Part shown: piece after piece, positions 1 through 64,000 of the stretch
Layout of the letters: the number at the start of each line of letters is the position of its first letter
How positions within the stretch are numbered: position 1 is the stretch's first letter
Virus record (IMG/VR): IMGVR_UViG_3300035704_000002
Span: 32,001-96,000 of that record
DNA: 64,000 nucleotides
Source: a virus
Reading direction: 5' to 3' (one strand)
Program-made: the position numbers and the translations under genes
The notes under the pieces: generated by a model
Databases searched by the model: none
Told to the model about the DNA's origin: nothing
What the model saw: only the letters and a program-made list of their open reading frames with translations

Positions 1-377
1 CAGATGTGAGCGCGGGTCTCCGTCCGGATCAGCCGCTCGCCGTAGTAGTCGACCACGGCGGCCATGGCCCAGTGCTTCGTGGTGAGGTCGGCGATCAGTT
101 CGGCGCGCCATTCGTTGATGCTCTTGCGCAGTTCTCGGCGCGCCTGGATAGCCGCTATGCGCACCTGGTCGCGATCGTCATGCTGCACGGCGACGTAGCC
201 GGAGCCGGAGCACGAGACGATCATCTTGTCGTCCACGCGGTGCTCGGCGACGACTTTGGTGTTCGGCTTCAACGTGACGTCCTAGAGGCAGATCAGGCAG
301 GTGGGGAGCGACTTGACGCGTTCCGCGACGGGAAGCAGGTTGATGAGCTGTTCGGCGGTGGGCGTGGTGATGGACAT
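1..377 (-). pseudogene. Zn-finger-like small phage protein interrupted by an in-frame TAG (282-284); runs off window edge
   Basis: SD GGAAGG and ATG at 377 downstream of a consensus promoter; reads MSITTP...CLICL*DVTLKPNTKVVAEH...CSGSGY and stays open to base 1. Confidence 0.6.
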
Positions 378-411
378 CGGTCGGTCCTTCCGATACGGGT
401 TGTGTGATGTG

Positions 412-440
412 AATGTAGCCTAGCTATCAAGGCTTGACAA
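412..440 (-). promoter_or_regulatory. Repeated phage promoter/operator
   Basis: TTGTCA-agccttgatagctaggc-TACATT, 17-nt spacer. Confidence 0.8.
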
Positions 441-556
441 GCCTAGATGTGGGACCAGCACGCCACCAGCGCCGATGACCGGCGCTGCTCCCGCACTCGG
501 CCGCACCGGTGCGCCACACTGCGCACCGACCAAACCTCACGGAGGGATCACCGCTC

Positions 557-1030
557 ATGTGCGCGTTCTACAACGGGGCCGGCTCTCGGCTCACCAAGAC
601 TCAGGTGCTGGCGCTGACCCAGACGCCGGCCGTGGCCGACCCGCCGTTGCAGTTCACGGCGCCGGTGTACCAGACCTACTCCGAAGACAACGACCCGCGC
701 GACTTCGAAGACCTCAACCGCGTGATGTGGACGACCGGCGAGGTGGTGCCCACCAGTGTGATCACCGGCGCGTTCGTGCTCGCCACGATCGCGTCGATCA
801 CGCCGAACGCGGGCCTGGCGGCCGGCGGTACGGCCATCGTGATCAAGGGCACCGACTTCGGCGGCACGGTCGGCGTGACCATCGGCGCCGTGGCGTGTAC
901 CAGCGTCAAGGTGGTCGACTCCAAGACGATCACCGCCGTCTCGCCGGCCAAGACGGCCGGCACGTACGACGTCATCGTGCAGGACGACGCGGGCAACGTC
1001 ACGGCCACGGCCGCGTTCACCACGGCCTGA
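557..1030 (+). CDS. IPT/TIG (Ig-like) domain protein
   Basis: SD GGAGG; ITPNAGLAAGGTAIVIKGTDF...ITAVSPA...YDVIV IPT signature. Confidence 0.8.
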   Translation: MCAFYNGAGSRLTKTQVLALTQTPAVADPPLQFTAPVYQTYSEDNDPRDFEDLNRVMWTTGEVVPTSVITGAFVLATIASITPNAGLAAGGTAIVIKGTDFGGTVGVTIGAVACTSVKVVDSKTITAVSPAKTAGTYDVIVQDDAGNVTATAAFTTA

Positions 1031-1046
1031 TCAGACGCCGGGCCGC

Positions 1047-1535
1047 CTACTTTTGATGACGGGCGGCCCGGCGTCGTGCGCTGTTGCGATTGGAAGCCAG
1101 AACGCAGATCTTGCAGCGTCGGTATGTTCGACCGCGCCCCTGGTGGTAGTACGTATTTTCTTCGGTGAGTGCGTGACCATTCGAGCAATGATCTTTATCT
1201 AGATTGGCACGCGAGGGCGATCGGCCACGTAGCCAGTTTTCGCGCTGTGTCACTGGCTCTAGGTGAGCCGGGTTGACGCATCTGCGATGGGAACAGTCCA
1301 ATCCGCCAGGGCAACTCTGATCTTGACTGTGACATATGTGATCGAGACCCATGTTGTCAGGGATGGGTCCTACCAGAAGCGCGTAGACCAATCGGTGCGC
1401 TTTGATCTGAACTTTTTTCCCGACTGATCGGCGCCCGTAACCGCTGGCCGCATTGATATTGCCTTGCCAGGGCCAGCATCCTGACCTGGTTTCGTGCGCA
1501 CGGGATTCCGCGATGAGTTGTTCTACGGTCTTCAC
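1047..1535 (-). CDS. Free-standing HNH endonuclease
   Basis: CWPWQG..GYG..AHR..LDHIC..CVNPAHLEPVT..EN, then CSNGH/CKIC zinc motifs; lower GC than flanks. Confidence 0.9.
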   Translation of the reverse strand: MKTVEQLIAESRAHETRSGCWPWQGNINAASGYGRRSVGKKVQIKAHRLVYALLVGPIPDNMGLDHICHSQDQSCPGGLDCSHRRCVNPAHLEPVTQRENWLRGRSPSRANLDKDHCSNGHALTEENTYYHQGRGRTYRRCKICVLASNRNSARRRAARHQK

Positions 1536-1592
1536 CGTGCCATGATGACTCTGGCACGCCATGATGACAAGTTACTGGGGTTGATCGAATTG

Positions 1593-2486
1593 ATGGCACT
1601 TGGGCACGCGAAGACCGGCGTCGTCGTCGGCCTCGTCGCCGCCGATCTCGCTCACACCAGCATCATCGCCGGGCTTGCCCTGACCATGCTCACGGCCGGC
1701 GCCGCGCTGCTGCCCGACCTCGACCATCCCTCGGCGACCGCCGCGCGTGCGTTTGGTCCCGTTACCGAGCTGATCGCCGGCCTGCTGGATCGAGCGGGAG
1801 TGTGGATCTACAACGCCACCGCCACTCGATACGACCGGCGGGTACGCGACGGACACCGCACCATCACCCACACCGCGATCTTCGCACTGCTCGCCGGCAC
1901 TGGCGTCGGCGCGCTGGACGCCGCCGTGGGCCGCTGGGCGCTGCTGGGCACGCTGTTCGTGCTCGCCTCCCTGGCCGTGCGCGGACTGACCGCCTCGCCC
2001 CGGCGCGATCCCCGCGCGCACCGCGTCCTGCACCGCGTCCGGGTGATCAGCCGCGCACTGCACTGGAGCGCGCGAACCCGCAAGCGCGCGCACCGCTTCC
2101 ACGCCAACGCCCTGAGCGTCAGCGCGTACGCCATCGTGTTCACCGCCGCCTGCTACTTCGCTGTGCCCCAGATCGATCCGTTGCTGCTGGGCGAATGTGT
2201 CGCACTGGGCTGCTGGACGCACTGCCTCGGCGACTCGTGCACCCTGGCCGGCTGCCCGTGGCTGTGGCCGCTGCGCATCAAGGGCCGGCACTGGTACCCC
2301 ATTGGCACACCGCAGTTCCTGCGCTTCCGCACCGGCGGCAACAACGACGGCGGCGTCAGCGGTGAATACCGGTTCGGCGTCGCGCTGAATCTCGCGATCA
2401 TCGCGGCGGCGGCCGTCCTGATCGACCCGTGGGTCGTCACGGTCATCCGCGACGCGCACGGTGCCTACAACGCGCTGACACCCTGA
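1593..2486 (+). CDS. Membrane metal-dependent hydrolase (YdjM-like)
   Basis: H..G, LLPDLDHP, HRTITH, HCLGD..T..G.PWLWP motifs with TM segments. Confidence 0.85.
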   Translation: MALGHAKTGVVVGLVAADLAHTSIIAGLALTMLTAGAALLPDLDHPSATAARAFGPVTELIAGLLDRAGVWIYNATATRYDRRVRDGHRTITHTAIFALLAGTGVGALDAAVGRWALLGTLFVLASLAVRGLTASPRRDPRAHRVLHRVRVISRALHWSARTRKRAHRFHANALSVSAYAIVFTAACYFAVPQIDPLLLGECVALGCWTHCLGDSCTLAGCPWLWPLRIKGRHWYPIGTPQFLRFRTGGNNDGGVSGEYRFGVALNLAIIAAAAVLIDPWVVTVIRDAHGAYNALTP

Positions 2487-2704
2487 TCGTCACACCACAC
2501 CAACGCGGTCTCGCCGTCCCGCAACACGATCTGCGTATCAGCGCCCCGATATCCCGCCGGGGCGCTGTCCGCGTAGCGCACATCCACGATGAACTCGGCC
2601 CGGTCCACCCGCCAGCGCCAGCCCTCCACGTGCGCGTGCAGCGCGCCGCACCGGATCAGCGCGCCGGTGGCCAGATCCTGCGGCGGCACCGGCGTCCAGG
2701 CCAT
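2465..2704 (-). CDS. Hypothetical protein
   Basis: MAWTPVPPQ start overlapping the upstream stop (TGATG). Confidence 0.5.
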   Translation of the reverse strand: MAWTPVPPQDLATGALIRCGALHAHVEGWRWRVDRAEFIVDVRYADSAPAGYRGADTQIVLRDGETALVWCDDQGVSAL

Positions 2705-2907
2705 CACGCCGACCGATCCACGCGCTGCCACGCCATCCCCAGCGCCGGCCCGACAAGGCAGGCCAGCCCGAAGCCGCCCAGACCCCAGTGCAGGCGCGCC
2801 GGATCGAGTGGGCCGGTACTCACGTAGCAGGCCAGGGCCAGGAGACCGGACACGTACACCAGCGTGCTCCACGCGACGACGCGGACACGGCGGTAAGCCA
2901 GACGCAT
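2704..2907 (-). CDS. Small two-TM membrane protein
   Basis: Two hydrophobic segments; coupled to the next gene. Confidence 0.5.
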   Translation of the reverse strand: MRLAYRRVRVVAWSTLVYVSGLLALACYVSTGPLDPARLHWGLGGFGLACLVGPALGMAWQRVDRSA

Positions 2908-2943
2908 TGGAATAATCCCCGAGTTCGTTGGTGTCAAAGACAA

Positions 2944-2980
2944 CGGCGCCCGGCCTCCGCGAAAGAGACCGGGCGCCGTC
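2944..2980. terminator. GC-rich hairpin
   Basis: acggcgcccgg...ccgggcgccgt stem downstream of the HTH gene. Confidence 0.6.
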
Positions 2981-2994
2981 TTCCTGTTGTTGTT

Positions 2995-3594
2995 CTACAC
3001 CGCCACCGCGTCAGGTTGCGGTGTGGCCGCCTTCTCGGCGCTCTGCCGGCGCGTGGTACGGCCACGTGGCGCACGCTCGCGCAGCCATACGCGCACCGCC
3101 GCGCCTTCGTGCACGACGAAGGGAACGCCGGAGTGGCCGTCCTCGTCGCGCTCGCGCAGCGCCACCGGCGGCGGGAAGTGCGCGTCACGCGCCTTCCAGC
3201 GGCGGATCGTCTGCTCGTGCACCCTGGCCAGCGCGGCGATCTCCACGACGGAGAGCAGGTCGCGCGCGGCGGCGTCCTCGGCGCTGACCTTGGGCAGCGG
3301 CGTGTAGGTGCCGCCCAGGTTCAGGTCGGTGGACGCGTTGCGCCGCTTCAGGCAGTCCTCGACCTGCGTGGTGCTGTAGTAGGGGTTGGTGCCGATGCGG
3401 GCCGCCGGCCGGGACAGCGCGCCCAACGGGTTGATGGCGGAGGTGATCGGCTCCCTGGACAGTAGGTCGGTGATCGTGGTCGGGCTGAACCCGGTCAGTT
3501 CCGATACCTGAGCCACGGTCAGATACGTCCGTGCGGTCTCCAGGTCGTCGTACAGGTCCGGGACGTTCGCGATCCACTGAGCCCTGGTGTTCAT
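2995..3594 (-). CDS. DNA-binding protein with two MerR/AlpA-like HTH domains
   Basis: YLTVAQVSELTGFSPTTI and LLSVVEIAALARVHEQTIRRW..FPPP; SD AGGAGG. Confidence 0.8.
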   Translation of the reverse strand: MNTRAQWIANVPDLYDDLETARTYLTVAQVSELTGFSPTTITDLLSREPITSAINPLGALSRPAARIGTNPYYSTTQVEDCLKRRNASTDLNLGGTYTPLPKVSAEDAAARDLLSVVEIAALARVHEQTIRRWKARDAHFPPPVALRERDEDGHSGVPFVVHEGAAVRVWLRERAPRGRTTRRQSAEKAATPQPDAVAV

Positions 3595-3632
3595 GTCACC
3601 TCCTGTGTGCGGGTGCGTGCGTGCTTGCGGCT

Positions 3633-3661
3633 ATGCTAGCCGAGTTACCCCGGCTGGTCAA
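3633..3661 (-). promoter_or_regulatory. Repeated phage promoter/operator
   Basis: TTGACC-agccggggtaactcggc-TAGCAT. Confidence 0.75.
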
Positions 3662-3670
3662 GCTGGCTGA

Positions 3671-4012
3671 TCACGAGCCCGGAATGGGATGCCACACCCA
3701 GTGCTGTCGGCGTCCCCGCTCGGTCAGCACCCAGTGCTGGGCATCACGCACCCGCACCCAGCCCACCTCTCGGATGTGCCCCAGTGCGGCCTCCTCGGCG
3801 TCGGTCCACGGACTGCCCGGCACTGTGCCGATGTGCCGGAAGCCCGCCGCGTGAAACGGTGACGTCCAGCTCGATCGGCTTGACCGCGCCAGGAACACCA
3901 CACTGCCGGACTGCACAGCCATCAGCATGTCGCCTTCCGGGCTATCCCGCTCGATCGCCAGCTCGGCCGGCGACGACTCCTCGGTCCGCGTCTCGACCTC
4001 CGAATCCGTCAT
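3671..4012 (-). CDS. Hypothetical protein
   Basis: SD GGAGG; ATGA coupling within a minus-strand operon. Confidence 0.6.
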   Translation of the reverse strand: MTDSEVETRTEESSPAELAIERDSPEGDMLMAVQSGSVVFLARSSRSSWTSPFHAAGFRHIGTVPGSPWTDAEEAALGHIREVGWVRVRDAQHWVLTERGRRQHWVWHPIPGS

Positions 4013-4290
4013 TGCAGCGGCACCTCCACTCCCTGCTCGGCTGCCGCCGCGTTCAACTGCTCGCGCGTCGCCGGGTCGAACCAGTCACCCTCCACCATCT
4101 CGGCGGCCGGTACCGGTGGCAGTGGCAGCGCTTCGGCGCGCCACACCGGCATGCCGAGCAGCATCCACACGCGCAGCGTGTGCGCGGCCCGTGTCGCCAG
4201 GCCGGGCGCGGGTAGCCGTGGTGACCACGAGGTGGACAGGATCACCGTGGTGCGCACCGGTGGGTCGGCTCTGTCACCTGGCGCGCTCAC
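4009..4290 (-). CDS. Hypothetical protein
   Basis: GTGA overlap with the upstream stop. Confidence 0.5.
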   Translation of the reverse strand: MSAPGDRADPPVRTTVILSTSWSPRLPAPGLATRAAHTLRVWMLLGMPVWRAEALPLPPVPAAEMVEGDWFDPATREQLNAAAAEQGVEVPLQ

Positions 4291-4793
4291 CGTGTCGTGC
4301 TGACGTCGCCGGGCGGACGGTCGTCGCTCATCGCCGCGTGCTGCTGTACCCACTTCTGCGGCAGCACCGTGACCGCGATATCGACCGTGGCCACCTTCGT
4401 CCTGTCGTTGCGCAGGAAGGCGACCGATTCGGGGGCGTGCGTGGTGTGCAGGTGAAGCCCGATCGGGATGACGTCCCGTTCGATACATTCGCGCATCACG
4501 GAACGCAGTGCGGCCACCAGGGAATTGATCGGGTTGTTCAGTGTCTGCGCCTGGTGGGCGAGGATGCCGAGAAGCTGTTCAGGGCTGAGCGAAGCGCTCA
4601 CGTCCGCCGCCGTCGCCCCGGATTGCCGCCACGTCCAATGCAGTGTGCCGACCATCACGCCCTGGTCCTGAATGACGTCGATGTGGATCGGTGTTGGCGG
4701 TCGATCCTGACGGGTAACTACGTTGCGGCCAATGTTGTAGAACCGGTCGATGTCCCGTTCGCTGGTCGCGGATGCGCTGCTGGAATCGCTCAC
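4287..4793 (-). CDS. Hypothetical protein
   Basis: GTGA overlap; operon context. Confidence 0.6.
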   Translation of the reverse strand: MSDSSSASATSERDIDRFYNIGRNVVTRQDRPPTPIHIDVIQDQGVMVGTLHWTWRQSGATAADVSASLSPEQLLGILAHQAQTLNNPINSLVAALRSVMRECIERDVIPIGLHLHTTHAPESVAFLRNDRTKVATVDIAVTVLPQKWVQQHAAMSDDRPPGDVSTTR

Positions 4794-5230
4794 GTGGCCG
4801 CTCCCGATTCGGCGACCGGTGTGACGTCGGCTGGCTGCACCGGTGGTTCGGCGTACGCGGCCGACAGCACGGCCAGCGCGAAGTCGACCATGTCGGTGGG
4901 TGGCATGCGCACGGACACGACGGCGGGTCCGTGCTGGAGGGTCAGCGCCACGTGCTCCGCACTCTCGCGATGTACGGCCAGAACCGGGTACTGCGCGCCT
5001 TCGTCCAGTTCTGCGGCGCGCAGCAGGCCGTACCAGTGCCGTTCGCGCGCCAGATCGTCCCGATAGGTCGGCACGGCGGGCACGGGGGCGCCGTCGGCGA
5101 ACACGGCGATGGCCGCGTCGGCGAGCGGACCGAGAGGCGCGGCCAACGCCATGCTGCTGGGCATGTGCATGGTGGCGCTGGAGAGTTTGGCGCGGAATTC
5201 CTTGATCAAGGTGGCTCGAAGATCGGTCAC
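4790..5230 (-). CDS. Hypothetical protein
   Basis: SD GAGGAGG; first gene of the operon. Confidence 0.65.
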   Translation of the reverse strand: MTDLRATLIKEFRAKLSSATMHMPSSMALAAPLGPLADAAIAVFADGAPVPAVPTYRDDLARERHWYGLLRAAELDEGAQYPVLAVHRESAEHVALTLQHGPAVVSVRMPPTDMVDFALAVLSAAYAEPPVQPADVTPVAESGAAT

Positions 5231-5327
5231 CAGGTGTTCCTCCTCGGGCGTCGGGATGGTTAACCTGCGAATACTAGCCCCGGCTAGTCGTACCTAGCTA
5301 GTCCGGCTACCATTGACGGCGAGAAGT

Positions 5328-5567
5328 TCACCCTGGTGAGCGGATCAAATGATCGTGACACCGCCGTCGCCTCCCGAATGTCCATGGGAGCGGGCGGTTC
5401 GCGTAATGCCTATTCTGTCTGGTCAGCCTCCTGGTGTGCGCGGGCGCGACGAAGTCGGGCAGCGCGGTCAGCACGTCGGCCGCGTCGACATCGATGTTGT
5501 AGTCACCATTGCTGAGAACGTCGGCAATGTCGTTGGCCAGCATGTCCATGTCGAATTTCCTGTTCAT
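5328..5567 (-). CDS. Hypothetical protein, probably leaderless
   Basis: ATG 7 nt after the -10 TACGCT. Confidence 0.55.
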   Translation of the reverse strand: MNRKFDMDMLANDIADVLSNGDYNIDVDAADVLTALPDFVAPAHTRRLTRQNRHYANRPLPWTFGRRRRCHDHLIRSPG

Positions 5568-5574
5568 GGTACCT

Positions 5575-5625
5575 AGCGTAGCCTGATTATCCAGGCTTGA
5601 CAAGCCTAACTAGTTCGGCTAGCCT
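5575..5625. promoter_or_regulatory. Divergent promoter pair sharing one -35 region
   Basis: CTTGACAAG gives TTGACA (+) and TTGTCA (-); each has a 17-nt AGCC..GGC spacer and a -10 (TAGCCT, TACGCT). Confidence 0.8.
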
Positions 5626-5663
5626 GACACATGTCAGCCGAGAGCGAACGGCAGGAGCCCCCG

Positions 5664-6818
5664 ATGATCTGGACCCTCACCCCCGCCGAACTGGAAGCCA
5701 CCGAAGCGAAGATCGCGACGATCAACGCGCGCGCCGCCAAGCGCGGCTTCACCGGCCGACTGACCGTCGACTCGCGCCGCACCGAGGTCACCGAGGTCAC
5801 CGAATCCGGTTTGTCGGTCACCGAGGTGCGCTACGAAACCACCCTCGGCGGCGACGCCCCCTGCTACAACGGCTGGACGCTGTTGGCCGTACTGGACTGG
5901 GAGGGTGAGGACGGCCTGATCGTGCGCACCGCTCCCGGTGTCGAGTCGGTCAACCGCGACAGCCTGGTCCGCGACTACTGCGGTCACTGCAACACCACCC
6001 GCAACCGCCGCAAGATCTACCTGGTCGGCAACGCCGACGGCACCCAGGTGCAGGTCGGTTCCACCTGCCTGAAGGACTTCCTGGGCTGGACCGGCAACCC
6101 CGTGTTCTACGGCGTCGGCCAGATCACCGACGAGATCGACGGCATGCTGGGCGCGGGCTGTTGGGAGCACACCTACACCACCGAGACCGTGCTGGCCGCC
6201 GCATGGGCCGCCACCACGATGTTCGGCTATGTCAAGACCAGCGACTGGAGCAAGACGCCCACCAAGAACGTGGTGCTGTGCCTGCTGGATCCCCGTAGCC
6301 AGGCCGATCGGGAGCTGGCCCGCGACTGCGCGCCGGTGATCGCCAACGCCGCCGGCACGGCCGCCAAGGTCCGCGAGTTCATCTTGTCCGAGGCGTTCAG
6401 TGGTGAGGGCGAGTACGTGCGCAACCTCAAGGTGCTGGCCGGCCTGGATGAGGTGTCCTCTCGCAACATCGGCATCCTGGCATCGGCTCCGCAGGCGTGG
6501 GCGCGCGCACAGGAGCGCACGCTGATCCGCGAGCGGGAGCGCGCCGACGTGCTCAACGAGTTCGTTGGCAGCCCCAAGGCGCGCCTGGTGCTCACGGTGC
6601 GCGTCAAGGCCGTCCAGTTCATCCCCGGCGACTACGGCACGACGACGCTCTACACGATGACCGATGAAGCCGGACACCAGTTCAAGTGGTTCGCCCGCAC
6701 GGACGCCCTGGGCGAGGAGCCCAGCGAGACCCTGGTGACCATCAGGGGCACCGTGAAGAAGCACGAGGAGTACCAGGGCCAACGTTCCACCGTGCTGACC
6801 CGGTGCGCGGTGCAGTGA
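5664..6818 (+). CDS. Conserved phage protein with Zn ribbon and C-terminal OB-fold-like region
   Basis: CGHC..RNR, QVGSTCLKDF, GTVKKHEEYQGQRSTVLTRC; SD CAGGAG (alternative start 5631). Confidence 0.75.
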   Translation: MIWTLTPAELEATEAKIATINARAAKRGFTGRLTVDSRRTEVTEVTESGLSVTEVRYETTLGGDAPCYNGWTLLAVLDWEGEDGLIVRTAPGVESVNRDSLVRDYCGHCNTTRNRRKIYLVGNADGTQVQVGSTCLKDFLGWTGNPVFYGVGQITDEIDGMLGAGCWEHTYTTETVLAAAWAATTMFGYVKTSDWSKTPTKNVVLCLLDPRSQADRELARDCAPVIANAAGTAAKVREFILSEAFSGEGEYVRNLKVLAGLDEVSSRNIGILASAPQAWARAQERTLIRERERADVLNEFVGSPKARLVLTVRVKAVQFIPGDYGTTTLYTMTDEAGHQFKWFARTDALGEEPSETLVTIRGTVKKHEEYQGQRSTVLTRCAVQ

Positions 6819-6830
6819 CCGGCGCGGAGG

Positions 6831-6856
6831 GGGACTTCCGTTGGCCCGGAAGTCCC
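6831..6856. terminator. Hairpin
   Basis: gggacttccg...cggaagtccc. Confidence 0.55.
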
Positions 6857-6971
6857 TCCCCTGTGCTCGGCCGGGTCACACGATGCTCGGGAACGGGCGA
6901 TGTTCTGCCTGGTCGTGAGGCTAGCGAACGTGGCGGCGGCGGGTGGTCTCGTTGGATGCCCTTGAACTACC

Positions 6972-7000
6972 TTGACAAGCCTAGTTAAGTAGGCTTCACT
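6972..7000 (+). promoter_or_regulatory. Repeated phage promoter/operator
   Basis: TTGACA-agcctagttaagtaggc-TTCACT (weak -10). Confidence 0.65.
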
Positions 7001-7030
7001 TAAGACTCACCCCGCGATCAGGAGGCCACC

Positions 7031-7315
7031 GTGAACGACACGACGACCGGCACCGAATTCGTTCGCCACACCTGCAACGCCGCTCGCCCCGGTCAGCCGC
7101 TGCCCTTCGGTCGCAAGGCGCCCGAGGGTGCGTGTCCGCGTTGCGACGAACTGCGCGCCGGTGCTCCGGCCCGCGAGGCGCACCCGGCCATCCGCGCCGT
7201 CGTCGCCCGCCGGGCCGACGACGCCCAGCGCGTGCTCGACAATCGGGCGCACTTCGCCAGCCAGACGCACCGCTCGGGCGGGTGCGGCCCGGTGTGCACT
7301 TTCGGGGAGTGGTAA
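7031..7315 (+). CDS. Small Cys/His-rich phage protein
   Basis: SD AGGAGG; HTC, CPRC, CGPVCTFGEW. Confidence 0.7.
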   Translation: MNDTTTGTEFVRHTCNAARPGQPLPFGRKAPEGACPRCDELRAGAPAREAHPAIRAVVARRADDAQRVLDNRAHFASQTHRSGGCGPVCTFGEW

Positions 7316-7318
7316 CCC

Positions 7319-7516
7319 GTGGTTCGCGTGAACTTCGTCGTAGAACCGGGCGGTGTCGCACTCGGCACCCTGGTCGCCCTGTTCATCGCCGCCAAGGGTG
7401 TCGGGCTCGTGACGTGGTCATGGCTGTGGGTGCTGGCTTCGCTGTGGGTTCCGGCCGGAATCGCGCTGCTGACCGTACTGGTGATCGGCTTCCTCGGTTT
7501 GCTGATCGCCGAGTAA
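7319..7516 (+). CDS. Small membrane protein
   Basis: WSWLWVLASLW TM pattern. Confidence 0.7.
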   Translation: MVRVNFVVEPGGVALGTLVALFIAAKGVGLVTWSWLWVLASLWVPAGIALLTVLVIGFLGLLIAE

Positions 7517-7569
7517 TCGGAGCTTGTCAAGCCTAGTTATCCCGTCCTGCCCACCCGTGACAACGAGGA

Positions 7570-7977
7570 ATGATCATGCCCGAGTCCACTGCGCGCATCG
7601 TCTTCGGCGACTGCGTTCTGACCTACATTCTTAGCGCGGAGGCGTGGTACGCGTACGCGCTCAGCAGCCTGGAACAGGCCGACCTGCTGCTGTTGGCTCG
7701 GTCACCGTCCGGAGTTGTGCACTGGGAGGTGCGCGTCATCGACCGCGCCGACCTCGGCCAGCCGCTGGTGGAGATCCGACTCACCGGTGACGACGTCGCC
7801 GCGTTCGTTGACGTGCCGGACTTCTTCGCCGCACTGGCGACCGGACAGCCACGCGACCTGGTCGCGGTGCGCGCCATCGCCGATGCCATCGGCGCGATCG
7901 ACGGCACGCCGCGCGAGCGTCCGCCGCTTCCCCCGTTGGACGAGGGAACGGCGCGCGCCATCGGCGAGGTGTCCTGA
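7570..7977 (+). CDS. Hypothetical protein
   Basis: SD GAGGA; typical codon usage. Confidence 0.65.
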   Translation: MIMPESTARIVFGDCVLTYILSAEAWYAYALSSLEQADLLLLARSPSGVVHWEVRVIDRADLGQPLVEIRLTGDDVAAFVDVPDFFAALATGQPRDLVAVRAIADAIGAIDGTPRERPPLPPLDEGTARAIGEVS

Positions 7978-7978
7978 C

Positions 7979-8284
7979 GTGGCCTGGGAGCGCGGTCAGC
8001 TCGTGCGTGTGAACGGCTGGCCGGCTTGGGTGTGCCACCAGCACCGGCGCAACAGCCAGGACGGCGTCATGGTCTACACGCTGCCCCGATTACCGGGTCG
8101 GTCGGTGCGCGGGGCACCGGATGTCGGTATCCAGATGTGGGCGCCACTGCCGGACGTGGGACGCACCTGCCAGCACCAGGCCGTCGATCGTGAGACGGGG
8201 GTGTTGTACTGCGGTCAGCCACCGGCGATGAACAGCGTGTACTGCGTGACTCATCAGGTTGATCACGGTGAACTGGACTGGTGA
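7979..8284 (+). CDS. Hypothetical protein with C-terminal C..C..CxxH motif
   Basis: SD GAGG; follows the previous stop. Confidence 0.55.
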   Translation: MAWERGQLVRVNGWPAWVCHQHRRNSQDGVMVYTLPRLPGRSVRGAPDVGIQMWAPLPDVGRTCQHQAVDRETGVLYCGQPPAMNSVYCVTHQVDHGELDW

Positions 8285-8291
8285 GATGCCT

Positions 8292-8320
8292 TTGACCAGC
8301 CTGGATAACTAGGCTAGCCT
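8292..8320 (+). promoter_or_regulatory. Repeated phage promoter/operator (leaderless)
   Basis: TTGACC-agcctggataactaggc-TAGCCT, ATG 6 nt later. Confidence 0.8.
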
Positions 8321-8326
8321 CACGCC

Positions 8327-8794
8327 ATGAGCAGCAAATATTCCACCACCGGCTGGAACGGCGCCCGACGTGGACACAAGGCCGAACACGCCGCCGGAGG
8401 TGTTCGCCGACACTCCGGTGGCACCACCACCGTCCTGCCCGACAACGCCGGCTTCAGTTGGAGCAGCCCCGGCGGTCAACTGTTCGTGCCCTTCGCGTCC
8501 ATCGGCGGCGGCTACAGCCCCGACATCCTGGACCGGCTACACCGTTCCCTGCTGGCCTTCGAGGACGTCGACCAGGCGCATGGCACCACCGCGCCGTTTC
8601 CGCCGGGCGTCATCCGTGCCGCCGAGATGCACACGCCGCCGATGGGCGCCGCCGTGTCAGTGCTCGCCGTGCCCGAGTCGGACGTGGATGACACCGAGCC
8701 CGGCTCGGCCCTCGATGGGTCGGTGACCGACACCGATTCGATCGCGCGGGCGGATCTACCCCTGCTGGATCAGTACCGAGAATTGGACATTTAG
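8327..8794 (+). CDS. Hypothetical protein
   Basis: Leaderless start after the promoter. Confidence 0.6.
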   Translation: MSSKYSTTGWNGARRGHKAEHAAGGVRRHSGGTTTVLPDNAGFSWSSPGGQLFVPFASIGGGYSPDILDRLHRSLLAFEDVDQAHGTTAPFPPGVIRAAEMHTPPMGAAVSVLAVPESDVDDTEPGSALDGSVTDTDSIARADLPLLDQYRELDI

Positions 8795-9011
8795 TTTCTC
8801 GCGAGAATCGAACAAACGCGACAGCGAGAATCGGACATTTCGCAGCGAGACGAGAACGAGAATCCACCGCGCCACCGAGACGAGACACAGCATGCGAGCG
8901 AGACGAGAACGAGAATCCACCGCGCCCACCAGCGAGACGAACCCGGCTGGCCAGCGAGACGAGAGCGAGACGACGCCCAGTGCCGACAGCAAGACGAGAC
9001 GAGAATCCACC
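8777..9011. repeat. CGAGA(C/A) repeat cluster 1
   Basis: 29-bp exact direct repeat at 8845-8873 and 8898-8926 plus many CGAGAC/CGAGAA units. Confidence 0.85.
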
Positions 9012-9242
9012 GGCCTGCTGCGCGACCTCGTCTCGCTGCTCGCACTGCTGGCCGGCATCGCAACCGCTGTGCTGTGTCTCGTTCACCTCGGCTGGTGGAC
9101 TGTCGGTCTCGTTGTCTCGCTGGTAACCGCGAGTAGCGGTCTGCTGGGTGCGCTACGCCGTTACGGTGATGAGCCTGCGGCACCGGTGGAGCACCTGATC
9201 GAGATCCGGCATACCGACGAATGGCCCACATCGGACGAGTGA
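8892..9242 (+). CDS. Two-TM membrane protein (start uncertain)
   Basis: LVSLLALLAGIATAVLCLVHLGWWTVGLVVSLV. Confidence 0.45.
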   Translation: MRARRERESTAPTSETNPAGQRDESETTPSADSKTRRESTGLLRDLVSLLALLAGIATAVLCLVHLGWWTVGLVVSLVTASSGLLGALRRYGDEPAAPVEHLIEIRHTDEWPTSDE

Positions 9243-9244
9243 GC

Positions 9245-9273
9245 TTGTCAAGCCTAGATAGCTAGGCTATACT
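9245..9273 (+). promoter_or_regulatory. Repeated phage promoter/operator, best consensus copy
   Basis: TTGTCA-agcctagatagctaggc-TATACT; AGCCTAG-N4-CTAGGCT palindrome. Confidence 0.85.
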
Positions 9274-9301
9274 CGGGTTATACCGACGCCGAGGAGTCCC
9301 G

Positions 9302-9616
9302 ATGCCCCGTATCACCTGCGGAAACTGCCAGAACACCCACCACTCTGTTGACGCTGTTCGTCGCTGCTACGCCGGCACGGCCTGGGCCTGCACCTGGCTG
9401 CTGGAACGGTGGGGCGAAGACGGCATGTACGTGGTCGAATGCGGTGCCCTGGCCTGGGAAGATGAGCGCGGCTACGGATGCGAAGCAGGTCATAGCCACG
9501 TCTACGCCGAGGTGCGTGACGCCGAAGGCTGGGACTACGCCAGCGACGCCGAAGAAGCTCAGCTCATGCGCCGCAACGGCCTGGACGCCGTCGGTCCGGA
9601 CGGCGGTTCCATCTGA
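9302..9616 (+). CDS. Small Zn-binding phage protein
   Basis: SD GAGGAG; CGNC...H...C and C..C..CEAGH. Confidence 0.7.
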   Translation: MPRITCGNCQNTHHSVDAVRRCYAGTAWACTWLLERWGEDGMYVVECGALAWEDERGYGCEAGHSHVYAEVRDAEGWDYASDAEEAQLMRRNGLDAVGPDGGSI

Positions 9617-9640
9617 CTGAGTCGGACACACTCTGTTACA

Positions 9641-9679
9641 ACAGCAGCCCCGCCGGGTACCTACCGGCGGGGCTGCTGT
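9641..9679. terminator. 16-bp perfect hairpin between convergent genes
   Basis: acagcagccccgccgg...ccggcggggctgctgt. Confidence 0.8.
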
Positions 9680-9681
9680 GC

Positions 9682-10022
9682 TGTCTCGTCTCGGCGTGGG
9701 CGCGGACCCAAAACGAGACGCCGACCGAGATCACCGTCTCGGTCGGCACTCAGCGTGTCTCGCTCGCGGCGAGACGTGCACCGAGACACCGAGCGAGAGA
9801 CGTCTCGCACCGAGCGAGACGCCGAACGAGAATCCCCACCCCCGCGCCACGCGCCGCGCCGGCTCGCGACGCGGCATCGACCGAGACGGCGTCTCGCTCA
9901 CGACTGCGCCGGAGGGTTGCTGATCGCGTTGGCGAACACACCCGGCGCCTGCCCCGGCGCGGGGCGAGACGAGACGGTAGCCGGCACCATGGGGGCGTTG
10001 TTGATGAGCTTGTCTCGCTCGT
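9682..10022. repeat. CGAGAC repeat cluster 2 (both orientations)
   Basis: More than a dozen CGAGAC/GTCTCG units. Confidence 0.8.
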
Positions 10023-10488
10023 CCCCGGCCGCCCGCATCGCCGTGATCGCCTGGTGCCGATCGTCCAACAGCAGGCTGCGCCGCCGCACCATCGTCCACG
10101 CGGCGAAGCCGCCGATCGCCAGCATCGCCAGCCCGACGACGCCCGCGATCGTGCCCCACGAGCTGACCGCCATCACCAGCAAGAACAGCCCGAACAGCAC
10201 CATCAGGATGCAACGGACGAAACGGCCAGGGCGGAACTGGGTCAGGTCACGGTCGGCGCACTGCACCGCGTAGCTCGCGTTGACCACGCGCTGATCCAGC
10301 TTGCGCAGCGCGGGCGCGCGATCCTGTATCGCGAACAGCCTCCGGGTCATAGTGTCGATCTCGCCCTGGAACCGCGCGCAGTTCGCGCTGTCGGCCGCCT
10401 GCGCGTCGCGCAGCACCTTCGCTTCGATGATCCGCGTGCGCAGAGTCTGCACCTGCTCGTCGTAGAGATCCGGTTCGTCGTCTGTCAT
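9898..10488 (-). CDS. Coiled-coil two-TM membrane protein (possible spread protein)
   Basis: SD GAGGAG; TM pair; downstream of the TraB-like gene. Confidence 0.65.
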   Translation of the reverse strand: MTDDEPDLYDEQVQTLRTRIIEAKVLRDAQAADSANCARFQGEIDTMTRRLFAIQDRAPALRKLDQRVVNASYAVQCADRDLTQFRPGRFVRCILMVLFGLFLLVMAVSSWGTIAGVVGLAMLAIGGFAAWTMVRRRSLLLDDRHQAITAMRAAGDERDKLINNAPMVPATVSSRPAPGQAPGVFANAISNPPAQS

Positions 10489-10536
10489 GGCTCCTCGCTC
10501 TGTCACTGTGGGTGGTGGTGTCCGGGGGGTAATCGG

Positions 10537-10648
10537 CTCACTCACTCACTCACTCACCGGTGTGGCAGGGCGGGGTCGTCGCCCGTAACACCCGGTCAGA
10601 CCCCTACGAGGGGGGCCTGTCGGTGAGTGAGTGAGTAGGTGAGTGAGT
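10537..10648. repeat. Inverted (CTCA)n / (TGAG)n arrays
   Basis: (CTCA)5 at 10537-10556; 15-bp perfect inverted arms at 10545-10559 and 10621-10635. Confidence 0.85.
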
Positions 10649-10657
10649 TGACATTGG

Positions 10658-13063
10658 TCACTCGTTGTCACTCCCTGTGGTGTTGCTGTTCACGGTGTCG
10701 TACACCCGGCCGGGCAGCCCGTACCGGTCGCTCTCGTCCTTGGTCAGCCGGCCGGAGTCGACCAGCTTGCGCAGCAGGTTGTAGACAGCGATGTCGTTGT
10801 CCACCGCGTCACCGCATCCGCGCAGCGCCGCGATCAGCTCGGCCGACCGCATCGGCACCGTCATGGCATCCAAGATCGCCAGGATCGCCTCTGTCCGCGT
10901 CGGCTTCGTCGCGCCCGGCCTGCCCTGCGCCACCGTGGCCGGCGAGGGCCGCTCGCCGTCGCCTGTCCAGTTGGTGCGCGCGCCGGACGGATCGAGCACA
11001 ACCGGCGCTGCGGTGCGCGGGGAGACGGGCACCGCGTCCTGGACCGCGTCGGCCGGCACGGCATCCTCCACCGGCTGTTCACCGCCGACCGTGTAGCCGG
11101 CCGGGTCGGCGAGGAAGCGGCGGAACTCGATCAACGATCCGAACTCGTTCGCGATCGCCTCCACGAACCCGCGCTGCTCGAACGGCGACATGCCGGCCAC
11201 GTCAACGCCGCCGACCCGCGCCGCCTCCAGCACCTCGACCACGTTCAGCGGCTCCGGTCGGCGCATGGTCGACTCGCTCATGGACGCGACCGAGTTGCCG
11301 CCGGTGTAGGCCAGGAACTCCGGCGTGACTCGCTGGTGTCGGTGGGCGTACGCCGGGCCGGCCGCGCGGGCCGATTCGGCGTCCAGCGGCCGGCGGAAGT
11401 GGCGACGCGACCAGGACACGTCCGCGATGGTGAGGCCGTCGTGCAGCCGTCGTTTGGTCGGATCGACCTCCTGGATGTAGGGCGCCTTGACCAGTTGTGG
11501 CCCTTCCTCGCCTTCCTCGCCACCGCCGTTGAGCCAGAACTCACCTTTCTGATGCGGCATGGGCAGCCGGTAGTCACCCATGAGACGGCCGATCGTGGCC
11601 TGGTCGCTGATCTTGAACGCCGTTGTGAACCCGGTCTGCGCGGCGATGTCGCCACCCCGGTCGCCGAGCTGGTCGTTCGTGTCGCGTTGCGTGGCGTAAT
11701 GCAAAAAGCAGTTCGCCGAGCCCGCACCCTGGCCGATGTTGCCACCCATGTCACTCATGGTGACCGGCTGGCCGTCGTAGACGTCCAGCACCATCTTGTT
11801 TTTCAAGGCGAAGCTGGCCTCATCCATGATGCAGATGATCGTGGGCCAGCGACGCTGCGACATCGACACGGCCTGCCGATAGCGGGCCACGTTCATCAAC
11901 GAGATCATCATGGCCAGCGTGTCCTCGGGGCCACGCGCGACCCAATCGAAAGGCGGGTCGAAATCAGTCCCCAGGTACACCTCCAGCCACGCCGCCACGA
12001 GGTCGTACAGCTTCTCCGTTCCGCAGATCCAGATCACACAGTTGTCCAGCTCGAAGTCGTTGCCGGCGCACGCTGTCATGAACGCCAGCAACGTGTGGAT
12101 AAGCGATGTCTTGCCGCTGCGTGTTTTGCCGATGTGCTGGCCGTGCTGGGTGAGCAGCAACTGCACCGGCTTGGTGTCGATGCCGTAGCCGCACACCGCC
12201 GGCCGGCTGATCTGCTGCTGAACGCGCGGATCGTGATACGGGTACAGACGGCCCATCACGTCCTCGATCACCGTGGTGATCGAGTACAGGCCGGCCGCCG
12301 GCAGCTTGCGTACCCCGACGAACCGCGACTCCAGTTGCACGCCGATCTGCTCGGACAGCGCGATCGCGATCGGCTCGGCCGCGTCCGGCGGCACGACAGC
12401 CTTGTTCGCGCCGTCGGTGGCCAGCCGGGACGCCGGCACACGCACCTGGAACGCGACACCGAACACCCGCGCCGCGTCCCTGATCGGCTCGCCGCCCACC
12501 ATGACCAGCCAGCCCAGGCCAGCCGAGGCCAGGGCCGCCATCATCACCTGCTCGTCATGCGAAAGGTCAGCCCAGTCGCGAGTGCGGGCCAGCGTGCGCA
12601 CCCGGTCGGGCTCCACTTCGCCGACCGGACGCACCATCACCTCGGCGCTCGGTGCGTCCACGGGTGCCGGCGTTACGGCCGGCGTGGCGCGACGTAGCCG
12701 GAACCAGTGCAGGTGCAGCAGGTGCGACACCCCGATCTGGGTGGCCACCACCACACAGACCAGCGCCAGCCACTGCAACCACCAACCGGCGCTGGTGACC
12801 ACCAGCACCATCGTGGTCGCGGCGTAGGCGGCGACCGCGCCGCCGATCCACCACAGCGCCGCGCGCTGCACGTCTTTGCTCCAGTTCTCACACGGCTTAC
12901 TACGCCGCACGCCGTGCGTACTGATCAGCAACGCCAGGCCGGCCAGCACCACGATCACGACGGCGGTCGCGGCCACGGAGGCGTGCAACAGCACCGCCAG
13001 TAGTCCCGTCACAGCGGTGAGCACGCCGGCCAAGGCGGCGTAGAAGACCTTGAAAGACACCAC
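10658..13063 (-). CDS. TraB-like FtsK/SpoIIIE DNA translocase
   Basis: Four N-terminal TMs, Walker A GKTRSGKT, Walker B IMDEA, ATQR, C-terminal winged helix; SD GAGGAG. Confidence 0.8.
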   Translation of the reverse strand: MVSFKVFYAALAGVLTAVTGLLAVLLHASVAATAVVIVVLAGLALLISTHGVRRSKPCENWSKDVQRAALWWIGGAVAAYAATTMVLVVTSAGWWLQWLALVCVVVATQIGVSHLLHLHWFRLRRATPAVTPAPVDAPSAEVMVRPVGEVEPDRVRTLARTRDWADLSHDEQVMMAALASAGLGWLVMVGGEPIRDAARVFGVAFQVRVPASRLATDGANKAVVPPDAAEPIAIALSEQIGVQLESRFVGVRKLPAAGLYSITTVIEDVMGRLYPYHDPRVQQQISRPAVCGYGIDTKPVQLLLTQHGQHIGKTRSGKTSLIHTLLAFMTACAGNDFELDNCVIWICGTEKLYDLVAAWLEVYLGTDFDPPFDWVARGPEDTLAMMISLMNVARYRQAVSMSQRRWPTIICIMDEASFALKNKMVLDVYDGQPVTMSDMGGNIGQGAGSANCFLHYATQRDTNDQLGDRGGDIAAQTGFTTAFKISDQATIGRLMGDYRLPMPHQKGEFWLNGGGEEGEEGPQLVKAPYIQEVDPTKRRLHDGLTIADVSWSRRHFRRPLDAESARAAGPAYAHRHQRVTPEFLAYTGGNSVASMSESTMRRPEPLNVVEVLEAARVGGVDVAGMSPFEQRGFVEAIANEFGSLIEFRRFLADPAGYTVGGEQPVEDAVPADAVQDAVPVSPRTAAPVVLDPSGARTNWTGDGERPSPATVAQGRPGATKPTRTEAILAILDAMTVPMRSAELIAALRGCGDAVDNDIAVYNLLRKLVDSGRLTKDESDRYGLPGRVYDTVNSNTTGSDNE

Positions 13064-13109
13064 GGCGAACTCCTCTCGGGTAGACGGGACTACTGGCGGC
13101 GGTGAGGCA

Positions 13110-14807
13110 TCAGGAGCGCGAGCTGACGAGATTGCGCAGCGCGGCGTAACCCCTGGCCAGACCATTCCGCGTCTCGGCGGTCCGCTCCAGGTTGGTGGCC
13201 TCCTGGTTCAGCCGGTCCGCTGCCGGCGCCATGTCGGGCACGCCGGACAGTCGACCGGCCTCGGCCCGCGCGTCCCGTGCCTGCTCGGTCAGGTTGCGGG
13301 CCGAGCTGACGGCGGTGGACTCGGCGGTCGAGTAGGCGTCCGTGCGGGTCGCGGTGGTGGAGGCGTCCTGGATCGGAGTTGCGGTTCCCATGGTGTTACT
13401 CCCTGTGTGTGCGGTACCCGCTGGTGCGGGCGATGCTGGTAGTGCTGTTACCGGCGTCCAGTGGGTGCCGGTCCATCGGTGCCCGGTGGTGGGCGGGTTC
13501 GGGATGACCTCGGCGTTCACGATGTTGCTGATGCCGGGAACGCTTCGGGCACTGGGCGGGTCGGGCGTGTAGACGCGGTGGGGCGGTAGCGTCACCGTGG
13601 TGGTCGGTGCCGGCCCACCCTGGTCACCGCTTGGCGTGGTGGCGTTGCGTCGCCTGTTCCACCACCGCTGCCTCGGTGGTGCTGCCGGTGGCGGCGGCGG
13701 TCCGGCCAGCGGGATGCCGGCCGGCATCGGTGGCGGCGGCGTGGTGGGACTGGTGCTCGCGTTGGTGCTGCGGCGCTGCCACCACCGGCGCTTCGTCGGG
13801 CCGGCGGAGGCGTTGCCCGTGGGGCTGCTCGAGGGCGGTGTCGCCTTGGGGCCGGGGTTGACCTTGGTGCTTGGTGGTGTGGTAGCGGCGTTCGTGCCGG
13901 CGTTGTTACCCCTGGTGCCCTTGGTGCTCCACGGCCAGCGACGCCCGCTACCGGGTGGCGTCGTGGTCGCGGTGGAGTTGGTGCCGTTGGGCCCCTTGCC
14001 GGTCGGGCTGTTCGGCGTGGTCGCACCCTTGCCGGGGCCACCGCCCGGACCGCCGTTGGCACCGGGGTTGACCGTGTTCTTGGTGCTCCATGGCCAGCGG
14101 CGCCCGGTGGGCTTCTTCTCCGGTGTGCCCGTGGGCGAGCCGGCGCTGTCGGGCTTCTTGATTGTCGGGTTCTTGCCGGTGGGATCGGTCGCCTTCTTGC
14201 CGGCCTCCGGCTTGTCGGCCGCGTTCTTCCTCGTGCTCCACGGCCAGCGGCGACCGCCCGACGGCGCACCCTTCGGCCCGGCGCCCGGTCCACCGGGGCC
14301 GGACCCTCCTGGGCCGTTGCCGGGAGTGCCGCCCGGCGACCGCCGATTGCGGTCGAAGGGCCACAGGTGCCGGCGGTTGTGTTCGCGCGCGGCGTTCTTC
14401 TCCGGGTTCTTGGCGTTCTTCTTGGCCGCCGCGTCGCCACCGCGTCGACGATGCAGCCACCGGCGCCACAGGTGGATTAGCAGGGCGGCCAGGATCAGGG
14501 CGAGTAGGAACAGGGCGGCCATCGGGGACATCCTCCACAGCGCGATGAGCAGAACCAGGACGACAGCGCTCACCAGGACCAGCGCCAGGTGGTTGCCGTG
14601 CACGCCCGACTTCGCCGTGTCGGCGGTCTCGCCGGCCTTCGTGTCGCTCGTACTGGGCTTCTCCGTCGGGCTGGCCACCGTGGTGTCGGTCGACGGCTTG
14701 GGTGTTTCGCCGCTCGTCACGGCCGGCTTGGCGGCTTTCTCACCCTTCGTCGCCGGCTTGGGCGGTTCGCTGGGCGGTGGCGCGCTGGTGAACACGTTCT
14801 CTGCCAT
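13110..14807 (-). CDS. Membrane protein with Pro/Gly-rich linkers and RRWPW repeats
   Basis: TM pair then repeated GRRWPWSTK-like units; in transfer operon. Confidence 0.7.
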   Translation of the reverse strand: MAENVFTSAPPPSEPPKPATKGEKAAKPAVTSGETPKPSTDTTVASPTEKPSTSDTKAGETADTAKSGVHGNHLALVLVSAVVLVLLIALWRMSPMAALFLLALILAALLIHLWRRWLHRRRGGDAAAKKNAKNPEKNAAREHNRRHLWPFDRNRRSPGGTPGNGPGGSGPGGPGAGPKGAPSGGRRWPWSTRKNAADKPEAGKKATDPTGKNPTIKKPDSAGSPTGTPEKKPTGRRWPWSTKNTVNPGANGGPGGGPGKGATTPNSPTGKGPNGTNSTATTTPPGSGRRWPWSTKGTRGNNAGTNAATTPPSTKVNPGPKATPPSSSPTGNASAGPTKRRWWQRRSTNASTSPTTPPPPMPAGIPLAGPPPPPAAPPRQRWWNRRRNATTPSGDQGGPAPTTTVTLPPHRVYTPDPPSARSVPGISNIVNAEVIPNPPTTGHRWTGTHWTPVTALPASPAPAGTAHTGSNTMGTATPIQDASTTATRTDAYSTAESTAVSSARNLTEQARDARAEAGRLSGVPDMAPAADRLNQEATNLERTAETRNGLARGYAALRNLVSSRS

Positions 14808-14811
14808 GGGG

Positions 14812-15024
14812 TTACCCGAATGCCTTACTGATGCCGTTGGTGATCTTGGCGATGAGATCGATCAGCGCGGTGACGAGCCCCTTAACCAGGCTCACAATCT
14901 TGAGGATGAGGCCGCCGATCATGTCGGCGACGCCGGCCGGGTCGTGGGCCACCCAAGCGATAAGAGTGATCACCGCAGTCCAGAAGACCAGGACCCACAT
15001 CCAGTGAAACAATGTTCGAGTCAC
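14812..15024 (-). CDS. Small membrane protein (spread/pilin-like)
   Basis: Hydrophobic 70 aa; SD AGGAGG; GTGA overlap. Confidence 0.7.
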   Translation of the reverse strand: MTRTLFHWMWVLVFWTAVITLIAWVAHDPAGVADMIGGLILKIVSLVKGLVTALIDLIAKITNGISKAFG

Positions 15025-15860
15025 TGCCCACTCGCCTCCTTGCGCTGGTCTTCCCAGGCGCGGCGGACGCCGCGTCCGTAGTTGCGAGTTCCGAACTCCT
15101 TGTCCAGGTCGGCGCCAGTGGCGCCGGGGTTCTCATCCAGGTAGGCCAACATCTGCGCGCGGCGCGAGGCACCGGCCTGAATGGCCAGCACATTTCCGCG
15201 TGCTGCGATGGAAGCCGACGCGCCCGAGGGAATGGGCGTGGCTGCCTCGGGGAGCAGCTTGCGGGACACCTCGGGCGCGTCGACGGCCGGTGCGGTCGCG
15301 ACGGGGGATGCCTTGGCCACGTCGGTCCGCTGAGGGGTGGTCTTGGATGGGCGCTTACTACCGGAACGCCGGGTGATTACAAGAGCTGCTTTGGTGCTGG
15401 ATCGCTCTACGGCGATCAGCGCGGCCAGGTGCACGATGGCAGCCAGGCTCAGCGATGGCAGGCCGCCCACGGCCAGGCGGAGCCAGAGTGGCGCCATTTG
15501 CCCCTGCGGCACGGTGATCGCAAGATGCAGCGAGGCGCCCAGAAAACTCAACACCATGTCGGCGACCGTGATGAACGCGGCGTAGCGGCGGATTCCGGCA
15601 CCGAATCGAGTCGAGAGCCACACGCGGGTGCACACCACGGCCGACATGTCGGTGGCCACGGGCAGCACCCAGGCCAGCTTGCCTGACACACCGGCGAGCA
15701 CCGCTGTGTCGAACAGGCTGCGGGCGGAGAACGCTGCAACCGCAAGGCCGACCACGGCGATCCCGACCAGCGCGAGCAGGTCGACACCAGGCGCATCGCT
15801 GCGCGTATCCGCCCGTGGCGATACGTCCGGTGTGGTGGTCGGCGGAGTATTCATCCGCAT
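15021..15860 (-). CDS. DUF2637/Spd-like four-TM protein with C-terminal HTH
   Basis: FSARSLFDTAVLAG..LAWVLPVATD pattern; PGATGADLDKEFG. Confidence 0.75.
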   Translation of the reverse strand: MRMNTPPTTTPDVSPRADTRSDAPGVDLLALVGIAVVGLAVAAFSARSLFDTAVLAGVSGKLAWVLPVATDMSAVVCTRVWLSTRFGAGIRRYAAFITVADMVLSFLGASLHLAITVPQGQMAPLWLRLAVGGLPSLSLAAIVHLAALIAVERSSTKAALVITRRSGSKRPSKTTPQRTDVAKASPVATAPAVDAPEVSRKLLPEAATPIPSGASASIAARGNVLAIQAGASRRAQMLAYLDENPGATGADLDKEFGTRNYGRGVRRAWEDQRKEASGQ

Positions 15861-15916
15861 CCCCTCGGGCTATGGCGATCATGGGCCAAGTGTCGCTAGA
15901 CTGAAGATCGTAATAG

Positions 15917-16044
15917 GTGTAGATGTTTGCTTCGACCGACAATACCATCGACAGCTACGAACGTCTACAACTTCACTCTCCACCGCGTTTCGCAGATCAA
16001 CGAACTTGCCCTCCGCTAGCGAGGACTCAAACAAACGTCTACAC
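15917..16044. promoter_or_regulatory. Candidate GntR operator boxes
   Basis: AAC(G/A)TCTACA core at 15917-15928 (inverted), 15959-15970 and 16033-16044; GTCTACAC fits HutC-type GT-N-TA-N-AC. Confidence 0.65.
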
Positions 16045-16057
16045 TTTTGGAGTTCAC

Positions 16058-16888
16058 ATGGCCGCTCTCACGCTCAAGCAGCGCATCGCGCAGGAACTGC
16101 GTCTGCTCATCCACCTCGGCGGCACCACGATCGCCGATCCGGCAGAGCCGAATTCCGATCTTCGTGACCGGTTCGGCCCGGTGATGGCGGGCGATACCCT
16201 GCCCTCCATCCGCGAACTCCAGGAGCACTACGACGTCGCTCGCGACACCGTCCGTGACGCGATCAGCGTGCTCGTGCACGAGGGGCTCGTCATTCCGCGC
16301 CGAGGTATCGGCACAGTGGTTCGCGACATCACGCCGGTGGTGGTGCCGTACAACCCAGACGCGCCTTCCCAGACCTGGCAGGAAATGATGGGCGCCGATG
16401 CTGTCGACCAGGTGATCACCGTTGAGTGGGAAGCAGCCGATCCGGAGACTGCGCAGTGGCTCGGTGTCACGCCCGGCGCGTCCGTGCTGCACCGCCTACG
16501 GCATCGTGGCCTGGCCGGCGTGATCGTGCAGACCCACCACCAATGGATCGTGGGAACGGTGGTGGATGACATTCGTACCCGCGTCGGCGTGGATCTGTCC
16601 GACCGGCGCACTCCGTTGTCAACGGACCTGTTCGTACTGATGGCGCAGGCCGGGCACCGCCTGAAGGAGACCGTCGAAAATGTGTCCTCTCGGATGCCTG
16701 ACGCCGATGAGCGGGAGTTGATGGACATCCCACTCGGTGTGCCGGCCACGGTGGTGAACCGGGTGACGCCCGAGGTGACCGGCGAACCACTGGAGGTCAG
16801 CCAGATCGTGGGTGCAGGCGATCGGATGGTGTACTCGTATCGGATGCCGATCGCCAAGCGGCTGCCATCGATTCCTACGGATAGGTAA
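16058..16888 (+). CDS. GntR (HutC/UTRA) repressor, KorSA/TraR-like
   Basis: GDTLPSIREL..YDVARDTVRDAI..L..EGL..RRGIGTVV plus UTRA-like C-terminus; divergent from transfer genes. Confidence 0.9.
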   Translation: MAALTLKQRIAQELRLLIHLGGTTIADPAEPNSDLRDRFGPVMAGDTLPSIRELQEHYDVARDTVRDAISVLVHEGLVIPRRGIGTVVRDITPVVVPYNPDAPSQTWQEMMGADAVDQVITVEWEAADPETAQWLGVTPGASVLHRLRHRGLAGVIVQTHHQWIVGTVVDDIRTRVGVDLSDRRTPLSTDLFVLMAQAGHRLKETVENVSSRMPDADERELMDIPLGVPATVVNRVTPEVTGEPLEVSQIVGAGDRMVYSYRMPIAKRLPSIPTDR

Positions 16889-17115
16889 AAGCAAAGGGAT
16901 TCCGATGGGCGACTACTGGACCCAGGCACATACCCAGGCCATCAAGCCGGCCGGCGCACCCGTGCCGGCCATGTCGTCATCTACGCCGTCGGCCTCGTGT
17001 TGACCGTGGCAGGCGCATCCGAAACGCTCGGACTGCGCCTCCCGTGGCACCACCGGCTGGATCACCGTTGGATTGCGGGCGGACTGGCCGCCACCGCGAC
17101 TGGTGAGGTGCCCCG

Positions 17116-17472
17116 ATGAGAATCGTGGGTATCGCCTATTGCGCCCAGGCCAGCCCGAGATTGAGCGCACGCGGCTGGGTCGCGCCGCTCGATCTCGGTT
17201 ACGCCCTGCTCGACTTCAACTTCACGCGACAGGTCGGTCCTGTCGACATCCTGATCAGCACCGAGGGCACCATCACCGCCAGTATCGACATCGGACCGCC
17301 CCCCGAGACTCCTGATGACTTTCTGCGCTGGAACTTGTACGCCGCGCACCCCACGCTGGCCGTGGGTTACAGCGAGAAGCCAAACCGCCGGGAACCGCTG
17401 ACACTGGTCCGGGTGTCCCTGGTACGCATCAACGCGAACCCGGACACCCCCCCCTGGATAGTGGAGGGCTGA
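17116..17472 (+). CDS. Hypothetical protein
   Basis: SD GAGGT. Confidence 0.55.
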   Translation: MRIVGIAYCAQASPRLSARGWVAPLDLGYALLDFNFTRQVGPVDILISTEGTITASIDIGPPPETPDDFLRWNLYAAHPTLAVGYSEKPNRREPLTLVRVSLVRINANPDTPPWIVEG

Positions 17473-17477
17473 GTTCA

Positions 17478-18041
17478 TCACCGCGTGCCGCTCGCCTCGA
17501 TCATGGCCACCGTCACCGCCAGCACATCGTCCAGACTGGAATACACCGGCATGCCCGGTCGCGCGAGTTGGCACAACATGTGCACGTCCGCCTCGCGCGG
17601 ATAGTCCGGGTGCGCACCCGCCGCGATGAGACGCCCCTCGCCCAACGCCTGCCCCAGCTCGAACATCGCGATCGGTTGCGTCGTCACCGAGGCATCGCAC
17701 GCCGGGAACCAGAACAGGGTGACCGCCGCCAGGTGCAGGTGGTGCTGTTCCCAACTGACCTGCTCCCAACTCGCGCTCGGATCGCCGATGGGAAACGAGG
17801 CACGATGCGGGTTCAGGATCACCACCGGCGTCGCGCCGGTCAGCACCTCGATCGCGCGGGCATGCCAGCGCTCGGCGACACCGGTGATGCCACCCGCGAG
17901 AAACACGGCCGGCGCGTCACAGCGCTGAGGCCGGTAGTAGGTGGGCGCCTCGAAGTACAGGTGCTGGGCGCCGCCACGAAACGGCGCGGCCGGCACATGG
18001 TGCGCGCTGGGCCGCCTGGCGGCACTGATCGCGGTGTTCAT
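17478..18041 (-). CDS. Nucleoside 2-deoxyribosyltransferase-like protein
   Basis: VFLAGGIT..W, ILNPHR, QVSWE..HL, LFWFP, FELG. Confidence 0.85.
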   Translation of the reverse strand: MNTAISAARRPSAHHVPAAPFRGGAQHLYFEAPTYYRPQRCDAPAVFLAGGITGVAERWHARAIEVLTGATPVVILNPHRASFPIGDPSASWEQVSWEQHHLHLAAVTLFWFPACDASVTTQPIAMFELGQALGEGRLIAAGAHPDYPREADVHMLCQLARPGMPVYSSLDDVLAVTVAMIEASGTR

Positions 18042-18475
18042 GACGCCCGCTCCACGACCGGCTCACTGACGTGGTGGTGGGTCAGGCGTACGCCGTGGCC
18101 GGCCAGCGCGAGCCGTTCGGCGATTACCTCGGCCAGGGCGACGCTGCGGTGGCGGCCACCGGCGCACGCCAGGCCGATCCGCACCGGCCGCGACCGGCCC
18201 AGGCTGTCCAGCAGCGCCAGCGCGGTACCGACCAGGTAGCCGGCGAGCGCGACGGCGCCGGGCGTGGCCAGCACGTGCACCCGCGTCGCGAGGTCGCGCC
18301 CGGTGGACTGGCGCATCTGGGGCGAGGTATGCGGATCGCGTAGGAAGTCGCGCAGGTCGATCAGCAGGTCGTAGTCGCCGGGCGCGCCGTGTAGGTGTCC
18401 GAACGACTCGACGTGCACATCGGTGTCGCGCACCGTCGCCAGGGCGATGACGATGGGTGTCGTAGCGGGGCTCAT
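18038..18475 (-). CDS. RapZ C-terminal-domain-like protein
   Basis: SFGHLHG, DLRDFLRDPH, CAGGRHRSVA. Confidence 0.85.
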   Translation of the reverse strand: MSPATTPIVIALATVRDTDVHVESFGHLHGAPGDYDLLIDLRDFLRDPHTSPQMRQSTGRDLATRVHVLATPGAVALAGYLVGTALALLDSLGRSRPVRIGLACAGGRHRSVALAEVIAERLALAGHGVRLTHHHVSEPVVERAS

Positions 18476-18557
18476 GTCTCCACTTCAGCGGGCCATCAGG
18501 CCGCTGACCAGGCGTTTCCCGTTCCGCACCGCGTTGGAAACTGGAAACCCGGACAAA

Positions 18558-19070
18558 TTACCGTCGATCGATCAGGTTCGGGTTGAAGTGGGGGTCCGAC
18601 TCCGGCGCGGCCTGGTGGCCGCACGCCTGACACTTCTCGCCACCGTTGCGGGTGGAGTGGTCGCAGCCGGGCAGGATCTCGCCGGCCCGGTGGCGCCGGT
18701 ACAGCTCACGCAGCGCGATGAGTGAGCTGATCATCTCATCCAGCCCGCACACGTGCAGGTAGTCGACATCGTCCGGGTTGTCCCGCCAGCTTTGTGGATC
18801 ACCGGCCGTCGTGGTGTTGCCGAACTCCCAGTAGTGCATGCACCCGATGATCTGCGCCGCGCGGGCGCCCGTCGGTGTGGCCGCGTTCAGCAGGCTGCCA
18901 TCCTGTTTGGTCACCACCCACTGCTCATCGGCGTGCGTGGCGATCGCGGCCAGGACCGCGTCGGCCCACTGGGCGGCCCGCTCAGGCGCCACCGTGCCGC
19001 CATCGTCGCCGAGGAGTTCGGCCACGGTGGTGGCGATGGTGTCGCGCAGGAAGTGATCATCGGATTCCAC
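18558..19070 (-). CDS. Hypothetical protein
   Basis: GTG 7 nt after TACGCT; C-terminal C..H..CQACG. Confidence 0.55.
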   Translation of the reverse strand: MESDDHFLRDTIATTVAELLGDDGGTVAPERAAQWADAVLAAIATHADEQWVVTKQDGSLLNAATPTGARAAQIIGCMHYWEFGNTTTAGDPQSWRDNPDDVDYLHVCGLDEMISSLIALRELYRRHRAGEILPGCDHSTRNGGEKCQACGHQAAPESDPHFNPNLIDRR

Positions 19071-19192
19071 GCCGACCAGCGTAGGACGCGCCGGGGGCGC
19101 TCGTGCGCACCTGGGCGCGGCGTACCCGACCAGCCGCAACGCCCCGTTACCCTCGCGCTCGTCCGTGATCGTGGGAGTGGGAGGTGCCCGGC

Positions 19193-20800
19193 GTGGCGCA
19201 GCGGCGGTTCCTACCCGCGCTCCGGCGCATCTTCGCGCCCGCCCTGGAAAGCAAAGGTCTGCCCGAGCAGGTGCGCGCCAGTTCCCAGGCGTACCTCGTG
19301 CCTGGCGTCCCGTACTCGCAGAACTGGTCCACTCAGCGTGCCGTGCGCGAGGCGTACGAGCCGAATCCGCTGGTGTATCGGGCGATCGAGGTACTGGCCA
19401 CCAACGCGATCAGCCAGCGCATCGTGTTGCGCCAGGGTGACCCCGAGGAAGGCCCGATCATCGACACCGCGCACGACCCGACGCGGCTGCTCTACGTGTT
19501 CAACCGCCGCGCCAACCCGTGGGAGACCGCCAGGGTGTTCCGTCACCGGTTGGTGGCGCAGTGGCTACTGTCCTCACGCGGGCTGTTCGTGGAGATCATC
19601 CGCACACGCGGCGGCGGCATCGCCATGGTCAACCTGCTGGACCCCGACCTGGTCGACATGATCCCCGACCGGACCGACCCGATGCACGCCTTCCGGGTAC
19701 GCACCCCGAACTCCTCCACCGGATTCGACTACCTACCCCGCTTCGATCCGGCCAAGACCGCGCGCGAACAGCCCGCCTCCATCCTGTGGATGCGCAACCC
19801 GCACCCGACTGTGGCGTGGCAGGGCATGAGCCCGGTGCAGGCCGCCGGCCTGCCGATCGACCTGGATCGTTACGCCCGGCTCTACAACCGCCGATTTCTA
19901 CAGAACGACGGCCGGCCCGGCGGCCTGCTCTCGATCAAGGGTGTCGTGGCGCCGGCCACCATGGAGCTGATCCAGAGCCAGTTCATGGGCGGCCCCGACT
20001 CGGCCGGCCGTACCACCGTGATCAACGCCGACTCGGTGTCCTACGCGGACACCAGCGGCTCGCCCCGTGACACGCTCTGGGGCGACACGATGGACCGCAA
20101 CCGGCGCGAGATCTGCACCGCGTTCGGGGTGCCCGAGAGCGTGCTGGGCGACGCGTCCGGCCGCACCTTCTCCAACGCCGACGCCGAATACGCGATGTTC
20201 TGGGAACACCGCATGCTGCCGCTGGTGCGGGCGCTAGATGACCAACTCGACATCCTCACCGAGATCATGGGGCCGGATGTCTATTTGCGTCACGATGTGT
20301 CCAAGGTGTGGGTGCTGGGTCGCTACCAGCGCGAGCACGAGGACCGTCTGGCCGCCGACCAGCAGGCCGGCTACCGCACCATCGATGAGGTGCGGGTGGC
20401 CAAGGGCGAGAAGCCCCAGAACGTGCCCGCCACCCGCGTGCTGTGGATACCGCCGGGCAAGCTCGCCGTGGCCGACGCGAGTCGTCCGCACGACGCCGAG
20501 GAAGCCGCCGCCGCGCCGATCGGCGGCCCGGTCAACGCCGGCTCGGCCGGCTCCGGCGCCGCTCAGGCCGGCGTCAACCACCTGTCCGGCTCGGGCTACA
20601 GCGCCGGAGACACCGACTATCTGGGCAGCGGCAAGGGTGGCGGCGGCAACTCCGACCTGCGTTTGCTGTCCGGCTCCGGCGGCGGCCGGGCCGGTGGCGG
20701 CTTCGAGAACATGGGCGAGATCGACCCGGACGAACTGGAGGGTAAGCAGAGCGGCCCGCGACGCTGGGGCTCCCCCAGTGGAGCCCGCATCGCCGGTTAA
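19193..20800 (+). CDS. HK97-family portal protein
   Basis: VYRAI..LA, GMSPVQAA, FLQNDGRPGG, EICTAFGVP..LG..TFSNA, TIDEVR; SD GGAGG. Confidence 0.93.
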   Translation: MAQRRFLPALRRIFAPALESKGLPEQVRASSQAYLVPGVPYSQNWSTQRAVREAYEPNPLVYRAIEVLATNAISQRIVLRQGDPEEGPIIDTAHDPTRLLYVFNRRANPWETARVFRHRLVAQWLLSSRGLFVEIIRTRGGGIAMVNLLDPDLVDMIPDRTDPMHAFRVRTPNSSTGFDYLPRFDPAKTAREQPASILWMRNPHPTVAWQGMSPVQAAGLPIDLDRYARLYNRRFLQNDGRPGGLLSIKGVVAPATMELIQSQFMGGPDSAGRTTVINADSVSYADTSGSPRDTLWGDTMDRNRREICTAFGVPESVLGDASGRTFSNADAEYAMFWEHRMLPLVRALDDQLDILTEIMGPDVYLRHDVSKVWVLGRYQREHEDRLAADQQAGYRTIDEVRVAKGEKPQNVPATRVLWIPPGKLAVADASRPHDAEEAAAAPIGGPVNAGSAGSGAAQAGVNHLSGSGYSAGDTDYLGSGKGGGGNSDLRLLSGSGGGRAGGGFENMGEIDPDELEGKQSGPRRWGSPSGARIAG

Positions 20801-23261
20801 CGGCCAAGACCTGCCCGCCATCGCGCCCGCCGACATCACCACCACCGAAGCCCATCCCGCCCCGGCGCCCGGACCCGATCGGGAAGCGCTGGTGCTGGCC
20901 AGCCGGGCACGCATCGACGCCGCCCAGGCCACGATGACCGGCGCCCTGGATGGCTACCTGTCCCGGCTGGACGGCGTGGTCACCTCGCGCGTCAGGGGGC
21001 CGCGTGTGCGCAAGGGCACGCGCTGGTGGGGCGAGAACGCCAAGAGCCTGCACACGCCGATCTCGCTGGGCGGCGTGACCGGCCTGGAGACCAAGGCAGT
21101 GGACACCGGGTACGCGCTGCCGGACAAGCTGGTCGCCGAGGCGGCCGACGTGGCCCGCCCGATCGCGCAGCGAATCGCGCACGACGCCGCGCTGGCCACC
21201 GCCCGGTCGCTGAGTGTGCGTGTGCCCGGCGATCCGGCCGATATCTCGTTCGCGGTGGACCATGTCGCCCTGGAGCAGGCCGTGGATCGGGCCGTGAGCC
21301 GCGTCCAGGCGGTCGCCGACCACCACGCCACCCTGATCCGTGACGCCATCGGCCACGCCGACGCGCACGCCGAAACACTGGACGAACTGCTGGGCCAGGT
21401 GCAGGCCGCGCATGCCCAGGGCGCCGCCTGGGTGCGCATGGCCGGCCGCGCGGTGACCAACGGCCTGATCCAGGATGTGTCCACCGGGCAGGCGCGCGCC
21501 CTGGGCGTCACCCACGCGCAGTGGCTCTGCGTTGCGGCGGACACCAGGGTTTGGGCGCCAGGCGCGATCAATGTCGCTCAGCGATGGAGTGATGAGGGAC
21601 TACTTCGGATCGCGACAGCGCGGACGGTAGGCACCAGAAATATCCTGTCCGTCACCCCGGATCACCCGCTCCTGACTCAACGCGGTTGGATTTCGGCGCG
21701 CGAGATTCACCCAGGAGATCGACTCGTTCGCAGCGCCTTCGCCCAGAGGGAATCGGGGGGTAACCCACACATAGAGAATCTTCCAGCCAAGATCAGCGAG
21801 ACGTTCCGCGCGGCGGCGCAACTTCGCCCGACCGAGCGGATTATGCGCGTTGCGCCATACTTCGATAGCGACAGGCGCGGCAGCTATGTCGATGTTGTAC
21901 CGATCGACAGCGAGCTGCGGGACTGTCTGCAATCCGCGTTCCATGAGCCACGCGCTCAACTGCTGCTCACCCTCTCCGACCTTGACTTGGAGGGCTTGCT
22001 TGAGCTTCGCTCGTTCCGCCACCACGGCATCAGGTTGGCGTCGTCCAACGTTGAGTCCCGCCAGAAAAACGTTGCGCCCAGCAGTAATGTCGACAGCCTC
22101 ATGAGCGATACGGTTGAGACCAGCGGCCGAGTGGCTCCGCCAGGTGATGCCACGCTCCGTTACGATGAGCTTGATCATTTTGAGGGAAGTGTCGAATTCG
22201 ACCGCCAGTGCTCGCGCGGCACGCCCCGCGACGTATCCGGCGACGATGCCTTCCTTGTCCAGTACGCGACGGTTCCAGCGCAGCGCTTGCGCGGCCCTGG
22301 ACTGCTCGGTAGCTTCGGGGTGAGTCGCGAAGCGGATACGAACGGCTTGCTCGGGGGATCGCAGGACACCAATGTCGCGCAGCCTTCTCCTGATGGTTTC
22401 CGCGCTGACTCCCTCCAGAGTTTCCGCGATCTCGCGGGGCGATTCTCCGATTTGGTAACGCTGGACCAGGTTGTCGATGTCGAGTTCGATCCGACCCCTT
22501 GTCACGTGTACGACCTCCAGACGGAAACTGGCTGGTTCGTAGCCGATGGTTACGTCGTACACAATAGTCGCCGTGACGAACACGTGCGCCCCACCCACGT
22601 GCGGGCCGACGGCCAGGTGCGCGAACTGGGCGCGCCGTTCCGAGTGGGCACGGTCGACCTCGCCTATCCGTGCGATCCGGCCGGACTACCCGACACCTGG
22701 CCCGAGGTGGCCGGCTGCCGATGCGGCCTCCTGTTCCGCGCGCCGGCCGCCGACCACGCCCGCGCCCTGGGCACCCTGTCGACCACCCGGCCCAGCCGCG
22801 CTGGGCCGGGTGCGTTGGCCCTGCTGGCGGCCGTGGCGGCTGGGGGCATCGCGGTACACGAGGTGGCCGCGCCGTTGGGGGTGGCCGGTGGCCCGGACGG
22901 CGCGCCGCCACCATCCCGGCAAGTCGTGACCCACCAGTCGGTGGTCGGCTACCGCGCGCTGGAGCAGGAGCTGGCGGTGACGCCGGGGCAGTGGCTGCGC
23001 CTGCCCGGCCCGATCGTGCTGGGGTTGAGTGCGCCGAGCCTGTTCGCCGAGGGCGCGCCGGTGCTCTCGGTGCTGATTCCGGCTGGCGTCACGCTGACCG
23101 TGGCCGGCGGCCTGGCGGTACTGGCGGCCGGCACGGCGCTGGAAGTGCTCTCCAACGGTCCGACCGGCGTACAGGTGCAGGTCGCGGCACCGCAGGCGTC
23201 CTACTCGAAACCTACTCGAAACCTTGCCGCCACGGACGCGATCACCGCGCCGGCCACGTGA
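20778..23261 (+). CDS. MuF/gp7-like minor head protein containing an intein (start uncertain)
   Basis: Removing the intein restores QWL|SRRDEHVRPTH..ADGQ...CRC, the MuF motif. Confidence 0.85.
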   Translation: MEPASPVNGQDLPAIAPADITTTEAHPAPAPGPDREALVLASRARIDAAQATMTGALDGYLSRLDGVVTSRVRGPRVRKGTRWWGENAKSLHTPISLGGVTGLETKAVDTGYALPDKLVAEAADVARPIAQRIAHDAALATARSLSVRVPGDPADISFAVDHVALEQAVDRAVSRVQAVADHHATLIRDAIGHADAHAETLDELLGQVQAAHAQGAAWVRMAGRAVTNGLIQDVSTGQARALGVTHAQWLCVAADTRVWAPGAINVAQRWSDEGLLRIATARTVGTRNILSVTPDHPLLTQRGWISAREIHPGDRLVRSAFAQRESGGNPHIENLPAKISETFRAAAQLRPTERIMRVAPYFDSDRRGSYVDVVPIDSELRDCLQSAFHEPRAQLLLTLSDLDLEGLLELRSFRHHGIRLASSNVESRQKNVAPSSNVDSLMSDTVETSGRVAPPGDATLRYDELDHFEGSVEFDRQCSRGTPRDVSGDDAFLVQYATVPAQRLRGPGLLGSFGVSREADTNGLLGGSQDTNVAQPSPDGFRADSLQSFRDLAGRFSDLVTLDQVVDVEFDPTPCHVYDLQTETGWFVADGYVVHNSRRDEHVRPTHVRADGQVRELGAPFRVGTVDLAYPCDPAGLPDTWPEVAGCRCGLLFRAPAADHARALGTLSTTRPSRAGPGALALLAAVAAGGIAVHEVAAPLGVAGGPDGAPPPSRQVVTHQSVVGYRALEQELAVTPGQWLRLPGPIVLGLSAPSLFAEGAPVLSVLIPAGVTLTVAGGLAVLAAGTALEVLSNGPTGVQVQVAAPQASYSKPTRNLAATDAITAPAT
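21528..22565 (+). mobile_element. Intein 1 (346 aa), no recognisable in-frame nuclease
   Basis: Block A CVAADTRV, block B TPDHPLLT, block F VYDLQT, terminal HN followed by Ser. Confidence 0.93.
21600..22505 (-). CDS. HTH-repeat plus DUF559/Vsr-like endonuclease, antisense inside intein 1
   Basis: SD GGAGG 8 nt before GTG; YQIGESPREIAETLEGVSAETIRRRL HTH; E..L..L...PQLAVDRYNIDIA..VAIEV..H..R...L..LGWKILYVW. Confidence 0.85.
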   Translation of the reverse strand: MTRGRIELDIDNLVQRYQIGESPREIAETLEGVSAETIRRRLRDIGVLRSPEQAVRIRFATHPEATEQSRAAQALRWNRRVLDKEGIVAGYVAGRAARALAVEFDTSLKMIKLIVTERGITWRSHSAAGLNRIAHEAVDITAGRNVFLAGLNVGRRQPDAVVAERAKLKQALQVKVGEGEQQLSAWLMERGLQTVPQLAVDRYNIDIAAAPVAIEVWRNAHNPLGRAKLRRRAERLADLGWKILYVWVTPRFPLGEGAANESISWVNLARRNPTALSQERVIRGDGQDISGAYRPRCRDPK

Positions 23262-23565
23262 ACTGACCGGCCTCGTTGCCGTGCACGACCTTCTGCACCC
23301 AGTGGGTATCGGTGCCATCCAGCCACACCTGTCCGTTGACGGGCGTATCCGGGTCGATGGTGCGCGAGCCGTGCGGCAGCCCCCACAGCCGCACGATCAG
23401 CATCGGGAAGACCTGGCCCGGCGCCACGGCGTTGCCTCGGTGGATCAGTTCGCCGGCACCGTTGCGCGCCCGGCGCTGGTGCTCGATCTGGCGTATATCC
23501 TCGACGGTGAGTTGGTAGAGCACGAGTCGGGGCGGATTGGGCAGCGAAGCGTCCTGGGTTCCCAT
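23242..23565 (-). CDS. Conserved small phage protein
   Basis: GN...GQVFPMLIVRLW..VNGQVWLDGTD.HWV...FTWPAR pattern. Confidence 0.7.
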   Translation of the reverse strand: MGTQDASLPNPPRLVLYQLTVEDIRQIEHQRRARNGAGELIHRGNAVAPGQVFPMLIVRLWGLPHGSRTIDPDTPVNGQVWLDGTDTHWVQKVVHGNEAGQFTWPAR

Positions 23566-23671
23566 GTCCGCACGGTAGTCGGACACCTCGATCGTGTCGG
23601 CATGCCGGCCGCGCCGTCGCGCTGGGCTAGATTCACCGCGACGATCACAACTATTACCCAGGAGTAACACG

Positions 23672-24955
23672 GTGGGAGCTGCACCCGAGGTCGCCGACCC
23701 GTGGTCATCCCTGCGTCACACGCTCGAACGCACCAACACCTGGTACACGATGGCGTCGGGACTGGTCAGCGGTGCGCGCAGCCTCTACGCGCACTGGCGG
23801 GAACACAGCACCTTCACCGTGTCGGTGTCCAGCGCCGATCCCGGCTACCAGGACGTGCACGACTGGCTCGTGAACGCCGTACCGCCGGCCCGGCGACGGG
23901 CGCTGATGGTGTGCTCCGGCCAGCCCTATGCCGACTCCTCCGACGCCGTGCCCGCGTCGGACTCGCCGCCGACCGCCAGCGCACCGGTGCGCCTGGCCTA
24001 CGACTCCGGCCACGAACAGACCGTGCTGGTGTCCGGCCGGGCGGTGCGGGTGGCGTTGGCGCGTGGCGAGGACGACAGCGCCGGCTCGGGCGGCATGCGA
24101 CGTGTCCCGCCGGACCGGATCGTGTTCCGATGCCCCAGCCAGGCGGCCCAGCAGGCCGTCATCGACCACCTGATCACGATCATCGGTGACCGTTCGAACC
24201 GGCGCCGGACACCCCAACTGCACGTGCTCTCCTCGTGGGGCGGCTGGACGCGCCGTTCCGACATCCCGCCGCGCAGCCTGGAATCGGTTGTGCTGCGTGC
24301 CGGCCAGATGGAGGAGTTGATCTCTGATCTGGGCGAGTTCCTGAGCGCCGAGACCGAGTACATCCGCAGGGGTCAGCCCTGGCACTACGGCTGCCTGCTG
24401 CAAGGTCCGCCCGGCACCGGCAAGACCAGCATCGTCAAGGCGCTGGCCAGCCACTTCGGCCTGGATCTGTGGCACGTGCCGCTCGGCGACCTCATCAGTG
24501 ACACCAGCCTGTCCACCCTGCTGGCGCAGGTGCATCCGCGTTCCATGCTGCTGCTGGAGGACGTGGACATCTACGCCGCCGCGACCAGCCGCAAGGCCGA
24601 GGCGGAACAGGTGTCGCTCTCGGGTCTGCTCAACGCGCTGGACGGGGTGATCACGCCACACGGCCTGATCATCGTACTGACCAGTAACGAGCCGGCATCC
24701 CTCGATCCCGCGCTGGTCCGGCCCGGCCGCATCGACCGGGTGGAGAACGTCGACCACCTCACCGACGAACAGGCACACCGGCTGTTCGTCACCTTCTACC
24801 AGCAGCCTGCGCGGCTGACCTGGACCATCGCGCCCGAGACCGCCAGCGCCGCCGTCATCGGCGTGTTCAAACACCACCTGCGCGACCCGGACGCGGCCGA
24901 GCGGGCGCTGTGCCGCGCACTGGCACACCAGCCTCCGCTCCCGGTACCGGTGTAG
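23672..24955 (+). CDS. BCS1-like AAA+ ATPase
   Basis: R.LESVVL, GPPGTGKTS, LLEDVD, SLSGLLNALDG, LDPALVRPGRID; SD AGGAG. Confidence 0.9.
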   Translation: MGAAPEVADPWSSLRHTLERTNTWYTMASGLVSGARSLYAHWREHSTFTVSVSSADPGYQDVHDWLVNAVPPARRRALMVCSGQPYADSSDAVPASDSPPTASAPVRLAYDSGHEQTVLVSGRAVRVALARGEDDSAGSGGMRRVPPDRIVFRCPSQAAQQAVIDHLITIIGDRSNRRRTPQLHVLSSWGGWTRRSDIPPRSLESVVLRAGQMEELISDLGEFLSAETEYIRRGQPWHYGCLLQGPPGTGKTSIVKALASHFGLDLWHVPLGDLISDTSLSTLLAQVHPRSMLLLEDVDIYAAATSRKAEAEQVSLSGLLNALDGVITPHGLIIVLTSNEPASLDPALVRPGRIDRVENVDHLTDEQAHRLFVTFYQQPARLTWTIAPETASAAVIGVFKHHLRDPDAAERALCRALAHQPPLPVPV

Positions 24956-25011
24956 CCCCGGATCACCCAGTCGGCGAGCCTGACCGAGAAACCCCGCCGC
25001 ACGCTGCCACG

Positions 25012-28000
25012 ATGTCGCGCGTGGCGAACCGAGACCCCGAAGCAGACGGCCCGCGCACCTCGGGCATGGTGGCGCTGATGCCCACGGCGGCCGATGCCCA
25101 ACGTCTCGCCGTGGACGGCGGCGAAGACCCCGACCAGTTGCACCTCACGCTGGCCTACCTCGGTGACAACGCCACCGGCCTGCCGCCGGAAACCCAGCAG
25201 GCACTCCATCAGGTGATGGGGCACCTGGCAGCCGAGACACCGCCGGTGGACGCCCGCGCCGCCGGGCATCTGCTGCTGAATCCCGACGGTGGCCCGGACG
25301 GTGACCGCACGCCCGTGGCGGCCTACCTGATGTCCGACTCCGACGCGCTCACCCCGCTGCACGAGGCGGCGAAGGCGGCGGCCGGCGCGGCCGACCCGGC
25401 CCTGACCCAGTTCTCGCCGTTCATCCCGCACGTGTCCGGCGCCTACGACCGCGACGCCGGAGCGCTGGGCTACGCCGGACCGGTCAGCTTCGACCGGATG
25501 CGGGTAGCGATCGGCGACGGGCACACCGACTACCCGCTGACCGGCCCGGCGTCCGGGGGCACCGATCCGGATGCCGACGGCGACATTGATGACGGCACCG
25601 GCGTGAACACCGACGACGACCCCACCGTGGGCGATGACGGCGCCAGGTCCGACAAGCCGGAGGGCAAGTCCGTGATCAGCCTGGCCGAGTTGGTGGAGCT
25701 GGCCGAACTGACCAACCTGGTGAGCGAAACCAAGGGCGACGCCCCCGACGGCGGCAACTCCGACGCGCCGCCCCACTCGATGCCCGACGGCAGCTACCAG
25801 ATCAACCATCCCGGCCAGCTCAAGCAGGCCATCAACGCGCTGACCGCCTACCAGGTCGCCAAGGGCAAGCGCGGGGCGCTGCGCAAGCATGTGATGAAGC
25901 ACGCCGCGCGATTGCACGCGCAGAACATGGTGCCACAGTCCATTCAGGACGAAGGCGACGACGACCCCGACGCCAAGAAGGACGCCGCGCCGGAGCCGGT
26001 CGAGACGAAGAACGTCGTGGCCACCCAGGCCGGCGTGGCCAGGTACGGCAAGCCGATCGGGACCGTGCTGGGCGCGCCGCGTGATGCCGCCGCCGCGCAG
26101 GCGCAGAAGGACACCGGCGCGGTCACCGCCTACCAGGATCTGCTCGCCGGTAACACGCGGAGCGTGGAACCGCTGAACACGATGGACCCCAGCAGCCTCG
26201 AAGCACTCACGCGCGTCGCCTACAGCTACAAATCCTCCGATCCGAAGGTCGTGGCACTGCGCGTGCAACTGGCCAACGAGCTGGCCAAACGCGGCCTGAA
26301 GGTCACCAGTTTCGGCGCCCTGGGCGGTGGCGGACCGACCAAGCCCGCCAGGGGCAAGGCGCCGGTCAAGCCGAAGGCGCCCGCGAAGCCGGCCCCGACT
26401 CCAGCGCAGGTTGCCGGCGCGCGCGGCGTGGCCGCGCCGCACGTCCAGGCCAAGGGTGATCTGGACGTCACGGAGGTGGAGTACAAGACGAAGTACACCG
26501 CTGATGACCGGCGCACCATGGCCAAGAAGGGGCAGGCGCTGCCGGATGGTTGCCTCTCTGGTGACACGTTGGTGGCAACTCGCAATGGCTCCGTCCGCAT
26601 TGACGCCCTCCCGTCTGAGTGCGAATTGCTAACTGATCACGGGTGGACGCAAGCTACTGTCTGCGGATTTGGAGTACAGAAACTGCGAGCTGTTGAACTG
26701 TTTGACGGTGTGCGAACCGAGATCGTCCACGCTACGTCAGGTCACAGATGGCTGATTGATGGTGGCGACTGGAGACTCACAGACGATCTGATCGTTGGCG
26801 ACCGCATTCCCCATGTTGATGTATCGAGCAATGATTTCAATGCCGACCTCGTCAACACGGCCCATCAGCGTATTGCACGTAAGGCAAAGCAGACCCCGCA
26901 CCATTCCAGTGCGATGGTCGTGATCAACCTGGAAGCCGGTCCATGTACGACCGGTACGAGTGTTGGCACGATTGATCTTCGGGATGCGATGACAGATAGC
27001 ACACAGGCCGCGCTGACTGGCAAGAAGTGCGTCGAACTCCGCTTGTCCAATGCTGTACTTGCGCCGCAGCATTCCATCTCGGCGACGCATCCAGCGCTCA
27101 TCGGCAACATCCACCCGTTCAGCGCTGGTGCGTGCTCTGTTTTGGCAGCAGAAACGGCAGTCGGTTCGCCGACGCTGATTGCGGATATAGAAATCGGTAT
27201 GCGGTCGTTCGGCGCCGCAGGTGCGGCAGGTGACAAAACCGACATAGCCGACTGGTACACCCTTGGCGTAAACGGACACGGTCATCCCACGAATGCTACC
27301 CGTTCGTGGGAGGTTGTGGGTATCAAAGCCACGCGCCGCATCGAGGAGGTTTTTTGCGCACTGGTTCCAGACTTGCACCGGTTTGTACTAGCCAGTGGCG
27401 TTTTGACCGGAAATAGTTATCCGATCATGGACCGGTCCGACCTGGACTCCGCGATCCGACTACGCGGACGGCACAGCGAATACTCCGCCGATACGGTCGT
27501 CAAGCACATCGTCAAACGCGCCAAGGCGATCGACGCCACCGACATGCTGCCCGACGGCATGGCCGCCGGGGTGCAGGAGAAGCAACTGTCCTGGGACGGC
27601 GCGCCGGACGCGTTCACGGCCGGCGTGCTGCTCGGCCTGTCCGGCCTGGACACCGACGAAGCGCTGGAGCTGAAGGCCGGCCCGCCGGGACACACCTTCG
27701 CCTCGCCCGACCCGAACGCCGCACGGCTGCGCCGGTACTGGGTGTTCGGCAAGGGACGCGCAAAGATCAACTGGGGTGTTCCGGGCGACTTCGACCGCTG
27801 CGTCGCGGAACTCACCAAGTACGTCGGCGACCGCGCCAAGGGCTTGTGCAACATCTACCACCGCTCCGCGCTCGGCGTCGCGCCCGGCCAGGAGGACAAG
27901 CCCGGCCACGCCGTCGCCAAGGCCGTGGGTGCCATGGTGGGTGCCAAGAAGTCCGAGGACGACGAGACCGAAACCAAGGCGCTGACCGCGTTGTGGGTAC

Positions 28001-28755
28001 GCGACCCGGCCGCCGTGGACGGGTGGCGTGCCTACGCGCCCGCGTGGCCACTGGATGACGACCTGATCGCGGAAATGAAAGCGTTGCGTCCCAACAAGCC
28101 CAGCGGTGGCTACGTCGGGGCCGACGACGAGGAGGACAGCCCCGACGGCAACGCGCCCGACGATACGAACAACACCGACTCGGGCACCGACGACGACGTA
28201 CTGTCCGCGCTGGACAACTATGCCGCCATGGCACCACAGATCAGCCCCGAAGACGCCTACATGCAGGCCATCGGCGACCAGATCCCCTGGCAACTGGCCG
28301 CCACCGGCGATCTGGTCAACCCCGACTCGCCCGGTGGTGAAGTGCCTGTGCTACAACGCGAGGAAGCGCGGTTCGGTGAGGCCGGACCGTCCGACGCGGC
28401 CGTGGACGACCTGTCCGGCACCGACGAGGTACCCGACGCCGACGACGCCGGGGCGGATGACGACCCCACCTTCCCCGATGACGGTGATCTGAGCTTCGAC
28501 CCGGACGATACGAACGAGACCGATGACGGCACGGATGGCCCGGATGACGGCGCCGGGGACACCGGCGACGGTTCGAACGAGAGCGACACCGGCGCCGCCA
28601 TTCCGGAGGTGGCCGAACTGCTGGCCGACCTGATGGCCGAACAGGACACGGTGGCCGCGCCGACGGATGACGACGATGCTGGCGAGCCGGAGGAAGACAG
28701 CACGGCGATCACTACCGCCCCGAAGCGCCAGGCCGCCGCCAGTGTTACCGCGTAA
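25012..28755 (+). CDS. Multidomain head-associated protein: 2H phosphoesterase, repeated modules, intein, acidic tail
   Basis: HLTL (25141) and PHVS (25429); two PDGSY.I modules; YW..GKG.AKI.W..PGDF.RC module. Confidence 0.8.
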   Translation: MSRVANRDPEADGPRTSGMVALMPTAADAQRLAVDGGEDPDQLHLTLAYLGDNATGLPPETQQALHQVMGHLAAETPPVDARAAGHLLLNPDGGPDGDRTPVAAYLMSDSDALTPLHEAAKAAAGAADPALTQFSPFIPHVSGAYDRDAGALGYAGPVSFDRMRVAIGDGHTDYPLTGPASGGTDPDADGDIDDGTGVNTDDDPTVGDDGARSDKPEGKSVISLAELVELAELTNLVSETKGDAPDGGNSDAPPHSMPDGSYQINHPGQLKQAINALTAYQVAKGKRGALRKHVMKHAARLHAQNMVPQSIQDEGDDDPDAKKDAAPEPVETKNVVATQAGVARYGKPIGTVLGAPRDAAAAQAQKDTGAVTAYQDLLAGNTRSVEPLNTMDPSSLEALTRVAYSYKSSDPKVVALRVQLANELAKRGLKVTSFGALGGGGPTKPARGKAPVKPKAPAKPAPTPAQVAGARGVAAPHVQAKGDLDVTEVEYKTKYTADDRRTMAKKGQALPDGCLSGDTLVATRNGSVRIDALPSECELLTDHGWTQATVCGFGVQKLRAVELFDGVRTEIVHATSGHRWLIDGGDWRLTDDLIVGDRIPHVDVSSNDFNADLVNTAHQRIARKAKQTPHHSSAMVVINLEAGPCTTGTSVGTIDLRDAMTDSTQAALTGKKCVELRLSNAVLAPQHSISATHPALIGNIHPFSAGACSVLAAETAVGSPTLIADIEIGMRSFGAAGAAGDKTDIADWYTLGVNGHGHPTNATRSWEVVGIKATRRIEEVFCALVPDLHRFVLASGVLTGNSYPIMDRSDLDSAIRLRGRHSEYSADTVVKHIVKRAKAIDATDMLPDGMAAGVQEKQLSWDGAPDAFTAGVLLGLSGLDTDEALELKAGPPGHTFASPDPNAARLRRYWVFGKGRAKINWGVPGDFDRCVAELTKYVGDRAKGLCNIYHRSALGVAPGQEDKPGHAVAKAVGAMVGAKKSEDDETETKALTALWVRDPAAVDGWRAYAPAWPLDDDLIAEMKALRPNKPSGGYVGADDEEDSPDGNAPDDTNNTDSGTDDDVLSALDNYAAMAPQISPEDAYMQAIGDQIPWQLAATGDLVNPDSPGGEVPVLQREEARFGEAGPSDAAVDDLSGTDEVPDADDAGADDDPTFPDDGDLSFDPDDTNETDDGTDGPDDGAGDTGDGSNESDTGAAIPEVAELLADLMAEQDTVAAPTDDDDAGEPEEDSTAITTAPKRQAAASVTA
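26551..27414 (+). mobile_element. Intein 2 (288 aa), no recognisable in-frame nuclease
   Basis: CLSGDTLV, ATSGHRW, EEVFCALVP..HRFVL, terminal GN followed by Ser; excision restores PDG|SYPI, matching the uninterrupted PDGSYQI copy. Confidence 0.92.
26737..27285 (-). CDS. Endonuclease VII-family nuclease, antisense inside intein 2
   Basis: CRTC..F..CRFC; RKYSI...FDALL..QRGLCAIC; VDHDH.TG.VRGLLC..CN..MG. Confidence 0.92.
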   Translation of the reverse strand: MTVSVYAKGVPVGYVGFVTCRTCGAERPHTDFYIRNQRRRTDCRFCCQNRARTSAERVDVADERWMRRRDGMLRRKYSIGQAEFDALLASQRGLCAICHRIPKINRANTRTGRTWTGFQVDHDHRTGMVRGLLCLTCNTLMGRVDEVGIEIIARYINMGNAVANDQIVCESPVATINQPSVT

Positions 28756-28774
28756 GGACAGGAGGGGCGCCCAC

Positions 28775-31700
28775 GTGGGTACGCCGACGATCATGGGTGC
28801 GGGGCTGCCCGCGTTCCTGGAGTACAAGACCGCACTGTCGGGCGCACCGCGTGAACTGGTCGAACCGGACGCGCCGATGGAGTTCAAGACCGCCGTGCTG
28901 ACCGCGCCGCCGGGCACGGTGCTTCGGCCCAGCGATGTCAGTGCGGACGCGCACGAGGTTACGGCCGTGATCGCGGTGACGGGCGTGCTGGACGAGGTGG
29001 GCGACGTGATCGTGCCGGGTGCGTTCGCCGACACGCTGCGCGAGCGGCCTCGGCCGAAGGTCTGCCTGGGTCACGACTGGAACCGGCCCATCGGTAAGAC
29101 GAAGTGGATCAAGGAACTGTTGCCGGGTGACCCCGGCCTGCCGCCGACCACCTATGACGGTAAGGCGTGGCCCGCCGAGGCCGGCGCCGTGCTGGCTCGT
29201 TACGTCCCGGACATGTCCACTCCGGATGGCAACAACGCCTACCACAGCGCCAAGTTCTTCGGCCCCGAGGAATCCACGTTCAGCTTCGGCTACAAGACAC
29301 AGAACTCCGAGCGCCGCAACGGCAGGCGCTACCTGAAGAAGCTCGCCGTGTACGAGTACGGCCCGGTGCTCAACCCGGCCAACCGGCTGGCCACGTTGCA
29401 GGAGATCAAGACCGACGAGCCGGACAGCCTGGAAAGCAAGGTCAAGCAGGTTCGTGACGTCGCGTACTGGGGCGAACCCTACGGCTCGCCGATCGGCGAG
29501 CACACGCACCCGCACGGGCCGAAGGCGCGGGCCGAGCGCCGGGCCGGTCGCGTGCCCTCCCGCTCGGTCGGCATCATGGAGCCCGGACACGCACCCCCCG
29601 TCGCACCCAAGATCAGCACGGCGGATCGTGCCGCCGAGATCGAACACACCGGCCTGTTCCCCGAGCCGGCGTCCGCCGCGCGCGCGCTGCCCGGTCCGCG
29701 CGCCACCGGCGCGGACCAGCAGCACATCGACGCTCTCGCCGGACACATCCGTGACGGGCTGGCCGAACCGGAGGCCGACGACGAAGACCGCGCCGCCGTC
29801 GACAAGGCGGTGCGCGGCCTGCTCACCGAGGCCATCACCCCGAACGAGGTGCACGACCGGCTCGCCGCCCATCCCGAGATCACGGCCGGCGCCGACGCGC
29901 ACAACGAGGCGGTGGACCGGGTCGGCCGCGACTACGCGGCGCGCTACGGCGCCCTGGCCGCCGAGCAACAGCGCGTGCGCACGCAGGCGGGTACGCCGCT
30001 GCCGCCGGAGCGGTTCACCGGGATGACCAACACCCAACTGCGCGGACACGAGAACGCCAGCCAGCAGATCCTGAGCGACCTGACCACATCGGGCGTCGGC
30101 CACGACGAACCGTCCGCACAGCTCGCCTCGGCCAACATCCAGGGCGCCCAGCACGAGATGGCGCTACGCGCGCGGGCCGCGCGTGAACATCCGGCCGTGC
30201 TCAAGGCGCACGCGCAGGGTGAAGCGCTGTTCCGCAAGAACCCGGCGCAGGCCGCGACGCGCGCCGATGCGATGCAGTCGGTACTGGAGGAGCTGCACCG
30301 CCAGCAGGCCGTGAAGCCACCACCGCAGGGCAGCCGCGCGGAGCGGATGCCGCACCAGATCCAGGCCATGATGCGGGGTCTGCGTGGCGTGTCGGGTGGC
30401 AGCAAGGAGACGCCACTTCCCTCGACTAACCGAGCTGAGCCGGCTAGTGTAGAGAGCATGCCCGAGGAGCCCGCCAAGCCAGCCCGCCGCATCCTGAGCG
30501 ACTTCAGCGACGCCGAACTGGCGAAGGAGAAGGACAAGGCCGCCCACACCGTGTTCATCCACGCGCAGCGGCCCGATGGCGCGCGTGCCCGAAAGCGCCT
30601 CGCTGCTATCCAGGTCGAACGAGACCGACGCAACGACGCCGCCCGACGCAGCGTGCCCGCCCACTCACTGGCGCCCGCCGACTACCAGGCCGCGCAGGAT
30701 CACGCCCTGAACACCCGGTTCGCGCAGCAGGAGATGACGCGGCAGAACGATCAGGTCGACAAGCACAACGCCCGCATCACCAGCGCCGAACAGACCGCCG
30801 CCAGCGCGCCGGCCACGATCGACCACGCGCCCGAGGGCACCGAGATCGTCGGCGGCGGTCGGCTACTGCTGGCCAATGGCACCACCAACTCCTGGTCCCT
30901 GCGCAGCGCGGACAACAAGCACCTGCTGGGTGCCGACGACTTCGCCACACTGAAAGGCGGCAAGGCGAAGCTGAGTCGGGCCAAGATCAACGACCTGGCC
31001 GACCACGTCGCCGGCATCCGTGACAGCAATGGCAACCGGGTGCCCTTCACCGCGCCCAACTCCGCCGACTGGGCGCCCGGCTTCCGCGACGAGCACGGTA
31101 ACAACCTGGTCGGCGCGAGCGCCCTGGCCGTGCGGGACTGGACCGGGCGTAACGGCGTCGGCGTGCACAAGAACTCACGATTCGCCCGTAACGTCACGCC
31201 GGCCGGCGGTCGCCTCTCCCGCACCGACAAGCCCGACGCCGACGGCTTCTATCCACGCCAGCCCATCGGCAACGCCCGACCCGGCGACGAGGTCACCACG
31301 CCCGACGGCCACGTCAAGACCGTGGTGCGCACCTCGCGCGCCGAGCACACGCACGACACGCGCGGCAACTACGTCCAACCCTCGCACCGCACCTCCACCA
31401 CCACGCTGCACTTCGGCGACGACACCAGCCACTCCGAACAGCGCAACGACTACGGCGGCAGGGGCACCATCGGCATCCGGTACGCCAACGGCGCCTCGCC
31501 GATGGACGCCTCGCGCGCGGCCGACCCCGGCATGGGCTTCACCTCCGCATCCAACATCGGCAGCCGACCCGGCAGCATCGACACCCCCTCGGCCAAGAAG
31601 TTCGACCAGGAGGCCGCCACCGCGCTACGCAACACCCCCGCCCCCGGCACCCGGTTCACCGAAGCGCGCAGCGAAGGGCAGGACTACAAAGATCAGCGAC

Positions 31701-33403
31701 CGAAGGTCGGCACGATCACCGATCGCGTCGGTCAGGTCCAGGGCGCTCCGGCCCGCGTGGTCGAGTACGACGACGGCACTTTCGACGCCATGACGCCGGC
31801 CGGCCTGGGCAAGATCAACGCTTCGCCCAGCGAAGATGAGGTCAACGAAGCGCGCTCCGCGTGGGGACTGCCGCGCACCGGGTCCGACCACGCCACCGAA
31901 GCGGCGCGCGCCGCCACTGAGGCCGCCGCGCCCGATCGTGCCGAACCGCGCCGGGTGGCGCCCAGCGAAGTGCCAACCCCGAAGACCCCGAACGTGCCCG
32001 AGATAGGCGCGCCGGCCGAAACCCATGCCAACGCGCTGGCCCGGATGAACGACCGGCAGGCGCGCGAGCACATCGCCACGTTGCCGCACAGCACACTGAG
32101 CGGCATCGACCAGGTCATGGCGCACCGCGCCAGCGCACTGGGCAAGCCCGACGTCGTCACCGCCAAGCACCAGATGGTGCGTGACGCCATTCCGGCCGCG
32201 TCCGGATCAGCCGTGGTAACCGGGCCAATGCAGGACGAGATGGCACAAGCCCGCTCCGAGGTGCTGGGACTGCACGAACTTCCCGACGGCCATCTGGAAG
32301 TCGAGCCCGAGGTGGGCGCCCGCCAGGACCGCGTGGCCAAGCTGCTCACCGAGCACGAGGCCGGCGCGCTGGACCTGAAGTCGCGCAGTACGGAAGACCT
32401 GCACCAGCATCACCGTGACCTGTCCAACGAACTGCGCCTTCAGCAGGAAATCGCCCGCCGCGACGCCGTGCACCCGCCCAAGCGTGTGTCGGTGGCCACC
32501 ACACAGGCCGGCACCCCACGCGTGCGGCCCGGTCTGGCCGGCGCTGCCCAGGATCACGCCGAAGCCCTGCGGTCCGAGGACGCCGCCGCGATCAACCGCA
32601 CGCGGCAGCGACTGGAGTCCGCGCTACGCCGCTCACGCGCCAACTCCGACACCGCGCACACCCTGGCGCAGCATGTCGACGCTGGCCACGCCCACGCCTC
32701 GACCCTGGACTCCCTGGCCGGCAGCCTGCGCGCCGAATCCCGTCAGAAGCGCAACGACGCCGCGCGCAAGCGCACCACCGCCAAGCGACTGGACCGCGAA
32801 CGCATCACCTCGGTACTGGGCAGCGTGAACTCCGAACTGCGCAGCCGGGGCGAGTCACCGGAGGTGGCCAAGGAGCTGGGCGCGCCGCGCACCGCGAACA
32901 CCCCTGAGACACCGCTGATGTCCGAGGGGCCGGTACTGCGCGAGGTGGTCGGGGGGCCAGGTGCCGTGCGGCAGGTGGCCAGCGAAGAACCGAAAGCCGA
33001 ACCGGTCGCCACCGCCAACAACGCCAACGTGTCCCACGTCTTGCATAGTGTCCCATCGTGGGATAGTATTAAGGAGTCAGCAGGAACTCAACCTGAAGGA
33101 CCCCCAATGGCCACCGCCGCCCAGGTTCGCTACGCCACAAAGCTCCAGGCAGACCTCCGCGAACGCATCACCTGGCCCCTGGACCGCGACATTCTCGCCC
33201 GCGCACTGCGCCCCCCAACCGCAAACATGCTCGCCAACCCCGAAGATAGGGCCGCTGCACGGGCCGCGATCGAGGCATACGACCCCAACGCCGCCATCGA
33301 CGCCTGGATCGCCCGCCGCGCCGATCTGGCCGACACTGATCTGGCCACCTTGGACGGCACTCAGATGTCCGCCTGGATCGACGCCGTCAAGAAATCCTTG
33401 TGA
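28775..33403 (+). CDS. HK97-type prohead protease with very long C-terminal extension
   Basis: D.VGDVI.PGAF, HDW.RPIG, FSFGY, YEYGPV..PAN; SD AGGAGG. Confidence 0.88.
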   Translation: MGTPTIMGAGLPAFLEYKTALSGAPRELVEPDAPMEFKTAVLTAPPGTVLRPSDVSADAHEVTAVIAVTGVLDEVGDVIVPGAFADTLRERPRPKVCLGHDWNRPIGKTKWIKELLPGDPGLPPTTYDGKAWPAEAGAVLARYVPDMSTPDGNNAYHSAKFFGPEESTFSFGYKTQNSERRNGRRYLKKLAVYEYGPVLNPANRLATLQEIKTDEPDSLESKVKQVRDVAYWGEPYGSPIGEHTHPHGPKARAERRAGRVPSRSVGIMEPGHAPPVAPKISTADRAAEIEHTGLFPEPASAARALPGPRATGADQQHIDALAGHIRDGLAEPEADDEDRAAVDKAVRGLLTEAITPNEVHDRLAAHPEITAGADAHNEAVDRVGRDYAARYGALAAEQQRVRTQAGTPLPPERFTGMTNTQLRGHENASQQILSDLTTSGVGHDEPSAQLASANIQGAQHEMALRARAAREHPAVLKAHAQGEALFRKNPAQAATRADAMQSVLEELHRQQAVKPPPQGSRAERMPHQIQAMMRGLRGVSGGSKETPLPSTNRAEPASVESMPEEPAKPARRILSDFSDAELAKEKDKAAHTVFIHAQRPDGARARKRLAAIQVERDRRNDAARRSVPAHSLAPADYQAAQDHALNTRFAQQEMTRQNDQVDKHNARITSAEQTAASAPATIDHAPEGTEIVGGGRLLLANGTTNSWSLRSADNKHLLGADDFATLKGGKAKLSRAKINDLADHVAGIRDSNGNRVPFTAPNSADWAPGFRDEHGNNLVGASALAVRDWTGRNGVGVHKNSRFARNVTPAGGRLSRTDKPDADGFYPRQPIGNARPGDEVTTPDGHVKTVVRTSRAEHTHDTRGNYVQPSHRTSTTTLHFGDDTSHSEQRNDYGGRGTIGIRYANGASPMDASRAADPGMGFTSASNIGSRPGSIDTPSAKKFDQEAATALRNTPAPGTRFTEARSEGQDYKDQRPKVGTITDRVGQVQGAPARVVEYDDGTFDAMTPAGLGKINASPSEDEVNEARSAWGLPRTGSDHATEAARAATEAAAPDRAEPRRVAPSEVPTPKTPNVPEIGAPAETHANALARMNDRQAREHIATLPHSTLSGIDQVMAHRASALGKPDVVTAKHQMVRDAIPAASGSAVVTGPMQDEMAQARSEVLGLHELPDGHLEVEPEVGARQDRVAKLLTEHEAGALDLKSRSTEDLHQHHRDLSNELRLQQEIARRDAVHPPKRVSVATTQAGTPRVRPGLAGAAQDHAEALRSEDAAAINRTRQRLESALRRSRANSDTAHTLAQHVDAGHAHASTLDSLAGSLRAESRQKRNDAARKRTTAKRLDRERITSVLGSVNSELRSRGESPEVAKELGAPRTANTPETPLMSEGPVLREVVGGPGAVRQVASEEPKAEPVATANNANVSHVLHSVPSWDSIKESAGTQPEGPPMATAAQVRYATKLQADLRERITWPLDRDILARALRPPTANMLANPEDRAAARAAIEAYDPNAAIDAWIARRADLADTDLATLDGTQMSAWIDAVKKSL
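30422..30450 (+). promoter_or_regulatory. Internal promoter-like site in the protease ORF
   Basis: TCGACT-aaccgagctgagccggc-TAGTGT, in-frame ATG at 30458. Confidence 0.5.
33041..33069 (+). promoter_or_regulatory. Internal promoter with operator-like repeats
   Basis: TTGCAT-N17-TAGTAT; GTGTCCCA twice; TCCCA-N3-TGGGA palindrome. Confidence 0.7.
33107..33403 (+). CDS. Small protein nested in frame at the 3' end of the protease ORF
   Basis: Own promoter, SD GAAGGA and ATG; MATAAQVRYA...SAWIDAVK. Confidence 0.65.
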   Translation: MATAAQVRYATKLQADLRERITWPLDRDILARALRPPTANMLANPEDRAAARAAIEAYDPNAAIDAWIARRADLADTDLATLDGTQMSAWIDAVKKSL

Positions 33404-33408
33404 TCCGA

Positions 33409-34113
33409 ATGACCGACGAGGTGATCACCGCGACCGAGGCGGCAACGATCTTGAGCCTTGCCGACGGCGCGACCGCGCGCCGCACCCTGTCCCGGCGCGG
33501 CGTCATCCCCATAGGGCGCGCACCCGGCCGAGGTGGCGAGTCCCTGTACCGACGTGACCACGTCGAGCATGAACGGGACTATCCGCCGTTGCGAGGCAAG
33601 GTGCCGCCCGACATCGCCGACTTGACGCGCCGCGTGCTCGGCGACGCAGCTCCCCCCGGTGCGTCCTGGCAACGGGAGTACATGCTGGACGACGGCGTAC
33701 GCATCATGGTGTCCTGGGGGCCGTCGGCCGATACGGCGACTACGACCGGCGACGGCGTGAACGGCCACCGGAAGCGGACCCTGTCGCGAGACGCCGACGA
33801 ACTGGCTGCGCAGTTGGGACCGCTGGTGCGTGCTGCCCGTCGCGACCTGGCCAAGCGGCTGCGCGTGGAGCAAGAGCTTGCGGCCATCCATGTCGATCAC
33901 CTGGATCGGGTACGTGCGGCGCGGGTTGAAGTGGAGCGCGTTCGAACACTTCCGCCGGGGCAGCATGGCGAGCTGATGACAGCGTTGCCGACCCTGCGCC
34001 ATGAGGTCGCGTTGGCGCGGGAAGTCGAATCGGCGGCTGGCGGCCTGATCTCGGCGGCTGAGATCGCCGAGGCGGCCAGGATCAGCCTCACCGAAGTCAA
34101 CACGGCCCATTAA
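33409..34113 (+). CDS. HTH DNA-binding protein
   Basis: ITATEAATILSL..ATARRTLSR..LYRR..V; second HTH-like ISAAEIAEAARIS. Confidence 0.7.
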   Translation: MTDEVITATEAATILSLADGATARRTLSRRGVIPIGRAPGRGGESLYRRDHVEHERDYPPLRGKVPPDIADLTRRVLGDAAPPGASWQREYMLDDGVRIMVSWGPSADTATTTGDGVNGHRKRTLSRDADELAAQLGPLVRAARRDLAKRLRVEQELAAIHVDHLDRVRAARVEVERVRTLPPGQHGELMTALPTLRHEVALAREVESAAGGLISAAEIAEAARISLTEVNTAH

Positions 34114-34585
34114 TACCGCTGAGTAAACGTAAGACGGCTCCCGCGCTCATCGTCGAGGCGGGGGCCGTAGCCGCCGCTGGAGGGTCAGCGGCCGACGAGC
34201 GCAACATCAGCGTGGCGTGAGCGGAGAACCTGACCCGTGACCGATCACATTCACCTGTACCGGTTCGGCCGGACAATGCGGTGCGTGGTGTGCCGTCAAG
34301 CCGTGCTCCCGTGGCGTCGGCGAGCATGGATCTGGGCCACAGCGAACATCATGGTGTGCACCCGTATCGCGATCTGGTGGTCTGACCGGCATCGCTCCAC
34401 GCTGCCACAGAAGTAGCAGCGTCACGCCACGCACCCACTGACCACACAGGTCGGTTGGTGCGTGGCGTCGGCGTGTCTCCCCCCGCGTGATCGTCGCTCT
34501 CCCTATCCTGCCGCGCAGATCGTGGCGCGCTTGGTGCTGACCGGCGCGAACGAACCCATTCGTTTGCGAACCGAGGAGCAACCTC

Positions 34586-35932
34586 ATGCCCACCATCGTG
34601 GACGAGGATCTGCGCAAGGCCGGTATGGAACGCCTGCGTGTGATCGTCGGCAAGCTGGACAACCTCACCACCAACGGCTTCAAGTCCGAGGACAACGGCA
34701 TCGTCGTCAGCGCGGAAGCCAAGTCCGAGTTCGACGGCCTGATCGCCGAACAGAAGGACATCCGGTCGACCCTGGCCGGCTTCGACGCGGCCAAGGAACT
34801 TCAGGCGTGGCTGGACACCCCCGCCACCGAGAGCAAGGCCATGCCCGCCCAGATCGCGGCCGGTATGCCGCTGGCACAGCACAAGTCGATCGGTCAGTTG
34901 TTCCTGGAGTCCGACGCCTACAAGACGCGCGGCTCCGACGGCTTGACCCGGACCGACTTCGAGCTGAAGGCGCTGCTCTACGGCAACGGCGGTTCGCCCG
35001 GCCTGGAGCGCAAGGACATCTACACCGCCGCCGGTGGCACGTTCACGAACTTCGCGTTCGGGACACCGATGATCGAGCCGATCGTGCCTCGCGCCTACCG
35101 TACCCAGCGTGTGCGCGACCTGTTCCCGGTGGCCACCACCAGCGCGAACCTGATCGAGTACCTGCGTGTGCTGGGCTACGTGGACGGCACCAACAACGCC
35201 GCGCCGGTGCCCGAGCGCGACACGGGTTCACCGCAGAACTTCGGCCTCAAGCCGCACACGAGCCTGTCGCTCCAGCCGGCCCAGAGCCCGATCCGCACCA
35301 TCGCCCACTACGAAGTGGCGCACCGCAACACCCTGAACGACGAACCACAGCTCCAGTCGATCATCGACACGGAACTGCTGTACGGCCTGCGGCTGGCCGA
35401 GGACGACCAGATCCTCAACGGCGACGGCACCGGGGAGAACATCCTCGGTCTGCTGATGACGCCAGGCATCCAGCAGTACCCCGGCACCCCGATCCCCACC
35501 CCGTCGCCGGTGCTGACCACTGACACACCGGTGGACGCGATCCGCCGCGCCGCCACCCGGATCATGCTGGCGTACTACGAGCCCACCGGCGTCGTGGTGC
35601 ATCCGTTCGACTGGGAGACGATGGAAACGATCAAGGATACGCTCGGCCAGTACATCCTCGCGATCAACGTCGCGATCGGCGCCCAGAAGCAGGTATGGCA
35701 GATGCCCGTCGTGGCGTCGCCGGCCATGCAGCAGGGTGTCAGCCTGGTCGGCGCGTTCGGGTTGGGCGCCAAGGTCTACGACCGCGAGCAGGCCAACATC
35801 CGGGTCGCCGAGCAGCACGCCGACCTGTTCACGCGCAACGCCGTCGCGATCCTGGCGGAGGAGCGCGTCGGCCTGACCGTGTCTCGGCCGGAATCGTTCA
35901 TCAAGATCGACCTGATCCACGGCATCGGCTGA
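34586..35932 (+). CDS. HK97-fold major capsid protein
   Basis: Delta-like N-terminus; VRDLFP, TIAH, L.D.PQL.S.I..L..GL..ED.QILNGDGTG, F.RN.V.IL.E.R. Confidence 0.95.
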   Translation: MPTIVDEDLRKAGMERLRVIVGKLDNLTTNGFKSEDNGIVVSAEAKSEFDGLIAEQKDIRSTLAGFDAAKELQAWLDTPATESKAMPAQIAAGMPLAQHKSIGQLFLESDAYKTRGSDGLTRTDFELKALLYGNGGSPGLERKDIYTAAGGTFTNFAFGTPMIEPIVPRAYRTQRVRDLFPVATTSANLIEYLRVLGYVDGTNNAAPVPERDTGSPQNFGLKPHTSLSLQPAQSPIRTIAHYEVAHRNTLNDEPQLQSIIDTELLYGLRLAEDDQILNGDGTGENILGLLMTPGIQQYPGTPIPTPSPVLTTDTPVDAIRRAATRIMLAYYEPTGVVVHPFDWETMETIKDTLGQYILAINVAIGAQKQVWQMPVVASPAMQQGVSLVGAFGLGAKVYDREQANIRVAEQHADLFTRNAVAILAEERVGLTVSRPESFIKIDLIHGIG

Positions 35933-35996
35933 TCCCCCGATTCCACTGTGCCCGGCCTGGTCACACGGGTGATGACCAGGCCGGGCGCGGCGTCCG

Positions 35997-36584
35997 GTGA
36001 CCGACCTACCCGCCAGTTACCCTGCCGCCATGACAAGCCCAGCCGATCCCGACGGCACCGACCTGAGCGGCCTGAAGGGGCGACGCAAGTCGCGCGCGCA
36101 CCCACGCCGACCGGCCATGCCGACCCTGGACACCGTGGAGCTGCCACCGCTGCCCGACGCGCACGAGACCATGGCCGACGCGCTGCGCCGGCCCGCCGGC
36201 CTGCCCGCGTTGCACCCGCTGGAACGCACCCGGCTGGTTGTGGTGGAAACCGGTGGCCACGTGCCCGCCGCCAACCTCACGGGCAACTACGTGGTGGCCG
36301 AGTTCGACGGCACCGAACAGCACACGCCGTGGGGCTGCCGCACCCCCATCTCGCGCGTGCTGTGGAACAAGGGTCAGCACGTGCGTCGCGACGTGTACGC
36401 CACCTACCTGGCCGAGCACCCCGAACTGGCCGCCGATGCGAACGAGATGCCGGATGGCGGCGAAGGCGACACGAGCGGCGGCGAAGACAGGACCGGAACG
36501 GACGGCGGACCCGATACCTCGGCTGACGAGGGTGGCGTTGAGGAGGTCGGCGTGGCGACCACCACCCCACCAGCGGCTGTGTGA
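35997..36584 (+). CDS. Hypothetical protein
   Basis: Position after capsid; codon usage. Confidence 0.6.
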   Translation: MTDLPASYPAAMTSPADPDGTDLSGLKGRRKSRAHPRRPAMPTLDTVELPPLPDAHETMADALRRPAGLPALHPLERTRLVVVETGGHVPAANLTGNYVVAEFDGTEQHTPWGCRTPISRVLWNKGQHVRRDVYATYLAEHPELAADANEMPDGGEGDTSGGEDRTGTDGGPDTSADEGGVEEVGVATTTPPAAV

Positions 36585-36652
36585 CGATCTCGCGCGGGTC
36601 GGCGGCATCCGCGCCACCGGCACTCTGACCAGCCCCGAGCGAGGGACACCGA

Positions 36653-36964
36653 ATGAGCGCTCCGGTAACCAATCCGGTCAAGACCTGCCTGGGGTGCGGG
36701 CAGTCAGACGATCACCCCAAGCACGTCGTGATGCTGCCCGACCACAGCGAAGTCGTATGGCACAACGACTGCCACTCGCGCGCCAACCCGCCGTGCGAAA
36801 TCTGCGCGCACGTCGTCACGCACTCCGACGGCAAGCAGGGCGCGGCGTTGCGCGACCACATCGTCGGCTACAACATCCCGACCCTGGACCATCCCGTGCA
36901 CGGCCTGCTGTTCGCCAAGCCGGACGAGATCGCGGCCCTGGCTGCCGCACAGGGCGGTGAGTGA
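36653..36964 (+). CDS. Cys/His-rich small protein
   Basis: CLGCGQ.DDHPKH..H.DCH..CEIC. Confidence 0.7.
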   Translation: MSAPVTNPVKTCLGCGQSDDHPKHVVMLPDHSEVVWHNDCHSRANPPCEICAHVVTHSDGKQGAALRDHIVGYNIPTLDHPVHGLLFAKPDEIAALAAAQGGE

Positions 36965-37353
36965 GCATGGCCGGCAACATCGACCAGACCCATGCCAATA
37001 ACGTCATCGACGCCTCGCTGGGCACCGCGACGATCACCGCGACCGTCACGCCGCTCAAACTGGCGCTGATGTCCAGCGTGGGCACGAACACCACCGGTGG
37101 CACCGAGGTGTCCGGCGGCTCCTACGCCCGACAGTCCATCGCGTTCTCGGCTGCTTCGGCCGGCGCCACTTCCAACTCCGGTGCCGTGACGTTCACCAAC
37201 ATGCCGGCGGTCGCCACCAACGGGATCGAACTGGACGACAACTCCGGTACCCCGAAGCGCAAGTGGCTGGGCAATCTCGCGACGCCGAAGACCACCGGCG
37301 CGGGCGACACCCTGACGTTCGCGGTGGGTTCGGTCACCGTGTCGATGCCCTGA
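36961..37353 (+). CDS. Small virion structural protein
   Basis: GTEVSGGSYARQ..F..N...VTF..GDTLTF..G pattern. Confidence 0.8.
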   Translation: MSMAGNIDQTHANNVIDASLGTATITATVTPLKLALMSSVGTNTTGGTEVSGGSYARQSIAFSAASAGATSNSGAVTFTNMPAVATNGIELDDNSGTPKRKWLGNLATPKTTGAGDTLTFAVGSVTVSMP

Positions 37354-37388
37354 CCTGACCGCGACAGGGCCGGCCGGGGGAGTGCGCG

Positions 37389-40300
37389 GTGGCGACGAAG
37401 GTAGCTCAAACCGACTGGGTGCACGCCAAGTCCGGTGGTGCCAGCTTCTCCGTTACGATCCCCACTCCCGCGACCGGTCATACATTGATCTTCACCTCGG
37501 CCGGCGGCGCTATCGCCACCCCGGCCGGCTTTACGCGCGCGCCCGACGCGCCCTACGGCGGCGGCACCCAAGATGTGAGCATCTGGTACAAAACCGCCAC
37601 CGGCCTGGAAACCCTGGTCGCGGTGACGCTCAACGGGTCCGGCGACAACGTCGGCGGCACGATCATGGAGTTCTCCGGCTCGCTGAGCTACGCCACCGGC
37701 AGCAACAACGGCACCGGTGTCAGCATCAGCTCCACCAGCGATTTTCAGGTAGCCGCCAGCGGCGCCACCGTGTCCGCACAATCTCTGGCCATCGCGGTGT
37801 TCTCCGTTGGTCAGTCCACTGCCTGGTCGCAGTCCAACCAGTGGCGGCAGATGGGGCCAGCCGGCGCGCTCGTACGGTCGGCCGGCGCCCAGGACGCCAG
37901 TGGCTTCGCCTCGATCTTCGCCGTCGGCATCGCCGACATCGACGCCAGCCACCAGTACCCGCCGCAAGCCTCCACCGGGCACTACTCGGCCACCTCGATC
38001 TACCAGGCCAGCGGTCCCGGCACCGCCTTCGCCTGTCAAGCGATCTTTACCGACACGTCCGGCGTCGCCACCGTGTCCTTCGCCAACAGCATCGTCAAGG
38101 AAAATTCGCTGCCTGGCACCGACAACGGCAACTGGATGCTGGGCACCGCCGGCACCGACGCCACTATCGCCGGATTCCCGACAACCCCTTCCGTACAGCC
38201 CGGCGGTACTGTCAACTTCAAGGTTGGTTGCGCATTCACGTTCCGCGCCGAGATATACCGACTTGGGTTCTATGGATACGACAACTTCGGTGCCCGCAAC
38301 GTGCTGGGCAATCAGGCCGGCTACCTGACCGGTACCGTCGTGAGTCAACCGACTCCAGCCGTGGACGGCACACTGGGGTCGACCTCGTGCGCGGCGTGGA
38401 CAACGAACGTCACGTGGAGCGTGCCGTCCGACGCGGTACCCGGCGTCTACTACGTGATCTTCAGACGCACCGACGCGGGCAACACCAGCAAGGCCGCCAG
38501 TACGCACTTCGTGGTTCGAGAATCCTCACCCTCGGGCAAGATGGCCATCGTCATCCCGGATCTCACCCACCACGCCTACAGCGTCTGGGGCGCCATCACC
38601 GACCACGGGGACCTCTCCACGGGCACGTGGACCGGCCGGTCGCTGTATCAGACCGGCTCGGACGGTTCCTCGTCCAACATCGCGCACCGTGCCTACGCGG
38701 TGTGCCTCGATCGGCCCTACAGCGTGCAGTCCACTCAGGAGCCGACCTACATCTTCGATTCGGAGTTCGGTTTCATCCAGTTTTGCGAGGCGCAGGGATA
38801 CAACCTCACCTACCTGTCCGACATGGATCTGGAAGGTAGCTCAACCCTACTGAACTCGGCCGCCATGGTGCTCATGGTCGGCCATCACGAATACTGGACA
38901 GCCAACATTTTCAGCGCTTTTCAAAACGCGGTCGCTGCTGGCGTCAACACGTTCGTCTACTCCGCGAACACGGCCGGGTGGCGCGTGCGGTTCGCGTCAG
39001 CGGACACCAACAAGCGCACCGCGATCTGCTACAAGGACGGCATCACCCGCGACACGAGCGCCGGCTGGAGCGGTACCGGTTATGACCCGCTCACTCCGAC
39101 CGGCACGTGGCGCGATTCCGGCGCCACCAACGGCATCGCCAACCCCGATCGGCGGCTGGACAACACCCTGACCGGTCAACGCTTCATCGGCAGCGGCCCG
39201 CTGCTCGCGCCGATGCAATTCGCCAACACCGTCAAGACCAAGCCGATCTGGCGAAATTCACCAGCGGTGCAGGCGCTGGCCAGCGGTACGCACGTCACCG
39301 ACATCAGCAACTCGATCGGCTACGAGCTGGACGCCGCCGACGGCGCGACCGGCCAGCCCTCCAACCTCGTCATCGTGGCCAGTACCAGCATCTCGGTCAC
39401 CACCGGCGCCAACGCGGCCGGCACCGTCTACACCACCTCGGCCACCCTCACCGCGACCTGGACCCTGTACCGCGACGGCACGTCCGGCGCGCTGGTGTTC
39501 AACACGGGCAACTGGCGCTCCTGGTGGTCGGCCACCCGCTGGCACGGCTCCAGCCCGGTCGGCAGCGTCAGCATCGACGTGATCAACGCGCTGCTGGCCA
39601 TCCTCTACGACCTCGGCGGCACGCCGCACACACTCACCGCGCTGGAGCCCGGCGCCGACACGACGCCCACCGACCCGGCCACCGGTGCGCCCACGGCCGG
39701 CAACGCCAACGTGGCACTGGCCTATGGCCTCACCGCCAGCAGCACCGTGCTCGGTGCCGCCACGCTATCGGCCACCGGCGCACTGACCGCGACCGCCGTG
39801 GACGTCGTATCCGCCAGCGCCGCCCTGTCCACCACCGGCGCCATCGGCGCCGCCGGCCTGGCCATCGACCTGGGCGCCACAGCACTGTCGAGCACCGGCG
39901 CCCTGGGCACCACGGGCACCCTGGGCGCGGCCGGCGCGACCACCCTCGCGGCCACGCCCGCGCTTGGCGCGGCGGCCACCAGGGGGACCGGCGCCACCGT
40001 AGTGATGAGTTCCGCGCCCGGCCTCGGCGCGGCACCCATCGAGACCGCCGTGAGCAGTGCCGCACTGAGCAGCGCGCCGGCCCTCACCGCGACCGCCACG
40101 CAGACCAGCGGCGCCAGTGCCGCACTGAGCAGCGCGCCGGCCCTCACCGCGACCGCCACCCGCACCGCGCTGGGCACCGTCACCCTGGCCACCACGCCTA
40201 CCGTCACCGCGACCGGCACCCAGACCCTGACCGGCGCCAGCGTGGTGTTGAGCGCCACGCCCGTGTTGAGCGCGGTCCCGATGGCCACGCTGGGTGCCGC

Positions 40301-41744
40301 CGCCACACTGTCCGCGATGCCGGCACTGGGTGGCACCGCCCTGGGTTCCGCATCCGGCGTGGCCGGACTGATCTGCGTGCCCACACTGACAGCGACGACC
40401 GTATACGGCGCGCACGGCACCGTGGCCCTGGCCACCACGCCCGCCGTAACGGCCGCCGCCGTGATGTTGGCCGTCGATTCGGCCGCCCTGTCAGCCGTCG
40501 GCGCCGTGTCGGCCGCCGCGTCCTACCTCGGCGCGCCGACGGCCGCCCTGTCAGCCGTCGGCGCCGTGTCGGCCGTCGCCGTCACACAGACCACGGCCAC
40601 GGCCGCACTGGCGTGCGAACCGGCCATGACCACCATCGGCACCTACGTGGCCGTGACCACGGTCGCCCTGTCCAGCACCGCGACCCTGGCCGCCGCCGTA
40701 ACCCACACCGCCGTGGCGCTGGCCGCCCTGTCCAGTGAGACCACGCTGGGCACTGTCGCCGTGAACATCCTGGCCGCGCTGACCGCGCTGGCCAGCGAGC
40801 CCGTACTGGTAGGTAGCTCGGTACTCGGCGTGGCCAACCTGGCATGTGGCCCGGTGCTGTTCGTGGATGTGTTCGGTGGCGCGTTCGTAGCCGACCTCTC
40901 GGTCACCGGCGTGCTCACGGCCAGCCCCGGCACAGTCACTACCGATGCCGCTGATCTGGCGTGTGAACCGTCGATCAGCGCCGGCACCGCGTTCCTCGTC
41001 ACCGGTGCCGCCGACCTGGCATGCACCGCCGTCCTGATCGCGGCGGCCGTCACCGTGGCGCCGGGCGTCGTCACGCTGACCAGTACGCCAGCGCTCACCG
41101 TCGCGGCCGTGCGCACCGTCAGCGCGGGCATGGTCGCGCTGAGCGCGATCGGCGTACTGGTGGCGCGCGAAACCGAGGCGTTCCTGGCCAGCGCGCCGCG
41201 CATCTCGGTGGCCGCGCTGCGCACCGTCTTCGGTGTGGTGACGCTGAGCGCCGCGCCCGCGTTGACGGCCGGTGCGTTCATCACGATGCGGACCACGGTC
41301 ACGCTGAGCGCCACGCCCACCTTGTTGATCACGTCGGTGGCAGCCATTCGCAACCAGCAAGGCGCGGCTGTCCTCCTGGTGTGCGCGCCCGCCGTCGTGT
41401 CAGCCGCGTTGCAGACGTGGGACACGCGCGTCATCCTGATGCGATCGATCGCAGTTCTGGGTGCGAACGGAACGCACCTCACGCTCGCCGCGATCGACCT
41501 TTCAGCCACCGGCACCGTGGGCGCCCACGGCCAGTGGCTGATTAACGGCATCGTGGCTCTCACCGTTGCCGCCGCGCTCACCTCGGCCGCCCAGCGCGCC
41601 GAGTTCAACCCGGTGCCGATGAGCGCGGTCGGGGTGCTGCATGCCGGCGCGCTGATCATCCGCGCGTCCTGGCCCTACCTGTTCGCCCTGATGCCGGACC
41701 GCTGGTCATTCCAGGTGCTCGAACCCCTGGGAGGGGGAGACTGA
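37389..41744 (+). CDS. Large fibre-like protein with dimethylformamidase-beta-like (DUF6605-type) domain and Ala/Thr repeats
   Basis: ENSLPG..W, SV.PG.TV.FKV, EIYRLG.YG..GAR, GHHEYWT; about 20-aa ALSSAPALTA repeats. Confidence 0.75.
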   Translation: MATKVAQTDWVHAKSGGASFSVTIPTPATGHTLIFTSAGGAIATPAGFTRAPDAPYGGGTQDVSIWYKTATGLETLVAVTLNGSGDNVGGTIMEFSGSLSYATGSNNGTGVSISSTSDFQVAASGATVSAQSLAIAVFSVGQSTAWSQSNQWRQMGPAGALVRSAGAQDASGFASIFAVGIADIDASHQYPPQASTGHYSATSIYQASGPGTAFACQAIFTDTSGVATVSFANSIVKENSLPGTDNGNWMLGTAGTDATIAGFPTTPSVQPGGTVNFKVGCAFTFRAEIYRLGFYGYDNFGARNVLGNQAGYLTGTVVSQPTPAVDGTLGSTSCAAWTTNVTWSVPSDAVPGVYYVIFRRTDAGNTSKAASTHFVVRESSPSGKMAIVIPDLTHHAYSVWGAITDHGDLSTGTWTGRSLYQTGSDGSSSNIAHRAYAVCLDRPYSVQSTQEPTYIFDSEFGFIQFCEAQGYNLTYLSDMDLEGSSTLLNSAAMVLMVGHHEYWTANIFSAFQNAVAAGVNTFVYSANTAGWRVRFASADTNKRTAICYKDGITRDTSAGWSGTGYDPLTPTGTWRDSGATNGIANPDRRLDNTLTGQRFIGSGPLLAPMQFANTVKTKPIWRNSPAVQALASGTHVTDISNSIGYELDAADGATGQPSNLVIVASTSISVTTGANAAGTVYTTSATLTATWTLYRDGTSGALVFNTGNWRSWWSATRWHGSSPVGSVSIDVINALLAILYDLGGTPHTLTALEPGADTTPTDPATGAPTAGNANVALAYGLTASSTVLGAATLSATGALTATAVDVVSASAALSTTGAIGAAGLAIDLGATALSSTGALGTTGTLGAAGATTLAATPALGAAATRGTGATVVMSSAPGLGAAPIETAVSSAALSSAPALTATATQTSGASAALSSAPALTATATRTALGTVTLATTPTVTATGTQTLTGASVVLSATPVLSAVPMATLGAAATLSAMPALGGTALGSASGVAGLICVPTLTATTVYGAHGTVALATTPAVTAAAVMLAVDSAALSAVGAVSAAASYLGAPTAALSAVGAVSAVAVTQTTATAALACEPAMTTIGTYVAVTTVALSSTATLAAAVTHTAVALAALSSETTLGTVAVNILAALTALASEPVLVGSSVLGVANLACGPVLFVDVFGGAFVADLSVTGVLTASPGTVTTDAADLACEPSISAGTAFLVTGAADLACTAVLIAAAVTVAPGVVTLTSTPALTVAAVRTVSAGMVALSAIGVLVARETEAFLASAPRISVAALRTVFGVVTLSAAPALTAGAFITMRTTVTLSATPTLLITSVAAIRNQQGAAVLLVCAPAVVSAALQTWDTRVILMRSIAVLGANGTHLTLAAIDLSATGTVGAHGQWLINGIVALTVAAALTSAAQRAEFNPVPMSAVGVLHAGALIIRASWPYLFALMPDRWSFQVLEPLGGGD

Positions 41745-41745
41745 T

Positions 41746-42045
41746 ATGCGCCGAATCGCCGCTGCATCCCTGCGATACCTCGACGTCGGCGCCACCGTGC
41801 CCCCCGATGCCAACCCGAGTGTCGATCTGGTCGAGTTCGCGTTCATCCCCACTGACGACGACCCCGTCAGCGGCGACTGGATGACCGGCACCTGGTTCAC
41901 CACGGCCACCCGACTCGTGGCCCGCATCCTGATCGGACCCGGCGGTGTGGTCACTCTGACGCCCAACGTGTACCGCGTGTGGGTACGGGTGAGCGCCACG
42001 CCCGAGCGCGTGGTAGCCGAGGCCGGTCGGATGCAGGTGTACTGA
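41746..42045 (+). CDS. Small virion protein
   Basis: ARILIGP...YRVWVRV..TPE pattern; SD GGAG. Confidence 0.65.
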   Translation: MRRIAAASLRYLDVGATVPPDANPSVDLVEFAFIPTDDDPVSGDWMTGTWFTTATRLVARILIGPGGVVTLTPNVYRVWVRVSATPERVVAEAGRMQVY

Positions 42046-42103
42046 CCCCGGCTGGCTCGTGCCTGCCGCCCACTCGTCGTCCGGTCGGTCATACTCCCTG
42101 GCC

Positions 42104-42724
42104 ATGGCCATCGTGGACTCAGCACGCCTGAACCGGTTCCTGTCCAACCCGGCATGGCGTACCGATCAGTACGAGGAGGCCGACGAACTGCTGGAGGAGA
42201 TGGAGCAGGAGCTGGGCAACGCGCTGGGCACGTTCATCACACCGGTGCGCTACACCGAAACGGTGACCGTGTTGCAAACCGGACTGCTGGCCACCGCGCA
42301 CCCCGTCAGCGTGGTGAACAGCTTGGACGGCGTCGCGGTGATCAGCAACGTGCTGCCCACCTCGTGGATGCTGTTGCCACCACCGGAGTCCCGGTTGCGC
42401 TGGGTTGATCCAGGCAACTTTCCGCCGATGACGCCGCCCACCTTTGACCTGATGACCGGCTGGTCGCCAATCGGCAAGGTGCCGCGCGTGGCAGGTGTCG
42501 GCGCCATGGCCATCGACTACCTGGCCGGCTGGGGCAATCAGCCCGCCATCCGCAAGGCGCTGCTGGTCAAGGCCGGCATTCTGTTCCAGAACCGGCACGA
42601 CGACACGGTGATCGCTCGCAATCTGGACGCCCAGCAGCCACCACCACTGCCCACCGAGACCTGGACGGCCGCCGAACTGGCGCCGCTCCAGGTCTACCGC
42701 AACAACGTGGCGTCCTGGAAGTGA
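42104..42724 (+). CDS. Head-tail adaptor
   Basis: Position; IDYLAGW..P.IRKALL..A..LFQNR. Confidence 0.65.
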   Translation: MAIVDSARLNRFLSNPAWRTDQYEEADELLEEMEQELGNALGTFITPVRYTETVTVLQTGLLATAHPVSVVNSLDGVAVISNVLPTSWMLLPPPESRLRWVDPGNFPPMTPPTFDLMTGWSPIGKVPRVAGVGAMAIDYLAGWGNQPAIRKALLVKAGILFQNRHDDTVIARNLDAQQPPPLPTETWTAAELAPLQVYRNNVASWK

Positions 42725-42728
42725 CGCG

Positions 42729-43211
42729 ATGAGTTCAGCGGTGAAGATCGACGGACGCTCGCTCACCCAGGTGCGCCGCAAGATCCACGACATGCGCACT
42801 CGCACGGACAACCTGATGGCCGCGTGGGAGACGTTCCTGGACTGGTTCGCCAACCAGAACCGACTCCAGTTCGGTTCACGCGGCGAACGGTGGCGTGACC
42901 TGTGGCCCGAACTGGCACCCTCGACTCTGATCGACAAACGCCGAGAAGGCTTCTACACCGACATTCTCGTGCGCACCTCGGACCTGTTGCGCTCCCTATC
43001 GGACCGTCCGTTGAACATCGAAATGGTGTTGCCACACGAAGTTCAGGCCGGCACCCGCGTCAGCTACGCGAAGTACCACCAGTACGGAACGCGCTTCATG
43101 CCGCGCCGCCGACTGTTCGACGCGGCCGAGATCGAACGTGAGGGCGCGCTGTCCAGTGTCATCGGTTCCTGGATCGCCACCGGTCGCCCCGTTGTGCGGA
43201 GCGGCAAATGA
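42729..43211 (+). CDS. Virion morphogenesis protein (Mu gpG-like)
   Basis: W.ELAPST..K, GT.VSYAKYHQYGT..MPRR. Confidence 0.85.
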   Translation: MSSAVKIDGRSLTQVRRKIHDMRTRTDNLMAAWETFLDWFANQNRLQFGSRGERWRDLWPELAPSTLIDKRREGFYTDILVRTSDLLRSLSDRPLNIEMVLPHEVQAGTRVSYAKYHQYGTRFMPRRRLFDAAEIEREGALSSVIGSWIATGRPVVRSGK

Positions 43212-43834
43212 GGGGCGCCGACGAGATGCGCGACCGGCTGGTCACGCTGGTCCAGCAAGCCGCGCCGCCCAAGATCGCGCTGTTGCGGCAGGCGTGGGAC
43301 TACACAACCGAACAACTGCCCGACATCGACCTGGTGTCCTCTGGCGAAACTGTGGAGAACGTGCTGAACGCGGCGGTTGCCAGCAACACCGTCATCGTGA
43401 TCAACCCCCGACTGCTCACCACCGACCAGGTGGACATCGACCCCTACGGCCAACCCGTCTACAACTGCCGGTACTCGTGCCGGATCTACGTGTGGGCCTA
43501 CGGCGAGAACTGGGACAAGGCCAAGACCGCGCGCGACCACCTGGCCGTGGTGGTGCGACTGTGCCTGCTGGAATGGCCCAACCTCACGTACAACATGATC
43601 GGCAACACGAACTTCAGGCTGCACCGCAACACCTACACCGAGGAATTCGGCGAGCCGCACCGCATCACCAACCGGGCCGGTGGCCGCGTCTGGGCGCCCG
43701 CCCTGCTGTCGGTGGACGTCGACCGCGAAGACGACATGCACGACGGCTCACTGCACCCACCGCTGGGCACCGCGCACACCCTGACCCCGGCCGCCCAGAA
43801 CGTCGGACCGGACCAGCCACTACCTGGAGCGTGA
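43208..43834 (+). CDS. Putative tail terminator/completion protein
   Basis: Synteny; ATGA coupling. Confidence 0.6.
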   Translation: MRGADEMRDRLVTLVQQAAPPKIALLRQAWDYTTEQLPDIDLVSSGETVENVLNAAVASNTVIVINPRLLTTDQVDIDPYGQPVYNCRYSCRIYVWAYGENWDKAKTARDHLAVVVRLCLLEWPNLTYNMIGNTNFRLHRNTYTEEFGEPHRITNRAGGRVWAPALLSVDVDREDDMHDGSLHPPLGTAHTLTPAAQNVGPDQPLPGA

Positions 43835-43836
43835 CC

Positions 43837-44085
43837 ATGATTCTGGTGAACCCCACCAACGGCCCCCTGGTCTTCACCGACGACGCGCGCACGATCGGGG
43901 CCGGCGAGCGGCTGAGCGACGTGCAACCCGACGACACCACCCGGACCGGGCTGGCGCGCGGCTACCTCGTGGAGGTCACACCCGAACAAGCGCGGATCGC
44001 CGAGGACACGAGCGCGGGCGCACCGGAACCCGGTGGCGAGCCGGCCGCCGCGCCGGGCGTGGCTGACCCGAAACCCGCTGGCTGA
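43837..44085 (+). CDS. Small protein upstream of sheath
   Basis: SD GGAG; GYLVEV motif. Confidence 0.6.
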   Translation: MILVNPTNGPLVFTDDARTIGAGERLSDVQPDDTTRTGLARGYLVEVTPEQARIAEDTSAGAPEPGGEPAAAPGVADPKPAG

Positions 44086-44133
44086 AGTGCCATGATTCCC
44101 GCGACCTGAGCTGACAGGCGCGAGGAGGATTCA

Positions 44134-45597
44134 ATGCCGGGTGTGGTCGTCACCACCGGTGCCGTGGCCGGACCGTCCGCCCCCACACGTGCACCCTCGT
44201 CCCAATTCTTCTGCGTCGGTCTCGCCGAACGCGGTCCCACGGGCAAGGCACTACTGGTCAACTCGTTGGCCGACTTCAACGCCGCCTACGGTGGTCAGAC
44301 CAGCTACGGCGCCCTGTACGACGCGCTGACCACCTATTTTCAGGAAGGTGGCAGCCGCGCCTACGTGGCGCGCGTCGTCGGGCCGTCCGCCACCACCGGC
44401 ACCCTGGCCGGCGGCCTGCTGGACGGGGCGTCCAGTCCGGTCGCCACGCTCAACGTCTCGGCCGCCAACCCCGGCTCGTGGTCCTCGAACGTGTCGGTTC
44501 AGGTTTTGGCGGGCTCCAGTGCCAGCACCTTCCGGCTCCAGGTCTTCTACTCGGGCGTGCTGACCGAGGACTACACCAACCTGGGCAGTCCCCAGGAAGC
44601 CGTCTCCAAGGTCAACTCGCGGTCGGTCTACATCATGTTGGCCGACGCCGGCTCACCCACCGCCGCGCCCGCCAACAACCCGGCGCCCACCGGTTCGCCC
44701 GGCACGCTCTCGGCCGGCGCGGACGACCGCAGTCACGTCGTCACCCAGACCTACCTCAGCGCGTTGAGCCTGTTCCCTGTCGACTTCGGCGATGGCGCCG
44801 TGGCCATCCCCGGTGCCGGTAGCTCGGTGCACGCCGGCCTGATCGGCCATGCCGATGCCTACAACCGGATCGCACTGCTGGCCGCCGAACGTGGTGCGGA
44901 CAAGAACACGCTGATCGGCTACGCCTCCAACCTCAACGCCAAGCGCGCCGGCCTGTTCGCTCCGTGGGTACAGGTGCCTGATGGATTCGGCGGCACCAAG
45001 GCCATCAGTCCGGAGGCTTTCGTCGCGGCGGCCCGCTCCAAGGCACACAACCAGGCCGGCCCATGGAAGGCGGCGGCCGGCGGCATCAGTACGGCCATCT
45101 ACGTGGTCGCGCCCGACCAGGTCTTCACCGTCACCGATTCCAACGACCTGGACTCAGCCAAGGTCGACGTCATCCGAACCATCGCGGGAACCGTCCGACT
45201 CTACGGCTGGCGGTCGCTGTCGGCCGACTTCGACAATTGGGCGTACCTGACCGGCGCCGATACGGTCAACCGCTACGTCACCGAGGCCACGGTGCAGCTC
45301 GAACAGTACGTGTTCGGCGTCATCGACTCCTCCGGCCACCTGCTGGCCACCATCAAGGGCACGCTGGTCGGCATCGCGAAACCCATGGCGGACGCCAACG
45401 GTCTGTTCGCGGCCTACGACCCGACGACCGGCGCGCTGATCGATCCCGGCTACGCGGTCGACACCGGGAGCACGCTCAACACCGTGGCCAGCCTGGCGCT
45501 GAACCAGGTGCTGGCCACCGTCTCGCTGCGCGTATCGCCCACCGGCGCCACGGTCAGCCTGTCCGTCACCAAGGCCGGCGTGACCGCCGCACTGTAA
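44134..45597 (+). CDS. Tail sheath protein
   Basis: MPGVVV, G.AERGP, YFQEGG.RAYVARV, PW.AAAG, LYGWRSL. Confidence 0.92.
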   Translation: MPGVVVTTGAVAGPSAPTRAPSSQFFCVGLAERGPTGKALLVNSLADFNAAYGGQTSYGALYDALTTYFQEGGSRAYVARVVGPSATTGTLAGGLLDGASSPVATLNVSAANPGSWSSNVSVQVLAGSSASTFRLQVFYSGVLTEDYTNLGSPQEAVSKVNSRSVYIMLADAGSPTAAPANNPAPTGSPGTLSAGADDRSHVVTQTYLSALSLFPVDFGDGAVAIPGAGSSVHAGLIGHADAYNRIALLAAERGADKNTLIGYASNLNAKRAGLFAPWVQVPDGFGGTKAISPEAFVAAARSKAHNQAGPWKAAAGGISTAIYVVAPDQVFTVTDSNDLDSAKVDVIRTIAGTVRLYGWRSLSADFDNWAYLTGADTVNRYVTEATVQLEQYVFGVIDSSGHLLATIKGTLVGIAKPMADANGLFAAYDPTTGALIDPGYAVDTGSTLNTVASLALNQVLATVSLRVSPTGATVSLSVTKAGVTAAL

Positions 45598-45612
45598 CTG
45601 GGAGGTACTGCA

Positions 45613-46020
45613 ATGAAAGCGGCAAAGCGCCAATTCCTCGTCAAGATCGACGGCATCGACGGGTACTGGTCGAAAAAGACGGGCGCGGAACTGAAGTCCG
45701 CCACCGCCAAGGTCTACGACGGCGGCAGTCTCGTACCCGACGTGATCGCCGCGCCGGCTGAAGTGGCCGACGTCGTCCTGACCCGGCCGTTCGACCCCGA
45801 TCGAGACCAGTCCGTGGTGAACCTGCTCAAGCGGCGTGTGGGCCAGTGGACCACCACGATCTCCATCACCCCCACCGAGGCCGATCTCTCCACGATCGCC
45901 GTGGCCGGAGACACCTACCCGAACGCGCTACTGGTCGCGATCATGCCGCCCGAAGTGGACGCTTCCTCGGGCGAGTCGGCCGAACTGGTACTCACCTTCT
46001 CGGTCGGGTCCGTGGCCTGA
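45613..46020 (+). CDS. Tail tube protein
   Basis: Follows sheath; V.LTRPFD..RD, PEVDASS. Confidence 0.8.
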   Translation: MKAAKRQFLVKIDGIDGYWSKKTGAELKSATAKVYDGGSLVPDVIAAPAEVADVVLTRPFDPDRDQSVVNLLKRRVGQWTTTISITPTEADLSTIAVAGDTYPNALLVAIMPPEVDASSGESAELVLTFSVGSVA

Positions 46021-46197
46021 TCACGATCATCCGGCACCGGATACCGCGTACAGGCGCGGCGCCCGGTGCCGGAGTTGTTCTCGCCCCGTCGGATGCGTGC
46101 GGGCTGGACACGGGGCTCGGGGCGTCCTCCCAGACACGCGCCGTGTCCGGCCCGGACGTCTCCGGCGTCCACAGTCGATAGTCCACTGGGAGGACAC

Positions 46198-46761
46198 ATG
46201 CCAACCTTCGACGGCTCCCACCCGTCCGGGAGTCACGCCGGGCTCCTGACCGATCCGTCCGAACGGGACGCGGCCCCGTTCGACGCCTTGGCGGCACTGC
46301 GTGAACAGTTGGAGGAGCGCGCCGAGCAGACCGAGCGCACCTGTTATGTCGACATCCCCGGCCTGGGCTGGCGGCTGGTGTGCTCACTGGATTTCCCCTA
46401 CAGCCAGTACGCGCGATGGCAGAAGGCCAGTCTGCCGGTCAACCAGCGCAACCGCTCGCGCGGCCCCAACCTGCTGGACCTGGATCAGGCCATGCTGTCG
46501 CGGTTCGTGCTGCTGGGCACGTGCCAGGGCGTCGAATACCGCAACAGCACCGACGAGTGGGTGTCCGTCGCGGACGGCCAGGGCAACCCGATCAAGCCCG
46601 ACGGCGAGGAGATGATGGCGCGTTTCGGTGAGGTCGACCCCGGCGTATTCCTGCGCAAGCTGTTCGGCGGCGACGCCGCCGTGATGCGGGCCGGCGAGGT
46701 TGTCATGCGCGCGGCCGGCTGGATGGAGGCCGACGACCCGGACGCGGACCCTACGGTCTGA
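46198..46761 (+). CDS. Tail assembly chaperone
   Basis: Between tube and tape measure; ends DPTV. Confidence 0.7.
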   Translation: MPTFDGSHPSGSHAGLLTDPSERDAAPFDALAALREQLEERAEQTERTCYVDIPGLGWRLVCSLDFPYSQYARWQKASLPVNQRNRSRGPNLLDLDQAMLSRFVLLGTCQGVEYRNSTDEWVSVADGQGNPIKPDGEEMMARFGEVDPGVFLRKLFGGDAAVMRAGEVVMRAAGWMEADDPDADPTV

Positions 46762-46982
46762 GCGCGAGATCACCAGCCGCCGAGCGCCACGCCGAACTGC
46801 TGGAATGGCTGTCGGAGCACCCCACGGTGCAGATGGCCGCCCGCGTCGGCTACGTGTTCGGCATGGACCCGGTGGCCGTGCTCCGCGACGAGGGCGACGA
46901 GTTTCTGACGATGGTCCGCGTAGCCGCGCTGGACATCTGGATCAGCGACGAACGGGAACGCAACCGTCAGAGCAGCGCCTGA
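46749..46982 (+). CDS. Putative -1 frameshift extension of the tail chaperone
   Basis: 77 open codons in the -1 frame overlapping the chaperone stop (ELLEWLSEHP..GMDPVAVL); absent from ORF track. Confidence 0.6.
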   Translation, partial: PYGLSARSPAAERHAELLEWLSEHPTVQMAARVGYVFGMDPVAVLRDEGDEFLTMVRVAALDIWISDERERNRQSSA

Positions 46983-47181
46983 ATCGCTATCCTGATCGTG
47001 TCGTCACTAGCGGGGATGGCAGTTCGGCCCCCGAGAGCGAGTCCAGCGTGGGCTCTCGGGGGCCGCGCCGTGTCTAACCGACTCCGGTCGGCTTGACGCT
47101 CACCTCGCCCGCGCGCCTGCGCTGATCGGCGTCGTCCACCCGGCACTCTCGCCCGCGTGATCCAGCGCGGGGCGGTGAGAC

Positions 47182-50100
47182 GTGTCTAACGACATCCTGA
47201 TCAAGGGCACGATGAGCGATGAGATCTCCGCTGCCCTGGCTCGCATCGAGCAACGCCTGGCCGACGTCGAACGCAAACTCGCCGAGGTCGGCACCGCCGG
47301 CCGCACCATGGGCGACGGGGTGGACGCGGGCGCCAGCAAGGCTAGTCGCTCCATCGACAAGGCCGGCCGTTCAGCCGAGACCGCCGCACCGAAGATCAAG
47401 AAGGCGGGCGACGAGGCCGAGAAGGCCGGCGCCAAGGCCGGCTTGGGCTCCAAGGGGTTCAAGGACTTCGCCGACAAGGTCGAGAAGGCCGGGAAGAAAA
47501 GCTCTGACTTTGCGGCCATCACCTCCGCGTTCCGCTTCGGCGCGATCGGCACCGGCATCTACGCGGCCCTGGGTGCCATCTCCGCACTCGGTGCCGGCAG
47601 CGTCGTCGCCGTGGCGCACGTCGCGCCCCTGCTGCTCAACCTGCTCAACCTCGCGCCCGCCGGCCTGGCCGCCGCCGCCGCCATGGCCGTGTTCAAGCTG
47701 ACCAGCACCCAACTGGCCGGCCCGATCACGCAGATCAAAAACGGATTCTCAGGACTGGGTAACGAAATCGCGGGCGGCGGCCTGCTCAAGGGCGTGCAGA
47801 CCCTGGCCAACGACCTACGCCCACTGGAAAAGCTGTCCGGCCAGGGTCTGCGCATGGTGGGCGGTGACATCGGCTACGCCGCCGGCCAGCTCGGCAAGTT
47901 CATCAAACAGGGCAGCACTCTTGACTCCATACGTCAGATCTTCGATGGCATCAGTCCGATCGTCTCGCATGTCCTCGATGCGCTGATCGTCATGCTGCCG
48001 GCCGTGCTCGCGGCGATCAAGGCGATCATCCCCGTCACCGACAAAATGGCCTACAGCCTGGACAACGTGGCCGGCATTTTCAGCGCGTGGGTGCAGCAGG
48101 CGGCCGCATCCGGCTCTATCACACGCTGGATGACCGCCGCCTGGATGGGTCTGCACACCGCCGGAACGATCCTATGGAACATTCTGGTGGCGTTGTTCAA
48201 CATCTTCCGCGACGCCTATAGCGCTTCGCAGAATCTCGGCGGTGGCATCCTCGGGATTACCCAGCGCTTCCGTGACTGGACCAGCAGCGTGTCCGGGCAA
48301 GCCAGCATCCAGAAGTATTTCGCTGACGCCATGCCGGTCGTACACGACCTAGGTGTACTGCTGGGCTCGGTGCTGCGCATGATCGGGCACATCGCCGGAG
48401 GGTCGAACATCGGTCCGCTGCTGAATCTGATCCAGTCTCAACTCGTGCCGGCGCTGGGTGCCCTACTCACCCACTTGACCGCTGTGGGCAGCTTCGGGCC
48501 GGCCATCGTCACGCTCGCGTCTAATCTGATCAAGATCTTCTCCGGCCTCGGATTCTCCGGTTTGTCGGTCGCCGTTAACGCACTCGTGGCTATCTCGAAC
48601 TGGCTGGTGCAGCTACAGAAGACCGTCCCCGCTTTCAATGTGGTGGTATCCGCGCTACTGACGACCTTCCTGGCGTTCAAGTTGGTCACGCCAATTCTTC
48701 AGGGCATCGGCGCCGCGCTCCAGTTCATGACGAAGATTCCCGCGATCATCGCCGGTGTTTCGTCGGCCATGGAAACGATGGGTATCGTCGGGCTCTACGC
48801 CATGGACGCCCTGTCGGCCGGAATAGGCGCGGTAGGAACCGCTATCGATGCCGCGTTCGTCTCGACACCGATTGGCTGGATCGTTCTGGCGATTATCGCG
48901 GTAATCGCGATAGTCGTCATTTTGTGGACTAAGTGCGCCTGGTTCCGCGATGCCGTCAAGGCAGTTTGGAATGCGATCAAGATCGCGACGCTGGCTGTGT
49001 GGCGCGCGATACAGGTTGCCTGGAATGCCACGATCAACGCGCTTGTCACGGCAGCCAAGGCTGTCGTGGGGTTTTTCTCGGACATCTGGCGGGCCATCGT
49101 TTCCGTAGCGATGGTGATATGGAACGGGCTCGTTGTCGCCTGGAAATTTATATGGACGATCATCTCCACCTACGTCAGGATTTACATTGACGTGATCAAG
49201 TTCATCATCCAAACTGCCGTCTACATTATCGTAGCGATAATCACGTTGATCGCAATCATCGTCAAGGGCGTCTGGGATCTCATAGCTTTCGGCGCGAATT
49301 GGTTGTGGAAAACCGTACTGCTGCCCATATTTACACTCGTCGGAAGCGTGGCGACATCGACCTGGCAGGGTATATCAGCCATCGCGCAATGGTGCTGGGG
49401 CATTATCGTTGCGGGCGCCCAATGGTTGTGGCTAACCATTCTTCAGCCGATATTCAACCTGGTAGGAATAGTCGCCGGGGCTGTCTGGACCGGAATATCT
49501 GTGGCGGCACAATGGTGCTGGAACATGATCACCGCTGGCGCGAACGCAGTATGGAATGGATTCCTGCACCCGATATTCTCGTTTATCGGGTCGGTCGGCT
49601 CCGCCGTGTGGACCGCCATCGTGACGGCGGCGCAGTGGGCATGGGGGATCATCAAGTCCGTTTGGTCTGCTGTGTCCGGTTTCTTCGGTGGCATCTGGTC
49701 CGGCGTCGAAGCCGGCGCGAAAGCCGTATGGGGCGGCATCGGCAACGTGATCAGCGGCGTCGGCAACGTCGTGTCCGGCGTGTGGAACGCCATCGTCGGC
49801 GCGGTCAAGTCGGTGTGGAACTTCATCGCGAAGGGCTGGAACTCCATCCCCGACATCCACGTTCCGGACTGGGTTCCCGGCATCGGCGGCGACACATTCG
49901 GCCTGCCCAAGCTGCCCGTGCTTTACCGGGGCGGCCCCACGCCCGGCGGCCCCGCCGTCGTCGGCGAGCACGGCCCCGAACTGCTCGTGCGCAACAACAG
50001 CATCACGCAGGTGCTGGGCGCCCGTGGCCCCCAGATCGCCGACCTGCCACGCGGCGGCTACGTCGTCCCCAACTTCCGCACCATCGCCGCCGGTATGGCT

Positions 50101-50352
50101 CGACCCATCCCCGCCTCCGTGGCCGCCGCCATCGCCCACTCCGGCACCCAGGCCGCCGCGTCCGCCGGTGGTGACCGCGTCCTGCAACGCATTCTCGCCG
50201 AGCTGGTCAACGCGCTACGCGAACAACGACCACCCATCAACGTCGCACCCGGTGCCGACCACGTGCGCGACCAGGTGCTGGATGCCCTGCGCGACCGCGA
50301 CCGGGAAACCCGCGCGGCCGGCCGCTACGCCTACACCGCCGGACGGGGCTGA
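47182..50352 (+). CDS. Tape measure protein
   Basis: Ala/Gly helical sequence, periodic Trp repeats, VGEHGPEL. Confidence 0.92.
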   Translation: MSNDILIKGTMSDEISAALARIEQRLADVERKLAEVGTAGRTMGDGVDAGASKASRSIDKAGRSAETAAPKIKKAGDEAEKAGAKAGLGSKGFKDFADKVEKAGKKSSDFAAITSAFRFGAIGTGIYAALGAISALGAGSVVAVAHVAPLLLNLLNLAPAGLAAAAAMAVFKLTSTQLAGPITQIKNGFSGLGNEIAGGGLLKGVQTLANDLRPLEKLSGQGLRMVGGDIGYAAGQLGKFIKQGSTLDSIRQIFDGISPIVSHVLDALIVMLPAVLAAIKAIIPVTDKMAYSLDNVAGIFSAWVQQAAASGSITRWMTAAWMGLHTAGTILWNILVALFNIFRDAYSASQNLGGGILGITQRFRDWTSSVSGQASIQKYFADAMPVVHDLGVLLGSVLRMIGHIAGGSNIGPLLNLIQSQLVPALGALLTHLTAVGSFGPAIVTLASNLIKIFSGLGFSGLSVAVNALVAISNWLVQLQKTVPAFNVVVSALLTTFLAFKLVTPILQGIGAALQFMTKIPAIIAGVSSAMETMGIVGLYAMDALSAGIGAVGTAIDAAFVSTPIGWIVLAIIAVIAIVVILWTKCAWFRDAVKAVWNAIKIATLAVWRAIQVAWNATINALVTAAKAVVGFFSDIWRAIVSVAMVIWNGLVVAWKFIWTIISTYVRIYIDVIKFIIQTAVYIIVAIITLIAIIVKGVWDLIAFGANWLWKTVLLPIFTLVGSVATSTWQGISAIAQWCWGIIVAGAQWLWLTILQPIFNLVGIVAGAVWTGISVAAQWCWNMITAGANAVWNGFLHPIFSFIGSVGSAVWTAIVTAAQWAWGIIKSVWSAVSGFFGGIWSGVEAGAKAVWGGIGNVISGVGNVVSGVWNAIVGAVKSVWNFIAKGWNSIPDIHVPDWVPGIGGDTFGLPKLPVLYRGGPTPGGPAVVGEHGPELLVRNNSITQVLGARGPQIADLPRGGYVVPNFRTIAAGMARPIPASVAAAIAHSGTQAAASAGGDRVLQRILAELVNALREQRPPINVAPGADHVRDQVLDALRDRDRETRAAGRYAYTAGRG

Positions 50353-50354
50353 GC

Positions 50355-51041
50355 ATGACACTGACCGTGATCCGCGACCCGCTGTCCGGCCTGAGCTTCA
50401 CCGCCATTGCCAGCGCCCGAATGTATATCTATGCCGAAACCACGGGCACGCTCACGCTCACCGCGCCCTACGCTCCGCAGGAGATCCAGTACGACGGCTT
50501 CGCCCAGGACTGGCAGACCGCCGATCGATCCGGCAGTACACCGCTACTACTGCGCAAGGGACAGCCCCTCAAGACGATCAAGTTCTCGCTGACGTTCGCC
50601 AACCCCAACCCGTTCACCGTGCAAACCGGCCAGTTCGCGGCACTCACCGCGCTGGCGGCCACCTCGGAGCGTGTGCTGGTCCGCTATGGACCCAACGAGG
50701 CGGGACTGTGGCGCATCACGGCGTGCTCCATGACTTCTGTACGCCGGCACCCGGACACCAACGAGATCACCAACATGACGGCGTCGGTCACCATGACGCA
50801 GGCATCCGATGCCGCGCCCGCCGTCGGCCCGATCACACCGCCCGCCCCGCCGGCACCGCCGCCGCCTTCCTCATGGCCCGCCCCGCGCAGCTACGTCGTT
50901 GTCAGGGGTGACTGTCTCTGGAACATCGCAAAACGGTATTATGGGTCAGGACCCCTATGGCCACGTATTTTCGACGCAAATCGGACAATTATTAAGAACC
51001 CAAACCTCATCTTTCCCGGTCAGAGATTTGTGATCCCATGA
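50355..51041 (+). CDS. LysM-containing tail tube initiator/baseplate protein
   Basis: YVVVRGDCLWNIAKRYYG..W.RIFDAN..NPNLIFPGQ. Confidence 0.88.
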   Translation: MTLTVIRDPLSGLSFTAIASARMYIYAETTGTLTLTAPYAPQEIQYDGFAQDWQTADRSGSTPLLLRKGQPLKTIKFSLTFANPNPFTVQTGQFAALTALAATSERVLVRYGPNEAGLWRITACSMTSVRRHPDTNEITNMTASVTMTQASDAAPAVGPITPPAPPAPPPPSSWPAPRSYVVVRGDCLWNIAKRYYGSGPLWPRIFDANRTIIKNPNLIFPGQRFVIP

Positions 51042-51077
51042 GGTCAGAGCATCGTTTTGGTAAGGTACCATCGCCCC

Positions 51078-51701
51078 ATGAAAACGATCAAGTGGGGCGA
51101 CTCGCGCCTACCTGCCCGCTTCTGGATCAAGATTCGCATCAACCCACAGACTGGGTGCTGGGAGTGGATCAACCCACTGGACAAGGATGGCTATGCCCAC
51201 TTCCGCCTCGCCGGATCACCAACTCGAATCGCGCACCGAATTGCCTACCTCGTACTGGTTGGACCAATCCCCGAGGCAACACTGAATCACGACTGCCGGA
51301 TACGACACTGTGTGAACCCCAATCGTGGGCATGCTGCAACACCCATGTCCAGCGAAAACAATGTACGCGAAGGCAAGGCGCGCATCACTCACTGTCCCCA
51401 TGGGCATGCCTATACCGAGGCGAACACCATGATGACCGGCCCGACCAAACGCAGTCGAGCGTGTCGCACTTGCTACAACGCAAAGTCGAAAAAGTATTGG
51501 CGCACAACGCAGAGACACAGAGAGAAAGAAGCACGTCGCGCGGCTGGCTATCGCGGAAGTGTAGCCGAGACCGCCACATGCAAATACGGACATCCACGAA
51601 CCAAGAGGAACACCTATACGACACCCAGCGGCTACAAAACGTGTCGCGTGTGCCGTCACGAACGCTCTACGGCCTACAACAAGGTCGGTCGCGCCAAGTA
51701 G
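51078..51701 (+). CDS. Free-standing HNH endonuclease
   Basis: RFW.KI..GCWEW..GY..AHR..H.C..CVNP; two C..GH / C..C modules; TACCAT 6 nt before ATG. Confidence 0.9.
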   Translation: MKTIKWGDSRLPARFWIKIRINPQTGCWEWINPLDKDGYAHFRLAGSPTRIAHRIAYLVLVGPIPEATLNHDCRIRHCVNPNRGHAATPMSSENNVREGKARITHCPHGHAYTEANTMMTGPTKRSRACRTCYNAKSKKYWRTTQRHREKEARRAAGYRGSVAETATCKYGHPRTKRNTYTTPSGYKTCRVCRHERSTAYNKVGRAK

Positions 51702-51708
51702 GTGCTTC

Positions 51709-53598
51709 GTGACGATCCTGTCCGCCGCACAGGTCGCCGGCCTGGTCAAGAACGCCGGATTCCCCGCCGACGTGCAGGCCACCATGGTCGCGATCTCCAA
51801 AGCGGAGTCCGGCTACAACACCACGGCCACGCACACGAACAACAACGGCACCGTCGACCGTGGTCTGTTCCAGATCAACTCTGTGCACCGCCAGTTCGAC
51901 GGCAACCGGTTGCTGTCCGATCCGCAGTACAACACGAACGCAGCCAAGAGCATCTACGACGGCCAGGGCTTGTCCACGTGGGCCACCTACACCTCGGGTG
52001 CCTTCGAGAAATTCATCAACGAGGCACGGGCCGCCGTGGCGAACGCGGCATCGGTCAACGGATCGTCGGTCACGTCCACCGACTCCAGCAGTAGCAACGG
52101 AACCGGCCAGCAGTCGGTCACCTACGGACCGCCCGGACCGCAGTACACCGACGCCGGCATCGGCACACCATTGACCAGTGCCGAGGAGACCGACTCGCCG
52201 CTGACGGGGTTGCGCGTGCTGGGCAGTGAACTGGGTGGCGACTACGCCAGCGTAGTGATCAACACACCGAGCTATACGGCCGCCATGGAGACGATCCCGA
52301 ACCTGACGTTCACCGTGGCCGACCCCGAGGGAAACTTGTTGTTCCAACAGGCCAACGTCTGGGTCAAGGGTGCCCACGTGGTCTACCAAGACCTGAACAT
52401 GCGCATCGACACCATCGTGTTCGAGCCTGGCACCGTCACCACCGGACAGATCACGGTCACCTGTGTCGATGACATCGTGTGGCGCCTGATGAACCTCACC
52501 GGACCGCGTACCGCGTCCGGGCAGTCGGCGTCGCAGTGGATCGCCGAGGAGATGCGCATCGTCGGTGTCGACCCGGAACAGTGGCTGCTCGCCGAATCCG
52601 TGCCGACGCAATCGCAGATCAGCCGCGACATCCCCGACCAGTCCGGCACGGAGGCCGCCGGCAATCTACCCAGCGCGTGGACCACGATCGTGCGCTTGGC
52701 GCGCGAGTTGGGCAAGCGCGTGTTCATCTCCGGTCGGCGTCTGGTATTCGGGTCCAGCGCGTTTGCCATGCGGTGGACCGCGCCCGCACCGGTGCGCCTG
52801 TCCTGGCATGAGCTGGACTGGTCGGAACGCTTCATCACGATGCCCACCGTCACGCAGTCCTCTGTGTCCAGTAACGCCAATGTCACCGAGGTCACCGGCA
52901 AGATCCCGCTGTCCCGAGCCAAGTATTTCCGTCCCGGCGTACCAGTGATCTTGCGGAGCGTGCCCGGCTTGGCAGCGGCCGACTGGGTGACGATGATGTG
53001 CTTCACGGTCGACTTCACCCTGGGTACCGACACTCAGGGTGCCGACATCACGCTGGCCCTTCCGGTGAACCCGCCTCCCCAACCGCCCACCGGCGGCACC
53101 GCCACGGGCACGAACGCCGGCAGCACCTCCAACGGCGCCAGCGTGTCCGGCGGCGGCGCCGACGGACAGATCGCCAGTTTCGTGGCCCTGGCGCTCCAGC
53201 AGGCCGGCAAGCGCTACGTCTACGGCGCGTACGCCAGCCCCAGCAATCCGAACCCAACGGCGTTCGACTGCTCGGAACTGGTGCAGTGGTGCTGCGAGCG
53301 CACCGGCATCAGCGGCTGCCCACGCACCTCGTCCGAACAGCACCAGTGGTGCGCGTCCAACGGAAAGATCATCGCGGTCAACACCGCGATCAACACCAAG
53401 GGCGCGCTGCTGTTCGCCAACGGGCATGTCGCGATCTCGCTGGGCAACGGGAAGACGATCGAGGCCATGAACGCCCAGGCCGGCGTGCGTCAGGGCAACG
53501 CGCTGGGTGCGCGCGGCTGGATCGACGGCGGCCTGGTCCCCGGCGCCCTGGGCTACCAGGTAGCCGCACCCGCGCCGGCCACCGGCCGAGCGGTCTGA
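51709..53598 (+). CDS. Baseplate hub with lysozyme-like and NlpC/P60 domains
   Basis: AESGYN..DRGLFQIN; YVYGA..FDCSELV..GHVAISLG. Confidence 0.88.
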   Translation: MTILSAAQVAGLVKNAGFPADVQATMVAISKAESGYNTTATHTNNNGTVDRGLFQINSVHRQFDGNRLLSDPQYNTNAAKSIYDGQGLSTWATYTSGAFEKFINEARAAVANAASVNGSSVTSTDSSSSNGTGQQSVTYGPPGPQYTDAGIGTPLTSAEETDSPLTGLRVLGSELGGDYASVVINTPSYTAAMETIPNLTFTVADPEGNLLFQQANVWVKGAHVVYQDLNMRIDTIVFEPGTVTTGQITVTCVDDIVWRLMNLTGPRTASGQSASQWIAEEMRIVGVDPEQWLLAESVPTQSQISRDIPDQSGTEAAGNLPSAWTTIVRLARELGKRVFISGRRLVFGSSAFAMRWTAPAPVRLSWHELDWSERFITMPTVTQSSVSSNANVTEVTGKIPLSRAKYFRPGVPVILRSVPGLAAADWVTMMCFTVDFTLGTDTQGADITLALPVNPPPQPPTGGTATGTNAGSTSNGASVSGGGADGQIASFVALALQQAGKRYVYGAYASPSNPNPTAFDCSELVQWCCERTGISGCPRTSSEQHQWCASNGKIIAVNTAINTKGALLFANGHVAISLGNGKTIEAMNAQAGVRQGNALGARGWIDGGLVPGALGYQVAAPAPATGRAV

Positions 53599-53615
53599 CG
53601 AGAGGGAGAACGATC

Positions 53616-54083
53616 ATGTCGGCACTGCACACCGTCGCCGCGCTGTGGCGCCACCATCCGGCCGTGCGCACCGGCGAGCAGCTCACCGGTGCCGAGCGGT
53701 TCGGTGAGGCCGTCGTCAACGGGATGGGCTCGCTGCGATTCCTGGCTTGGCAGACCGTTGTTGTCGCCCTGTGGATCGTGCTCAACCTGGCCGTGGTGAT
53801 ACTGCGCTGGGATGCCTATCCGTTCATCCTGCTCAACCTGGCCTTCTCCACCCAGGCCGCCTACGCCGCGCCGCTGATCCTGCTCGGCGGCAAATCCTCC
53901 GACCGCCGCAACAGCGAGGTCGCCCTGGGATCGCTGCGCGCGGATGAGGAGAACCGGGCGCTGGTCCGCCTGCTGTGTGCCCGCGCCGGCATCACGCTCG
54001 AGGAGATCGACCAGGCCGTGGCGACGTGCCACACGATGCCCGCACTACTTCCATCGGGTGAACCTCCCGAAATCAGTACGTGA
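53616..54083 (+). CDS. DUF1003 membrane protein
   Basis: WDAYPFILLNLAFSTQAAYAAPLIL. Confidence 0.9.
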   Translation: MSALHTVAALWRHHPAVRTGEQLTGAERFGEAVVNGMGSLRFLAWQTVVVALWIVLNLAVVILRWDAYPFILLNLAFSTQAAYAAPLILLGGKSSDRRNSEVALGSLRADEENRALVRLLCARAGITLEEIDQAVATCHTMPALLPSGEPPEIST

Positions 54084-54126
54084 TCACGGCCTCTTGATCG
54101 GTTCATCCAGTGAAAGGCCATGCGCG

Positions 54127-56181
54127 ATGACCTCGCACCAGATCACACCGACCCCGTCACCGCCCGCCATCCCCGGCCAGTACGGCTCCCTGCTCCGTGG
54201 CCGCGTGCTCAAGGCTGGCCCGATCACCGGCACATGGATGGTGTCGGTACCCGCCGCCGCGCCGGGCAGCTCCTGGGGGCCGATGTCCTCCCTGGCGCCG
54301 GATATCGTCGCGGGCGACCTCGTACTGCTCGCCCAGGTCGGCACCACCCGTGGTGATCTGGTCATCATCGGCAAGGTGCCCGGCGCCTACCCGGCGTACG
54401 GCAGCCTGCCGGGACTCACCGCCGCGCTGGCCGCGCTGAGCAGTGGAGAGGCCAGCCTGAACGCCAGTGTGACCAGCTTGAACACTGGCGTGGCCAGCCT
54501 GAACACCACCGTGGCGACGACCGTTCGTCACGGCGACCTGATGATCAACGCGAAGGACTACGGCGCGAAGATCGACGGGCGCCGGCTGCGCAACATCACC
54601 GCGACCGCCGCCGGCACCACCGTCACTGACAACTCCGGCCTGGCCAACTTCACCTCGGCCGACGTCGGCAAGAAGTGTGCGGTGTACCTCGATGGCGACC
54701 AGGACACCACGAGCGTGGTCGGCACCGTCACCACCATCGCGGCCGTGGTGGACGCCACGCACGTCACGTTGAGCGTCGTCGCCGGCCTCACCGCCAGCGG
54801 CACCAGTGCCTACTTTCTGTACGGCACCGACGACAGCACCGCCCTGGCCGCCGCGTTCACCGCCGCCGCCACCTTGACCAGCGTCGACACCACTGTCGGC
54901 CCCAACGAACCGCAGGGACTCGGCCGCCCGACTGTCCTGATACCGGCCAGTAGTCCCGCCAGTCTCTGTGTCCTGGGCTCCGCGCTCACCGTGCCCTCGG
55001 GTACGGCCCTGCTCGCGCAGTCCTTCCTTGCCAACCTGCTCGCCGACCGGTTCGCGCCCTGCCTGATCGTCAACCCCTACGCCCGGCTGGCCGACCTGCT
55101 GGGCATCGAAGTGCTTTACGGCACCGGCGTGCAACTCGGTAACGCCGCCGGCACACAGGCCGATGTGCACTTCGGCAGCCTGGTGCTGTGGCATGTGGGC
55201 AAAACGCGCGAAGTCGGTGGCGCCACCCGCTATCCTGACGCCGTGGCCGCCCTGGGATACGGCTTCCTGGGCGGCCTCATCTGGACCAAGGGTGGCGCCC
55301 GCGCCCTGTCCATGAACGCCGGCAGCGACATGATGCTGGACCGGCTGTTCGCCATCGGCGCGCACTGCGCCGTGTCCATGTCGCAGAGCAACCAAGTTTC
55401 CCTTGGCGAGATCACGATGGACTCGTGCGGCATCGTCGGGGGCGGCTACAACGGCATCGAGCTGGACAACGCGTGTTCCGATATCCGGCTGGCCGCCAAG
55501 GCGTTCGTCATCACCGGATCCACTCGCAGCCTGGACAACGTCCTGATCATCGGCAAGACCAGCACGAACAAGTGCGTCGACATTCGAGCCGAGATCAGCG
55601 CGCAGGCAACCGGCGGCGTGGCGTTGAGCCTGGCCAACGCCCAGGACATCGATGTCACCGTACTGGCTTCCAACACCGCCTCACCCAGCTCCGGCGGCGG
55701 CAACGTGACTACCGCCGTGGCGTTCGGCACCGTGGCCGGCTCGTGCCGGGTGGCCAGCGAGATGAACGGCAGCATCACGCCCTACACCGGTACGCCACCC
55801 GGCATCTACCGCTACACCCGTGGCGGGGTGGAGTACCGCGTCCAGGGCGGCTCCGCACCGGCCGGCGCGGCCGTGACGGCCAACGGTACGAGCCCGCCCG
55901 CGCCCACCGTTACCGGTAACGATCAGCGTGGCAGCGTGTCGTTCGGGTCCGGCACCGGACCCACCACGGGAACGCAAGTCACGCTCACGTTCGCCAGCGC
56001 CACCGGCTGGGTCACCACCGCGCCCTACGTCCAGTTGCAGGCGCTCAACGCGGCCACGACCGCACTCCAGCCCTACGTCGCCAGTTGCACCGCGACCGTG
56101 CTGAGCATCGGATTCGGTGTCGCGCCCACCGCCGGCCAGGCTGTTGGCACCTACAAGCTCGGCTATCGGATCGAGGGCTAA
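54127..56181 (+). CDS. Baseplate spike-like N-terminus fused to beta-helix tailspike
   Basis: GDLVLL..LVIIG OB-like start, heptad linker, INAKDYGAK.DG and GTDDSTA. Confidence 0.65.
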   Translation: MTSHQITPTPSPPAIPGQYGSLLRGRVLKAGPITGTWMVSVPAAAPGSSWGPMSSLAPDIVAGDLVLLAQVGTTRGDLVIIGKVPGAYPAYGSLPGLTAALAALSSGEASLNASVTSLNTGVASLNTTVATTVRHGDLMINAKDYGAKIDGRRLRNITATAAGTTVTDNSGLANFTSADVGKKCAVYLDGDQDTTSVVGTVTTIAAVVDATHVTLSVVAGLTASGTSAYFLYGTDDSTALAAAFTAAATLTSVDTTVGPNEPQGLGRPTVLIPASSPASLCVLGSALTVPSGTALLAQSFLANLLADRFAPCLIVNPYARLADLLGIEVLYGTGVQLGNAAGTQADVHFGSLVLWHVGKTREVGGATRYPDAVAALGYGFLGGLIWTKGGARALSMNAGSDMMLDRLFAIGAHCAVSMSQSNQVSLGEITMDSCGIVGGGYNGIELDNACSDIRLAAKAFVITGSTRSLDNVLIIGKTSTNKCVDIRAEISAQATGGVALSLANAQDIDVTVLASNTASPSSGGGNVTTAVAFGTVAGSCRVASEMNGSITPYTGTPPGIYRYTRGGVEYRVQGGSAPAGAAVTANGTSPPAPTVTGNDQRGSVSFGSGTGPTTGTQVTLTFASATGWVTTAPYVQLQALNAATTALQPYVASCTATVLSIGFGVAPTAGQAVGTYKLGYRIEG

Positions 56182-56245
56182 TGCCCTGCTCAGGACATCA
56201 GCGTGGCTTGCCGGAGTGCTCCGGTGGGCATGCGACGATCCCGTC

Positions 56246-56575
56246 ATGACGGCGCGCGTGATCAGCTTTCCGTTCCGACTGGACCCCACCGGCGCGGTGG
56301 CCACCGTGGAGCAGGACTCCGATCAGGAGATCGAGGAGTCACTGGCGGTGGCCATGCTCGTGCGCCCTGGCGAACGAATCCAGTGCCCCACGTTCGGCGT
56401 GGCCGACCCCGCCTTCGACGGCTTCGTACTGGGCGCACTTCAGCGTCACGCCATCGACTTCGGCCCGGATGTGCAGATCACCCAGGTCGGACAGACTCAA
56501 CTCGCTGACGGCAGCGAACAGGTCACGATCTCCTGGGCGCGCAACGCCCATCCACAGGGAGTGCCCAGCACATGA
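56246..56575 (+). CDS. gp25-like baseplate wedge protein
   Basis: SFPFRL, RPGER..PTFG..DP. Confidence 0.85.
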   Translation: MTARVISFPFRLDPTGAVATVEQDSDQEIEESLAVAMLVRPGERIQCPTFGVADPAFDGFVLGALQRHAIDFGPDVQITQVGQTQLADGSEQVTISWARNAHPQGVPST

Positions 56576-57717
56576 CGCAACCATCACCGGACATCACCGC
56601 CTACGTGGACCTGCGTCCGTTCGACCTGTCCGACCAGGACATCATCAACACCGCGCTGGCCAACCTGCGACTGAACCTGCCTGGCTGGATTCCACGCGAG
56701 GGCAACATCGAGTCGCTGATCATCGAGTCGGTCGCACTGGAGATGGCCGAACAGATCGTGGCGATCAACCGCGTACCTGGTGCTGTCGTAGAAGCGATCA
56801 TCACCCTGGCGGGGATCTCCAAGGACTACGGTCAGCCTCCCGACGCGACCGCCACCATCACCTTCGGCGACACACTCGGGCACACACTGCCCACCGGCAC
56901 CCGGGTCTACCTCTCGCTGGGTGACGGCACCTCGGTGACCTTCCTGGTCGAACCACCCGGCCTGACCGTGGCACCCGGTGGCGCCACCGGCACCGTGAGC
57001 CTGATCGGTGACACGTTCACCGCCGCCGCCAACGGCACGCCGATCGGCACCGTCATGGTGCTGGCTGACTCGCTGCCCTACGTCGACTCTGTCGTGCTGC
57101 TCACGGCCGTGGCCGACGGACGTGATCCAGAGACGGACGACTCGTGGCGCAACCGGGGTGTGGAGGAGTTGTCCCGGCTGTCCAGCGCGCTGGTGGTAGC
57201 CAACCAGTTCGTCGCCTACGCCCTGAGCCAGGCCGGCGTGGCCGCCGCGATGTCGTTCGACCAGTACAACCCGACCGGCGGCCACTCACCCGGCGACGAT
57301 CCCGGCTACATGACAGTGGCTGTGCTTGGACCGAACGACACCACGCTGTCCAGTGGCGCGAAGTCTACCTTGCAGGCCGCGATGCAGGCACAGGCCGTTG
57401 CCATCCTGCAAGTCGGCGTGATCGACGCCACGATCGTCACCGTCGCCGTGGCCACCAAGGTCGTGCCCATCGCCGGGGCCGACTTCAGCGTGGTGACCAC
57501 CGCTGTGAGCACCGCCGTCACCACCTACCTCAATCCGCTGAACTGGACCGGCGGATCAACCATCTTCCTGAACGAGATGATCTCCCTGATCGACCAGGTG
57601 GCCGGCGTGGATCGCGTCGTCAACGTCACCCTGGCCGGCACCGGCGCCGACTACGCCATCACCGGGATCGCGGCGCTACCCAAGGCCGGCACGATCACCG
57701 TCACCCAGGGACCGTGA
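56572..57717 (+). CDS. Baseplate J-like protein
   Basis: W.PREGN.E, GRDPETDD.WRNR, YLNP. Confidence 0.9.
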   Translation: MTQPSPDITAYVDLRPFDLSDQDIINTALANLRLNLPGWIPREGNIESLIIESVALEMAEQIVAINRVPGAVVEAIITLAGISKDYGQPPDATATITFGDTLGHTLPTGTRVYLSLGDGTSVTFLVEPPGLTVAPGGATGTVSLIGDTFTAAANGTPIGTVMVLADSLPYVDSVVLLTAVADGRDPETDDSWRNRGVEELSRLSSALVVANQFVAYALSQAGVAAAMSFDQYNPTGGHSPGDDPGYMTVAVLGPNDTTLSSGAKSTLQAAMQAQAVAILQVGVIDATIVTVAVATKVVPIAGADFSVVTTAVSTAVTTYLNPLNWTGGSTIFLNEMISLIDQVAGVDRVVNVTLAGTGADYAITGIAALPKAGTITVTQGP

Positions 57718-57718
57718 C

Positions 57719-58939
57719 GTGACAACGCCGCTGAGCAGTGAGCCGATGCCCGGTGACGGGCAGGTGCCGTACATGTCCGCCCTGGTAAACCGGATCTACC
57801 AACGGATACCCGAGATCTACCGCACGCTGGACGCCCAGGATTCCACTTGGACATTCAAGCGCTATCTGGGCGCTATCCTCACGCAGGCCGCTGCCGGAGA
57901 CGACTGGATCGTCGGGGTGGACGGCGACCGCCCACTGGGGCCGGCCACGATCGTGCCGTGGGGTCTCACCGACACCGCGCTGACCGCATGGCTGGCCGCC
58001 CGACGAAACCGCCTGTCCACCCTGGGCGACCCGCTACAAGCTGACCCCACTTGGTTGACCTGGTTGGCGCAGAACGTCGGCGCCAAACTGGACCCCACGG
58101 CCAGCATCGCCGAGCAGCGCGACACGATCCTGTTCGCCACCAGCGGGTGGCGCGCGGGCACCACGAATGCCATCGAAGACGCGGCCCGCTCCGCGTTGAC
58201 CGGCTCCCAATACGCTCAGTGCCTTCTGGCCACGAATGGCAACGTGGCCGGCACGCCGTGGGACATCACCATCGTTACCCGCGCCAGCGAGACGCCCGAT
58301 CCCGCTGCCGTGATCGATGCCGTGTTGCGCAAGGGGGTCAAGCCGGCCGGAGCCACGCTGCACACCCGTACCTACGAGTCCAGTTGGGACACCCTGGAGG
58401 GCGTGCGGCCCACCTGGGCCGACTGGGAGGCCGCCGGAAGCTGGACCGCACTGGAGGAAAGCGGACTGTCCTACGCGGCCGTACCCACCAACCTCATGGT
58501 CAACCCCAGCTTCGAGACCAGTACGACCGGCTGGTCCGGACTGCACTCGGCCACCCTCGCGGCCGTGTCCGGCGGTATCGACTCCACCCACATGGGCTCG
58601 ATCACCGCCACCGGGGGCGGTGCGGGCATCGTCGCCAGCGCGGTGATCGGCTCGATCCTGACCGGTCGTGACTACCTGTACGGCTTTTCCATTCGGCCTA
58701 CCAGCAGTCCATTGGTCGCGGTGACCATGAACGTCGCATGGACCACGTCGGGCGGTGGCGCCATCTCCACCACGACCATCACAATTCCGGCCATATCGAT
58801 GGGTTCGTGGCTTCGTATTTCCGGTCAACACCTGGCGCCGGCCAGCGCGGCGAACGCGCTGATCTCCGTCGACCTGGGGTCGGTCAGCTCGGGCGATGTG
58901 ATCGATATCGATGCCGGGCTGTTCCGGCTAGTTGTGTGA
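57719..58939 (+). CDS. Baseplate wedge (P2 gpI-like) with C-terminal carbohydrate-binding-like domain
   Basis: IPEIYR..D, WL.WLAQ.VG, KPAG; NLMVNPSFE. Confidence 0.8.
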   Translation: MTTPLSSEPMPGDGQVPYMSALVNRIYQRIPEIYRTLDAQDSTWTFKRYLGAILTQAAAGDDWIVGVDGDRPLGPATIVPWGLTDTALTAWLAARRNRLSTLGDPLQADPTWLTWLAQNVGAKLDPTASIAEQRDTILFATSGWRAGTTNAIEDAARSALTGSQYAQCLLATNGNVAGTPWDITIVTRASETPDPAAVIDAVLRKGVKPAGATLHTRTYESSWDTLEGVRPTWADWEAAGSWTALEESGLSYAAVPTNLMVNPSFETSTTGWSGLHSATLAAVSGGIDSTHMGSITATGGGAGIVASAVIGSILTGRDYLYGFSIRPTSSPLVAVTMNVAWTTSGGGAISTTTITIPAISMGSWLRISGQHLAPASAANALISVDLGSVSSGDVIDIDAGLFRLVV

Positions 58940-58949
58940 GAGGACTGTC

Positions 58950-60656
58950 ATGACCGAGACCTGGACCACGCGCATGGTGGTTCCCCAGTGGGGAGCCGGC
59001 ACCGACGCACCCTCGCGTGTGGACTTCGACGCGGCCTTCCTCAATCTGGACGGGCGGGCGGCCTACGACGACGGCATGACCTACGCAGCCGTACCCAGCG
59101 TCAATCTGATTCCCGGACGCTATGCGCGAGTGTCCACAACGGATGGTTCGTACTCACTGTACCGGCGCTCCGCCACCGCATGGGAATACGTCGGTGGCCC
59201 CGTCTCGCCCGTCAAAACGCGCAGCGTCGCACTGGGCAGCCAGGTTGGCACCGATCAGGCGTTCAGCCTCGAACTAATGCTGGGAACCCCGACACTCTGG
59301 GGTACCTACCAGGGTGACCTGTACGCCAACGGCGTGCTGCGCACCAACAACATGATGGGCGCGGCACCTCTGGGGGACACGCTCACGCCAGCCACGACTG
59401 GTCGCGCCTACGTCAAGACGCAGGCATCCGGCGACCTCGGCCTGGTCGTGCGGGCGCACGCGACCACGGCCGGCAACCTGTTCACCGCGCGCGAACAGGG
59501 CGGCAGCGACATCGTCACCATCGATGCGCTGGGCCGCTTCCAGGCGCGACTGGCAGGTGCGTTCGGCGGCGCCACCATGCCGACCACCAGCACGCTGGCC
59601 ATCTCGCCCACCACCAATCCGAGCGATGGCGTCACCAACGGACTGCTGTTGTACGGTCAATCCTCGGTCGCCACGCGGGCGCTGCTGAATGCCTATTCGT
59701 TCGCCAGCGACACGGCGTCCATCGCAACCTGGCTGACCAACGGGATGTCATTCGGGAAGTTGCCCTGGGGCACGGCCGGCGCCAGCGACGGCGCCATGAC
59801 GCTGGCGGCCGACGTTCAGTACTTCCGGGCGATCGGCGCGAACCTGCCCGGCGCGGCCCAGTACGGCACCTGGTTCACGTTCGGCAAAGCCGCCGTGTCC
59901 GCGCAGAGTGATTCCACGCAGGATACGCAGATTTTCTCGCTGGGCTCCGCCGGCTCTAGTCTGACCATTCCGCTGTACCTGTCCCAGGAAAACAACACGT
60001 CAGCGGCCAACCTATCACTGTACCGGTTCACAGACTTCACCGCTGGCCGCTTCCTGGTCTTGCAGCAGGCCACGCGTACCGGTCCTACCACGCTGACTTT
60101 CCAACTCGCCTCGGACTGGAACGCCGACGGCCGGCTACGTACCGGCGTGCTGTGGAAAGGTTCCGGAGCGGTGCGCGATGCGCGTCAGCCGATCATGCAC
60201 GTCAGCACCAAGGTTTTCGGCGGTCCTGGCGGTCCACCCACTCTTGGTCAGGACATCCCGACCAACACGAGTTTCACTTATACGTTCTCGGTGATGCAGG
60301 CGCGCAGCTTCGGCAACTGCGATCTGAACATCGCTCTTCAGACAACCTACATTCTCAACAAGGCTGGGATCAACATCCCGCAAGGCCAGGGCTGCAACGT
60401 AAACATCTACATTTCCGTTAACGGCGGCGCTTTCAATCAAGTTGACGTAGGCCGCGAATCCTTCAGTCTCGCAGCCGCGAGCGGCGATCCGCAACTAGTC
60501 GGTGAAGTATTCACCGATACGGCCCGCCTGGTATCCGTACCTAACGGTGCGACATTCCAAGTACGGGCCACAATGAACGCTTCAGGGGAAATGTTCCTGC
60601 GCCGCTGGGACCTCGAAGTAACCGAATGCAGCCTCGAAGTGTATGCCGCACCGTAA
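58950..60656 (+). CDS. Tail fibre protein
   Basis: Position; Gly/Thr-rich beta sequence. Confidence 0.65.
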   Translation: MTETWTTRMVVPQWGAGTDAPSRVDFDAAFLNLDGRAAYDDGMTYAAVPSVNLIPGRYARVSTTDGSYSLYRRSATAWEYVGGPVSPVKTRSVALGSQVGTDQAFSLELMLGTPTLWGTYQGDLYANGVLRTNNMMGAAPLGDTLTPATTGRAYVKTQASGDLGLVVRAHATTAGNLFTAREQGGSDIVTIDALGRFQARLAGAFGGATMPTTSTLAISPTTNPSDGVTNGLLLYGQSSVATRALLNAYSFASDTASIATWLTNGMSFGKLPWGTAGASDGAMTLAADVQYFRAIGANLPGAAQYGTWFTFGKAAVSAQSDSTQDTQIFSLGSAGSSLTIPLYLSQENNTSAANLSLYRFTDFTAGRFLVLQQATRTGPTTLTFQLASDWNADGRLRTGVLWKGSGAVRDARQPIMHVSTKVFGGPGGPPTLGQDIPTNTSFTYTFSVMQARSFGNCDLNIALQTTYILNKAGINIPQGQGCNVNIYISVNGGAFNQVDVGRESFSLAAASGDPQLVGEVFTDTARLVSVPNGATFQVRATMNASGEMFLRRWDLEVTECSLEVYAAP

Positions 60657-60673
60657 ACACGAATGGAGTTGTC

Positions 60674-60919
60674 GTGTACGTTATCCTGGACACCACCGGT
60701 CAAAAGCAGCTACGCATGGAACGCATCGTCGCACTTGAGAGCGAACATTGGCGCACCCAGCTTCAGATGGAGGAAGCCGACACCGCCGAGGAGTTGACGC
60801 TGCTGAGCAACCGTACCGCCGATCTGGAGCGCCGGTTGGCCATACATCATCAAGCGCTGAACACCGCCGTGCGCAAACCGGCGGCGACCGGAGATTCCTA
60901 TGACACATCGGAAAACTGA
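60674..60919 (+). CDS. Small coiled-coil protein
   Basis: SD GGAG; ERIVALESEHW. Confidence 0.6.
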   Translation: MYVILDTTGQKQLRMERIVALESEHWRTQLQMEEADTAEELTLLSNRTADLERRLAIHHQALNTAVRKPAATGDSYDTSEN

Positions 60920-61346
60920 CGCACATCGACGTCAGCGACATGTAGCGCGATCGCGGGGCGAGGTGCGTGCCCACCTAGCCGCACTAGCGGTGGTATGCCT
61001 TTTTCTGGCTGGAGGCTTGTGGTTTCAGCCTTACCGATTTACCGCTACGCCCGCCTACGCCTACCTACTGGATTTGCTGCCCCAGCAGGCATGGGCACTG
61101 CTCTATGCGGCAGTTGCGATACTGCTCATCGCCGCAACCATGTATCGCGACAAGGGAGTGCTGAATCTCGTGGTGCACACCGCGAGCATCACACTGCTCC
61201 TGGTGTGGTGGGCCGTGTTCGTCGTGCGGTGGCTGACCGACAGTCACACCACTGATGTCAACCTGCTGTCCTGGGGTGCCTACCTCTACCTTGCCGTACG
61301 CAGCGCCTGGCTCACCAGTCGGCACGTCGTTGCCTCGGTGAAGTAG
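60900..61346 (+). CDS. Four-TM membrane protein
   Basis: Hydrophobic segments; lysis cassette. Confidence 0.7.
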   Translation: MTHRKTDAHRRQRHVARSRGEVRAHLAALAVVCLFLAGGLWFQPYRFTATPAYAYLLDLLPQQAWALLYAAVAILLIAATMYRDKGVLNLVVHTASITLLLVWWAVFVVRWLTDSHTTDVNLLSWGAYLYLAVRSAWLTSRHVVASVK

Positions 61347-61348
61347 AC

Positions 61349-61738
61349 ATGGACGCCCAGGCGGCTTCCCTCTACGTGGCCGCCGCAGTGGCGGCCGGTA
61401 GTGGTATTGGTGTACCGATACTGTTTCGTCGCCGAGACAAACGCGAGCGAGAGCGAGCCACGAAACAGGCCGAGCGAGACAAATCGTTGGCCCAAGATAT
61501 AGTCAGCGCCCAAAGCCTGATGGCGGACATTCAAAGCGAACGCAACGATTACCGTAGTGAACTTGCCGTAGTGCGCGCCGAGCTGACCGCAATCGACGGA
61601 CACTACCGCGAGCGCATTCGAGTTATCGAAGCTGAAGCGGACCGCGTCAATCTCGACGCTCGGCGACGCATCGCCGCCCTGGAAATCGAGGTGGCTACGC
61701 TGCGTCGCCGACTGGCTGCCGCTGGAGTCGAGGCATGA
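61349..61738 (+). CDS. TM plus coiled-coil protein (lysis-associated)
   Basis: N-terminal TM, long coiled coil. Confidence 0.7.
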   Translation: MDAQAASLYVAAAVAAGSGIGVPILFRRRDKRERERATKQAERDKSLAQDIVSAQSLMADIQSERNDYRSELAVVRAELTAIDGHYRERIRVIEAEADRVNLDARRRIAALEIEVATLRRRLAAAGVEA

Positions 61739-62037
61739 CCACCGCCGCAGCCCTGGTCTACCTGGCCGTATCGGCAGAGAATGCGCTCTTTCAGGGCGTC
61801 GCGCTGTGGTATGCGCATCGCTACAACCGGCGGCGGCGCGGCACGGTGCGTACCATCGCGTCCCGCGTCCTGATCGCTCTGGTGTATGTCGGTCTCAGTG
61901 TGATCACCCTGCTCGCTCAGCAAGCCCTGTCCTTCGCGGTTGCGCTGATCGTCTTTTCGGGCATCCAAGTGGTGTGGCAGGTCAACACCATCATCGACTT
62001 GCTGCAACGGCCGGCGACCCAGCCCTCGGCAAACTGA
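61735..62037 (+). CDS. Three-TM membrane protein
   Basis: ATGA coupling; hydrophobic. Confidence 0.65.
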   Translation: MTTAAALVYLAVSAENALFQGVALWYAHRYNRRRRGTVRTIASRVLIALVYVGLSVITLLAQQALSFAVALIVFSGIQVVWQVNTIIDLLQRPATQPSAN

Positions 62038-62103
62038 GCGTGTCGCACCGTTGATCGCCTCGCCCAAGAGGATGCTGTGCCCCCAACCCTCGGGAGGACA
62101 CGG

Positions 62104-63249
62104 ATGGACTACGGCATCGACGTCTCCAACTGGAACGCGATCAGCGACGCGCACCGGGTGCGCGCGGCCGGCATCAGCTTCGCCTGGTGCAAGGCCAGCG
62201 AAGGCGAGCGCTTCACCGATCCCACCTTTGCATTCAAGATCAGCCAGCTCCGCGCGGTCGGCATCGTCGTCAACGGCTACCACTTCCTGGACGGCTCCGA
62301 CCCGGCCGCGCAGGGTCGCCGCTTCCGGCAGATCATCGGTGACGCCGGCTGCCTCACCGTGGGGTCACTCATGCCGATGGCTGACATGGAGAGCGCCAGC
62401 GTGCGCAGCTCGGCGAACGCCGCGCTGGCCGCATTCTACGACGCGGTCGGCGTCGGCCCCCAGGACGCGTATGGAAACCTGGACTGGTGGGCGAACGTGC
62501 TGCGCCGCGACCAGTGGGGCGCTCGAAACTTCTTGGGGCACATCGCCCGGTACAACGGTGATCCGGGCAATCCGGGCTATGCCACCGACAAGTTGGCCGT
62601 GCATCAGCACACCGACGCCGGCAATGTGGACGGCATCCCCGGGCACGTCGACCGCAACGCCACCATGCCCGGCTACTCGCTGGCCCAGATCTGCATCGGC
62701 GGTGTCGCCCCGATTGTGCCGCCACCGCCCTACGTGCCACCGGCCGCGCCTCCCGGTGACATCTGGACTGTGCATGCCGGCGATACCCTTTCGCGCATCG
62801 CCAGCGTCTGGGGCGTCACGGTGTCCGCGCTCGCCTCGGTCAATGGGATCCCCAACGCAAACTTGATCAGCGTCGGCGAACTCATCCACAAGCCCGGATC
62901 CAGCGGCGCCGCGCCCGCACCCGTCGACAGTGGACAGATCTATGTGGTGCGCTCCGGCGACACCCTGTCCGGCATCGCGATCAGCCACGGCACCAGCGTG
63001 CCCGTGCTGGTTTCGCTCAACCACATCGCCAACCCAGACCGCATCTCGATCGGCCAGGCCATCGTGATGCCGGAGCGCGCTTCGGCCACACCGCCCGCGC
63101 CACGCGTCTACCTCGTGCGGAGCGGCGACACGCTCGGCGCGATCGCGGCGAGGTTGGGCTATCCCGGCGGGTACGTGGCTTTGGGTGCCCACAACAACAT
63201 CCACGGGCCGCAGTACGTGATCTATCCCAACCAGCAGATCTTCTACTGA
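62104..63249 (+). CDS. Endolysin: GH25 muramidase plus three LysM domains
   Basis: [23 protein letters not shown]; three V..GDTL..IA repeats. Confidence 0.93.
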
Positions 63250-63251
63250 TC

Positions 63252-63581
63252 ATGACGCCCAGTACCGCCACGGTGGTCAGCGTCCTGGTCGGCACCGTGC
63301 TGCCCTGGCTGACCGGCCGCGCCGTGCGCATCGCCGCCCATCCCCGGGTGCGCGGCGCCGTGCTGCTCATCCTCACCCTGGTCGCCAGCGTGGTGACCGA
63401 ACTCGGTACCGCGATCTCCAGTGGTGCGCCCTACAACTTGTGGCAGGTGCTGCTGGATGCGACATGGGCCTACGTCCTGAGCGTCGCCCTGCACACCGGG
63501 ATATATCGTCACACGGCGCTCTACCAGCGCAACGCCGCCACCGGCGGCATCATCGGCCCCGCAACCACCGCACTGAATTGA
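63252..63581 (+). CDS. Holin-like protein
   Basis: Three TMs directly after the endolysin. Confidence 0.75.
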   Translation: MTPSTATVVSVLVGTVLPWLTGRAVRIAAHPRVRGAVLLILTLVASVVTELGTAISSGAPYNLWQVLLDATWAYVLSVALHTGIYRHTALYQRNAATGGIIGPATTALN

Positions 63582-63588
63582 GGACACC

Positions 63589-63897
63589 ATGGGCGCCATC
63601 AGCGATGAAATCGCCAATATCGTCCAGTACGTCAAAGACGTCTGGGACCGCATCGATCACAAGCTCACCGATCAGGGCAAGACCGAGATGAGCAAGCTGC
63701 ACGACCAGGCCACGGCCGTGCTCGACATGGTCAAGTCGGACATCGACAGCGATGCGGCCGACGTGAAAACCGACGTCGGCCAGGATGTCGCCGCCGCCAA
63801 CCAGGCCGCCGCACCCAGTGCGCCGCCGGTAGCGCCTGCCGTGCCGGCCACAACAGAAGAGTCACCGATTACCACAGTTACCCCCAGTCAGTCCTGA
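63589..63897 (+). CDS. Hypothetical protein
   Basis: SD GAGGA. Confidence 0.65.
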   Translation: MGAISDEIANIVQYVKDVWDRIDHKLTDQGKTEMSKLHDQATAVLDMVKSDIDSDAADVKTDVGQDVAAANQAAAPSAPPVAPAVPATTEESPITTVTPSQS

Positions 63898-64000
63898 CCG
63901 GACACCCAACGCGGCCCGGCCCGCGTGGCGCGCTTGCGTCCGCCGGCCGGGCCATGATGCGCTGGTGACATGAGCACCCCTAAGCCCGACGCCGCCCCCA

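Follow-up and report, generated by a model that had tools for sequence, protein, structure and literature searches.

Intein endonucleases encoded outside the intein reading frame have a long history, the oldest report, as cited in later work, being that of Gorbalenya (1998). Antisense LAGLIDADG endonucleases were described in the Ssp DnaX intein and in the Chloroflexus SpoVR-like intein (Gorbalenya, 1998; Gogarten, 2002) and, as far as the available excerpts of this literature go, they were explained by the same model of secondary invasion that is considered below. Unlike the inteins described here, they reside in cellular hosts and carry a nuclease of another family. The accessible part of a 2026 preprint on dnaX (10.64898/2026.09.14.751524) terms the dnaX endonuclease ‘out-of-frame’. 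Endonucleases of the Vsr-like/EDxHD family that are linked to inteins in phage genes include those of Dassa (2009; PMC2677866) and I-Bth0305I (Taylor, 2011; PMC3239194). In the accessible sections of the former, the inteins are split, the host gene occupies two ORFs and the homing endonuclease genes are free-standing, with hairpins upstream of their start codons, whereas in the loci described here the host frame is whole and the nuclease is antisense.

The closest described inteins are those of Gosselin, Arsenault and Gogarten (bioRxiv 10.1101/2025.01.02.630785). The available passages of this preprint set out a non-canonical class in which an unbroken sense frame contains a complete antisense homing endonuclease (HEN), and report a contiguous intein in a MuF-like minor capsid gene that has an antisense Vsr-like nuclease with extra helical DNA-binding parts and a sense insert without recognizable fold. 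The antisense HENs are of LAGLIDADG and VSR-like types, the VSR-like HEN matching 1CW0 at Z 10.6 and also 3R3P, and an endonuclease VII (EndoVII) HEN is described only in frame 3, on the sense strand. Reverse capture of a nuclease by an intein is already proposed there as a model; codon register, wobble-position selection and ribosome-binding sites are not mentioned in these passages.

The window analyzed here, a stretch of 64,000 nucleotides from the 128-kb complete genome of a soil phage, contains two inteins, each with an unbroken sense frame and a complete antisense HEN inside, as in that class. Intein 1 shares with the MuF intein of the preprint its host gene, its contiguity, its Vsr-like nuclease with additional helical parts and its featureless sense insert, and the Gordonia phages Vivi2, Angelicage and Affeca, which hold the best cultured-phage relatives of nuclease 1, belong to the preprint’s data set; however, the identity is only about 33%, and the phage of the window is uncultured. 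The Keitabear MuF intein gave no match with P0004. Nuclease 1 fits the antisense types of the preprint, but nuclease 2, an EndoVII, does not: the EndoVII described there is likewise a separate ORF nested in an intein, whereas here it lies on the opposite strand and on the same triplets. The host of intein 2 (protease/scaffold-like, DG|SYPI) is also outside the four host types that these passages list for non-canonical HENs. High novelty of the architecture as such is not supported, since antisense-encoded intein endonucleases are already in print. Only the endonuclease VII version appears to be unreported, no antisense EndoVII in an intein having been found in the openly accessible literature that was searched.

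Inteins in two head genes

The host genes and their inteins are as follows.

20778..23261, plus strand: host gene 1, MuF-like minor capsid/head morphogenesis gene with an intein inside (PHROG head, portal and head-morphogenesis matches)
21528..22565, plus strand: intein 1, 346 aa (Cys1, block B TPDH, block F HVYDLQT, end HN, +1 Ser)
24910..28755, plus strand: host gene 2, 1281 aa with its intein, N-terminal part LigT/2H-like, then head maturation protease/scaffold-like (PHROG)
26551..27414, plus strand: intein 2, 288 aa (Cys1, block B TSGH, end GN, +1 Ser)

The ORF of host gene 1 is open from 20238, and its gene-caller product P0014 (827 aa), which has a precomputed PF14890 match, corresponds to a start near 20778. 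Host gene 2 matches phrog_2659, phrog_18402 and phrog_6439. The intein limits first proposed, 21528-22565 and 26551-27414, were exactly reproduced, and the splicing blocks are intact in both (C1/TPDH/HN|S in intein 1, C1/TSGH/GN|S in intein 2). N-terminal Cys, TxxH, C-terminal Asn and +1 Ser are all present, and both inteins are predicted to splice. The junctions read WL|CVAADTRV...VVHN|SRRD and DG|CLSGDTLV...LTGN|SYPI; intein 2 has Gly at the penultimate His position, as do its relatives. Intein 1 matches Pfam Intein_splicing at E 3.8e-7, under the cut-off, and has full-length relatives at 43-51% identity. In an AlphaFold model of intein 2, the ends (pLDDT >90) form a Hint-fold and resemble mini-inteins; Foldseek returned 19 matches at E<=0.001, all of the listed ones being inteins. 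The two inteins are unrelated to each other (BLASTP E 0.38). Their sense centers hold no recognizable domain, as had been supposed: a Pfam search of both inserts returned no family at E<=1, and residues 97-249 of the intein 2 model, which correspond to the sense insert, have pLDDT <35 and no secondary structure, this insert being predicted to be disordered.

Both inteins are foreign by composition, with GC3 of 0.59-0.69 vs 0.85-0.90 in the exteins. Ten loci that have no intein in gene 1 (L017, L019-L027) join P0014 residues 250|597 precisely, as in L019 at 1815/1816, and gp79 of Arthrobacter phage Talia1610 provides an intein-less allele of gene 2 (EDG|SLPI). The gene 2 insertion site DG|S(Y/F)PI is common to P0006-P0008 and L005-L008. 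Many relatives of intein 1 are inserted at N|CRC and the one in the window at QWL|SRRD. Against phages, neither megablast of DNA 20238-28755 nor tblastn of the intein 2 sense protein gave a match. Contigs of soil run X2 include pieces identical to the exteins, with little or no cover on both inteins; they are silent on an intein-less allele because none bridges the intein sites.

Nuclease genes on the opposite strand

The minus strand of the two inteins carries the following features.

21600..22505, minus strand: nuclease gene 1, 301 aa, with a C-terminal Vsr-like/EDxHD nuclease after HTH repeats (assigned from fold, homologues and wobble pattern)
22514..22518, minus strand: Shine-Dalgarno-like GGAGG, 8 nt before GTG 22505, reverse complement of the block F D-L-Q codons
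26737..27378, minus strand: nuclease gene 2, endonuclease VII with a Cys-rich N-terminal region (stop 26737-26739; Pfam PF02945)
27286..27310, minus strand: 8-bp inverted repeat with TAGCAT (27298-27293), 7 nt before ATG 27285, candidate -10

The antisense strand thus encodes nucleases of two families, as originally claimed (EndoVII, E 5.2e-17; Vsr-like, Z 10.2), and these are unrelated to each other (BLASTP E 0.16). The claim that the minus-strand codons occupy the intein triplets also proved correct in both cases, the start coordinates being equal modulo 3: ORF 21600 and intein 1 at 21528 are both 0, ORF 26737 and intein 2 at 26551 both 1.

Nuclease gene 1 (stop 21600-21602) is likely to start at GTG 22505-22503, in which case it lies wholly inside intein 1; its ORF is open up to GTG 22598 (21600-22598). 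Pfam gave a weak match only (REase_MTES_1575, E 2.4e-5, under the cut-off). The AlphaFold model (pLDDT 81.9) aligned with Vsr (1cw0_A; Z 10.2, rmsd 2.6, 109 aligned, model residues 176-294) and with I-Bth0305I (3r3p_A; Z 9.7, rmsd 3.0, 91 aligned). Foldseek found no match at E<=0.001 and placed 1cw0_A and 3r3p_A on top at E 0.02-0.04, and a profile search of the PDB retrieved 3r3p_A at E 0.0025 and 1cw0_A at E 0.0079. D208, E217 and W243 do not vary among 17 sequences, and the Glu aligns with that of I-Bth0305I in an HMM alignment. A Vsr-type nuclease fold can be predicted for nuclease 1 with confidence.

The GGAGG ahead of GTG 22505 recurs among the relatives of this intein (family 1), in which the antisense signal takes the form GGAG(G/A), 8 nt, then ATG or GTG, with start and Shine-Dalgarno motif found together in 25 of 31 loci. 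CTC encodes the block F Leu in 50 of 53 distinct family-1 loci, vs 371 of 1140 for Leu codons at other places in the same cores, and CAT encodes the block F His in 43 of the 53, with adjacent synonymous sites scrambled. Judged by this codon usage, the intein motif HVYDLQ mirrors a putative ribosome-binding site and start codon of nuclease 1. Such a mirrored site offers a simple handle, as a sense-synonymous change of the Leu codon would be expected to stop nuclease translation with the intein untouched. RNA folding upstream of GTG 22505 revealed no stability beyond background (z +0.62).

Nuclease 2 is 213 aa long from GTG 27378 or 182 aa from ATG 27285; in the related locus L005, the sole possible start of the nuclease ORF is the ATG equivalent to 27285. 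It matches Pfam Endonuclease_7 (PF02945) at E 5.2e-17 (62 bits, cut-off 23.6), the 182-aa form doing so at E 4.7e-17, and PHROG endonuclease VII families down to E 1.3e-24. The motifs are CAIC, VDHDH and GLLCLTCN, with C95, C98, D121-H124, C134, C137 and N138 invariant in seven sequences; the Cys pairs and the D-H...N residues we take to serve zinc binding and catalysis. There is no good Shine-Dalgarno motif ahead of ATG 27285. TAGCAT in the inverted repeat is a candidate -10 element of a leaderless transcript, though not significant alone, and in L005 the sequence found at this 7-nt distance from the start is TAGGCT. The hairpin is part of the minimum-energy fold (z -1.48), with 14 of 200 shuffles folding equally well. 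A sigma-70-like promoter scan, of a kind that covers actinobacterial promoters poorly, gave no sites, and terminator-like sites numbered 4 vs 2.9 expected.

Recurrence and selection on the antisense frame

Related loci were found with alignment queries, the single-protein queries P0004 and P0003 having given no match among virus contigs. Family 1 has antisense nuclease homologues in 72 of 73 intein-bearing loci, and relatives of intein 2 (family 2) add three further virus contigs (L005-L007), so that the recurring architecture suspected from the window alone is borne out. All of these loci (72 of 72 and 3 of 3, respectively) share the register, and none has a stop in the host frame. A fractured host gene with a split intein was considered and rejected, as the sense frame is stop-free in both inteins and in all of these relatives (72 and 3), and the nuclease genes lie on the opposite strand.

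Identity between nuclease 2 and its antisense homologues in L005-L007 is 48-56%, compared with 33-39% for the sense frame, and P0003 matched Gordonia phage Vivi2 at E 6e-28 antisense and 8e-15 sense. By these comparisons the antisense frame is the better conserved of the two. In P0006-P0008, the sense residues would permit an antisense EndoVII in 64-74% of columns (null ~21%), a figure that is an upper bound. EndoVII also occurs nested on the sense strand, in L008, L201 and L203. A ‘least-stop frame’ rule for this sense-strand nesting was dropped: counted from the nuclease, the host frame is +2 in L008 and +1 in L201/L203, and the rule fails because the +1 frame is stop-rich and yet used. Searches of metagenomes and GTDB with A1 yielded 98 loci, with no EndoVII match among them, and did not recover the contig of P0007; L009-L011 of the virus scan have canonical inserts in other host genes.

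If the antisense ORFs were mirror artefacts or dead relics, sense-frame selection alone would explain their apparent conservation. In the genes of this phage, stops are rarer in the same-triplet antisense register (0.72 per 100 codons) than in the other alternative frames (2.1 and 3.8), and opposite the exteins the antisense frames stay open over hundreds of codons. That such a frame is open therefore means little by itself. In the inserts, however, open frames are less expected, insert GC being below extein GC. At both ends of nuclease 1, some of the apparent antisense conservation is indeed a mirror of intein blocks B and F, and the antisense match holds at least one stop in 11 of the 72 family-1 loci; some of these stops lie upstream of the true start, while others may mark decaying copies. 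Fold and homology point the other way, as the EndoVII exceeds the Pfam cut-off, the Vsr-like fold is confident and the intein 2 sense insert is disordered in the model.

The distribution of differences over codon positions is equally at odds with a mirror effect. In family 2 (window, L005 and L006), the N-splice region differs by 0.40/0.40/0.65 at sense positions 1/2/3 and the C-splice region by 0.30/0.28/0.62, but the stretch under the nuclease ORF by 0.575/0.35/0.44, the antisense wobble thus being confined to the insert and reverting in the splice regions; the alignment was built on the sense protein, and the pairs are phylogenetically non-independent. The family-1 figures (63 loci) are 0.544/0.295/0.409, with sense position 1 varying most in every pair (146 of 146); these pairs are again phylogenetically non-independent, and the extein control, with only 15 sequences, gave almost no pairs in range. 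In both families the inserts change fastest at the antisense-frame wobble base, a pattern which indicates that selection acts on that frame. GC1/2/3 inside the inserts carried no strand signal. Homology, wobble pattern and conservation in relatives together identify the antisense ORFs as genes, and an origin as artefacts or relics seems extremely improbable. It is very likely that both elements are contiguous class-1-type inteins with a homing endonuclease that has its own gene on the complementary strand and is not an in-frame domain.

The shared register had been attributed to high GC content. This rationale is correct in that the register is the most stop-poor one in the genes of this phage, but the inteins are not high-GC, and relatives with insert GC down to 0.41 keep the same register. 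Because they do, the register appears to be held by descent and by the need for both frames to stay open, not by base composition.

Mobility, origin and significance

The following model would account for these observations. On the plus strand, a late head-gene mRNA would be translated straight through each intein, after which the two Hint lobes would fold and splice the host protein, with the sense reading of the middle serving only as a flexible linker at the usual endonuclease place of inteins. On the minus strand, the same triplets would encode a nuclease from its own message: the HTH-repeat and Vsr-like/EDxHD enzyme in the MuF intein, and the EndoVII with its Cys-rich N-terminus in the protease/scaffold intein. 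Nuclease expression may be uncoupled from the late transcript, as first proposed. Each nuclease would cut intein-less host-gene alleles of co-infecting relatives, and repair after the cut would copy intein and nuclease gene across (homing). Comparison of L006 with L007 is consistent with such transfer, as only 1 of 933 intein positions differs vs 117 of 3725 flanking ones (Fisher p 1e-10), and the identity tract, comprising the intein and ~60-70 nt on each side, is homing-like.

The nucleases might instead work for the phage and not for intein mobility, the EndoVII, for example, acting as a packaging junction resolvase housed in a linker. T4 gp49 is a junction resolvase that serves DNA packaging, the 128-kb genome has no Endonuclease_7 match other than the antisense EndoVII, which lies within the head-assembly module, and actinophages commonly have EndoVII genes with a free-standing annotation. 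However, the closest relatives found (48-56% identity) travel with the intein in 3 of 3 virus contigs, the homing-like tract of L006/L007 is confined to the intein and its short flanks, and the host gene has intein-less alleles. Moreover, nuclease 2 has among its top phage matches the EndoVII-type enzyme F-CphI (31% identity over 77%, E 1e-13), for which the record of Synechococcus phage S-PM2 gives a homing endonuclease annotation, although this enzyme is free-standing, unlike the intein-housed nuclease 2. A role in phage service is accordingly considered quite unlikely, and homing remains the preferred function.

As to origin, a free-standing nuclease gene may have been taken up in reverse orientation by a mini-intein. 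The backward capture put forward in the original prediction is plausible, with 12 of 17 EndoVII relatives in virus contigs being free-standing and thus possible donors, and with the same Hint domain carrying canonical in-frame LAGLIDADG inserts elsewhere, but it is not proven. After capture the register would be frozen, because any frameshift breaks either the host protein or the nuclease. That intein and antisense nuclease gene have co-evolved as one two-stranded mobile unit, taken together with its three readings, has in our judgment an even chance of being correct. The codon-on-codon register may be a general rule for reverse nuclease capture by inteins; the antisense-EndoVII intein at DG|S(Y/F)PI of head protease/scaffold genes may constitute an undescribed class that is still homing; and in the Vsr-like class HVYDLQ may be one 21-nt stretch held by splicing on the sense strand and by translation initiation on the antisense strand.

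Antisense dual coding over 546 to 903 nt would make these loci clean natural cases in which the strand under selection is clear position by position. They suggest that a gene of reverse orientation can occupy an intein’s endonuclease slot, and lend support to the view of intein origins in which splicing came first and the nuclease was captured later. In hundreds of phage head genes, a nuclease gene on the other strand would be expected to have escaped annotation; for Vivi2, Angelicage, KpTDp1 and BR313c, the GenBank/RefSeq records show the host gene alone.

Host genes and their inteins

The parent record of the window, which covers its bases 32001-96000, spans 128,202 bp, carries direct terminal repeats and is rated 100% complete; the only near-complete DNA match to the window is a soil metagenome run. 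G+C content in the region is approximately 70%, with dips to 0.61 and 0.57 that coincide exactly with two inserts, each within a host gene on the plus strand. The features concerned are as follows.

20238-23261, plus strand: long ORF of gene 1, carrying intein 1
21528-22565, plus strand: intein 1, 346 aa (Cys1, TPDH, HVYDLQT, ...HN then S)
21600-22598, minus strand: ORF 1 (nuclease 1), sharing triplets with the sense codons
24910-28755, plus strand: long ORF of gene 2, carrying intein 2
26551-27414, plus strand: intein 2, 288 aa (Cys1, TSGH, ...GN then S)
26737-27378, minus strand: ORF 2 (nuclease 2), sharing triplets with the sense codons

PHROG matches identify the gene 1 product as a MuF-like minor capsid/head-morphogenesis protein. 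The 1007-aa ORF is too long for this gene, because the protein called by the gene finder (827 aa) begins approximately 180 codons in; these first codons (20238-20800) are rich in Pro, Ala, and Arg and overlap the ORF at 19184-20800. Gene 2 matches PHROG families labeled "RNA ligase" and "head maturation protease" in its N-terminal region and a family of unknown function in its C-terminal region. Its start (24910-25550) is matched by the "RNA ligase" family phrog_2659 (E 8e-30, residues 46-211) and by no Pfam family at E<=0.01, and has a head protease/scaffold-like protein as its fusion partner. Two H-x-T/S motifs in the N-terminal region (HLTL and HVSG) form the pattern of LigT-type 2H phosphoesterases. 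Downstream of the head genes lie two very long plus-strand ORFs, at 28667-33403 (1578 aa) and 37389-41744 (1451 aa).

Homologs of both genes are found without the insert. Among 83 loci fetched for family 1 (Vsr-like), 10 are intein-less (L017, L019-L027) with precisely joined flanks, the junction in L019-type alleles being QWL|SRRD, and the gene 2 homolog of Arthrobacter phage Talia1610 reads EDG|SLPI. In an AlphaFold model of intein 2, residues 1-96 and 250-288 exceed pLDDT 90 and match mini-inteins; residues 97-249 fall below pLDDT 35 and lack secondary structure. The sense inserts of both inteins gave no Pfam family at E<=1. Hint-domain relatives of intein 2 in other host genes (L009, L010, and L011) carry ordinary in-frame LAGLIDADG-like inserts, and the terminal residue of the L010 intein is Gln instead of Asn.

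Antisense nuclease genes

The original prediction was of two unrelated inteins, each with a nuclease gene on the opposite strand and in the same triplet register. This is confirmed: both minus-strand ORFs lie on the sense triplets, ORF 1 having a Vsr-like match and ORF 2 an Endonuclease_7 match, and no relationship was detectable either between the two inteins or between the two nucleases. Nuclease 2 (EndoVII) scores far over the Pfam cut-off for Endonuclease_7 and is the sole match to that family in the genome. Pfam matches to nuclease 1 are weak; a model built from a 17-sequence alignment (pLDDT 81.9) has a C-terminal domain resembling Vsr (Z 10.2) and I-Bth0305I, a homing endonuclease (Z 9.7), and the N-terminal part consists of HTH repeats.

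The decisive test of whether the antisense ORFs are genes is which codon position varies most, sense position 1 being the wobble base of the antisense frame. When family 2 (EndoVII) was aligned on the sense protein, position 3 varied most in both splice regions and position 1 varied most under the nuclease ORF. In family 1, position 1 was the most variable in all 146 pairs compared, these pairs being non-independent and having no usable extein control.

Nuclease 1 has a GGAGG 8 nt upstream of a GTG at 22505, and the bases of both elements mirror the sense codons of the intein motif H-V-Y-D-L-Q. In the 53 distinct loci compared, the Leu of this motif is encoded by CTC in 50, compared with a CTC share of 33% among the other Leu codons of these cores, and its His is encoded by CAT in 43, compared with 41% elsewhere; the adjoining Val, Tyr, Gln, and Thr codons are free to vary. 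This pattern argues for GTG 22505 as the translation start of the antisense gene, which would then occupy 21603-22505. Nuclease 2 has two candidate starts, GTG 27378 and ATG 27285. The latter is preceded at 7 nt by a TANNNT hexamer, with the same spacing in the related virus contig L005; the fold of an 8-bp inverted repeat preceding this ATG in the window was non-significant. The His codon of the family 2 motif DLHRF mirrors a possible antisense start, which is GTG in the window (27378) and in L005 and ATG in contig L006; in P0026, a called protein, it corresponds to Met1. The His of DLHRF thus parallels that of HVYDLQT in family 1.

Relatives, register and earlier reports

An antisense homolog of nuclease 1 was found in 72 of the 73 intein-bearing family 1 loci, the lone exception being truncated. 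All 72 retain the same register and a stop-free host frame, and 11 of the antisense matches contain at least one stop. Members of the family also occur in phages of Klebsiella and Pseudomonas, whose records carry no annotation of the nuclease. In Klebsiella phage KpTDp1 (L095) and Pseudomonas phage vB_Pae_BR313c (L096), MuF-like CDSs annotated "hypothetical protein" have an intein at an N|CRC or N|CKC motif, each with such an antisense homolog; 38 Salmonella phage records also match.

For family 2, antisense EndoVII occurs in three further virus contigs (L005, L006, and L007) at 48-56% identity and in the same register, and three relatives available only as proteins (P0006-P0008) are compatible with this layout. 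At the same site in L008, a relative of intein 2 (3055-3918, at DG|SF.I) has its EndoVII on the plus strand in a frame shifted by one base (3419-3853; 30% identical to nuclease 2). Of 17 EndoVII-relative loci, 3 are antisense-nested, 2 sense-nested, and 12 free-standing. Like L008, L201 and L203 have a sense-strand nested EndoVII gene, within ORFs of 626 and 739 codons.

The shared register had been ascribed to the rarity of stops in this frame of high-GC genes. As a tendency at capture this holds: a count over 16 of the phage's genes gave 0.72 stops per 100 codons for the same-triplet antisense frame, 2.1 and 3.8 for the other antisense frames, and 2.64 and 1.25 for the shifted sense frames. 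It does not explain later persistence, since relatives with insert GC as low as 0.41 keep the register, which is thus attributed to descent and double constraint.

The biological reading originally offered was largely right, and the novelty of the layout is modest. For actinophage inteins, a 2025 preprint (Gosselin et al., bioRxiv 10.1101/2025.01.02.630785) describes homing endonucleases (HENs) of the VSR-like and LAGLIDADG types encoded antisense, as well as an EndoVII-like HEN in frame 3; it reports minor-capsid inteins with non-canonical HENs only, proposes capture of free-standing HENs, and credits the earliest antisense example to Gorbalenya (1998). The out-of-frame endonuclease of the dnaX intein is the subject of a 2026 preprint (10.64898/2026.09.14.751524), and Dassa (2009; PMC2677866) places the Vsr-like family at split-intein loci. 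Intein 1 with its Vsr-like nuclease falls in the published class. For intein 2, the antisense EndoVII, host gene, and insertion site appear to be new; a search covering the main texts of the open literature found no description of an intein with an EndoVII gene on its antisense strand. Two further details, the mirroring of the ribosome-binding site and the universal codon-on-codon register, may also be new.

Possible traces of mobility

GC3 is 0.59-0.69 in the inteins and 0.85-0.90 in the exteins. Between L006 and L007, 1 of 933 intein bases differs, compared with 117 of 3725 flanking bases (approximately 3%). The near-identical tract (L006:2998-4061), one base apart between the two contigs, extends approximately 60-70 nt into the exteins on each side, the pattern that homing or gene conversion would be expected to leave, and resembles a co-conversion tract. 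Upstream of approximately 2480 the two contigs are rearranged relative to one another.

Follow-up and report, generated by a model that had tools for sequence, protein, structure and literature searches.

The window, by which we mean the whole 64,000-nucleotide stretch analyzed here (positions 32,001 to 96,000 of IMG/VR record IMGVR_UViG_3300035704_000002, a soil virus of 128,202 bp and 67% G+C), carries a MuF-like head-morphogenesis gene that is interrupted by an intein, and the intein in turn holds, on the opposite strand, a gene for a putative nuclease. The sense-strand features are as follows (a slash marks an intein-extein boundary throughout).

20907..21527, plus strand: N-extein of the MuF-like gene, with PHROG matches, ending ...AQWL/; the frame is open from 20238
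21528..22565, plus strand: intein, 346 residues, with Cys1, block B T43xxH46 and terminal His345-Asn346 in its translation
21528..21737, plus strand: Hint N-terminal half, residues 1-70 (AF2 block means 82-98), with block B TPDH at 21654-21665
21921..22409, plus strand: sense-frame intein "linker," residues 132-294, whose codons mirror nuclease codons
22455..22565, plus strand: Hint C-terminal half, residues 310-346, with blocks F and G (AF2 block means 95-97 over 311-346)
22566..23261, plus strand: C-extein of the MuF-like gene, SRRDEHVRPTH...GCRCGLLF...

The exteins match PHROG head, portal, and head-morphogenesis families, and a tblastn search with the first 78 residues of the C-extein hit 571 phage records, in genes of the MuF, capsid-maturation, and portal-fusion kinds. 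Relatives of the exteins are mostly from phages of Mycobacterium, Microbacterium, and Gordonia; megablast of positions 20900-23300 against GenBank phages gave no match. Among sequencing runs, one of soil-metagenome DNA contains this DNA and may be its source, two others contain small portions of it, and no RNA run was listed. The host junction after removal of the intein reads ...AQWL/SRRDEH..., with Ser as the +1 residue at 22566. The intein opens with the class-1 nucleophile (Cys, 21528-21530, directly after ...AQWL), has the block B TxxH motif (T43-P-D-H46, 21654-21665), and ends ...VVHN/S at 22560-22568, and C1, T43, H46, and N346 are each invariant in 50 related inteins. The Pfam Intein_splicing profile (PF14890) scored 31.3 bits (E 2.1e-7), under its cut-off of 35.8, the match being split by a long insert; we nevertheless file the element as a class-1 intein because its catalytic motifs are all present. 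The intact motifs, and the location in a head gene that needs a working protein, lead us to infer that the MuF precursor is spliced. The G+C content of the intein is 62% vs. 74-75% in the exteins, and G+C by codon position shows only this lower value and does not tell the frames inside the intein apart. All five of the nearest MuF relatives are without an intein at the WL/S site (one has an intein of this family at another MuF site), which, like the lower G+C of the intein, hints at mobility.

As a control, the sense-strand intein was modeled with AF2 from a 50-row alignment. The mean pLDDT was 63.7 and was high only at residues 1-70 and 311-346, falling below 50 at residues 132-140, 142-144, and 172-294. 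The middle of the intein had no Pfam match in the sense frame, and the linker is predicted to be translated within the precursor as an unstructured segment. Confidence was moderate at residues 81-130 (block means 59-94), so the linker may be partly structured there, or may borrow signal from the constraint on the nuclease. A large MAFFT alignment of sense segments was too gappy, and the ends in relatives were therefore scored with small Hint-N and Hint-C HMMs, which matched in 80 of 80 and 78 of 80 related IMG/VR loci, respectively; in the model the strands of the Hint-C half begin at residue 310.

The antisense gene has these features:

21600..22505, minus strand: antisense gene for a 301-residue HTH and Vsr-like nuclease (P0001), GTG start, TAG stop at 21600-21602
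22371..22478, minus strand: HTH unit 1, nuclease residues 10-45
22155..22256, minus strand: HTH unit 2, nuclease residues 84-117 (AF2 helices 84-92, 97-103, and 108-117)
21636..21986, minus strand: Vsr-like PD-(D/E)xK nuclease domain, residues 174-290

A sequence-only reading of this DNA had proposed an intact 301-codon antisense frame inside the MuF intein, with two HTH repeats, a nuclease motif and a 3′ end reaching into block B, and these points were borne out. The frame translates without an internal stop and lies wholly inside the intein, its 3′ part covering sense residues 25-76 and thus block B. A 332-residue reading from the GTG at 22598 was rejected, because relatives begin at the position homologous to 22505. 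Pfam placed HTH_23 at residues 14-43 and HTH_58 at 86-125, both under their cut-offs, and the family profile matched the tandem-HTH structure 2lvs_A with an E-value of 3.4e-10. In an alignment of 40 family sequences E180 (21966-21968), N204, D206 (21888-21890), and E215 (21861-21863) are invariant; AF2 places E180 in a helix (residues 180-189) and D206 and E215 on strands 203-209 and 212-217. Block B is mirrored by the last strand of the nuclease (RVIRG, residues 279-283). AF2 gave a confident model for P0001 (mean pLDDT 92.1) and, for the sense product, one that is confident at the Hint ends only.

The name HTH-DUF559/Vsr, also given in that reading, holds for the Vsr-like nuclease and is slightly loose as to DUF559. 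All Pfam matches of P0001 are below curated cut-offs, the best nuclease match being REase_MTES_1575 at 24.9 bits vs. a cut-off of 38.2, and among 40 relatives at E<=0.01 REase_MTES_1575 was matched by 27 (best 7.8e-11) and DUF559 by 7. The family profile matched the structure 3hrl_A at E 4.2e-4. The predicted model of P0001 has both the Vsr-type alpha/beta nuclease fold and the fold of the I-Bth0305I catalytic domain, with Foldseek E-values against Vsr and I-Bth0305I of only 0.017-0.02. From these matches we assign the family to a divergent branch of the Vsr, DUF559, and REase_MTES_1575 nucleases and not to their core members.

A word-indexed protein search with P0001 gave no match at E<=1e-3 and was replaced by a full HMMER scan: phmmer against 1.84 billion representatives returned 1451 matches at E<=1e-3, 716 of them at E<=1e-10. 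A single-protein scan of IMG/VR, which gave 11 pattern matches and confirmed none, was likewise replaced by an alignment-based scan, by which the nuclease family was found in at least 498 IMG/VR loci. The same arrangement, antisense and in the same register within a longer ORF, was present in every locus examined (80 from IMG/VR, 6 from GenBank phages, and 5 from bacterial contigs), and in these 91 loci the nuclease gene was never outside an intein. Phages or prophage-like contigs with the family are from Salmonella, Shigella, Escherichia, Pseudomonas, Bacteroidales, Firmicutes, Anaerolineae, and Gammaproteobacteria. Among the six phages inspected from GenBank, only Salmonella phage PK2 had the antisense ORF called, as a hypothetical protein. 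The antisense frame is open in all 91 loci, as is the sense frame across the intein, so that stops or frameshifts in homologs, the test by which the sequence-only reading would have been refuted, do not refute it.

The two frames are in exact codon register, each codon being the reverse complement of the other, so that a stop appears in one strand only where its partner reads TTA, CTA, or TCA. In the window alone, the chance of an open 301-codon antisense frame under local codon usage (67% G+C) is about 0.25-0.5; such a frame would not be surprising by chance here, and the case rests on comparative data. Between the window and Gordonia phage Vivi2 the antisense frame aligns with an E-value of 2e-44 vs. 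2e-20 for the whole sense intein. In 52 non-identical inteins, variation followed antisense wobble in the scored 10-codon bins over nuclease residues 71-260 in all but two (221-230 and 241-250), where neither frame clearly prevailed; over residues 51-70 the sequences were too few for scoring, the first ~40 nuclease residues gave a mixed signal, and both Hint ends showed sense-frame wobble. Pairwise comparisons of relatives agree, in that substitutions in the linker are synonymous in the antisense frame. In three disjoint pairs, changes synonymous for the nuclease only vs. the sense frame only numbered 82 vs. 6 over nuclease residues 81-175 and 37 vs. 11 over 176-250; the corresponding counts in the parts that encode Hint alone were 5 vs. 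26 and 1 vs. 13. The same switch of the synonymous frame was seen in the pair Fosterous and Vivi2 and in two Salmonella phages, and in the first ~80 codons the changes between Fosterous and Vivi2 were mostly sense-synonymous (7/10 and 6/6).

Over 49 loci, the chance of the open antisense frame was below 0.05 in 16, and the summed log10 P was -60.4. For phages of 43-60% G+C the per-locus chance was 0.00015-0.049, values that indicate selection for the open antisense frame in the lower-G+C phages. The triplets TTA, CTA, and TCA occur 34 times in the nuclease frame where 147.8 were expected, as counted over stop-to-stop frames that in part extend past the overlap. As judged by sequence comparison and structure prediction, these results show a nuclease gene that is conserved, has a predicted fold, and is subject to purifying selection in the antisense frame.

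The signals for expression of the antisense gene lie among codons of the splicing blocks:

22503..22505, minus strand: GTG start, the reverse complement of the block-F His326 codon CAC
22514..22518, minus strand: Shine-Dalgarno GGAGG, 8 nt before the start, from the block-F Asp-Leu-Gln codons
22561..22566, minus strand: candidate -10 hexamer TATTGT (TAnnnT), 56-61 nt before the start, straddling the His345-Asn346/Ser+1 codons

On the plus strand the Shine-Dalgarno sequence reads CCTCC and, within V-Y-D-L-Q, takes in the last base of the Asp codon, all of the Leu codon CTC, and the opening base of the Gln codon; both its derivation from the YDLQ codons of block F and its 8-nt spacing from the GTG had been noted from the sequence and agree with our coordinates. 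Among 67 non-redundant loci, 57 have ATG or GTG opposite the block-F His; the other 10 are without this His, and in those the start must lie elsewhere. A Shine-Dalgarno-like motif stands 7-11 nt upstream of the start in 52 of the 57. Codon choice at these positions is skewed: the block-F His codon is CAT in 40/54 loci vs. 361/1034 (35%) in the background (P 1.7e-8, Fisher), and the block-F Leu codon is CTC in 44/54 loci vs. 1157/3597 (32%) (P 1.8e-13, Fisher), the significance of both being overstated in that homologous loci are counted as independent. At -51..-46, 22 of 53 loci agree with TATAAT in at least 5 of 6 positions, and the Ile codons at the box are biased (ATA, P 1e-6; ATT, P 3e-8). 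This box of the relatives is 5-10 nt nearer the start than the TATTGT of the window, which has GACGTA in place of the family box, and use of TATTGT as the -10 box of the antisense gene is speculative. A scan of 21300-23300 for promoters (sigma-70 consensus only) and terminators returned no promoter-like and no terminator-like site. Together these data are evidence that the start codon, the Shine-Dalgarno sequence, and often a TATAAT-like -10 box of the antisense gene are built from splicing-block codons, and the codon biases show its putative translation signals to be held in place by synonymous-codon choice in the intein. The earlier proposal that splicing codons are dual-coded thus stands, for block F (start and Shine-Dalgarno) and for block B (the C-terminal strand of the nuclease).

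We consider it highly probable that the locus is an antisense gene for a Vsr-like nuclease within a read-through MuF intein, with a role in homing. On the sense strand, ribosomes would read through the whole intein to give a precursor in which the Hint halves are linked by about 160-230 unstructured mirror residues, and the intein would then excise itself from the MuF precursor. On the antisense strand a separate transcript, whose promoter may lie within or close to block G or the C-extein, would be translated from the block-F-built GTG and GGAGG into the 301-residue protein. The enzyme probably spreads the intein: during co-infection it would cut intein-free MuF alleles near WL/S, and repair would copy intein and nuclease together. 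We are evenly divided on a stronger form of this explanation, in which the nuclease family is an obligate and ancient antisense partner of one intein lineage, with its expression cassette hard-wired in conserved codons. The -10 box would then come from the block-G Ile-Ile-x-His-Asn codons, the Shine-Dalgarno sequence from block-F Asn/Asp-Leu-Gln codons, the start from the block-F His, and the last beta-strand, GQYRVIRG, would mirror block B TPNHPVLT, so that the chemistry of splicing and the expression of the nuclease would each restrict the other at the level of single bases. Such a partnership would have spread via head-morphogenesis genes through phages of Actinobacteria, Proteobacteria, Bacteroidota, Firmicutes, and Chloroflexi, in hundreds to thousands of mostly unannotated copies.

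Genes in G+C-rich DNA often have an open mirror frame, and the antisense ORF could be a non-functional shadow whose conservation reflects selection on the sense intein domain. Compatible with this are the odds of an open frame in the window, the recurrent sense motif DFHGDG..G.VDVV, and the moderate AF2 confidence at sense residues 81-130, and between codon mirrors conservation in one frame partly carries over to the other. However, wobble in the middle of the intein lies in the antisense frame (82 vs. 6 and 37 vs. 11 synonymous changes), the antisense product is modeled at a pLDDT of 92.1 vs. less than 50 for sense residues 172-294 and matches HTH and nuclease families where the sense middle matches none, and the frame is also open at 43-60% G+C. 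A mere shadow frame is therefore largely refuted and we consider it very improbable. Even less credible is a fractured gene, in which the sense frame is not read through and split intein halves flank an endonuclease gene on the opposite strand. Vsr-like endonuclease genes between split-intein halves are described in the available text of Dassa et al. (2009, PMC2677866), where the endonuclease keeps the orientation of the host gene; in the window and all 91 related loci no stop interrupts the sense frame within the intein, which argues against this arrangement, and the nuclease gene would have no reason to keep avoiding TTA, CTA, and TCA unless ribosomes read the sense frame from end to end.

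We regard it as unlikely, less so than either of these, that the gene is real and expressed and is not, or is no longer, the homing enzyme of this intein, serving instead as a DNA-binding regulator after domestication or as a phage-exclusion nuclease whose cuts in competitors fall elsewhere, or persisting as a decaying passenger that had entered the intein as a free-standing gene. Half of the protein consists of HTH DNA-binding domains, the window copy reads VAIEVWRNAH where several relatives have VAVE..GG.WH, and most groups of VSR-like inteins look vertical, with horizontal transfer suggested for two clusters, in the available text of bioRxiv 10.1101/2025.01.02.630785. Yet the window copy keeps all four residues that are invariant in the family, purifying selection acts on the nuclease core in the antisense frame, and the absence of the gene outside inteins in 91 loci fits a partnership better than an independent function. 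Intein-free alleles of the site exist in all five nearest relatives, and the closest characterized structural relative besides Vsr is, as described in PMC3239194, a homing endonuclease that cuts beside its insertion site.

If the homing nuclease explanation is correct, the homing endonuclease of an intein need not belong to the intein polypeptide, and splicing must tolerate a long unstructured insert of mirror sequence. To the study of overlapping genes the locus offers a clean natural example of dual coding on opposite strands, in which the wobble switch can be measured and signals on one strand constrain synonymous-codon choice on the other. Annotation has missed the antisense gene in nearly every record of what is a large family (1451 cluster representatives). 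In practical terms, the tandem HTH units and Vsr core suggest that the family could yield new long-site nucleases, and the intein would be one that tolerates 200-residue inserts.

The Vsr protein of Escherichia coli is a free-standing repair nickase without HTH repeats, whereas P0001 has two HTH units. The I-Bth0305I and EDxHD enzymes, as far as the available texts describe them, are encoded in the orientation of the host gene, in group I introns or between split-intein halves (PMC2677866, PMC3239194); I-Bth0305I (3r3p) was not among the 39 profile matches of our family at E<=10, and the family invariants are E...YNID...VAVE. Anti-sense LAGLIDADG endonucleases of inteins (Gorbalenya, 1998; Gogarten et al., 2002; both as given in the available text of bioRxiv 10.1101/2025.01.02.630785) share with P0001 an endonuclease ORF opposite an intein that is still read through, and differ in the nuclease fold and in the host genes given there, dnaX, SpoVR-like, and minor capsid genes. 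Closest are the anti-sense VSR-like endonucleases in inteins of actinophage minor capsid genes (Gosselin, Arsenault, and Gogarten, bioRxiv 10.1101/2025.01.02.630785, 20 Oct 2025), for which our literature searches returned no journal version. As described in its available text, those inteins likewise have an antisense endonuclease ORF in a contiguous read-through intein, as do the window and 91 of 91 loci here, and the host protein here is MuF-like, in an IMG/VR soil record whose extein relatives are mostly from phages of Mycobacterium, Microbacterium, and Gordonia. An intein with an antisense nuclease is thus not new in kind, the core discovery being public in the 2025 preprint, and the window adds a further member, wider breadth, and detail of the dual coding. 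The survey in the preprint covers PhagesDB only and calls the architecture rare, whereas here the nuclease family extends beyond actinophages and appears in at least 498 IMG/VR loci. The terms "block B," "block F," "start codon," and "ribosome binding" do not occur in the available text of the preprint. The ORF described here overlaps blocks B and F and would draw its start, its Shine-Dalgarno sequence, and often its -10 box from splicing-block codons.

Translation of the window showed that 20238-23261 (+) is a single long open frame, the meaningful part of which lies downstream of the portal gene and encodes a MuF-like head-morphogenesis protein, as judged from PHROG matches to head-morphogenesis and portal-fusion families. 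Two features lie within it:

21528-22565, + strand: intein of 346 residues, interrupting the MuF-like gene
21600-22505, - strand: antisense ORF of 301 codons, intact

The intein begins with Cys1, carries T43-P-D-H46 as its block B and ends in His-Asn, with Ser as the next residue (...AQWL|C...VVHN|SRRDEH...). Its frame and that of the antisense ORF mirror each other codon for codon: position 1 of an antisense codon is position 3 of the sense codon, and the second positions coincide. A sequence-only reading had placed the antisense ORF within the intein, and its coordinates were exact. The details it gave for both ends of the ORF also held: the GGAGG 8 nt upstream of the GTG start is the mirror of CCTCC at 22514-22518, within the Asp-Leu-Gln codons of block F, and the 3' end crosses block B. 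The GTG start is itself the mirror of the His326 CAC codon at 22503-22505. The window covers bases 32001-96000 of its IMG/VR virus record. The whole record, from a soil metagenome, is 128,202 bp with direct terminal repeats, which is large relative to the 50-90 kb actinophages with similar head genes.

For the window alone, a 301-codon mirror frame would be open by chance with P ~0.25-0.5 given local codon usage, and the case for anything beyond an open frame is decided by comparative evidence. In phages of 43-60% G+C the probability of an open mirror frame arising by chance is 0.00015-0.049 per locus, and the summed log10 P over 49 loci is -60.4.

The antisense product matched 63 GenBank phage records by tblastn. 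Six were opened (Gordonia phages Fosterous and Vivi2, Mycobacterium phage Sejanus, Salmonella phages BPS11Q3 and PK2, and Pseudomonas phage vB_Pae_BR313c), and in each the homologue is antisense, in the same register, to an annotated MuF, head-morphogenesis or capsid-protease CDS; the antisense ORF is itself annotated only in PK2, as hypothetical. A HMMER search of 1.84 billion representatives gave 1451 matches at E<=1e-3, with 716 at E<=1e-10, and an alignment-based scan confirmed at least 498 IMG/VR loci. Among the best 80 of these, every homologue is enclosed by a longer ORF on the opposite strand and shares its register (80/80), with Hint-N on the sense strand in all 80 and Hint-C in 78. 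Confirmed loci in contigs of GTDB genomes, labeled Anaerolineae, Mycobacterium, Bacteroidales, Firmicutes and Gammaproteobacteria, have the same arrangement (5/5). A check of homologues for a broken frame found it open, in the same-register antisense arrangement, at all 91 loci examined (80 from IMG/VR, six from GenBank and five from GTDB).

When the window was compared with Vivi2, the antisense frame matched at E 2e-44 and the whole sense intein at E 2e-20. We also aligned 52 non-identical inteins codon by codon and scored information content per codon position in 10-codon bins. Conservation is lowest at sense position 3 in each of the Hint ends; over nuclease residues 71-260 it is lowest at antisense position 3 in all scored bins except 221-230 and 241-250, where there is no clear difference between frames. 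Nuclease residues 1-50 gave a mixed wobble signal, and the bins for residues 51-70 were unscored because too few sequences covered them. Three disjoint pairs, 11-28% divergent, were used to count changes synonymous in only one of the two frames.

Changes synonymous in the nuclease frame only and in the sense frame only, by region (three pairs)
Hint-C only: nuclease frame 1, sense frame 13
Block-F overlap: nuclease frame 4, sense frame 9
Nuclease 19-80: nuclease frame 17, sense frame 8
Nuclease 81-175: nuclease frame 82, sense frame 6
Nuclease 176-250: nuclease frame 37, sense frame 11
Block-B overlap: nuclease frame 13, sense frame 17
Hint-N only: nuclease frame 5, sense frame 26

This switch of frame also occurs in the phage pairs Fosterous/Vivi2 and BPS11Q3/PK2, with the exception that changes in the first ~80 nuclease codons of Fosterous/Vivi2 are mostly synonymous in the sense frame. 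The finding of the sequence-only reading is correct and the antisense gene is real.

AlphaFold2 (40-row alignment) predicted the antisense product with a mean pLDDT of 92.1; the model has two HTH units of three helices each, at residues 10-45 and 84-117, together with a helical linker and an alpha/beta domain. The family profile matched 2lvs_A, a tandem-HTH protein (E 3.4e-10), and 3hrl_A (E 4.2e-4), in agreement with the HTH repeats and nuclease motif originally proposed. Pfam REase_MTES_1575 was matched by 27 of 40 relatives and DUF559 by 7, the window protein's own Pfam score being under the cut-off, and residues E180, N204, D206 and E215 are invariant in a 40-sequence alignment of the family. 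The sense intein, predicted as a control (50-row alignment), had an overall pLDDT of 63.7. Values exceeded 90 over 311-346 and over most of residues 1-70, were intermediate at 81-130 and fell below 50 at 172-294. This low score in the middle of the sense intein, set against that of the antisense product, argues that the folded middle domain belongs to the antisense strand. Sense residues 81-130 (window 21768-21917, +), which are of moderate AlphaFold2 confidence and exactly opposite the catalytic strands of the nuclease, contain a recurrent motif (DFHGDG..G.VDVV..D..LR, L130 invariant). It may represent an additional Hint element constrained in both frames, or simply mirror the nuclease motifs YNID and VAVE.

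The proposal that conserved splicing codons are dual-coded was upheld at both ends of the nuclease gene. The conserved C-terminal motif of the family, GQYRVIRG, mirrors block B (TPNHPVLT) codon by codon; in the window, ERVIRG (predicted strand 279-283) is opposite TPDHPLL. In the block-B overlap the sense-frame pattern is dominant, with both positions conserved. The block-F motif GHVY(N/D)L(Q/E) provides the nuclease start: among the 57 loci with its His, the mirror codon reads ATG in 43 and GTG in the other 14 (the His is absent in 10/67 non-redundant loci), and the same motif supplies an SD-like sequence 7-11 nt upstream in 52/57. The block-F His codon is CAT in 40/54 loci vs 361/1034 for His codons in the rest of these ORFs (P 1.7e-8), and the Leu codon is CTC in 44/54 vs a background of 1157/3597 (P 1.8e-13), a synonymous choice that supports a functional start and SD.

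A hexamer matching TATAAT at 5/6 positions or better is found at -51 to -46 from the nuclease start in 22/53 non-redundant loci (12 perfect), and 11/24 TAnnnT hexamers at this position have an upstream TGn. The box mirrors a pair of block-G codons, in most cases Ile-Ile, at which ATA and ATT are enriched (P 1e-6 and 3e-8, values that are optimistic as related loci were treated as independent). It is a possible promoter element. Several other loci have a TACAAT displaced by 3 nt, the stretch concerned being 46-54 nt ahead of the nuclease start on the minus strand of block G. The window copy has no TATAAT-like box at the family position, and a consensus promoter scan of 21300-23300 found no promoter near the locus; TATTGT (TAnnnT) at 22561-22566, spanning the splice-junction codons, is only a candidate -10.

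In IMG/VR, the five closest MuF relatives (N-extein identity 41-49%) all run from the junction straight into (S/T/C)K(R/I)D..VR..H, and so represent empty alleles of the WL|S site, the window intein's insertion junction. One of these five, L091:2867-3110 (IMGVR_UViG_3300021510_000001), has no WL|S intein and instead has a same-family intein (CFVAGTE...) at the conserved ...NC|RC..., indicating that MuF offers the family at least two sites of insertion. The NC|RC site is empty in the window (GCRCGLLF) and is the commoner of the two among the best 80 of the at least 498 IMG/VR loci. The window intein is 62% G+C, flat over the three codon positions (~0.65-0.70 at positions 1 and 3), vs 74-75% for the exteins (GC3 86-92%), a compositional island suggesting that it came recently from a phage of lower G+C. 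Together, the empty alleles, second site and lower G+C would fit recent acquisition by homing. We infer expression, cleavage specificity and homing of the window nuclease.

The arrangement has in kind already been described by Gosselin, Arsenault and Gogarten (bioRxiv 10.1101/2025.01.02.630785), and the window is an additional member. Their preprint cites older reports of anti-sense LAGLIDADG endonucleases (Gorbalenya 1998; Gogarten et al. 2002); the endonuclease VII-like intein genes it describes are all in "frame 3" of the same strand. A second, unrelated intein in the window (CLSGDT...VLTGN|S), in ORF 24910..28755 (+), has an antisense 213-aa ORF at 26737-27378 (-) that matches Pfam Endonuclease_7 above cut-off (E 5.2e-17, 62 bits vs 23.6). 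As the preprint places such genes on the same strand only, this ORF may be a further variant. By tblastn, Affeca (MH976506.1) and Angelicage (MH651166.1) have a Vsr-like antisense ORF in their MuF genes, whereas the preprint assigns "Angelicase, Affeca..." to a cluster whose inteins are endonuclease VII-like; either these phages have two distinct non-canonical inteins, or the labelling is not the same.

The terms "start codon", "ribosome binding", "block B" and "block F" are absent from the preprint's main text in the form available. Relative to that text, our analysis adds how large the family is and how wide its host range, the strictness of the codon-mirror register, and evidence that the mirror of blocks F, G and B encodes the start codon, the SD, in many loci a -10 box, and the final strand of the nuclease. 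Vsr-like endonuclease genes were also described between split-intein halves by Dassa et al. 2009 (PMC2677866); in those loci the endonuclease is oriented as the host gene, whereas the window nuclease is antisense.

Follow-up and report, generated by a model that had tools for sequence, protein, structure and literature searches.

An intein in a head-module gene of an uncultured soil phage carries an antisense endonuclease VII-family gene

Inteins whose nuclease is encoded apart from the splicing frame have been published before, with other types of nuclease, and the concept is unchanged by the case described here. In actinobacteriophages, Gosselin, Arsenault, and Gogarten report inteins in which LAGLIDADG or Vsr-like nucleases are encoded antisense and endonuclease VII-like ones on the same strand but out of frame (bioRxiv 10.1101/2025.01.02.630785), and the DnaX intein of Synechocystis carries an antisense LAGLIDADG ORF (Gorbalenya 1998 and Gogarten 2002, both cited in that preprint); the cyanobacterial dnaX intein is also the subject of a 2026 preprint (10.64898/2026.09.14.751524). 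The intein analyzed here resembles the actinobacteriophage inteins, as the former preprint presents them, in that the nuclease ORF lies in the nuclease-insertion region and is not in frame, the host frame is open across an in-frame stretch lacking recognizable structure, and the nuclease is kin to free-standing phage endonucleases. Endonuclease VII-like nucleases and head-protein hosts are both included in their set, and the origin proposed there is likewise that of a free-standing gene invading an intein. The difference is one of strand: the endonuclease VII-like nucleases they describe share the intein's strand and are read in frame 3, whereas ours is antisense, and the nucleases of their antisense inteins are of the LAGLIDADG or Vsr-like types. 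As in the Synechocystis DnaX intein, the endonuclease has an ORF of its own outside the intein frame, but the nuclease families differ, the host gene there is bacterial rather than phage, and the inteins are unrelated. Our literature search returned no antisense endonuclease VII in an intein, although the supplementary tables of Gosselin et al. may hold such an entry.

The DNA analyzed, hereafter the window, is a 64-kb stretch (64,000 nucleotides) from an uncultured soil phage with a 128-kb genome of 67% GC. The host gene belongs to the head module and looks essential, with an N-extein at 25012..26550 and a C-extein, starting SYPIMDRSDLDSAI, at 27415..28755, both on the plus strand. Its longest ORF begins at GTG 24910, and an ATG 34 codons downstream is the start used both by the collection's own protein and by an intein-free homologue (P0014). 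The N-extein comprises an N-terminal LigT-like 2H/RNA-ligase-like domain and the first copy of a DGSY.I motif; the initial annotation had placed a paralogous PDGSYQI copy near 25780, and this motif, unoccupied and within the same protein, lies at 25783..25803 (plus strand). We set this copy aside as a second target site; it has only 24 of 42 nt in common with the occupied site. Contigs from one soil run, possibly the source of this DNA, contain the whole stretch, and a second soil run yielded exact extein fragments, with the intein part uncovered and no contig spanning it.

The intein itself is 288 aa long (26551..27414, plus strand), running from Cys1 to ...VLTGN and followed by Ser at +1. 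It has the block B motif T-S-G-H-R-W, the block F motif EEVFCALVPDLH, and a Gly-Asn end. None of blocks A, B, F, and G varies among the five aligned family proteins, and Cys1, T-S-G-H, the terminal G-N, and the +1 Ser are likewise the same in all five. The N-terminal splicing (Hint) lobe (26551..26823; pLDDT ~80-87) and the C-terminal lobe with blocks F and G (27301..27414; pLDDT ~72-85) flank an open host-frame "mirror" linker (26824..27300), all on the plus strand; the linker's ~160 residues lack confident structure in a model built on a five-sequence alignment (pLDDT ~25). Foldseek matched the Hint lobes to mini-inteins (E 3e-5, 23 matches at E <= 0.001, target-normalized TM 0.69-0.76), and neither the intein nor the complete host protein matched any Pfam family at E <= 0.01. 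By sequence and modeled fold, the element carries the hallmarks of a Hint splicing domain and is predicted to splice. It is also a low-GC island (0.54-0.60 against ~0.70 in the flanks) that takes in the whole intein and not the nuclease part alone.

Class 3 inteins, with their WCT triplet, are the subject of Tori et al. 2010 (PMC2807308). The triplet stands at B:12, F:4, and G:5 (Kelley et al. 2016, PMC5050341), and our comparison draws on that source and on Beyer et al. 2020 (PMC7664689). With block numbering assigned by eye from the alignment, the window intein has a WCT triplet in H-R-W of block B, V-F-C of block F, and L-T-G-N at the end, with Trp two residues past the block B His, the block F Cys, and Thr third from the end, and its fold matches the class 3 DnaB intein of M. 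smegmatis (6bs8) at 26% identity. Unlike class 3 inteins, which by definition lack it, the window intein keeps Cys1, invariant in the family, and it also departs from them in its penultimate Gly. The initial annotation was correct in giving the end as Gly-Asn rather than His-Asn, and this ending is a known, functional variant in mycobacteriophage inteins (PMC5050341).

Within the loop of the splicing domain, on the minus strand, lies an endonuclease VII-family gene of 182 aa plus stop (26737..27285; ATG at 27285, stop TGA at 26739-26737), and the motifs by which it was first recognized, CAIC and VDHDHRTGMVRGLLCLTCN, are present in the ORF. The Pfam Endonuclease_7 model (PF02945) matches residues 104-178 of a 213-aa form at 62 bits, against a gathering cut-off of 23.6 (E 5.2e-17), far beyond what chance would give, and seven PHROG "endonuclease VII" families match with a best E of 8e-25. 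By tblastn, the nuclease has matches in 614 phage records, all below 60% identity (~33% among the matches listed), and 17 of these span at least 80% of it counted from ATG 27285. An N-terminal CxxC...CxxC zinc ribbon precedes the catalytic core, in which D121, H122, H124, N138, and Cys95/98/134/137 are invariant in eight of eight family sequences. In total, 27 columns are invariant among these eight, including all eight Cys, the D-H-x-H, and the Asn, and the window nuclease is full-length with every one of them. Its last ~29 codons overlap the Hint N-lobe and are unconserved and poorly modeled; the model as a whole has a pLDDT of 71, with Hpy99I and T4 endonuclease VII as the top fold matches. 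No longer, fused versions of the nuclease turned up when we searched for them, although such a search is weak evidence in itself. Judged from sequence, the ORF is a genuine member of the endonuclease VII family, and DNA cleavage by its product is predicted.

The nuclease shares with T4 endonuclease VII (gp49; PDB 1en7, 1e7d, 2qnf) a Zn-bound beta-beta-alpha-Me core with DHDH...RGLLC..CN, but the sequence match is weak (E 0.22), the window protein has an additional N-terminal zinc ribbon, and its setting is that of a homing enzyme and not a resolvase. A Met, in place of an acidic residue, aligns with T4 Glu65. In the T4 enzyme, Glu65 is an important residue. Closer likenesses are free-standing endonuclease VII homing genes such as Escherichia phage EcoDS1 gp13.5 and those of Streptomyces phage EGole and Mycobacterium phage Phabba, at ~33% identity over ~75-85% of the nuclease, zinc ribbon and catalytic core included, and PHROG families 2633 and 2914 match as well; these free-standing genes are placed between genes, whereas the window's is inside an intein and on the opposite strand.

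The nuclease and host frames stand in exactly complementary register, with minus-strand codon position 1 opposite plus-strand position 3 and the host frame running through the nuclease gene. In this mirror register, only the nuclease codons TTA, CTA, and TCA give host stops, and the nuclease uses none of them. In this genome of 67% GC, 20-36% of 183-codon stretches have an open mirror frame by chance, so that reading frames open on the two strands add little alone. We compared codon positions among the three independent lineages with DNA (the window and the related loci L138 and L136). In the Hint lobes, matches at plus-strand positions 1, 2, and 3 number, for example, 77, 82, and 38 of 124, making the third host-frame position the most variable; across the nuclease core they number 60, 103, and 97 of 140, such that the most variable position is the third of the minus strand. 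Fisher tests of position 1 versus position 3 gave 3e-3 to 1e-8 for the three pairs of window, L138, and L136, and over the same codons nuclease identity is 55-60% versus 26-31% for the host-frame linker. These patterns show that the frame under selection is the plus one across both splicing lobes and the minus one across the nuclease core. With an opposite-strand ORF between blocks B and F, an open intein frame, and purifying selection on the antisense frame, the window has the features of an antisense-nuclease intein, and the ORF layout is the same in L136, L137, and L138.

These three loci, obtained by an alignment-based scan of viral contigs, carry the antisense nuclease in the same codon register as the window; a scan with the single intein sequence had returned no relatives. 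The two-strand unit occurs at the same DG|S(Y/F)PI site, the conserved insertion point, in different head-module proteins of other uncultured phages. A mirror of the catalytic core was found in 11 of 156 representative proteins and in none of the reversed-sequence controls; P0001-P0004, P0007-P0009, and P0014-P0021 are known as protein only. In a further intein of the family, at L139, the endonuclease VII is more distantly related and is encoded out of frame (+1) on the sense strand, and five members (P0019, P0022, P0023, P0025, and P0029) have no mirror motif, with Pfam detecting no in-frame nuclease domain in them. The intein-free homologue P0014 (protein only) reads PDG|TFPIMDRSDL at the insertion point and is, as read, colinear with the host protein at 86% identity over the aligned 8% of the queried region, and empty DGS(F/Y)PI sites occur at six further viral or metagenome loci. 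Cultured phages gave no match to this region in a DNA search, nor to this intein family, the DG|S(Y/F)PI site, or the host protein. Two other candidates were set aside. The single, weak N-lobe tblastn match in cultured phages falls in the helicase region of a Pectobacterium phage, where there is a LAGLIDADG gene, and is unrelated to this family. The sole match in a scan of genome contigs, a locus in an Actinomycetota MAG, is a different intein; it interrupts another gene and has its LAGLIDADG motif in frame.

The initial annotation also proposed that the nuclease is transcribed independently from a leaderless promoter and possibly regulated at an inverted repeat. The sequence elements that it named are in place: TAGCAT, a candidate -10 hexamer preceded by GGG, lies on the minus strand at 27293..27298, 7 nt 5' of ATG 27285, and it is overlapped by a perfect 8-bp inverted repeat with a 9-nt loop (27286..27310), formed by CCCACGAA (27286-27293) and TTCGTGGG (27303-27310). 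A TANNNT 6-7 nt upstream is found at 33 of 2753 ATGs in the genome (1.2%) and at 1 of 63 ATG/GTG codons in the intein. The nuclease ATG of L138 has the same TANNNT at 7 nt, with G-G/A before it as in the window, and is the only one of 141 ATGs in 6.9 kb to do so. The layout is absent before the nuclease ATG of L136 and L137, where the gene probably starts further upstream, within the block F mirror. In M. tuberculosis, 73% of primary start sites and 76% of antisense ones have a TANNNT centered 7-12 bp upstream, often with S-R-N before it (PMC3898074). A sigma-70-type scan of 26300-27800, which demands a -35 element, returned no promoter. The -35 element is often absent from actinobacterial promoters. 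In the same scan, three terminator-like sites were found against 1.1 expected, all within the nuclease gene. Given the occurrence of the TANNNT-7 nt-ATG layout in two of three lineages (window and L138), independent leaderless transcription of the nuclease gene from the candidate promoter is plausible; that the transcript specifically starts as leaderless mRNA at ATG 27285 from TAGCAT seems to us almost as probable as the contrary. The proposed regulation fared less well and is unsupported. The window holds 49 perfect 8-bp inverted repeats with 3-12 nt loops, this one was not found upstream of the L138 or L136 nuclease genes, and hairpin energies are unremarkable there (z -0.4 and +0.1, against -2.3 in the window, on the host-gene strand only). 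We therefore reject the repeat as a conserved operator or regulator.

In light of these findings, the element is in our view probably a mobile intein with its homing endonuclease encoded by a separate, antisense endonuclease VII-family gene rather than as a fused, in-frame domain. The beta-beta-alpha-Me nuclease gene appears to occupy the splicing-domain loop, the usual nuclease position of inteins, and protein splicing would remove the host-frame linker along with the intein. The nuclease would be made from a transcript of its own, opposing the late structural operon, and would cut intein-free alleles of co-infecting relatives, whose repair would copy intein and nuclease in. Such an arrangement may have originated when a free-standing endonuclease VII gene invaded an intein without a nuclease. 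The GC island, the intein-free homologue, and the empty sites at six other loci are hallmarks of mobility; homing at DG|SYPI is suggested by context alone, and nuclease-less copies of the intein could be an alternative target.

It is possible, if improbable, that the endonuclease VII gene is instead an independent free-loader for which the intein is a safe harbor, leaving the DG|SYPI intein-free allele uncut and spreading on its own account, for instance, by cleaving copies of this intein that lack a nuclease. Phages abound in free-standing relatives, the family members that lack the mirror motif fit such a history, and the sense-strand nuclease at L139 argues for more than one capture event. 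However, intein and antisense nuclease travel together at one site in different host proteins, and the low-GC island corresponds to the whole intein. We find it less probable still that the nuclease is an inactive relic, vertically inherited and intact for want of time to decay. Homing endonuclease genes commonly decay after fixation, and both the Met at the position of T4 Glu65 and the unconserved C-terminal tail extending into the Hint lobe are in keeping with this, but the ORF is full-length with all 27 family-invariant residues, purifying selection has left its signature between lineages, and the GC island together with intein-free P0014, at 86% over its short aligned stretch, suggests a recent gain. 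A role for the enzyme in the phage's own life, as a junction-resolving or packaging endonuclease of the T4 gp49 kind, with its nesting incidental, is highly unlikely: the gene is the sole endonuclease VII-family match in the 128-kb genome, as that role would suggest, but its closest matches are homing-type genes with N-terminal zinc ribbons, the intein-free relative P0014 would be without the gene here, and it is antisense to the late operon. Finally, the chance that the ORF is a mere shadow of the host frame is negligible, for although this genome has many long mirror-frame ORFs, the Pfam match (E 5e-17) and the conservation of the minus frame over the plus, with minus position 3 as the variable one, refute it and bear out the initial annotation of an antisense endonuclease VII inside the intein as selected coding sequence.

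The intein with its separately encoded nuclease adds the combination of endonuclease VII and antisense orientation, an insertion site, and a host protein to the short list of such inteins. It is a clean example of how high GC permits two genes to share codons in mirror register, and it exposes an annotation trap, as gene callers annotate one of the two, host gene or nuclease, and the intein goes unrecognized by Pfam. The occurrence of the same kind of nuclease on either strand within one intein family is the pattern expected from repeated invasion of nuclease-less inteins by free-standing endonuclease genes. A broader and more doubtful reading, which we offer tentatively, is that one intein lineage, fixed at the DG|S(Y/F)PI site of head-module proteins in phages, captured endonuclease VII genes repeatedly and in both orientations, with the antisense form represented by the window, by L136-L138, and by some ten protein clusters, and the sense form (+1 frame) by L139, and that the antisense form is a self-contained unit with a leaderless promoter lying in the coding sequence that adjoins the C-terminal splicing lobe. 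As a self-contained transcription unit, the nuclease could be made independently of, and perhaps before, the late host gene. If this is true, timing rather than fusion would couple the nuclease to the intein, and these inteins would be living intermediates on a route by which mobile inteins arose "splicing first, nuclease later".

Every feature described in the initial annotation was found in the sequence at its reported position, and the antisense endonuclease VII gene within the intein is borne out by Pfam and PHROG matches as well as by a codon-position selection signal. The 182-aa nuclease ORF runs on the minus strand from ATG 27285 to a stop at 26739-26737, scores 62 bits against Pfam Endonuclease_7 (cut-off 23.6, E 5.2e-17), and matches seven PHROG 'endonuclease VII' families (best E 8e-25). 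A tblastn search with the protein returned relatives in 614 phage records, at <60% identity (~33% among the matches listed), and because, with the protein taken to begin at ATG 27285, the match in 17 of these records spans 80% or more of it, the search supports this ATG rather than the upstream GTG 27378 as the start. T4 endonuclease VII aligns only weakly (E 0.22), with DHDH...RGLLC..CN kept and a Met of the nuclease opposite Glu65 of the T4 enzyme. A structure model built from an 8-sequence alignment (mean pLDDT 71) has an N-terminal zinc ribbon and a beta-beta-alpha core, with Hpy99I (E 3.7e-4) and T4 endonuclease VII (E 0.015) as the best fold matches. Related antisense nucleases (L136:3133-3927 (-), P0002, P0003, and L063) are longer, carrying one or two extra N-terminal zinc-finger-like modules of the pattern C..E.C...........C..HY, with a probable start that mirrors the block F His codon of the intein; in the window and the related locus L138 the nuclease is of the short form. 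A terminator scan detected three terminator-like hairpins, all within the nuclease gene, two on the minus strand (26896-26914 and 27155-27171) and one on the plus strand (27121-27136), against 1.1 expected from shuffles.

The frames of the nuclease and the host gene are in exact mirror register, the first position of a minus-strand codon pairing with the third of a plus-strand codon. Three independent lineages with the antisense gene were compared at the DNA level, namely the window, L138, and the near-identical loci L136 and L137 (1 nt apart within the intein), which give three pairs. Between the window and L138, matches at plus positions 1, 2, and 3 number 77, 82, and 38 of 124 codons in the Hint (splicing) lobes and 60, 103, and 97 of 140 codons in the nuclease core; the most variable position therefore switches from plus position 3 to plus position 1, which is minus position 3. 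For every one of the three pairs, in lobes and core alike, Fisher tests of position 1 against position 3 reach significance (3e-3 to 1e-8). Given this switch, and given that across the nuclease-core codons the minus-frame (nuclease) translation is 55-60% identical versus 26-31% for the host-frame translation, the minus frame is selected in the middle of the intein and the plus frame in the splicing lobes. True double constraint on both strands is small. Overlap with the N-lobe is limited to the last ~29 nuclease codons, and this C-terminal tail is unconserved, ends earlier in L138, and is poor in the model.

Across the nuclease gene, stops in the mirror (host) frame arise only from TTA, CTA, and TCA in the nuclease frame, none of which occurs among its 8 Leu and 6 Ser codons. 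Together these three account for 0.87% of codons across the likely genes of the phage genome, which gives P = 0.20 over 183 codons; redrawing the synonymous codons of the nuclease from its own composition also gives 0.20, and 36% of 183-codon windows in likely genes have an open mirror frame. The absence of the three codons is not strong evidence of special tuning. Because mirror frames are so often open by chance in this genome, a backwards insertion in mirror register has a fair chance of being tolerated, with selection on the host gene removing the remainder. The block G Leu (..LA..) is encoded by the rare codon CTA in the window (27391-27393) and in L136/L137 (about 3937-3939 in L136), creating a minus-strand TAG stop just upstream of the nuclease ORF; L138 has TTG there.

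The initial annotation had also proposed that the nuclease is transcribed independently from a leaderless promoter and possibly regulated at an inverted repeat. The TAGCAT hexamer and its 7-nt spacer do precede the nuclease ATG, and this is the sole arrangement of TANNNT 6 or 7 nt before a start in the intein on either strand (1 of 63 ATG/GTG codons), the genome baseline being 1.2% (33 of 2753 ATGs). The nuclease ATG of L138, which lies at a different codon position in the alignment, has TAGGCT 7 nt upstream and is the only such ATG among 141 in that 6.9-kb locus. In both, G-G/A-N precedes the candidate -10 hexamer, which fits both the S-R-N extension and the promoters with a -10 element alone described for Mycobacterium tuberculosis, where TANNNT is reported at 76% of antisense start sites (PMC3898074). 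The motif is absent before the nuclease start in L136/L137, where the longer nuclease, with its extra zinc finger, is likely to begin at an ATG mirroring the block F His codon. By eye, no strong ribosome-binding sequence lies upstream of any of the three nuclease starts. We regard the candidate leaderless promoter before the nuclease ATG as tentative, at slightly less than an even chance. The evidence does not favor regulation at the inverted repeat. The repeat lies upstream of the putative transcript start at 27285, and its folding is poor on the nuclease strand (z -1.1) but good on that of the host gene (-24 kcal/mol, z -2.3, equalled by 5 of 200 shuffles). Neither L138 nor L136 has an equivalent repeat, and perfect 8-bp repeats of this type number 49 across the window; on present evidence, it is probably incidental rather than a regulatory element.

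The intein itself extends on the plus strand from Cys1 at 26551 to a ...VLTGN end at 27414, followed by Ser, and a Pfam search recognized no family in it. Four metagenome proteins (P0007-P0010, 36-45% identical) have in common with it the invariant blocks A, B, F, and G and the junctions, A(L/M)PDG before the initial C and TGN before S(Y/F)PI. In a model built from a 5-sequence alignment, pLDDT is 80-87 for residues 1-91, 72-85 for residues 251-288, and ~25 for residues 92-250; the confident parts match mini-inteins, including the Ssp DnaB mini-intein (E 3e-5), with TM 0.69-0.76 normalized to the target, and also the class 3 M. smegmatis DnaB intein. Class 3 inteins are defined by a WCT triplet at positions B:12, F:4, and G:5 (PMC5050341; also PMC7664689), and in alignment A1 of the intein family (window 26737-26760 and 27361-27414) the triplet is present as a Trp two residues past the block B His, the block F Cys, and a Thr two positions before the C-terminal Asn. 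Cys1 is invariant in the family, and the penultimate residue is Gly. Since Cys1 is kept, however, the family departs from the class 3 definition on its second criterion. Either Cys1 or the block F Cys is a candidate for the cysteine that starts splicing. The Gly-Asn ending is not exotic: Gly, Lys, and Ser have all been reported as the penultimate residue of mycobacteriophage inteins, and in the RDF intein the native Gly supports better splicing than a His substitution (Kelley et al., PMC5050341).

The parent virus record is 128,202 bp with direct terminal repeats and 67% GC, and the window covers its bases 32001-96000. The plus-strand neighbors of the host gene (24910/25012-28755) form a head-morphogenesis module comprising another intein-bearing gene (20238-23261), an AAA-type ATPase gene (23594-24955), and a gene with a head-maturation-protease domain (28667-33403). 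By this protease domain, the nearest cultured phages infect Streptomyces, Gordonia, and Brevibacterium (18 records, all <60% identity), and the phage host is therefore likely an actinobacterium. The N-terminus of the host protein (25012-25650) carries a LigT-like/RNA-ligase-like domain (phrog_2659, E 1e-30), which is fused to head maturation proteases in other phages. The motif DGSY.I...L..AI occurs twice in the host protein (first at 25783-25803), and the intein occupies the second copy only. The entire intein is a GC trough (0.54-0.60 versus ~0.70 in the flanks). P0014 is a host-protein homologue without the intein, reading PDG-TFPIMDRSDL across the junction (hyphen); only 8% of the queried region aligned, at 86% identity, and by eye the two proteins are colinear along the length of P0014. 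At six other loci an unoccupied ...PDGS(F/Y)PI...DL.NAI... site is present, so the target is a conserved motif of the sort that homing elements usually occupy. The most likely role of the antisense endonuclease VII gene is to drive intein homing.

A five-intein profile scored against 1.84 billion representative proteins detected 2055 at E <= 0.001, of which 26 reached E <= 1e-30. Among 156 examined proteins (P0006-P0161, the window's own included), 11 contained the endonuclease VII core in mirror image, taken as at most 3 mismatches to a 16-position degenerate pattern, and no reversed-sequence control did; other family proteins have the common site and splicing lobes with a different middle. 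In one relative of the same family at the same DG-SF site (L139:3031-3894), an endonuclease VII gene lies in frame +1 of the sense strand (L139:3257-3841 (+); Pfam E 5e-20) and is only 33-36% identical to the antisense ones, which suggests a separate capture or an inversion. DNA and tblastn searches of cultured phages, and a scan of prokaryote contigs sampled at one genome per species, found no family members. In Pectobacterium phage Amona (L151, record 30323-31791), a stretch upstream of a DNA helicase gene shows weak similarity to the intein N-lobe (E 7e-4); the annotation there has two hypothetical ORFs plus a LAGLIDADG homing endonuclease that overlaps, perhaps a further mis-annotated intein or else a split arrangement.

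The intein of gene 20238-23261 contains a 332-aa minus-strand ORF (21600-22598) that has helix-turn-helix matches and, at a sub-threshold 24.7 bits (cut-off 38.2, E 2.4e-5), also matches the Vsr-like/PD-(D/E)XK nuclease family PF18741, with no match in a PHROG search; both inteins of the head module therefore appear to carry backwards nuclease genes. A 2025 survey of actinobacteriophage inteins describes four non-canonical layouts, namely in-frame HNH, anti-sense LAGLIDADG (earlier in Gorbalenya 1998 and Gogarten 2002, as cited there), anti-sense Vsr-like, and endonuclease VII-like on the same strand in frame 3, and proposes that inteins were invaded by free-standing nucleases (Gosselin, Arsenault, and Gogarten, bioRxiv 10.1101/2025.01.02.630785). 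A cyanobacterial dnaX intein with an out-of-frame nuclease is the subject of a 2026 preprint (10.64898/2026.09.14.751524). Full-text literature searches, which covered article text rather than the survey's supplementary tables, turned up no description of an intein with an antisense endonuclease VII. The antisense or out-of-frame layout itself is already in print, and what is new here is the combination of nuclease type and orientation, the insertion site, and the host protein. The antisense endonuclease VII gene in this intein is real, under selection, and part of a small metagenomic family.
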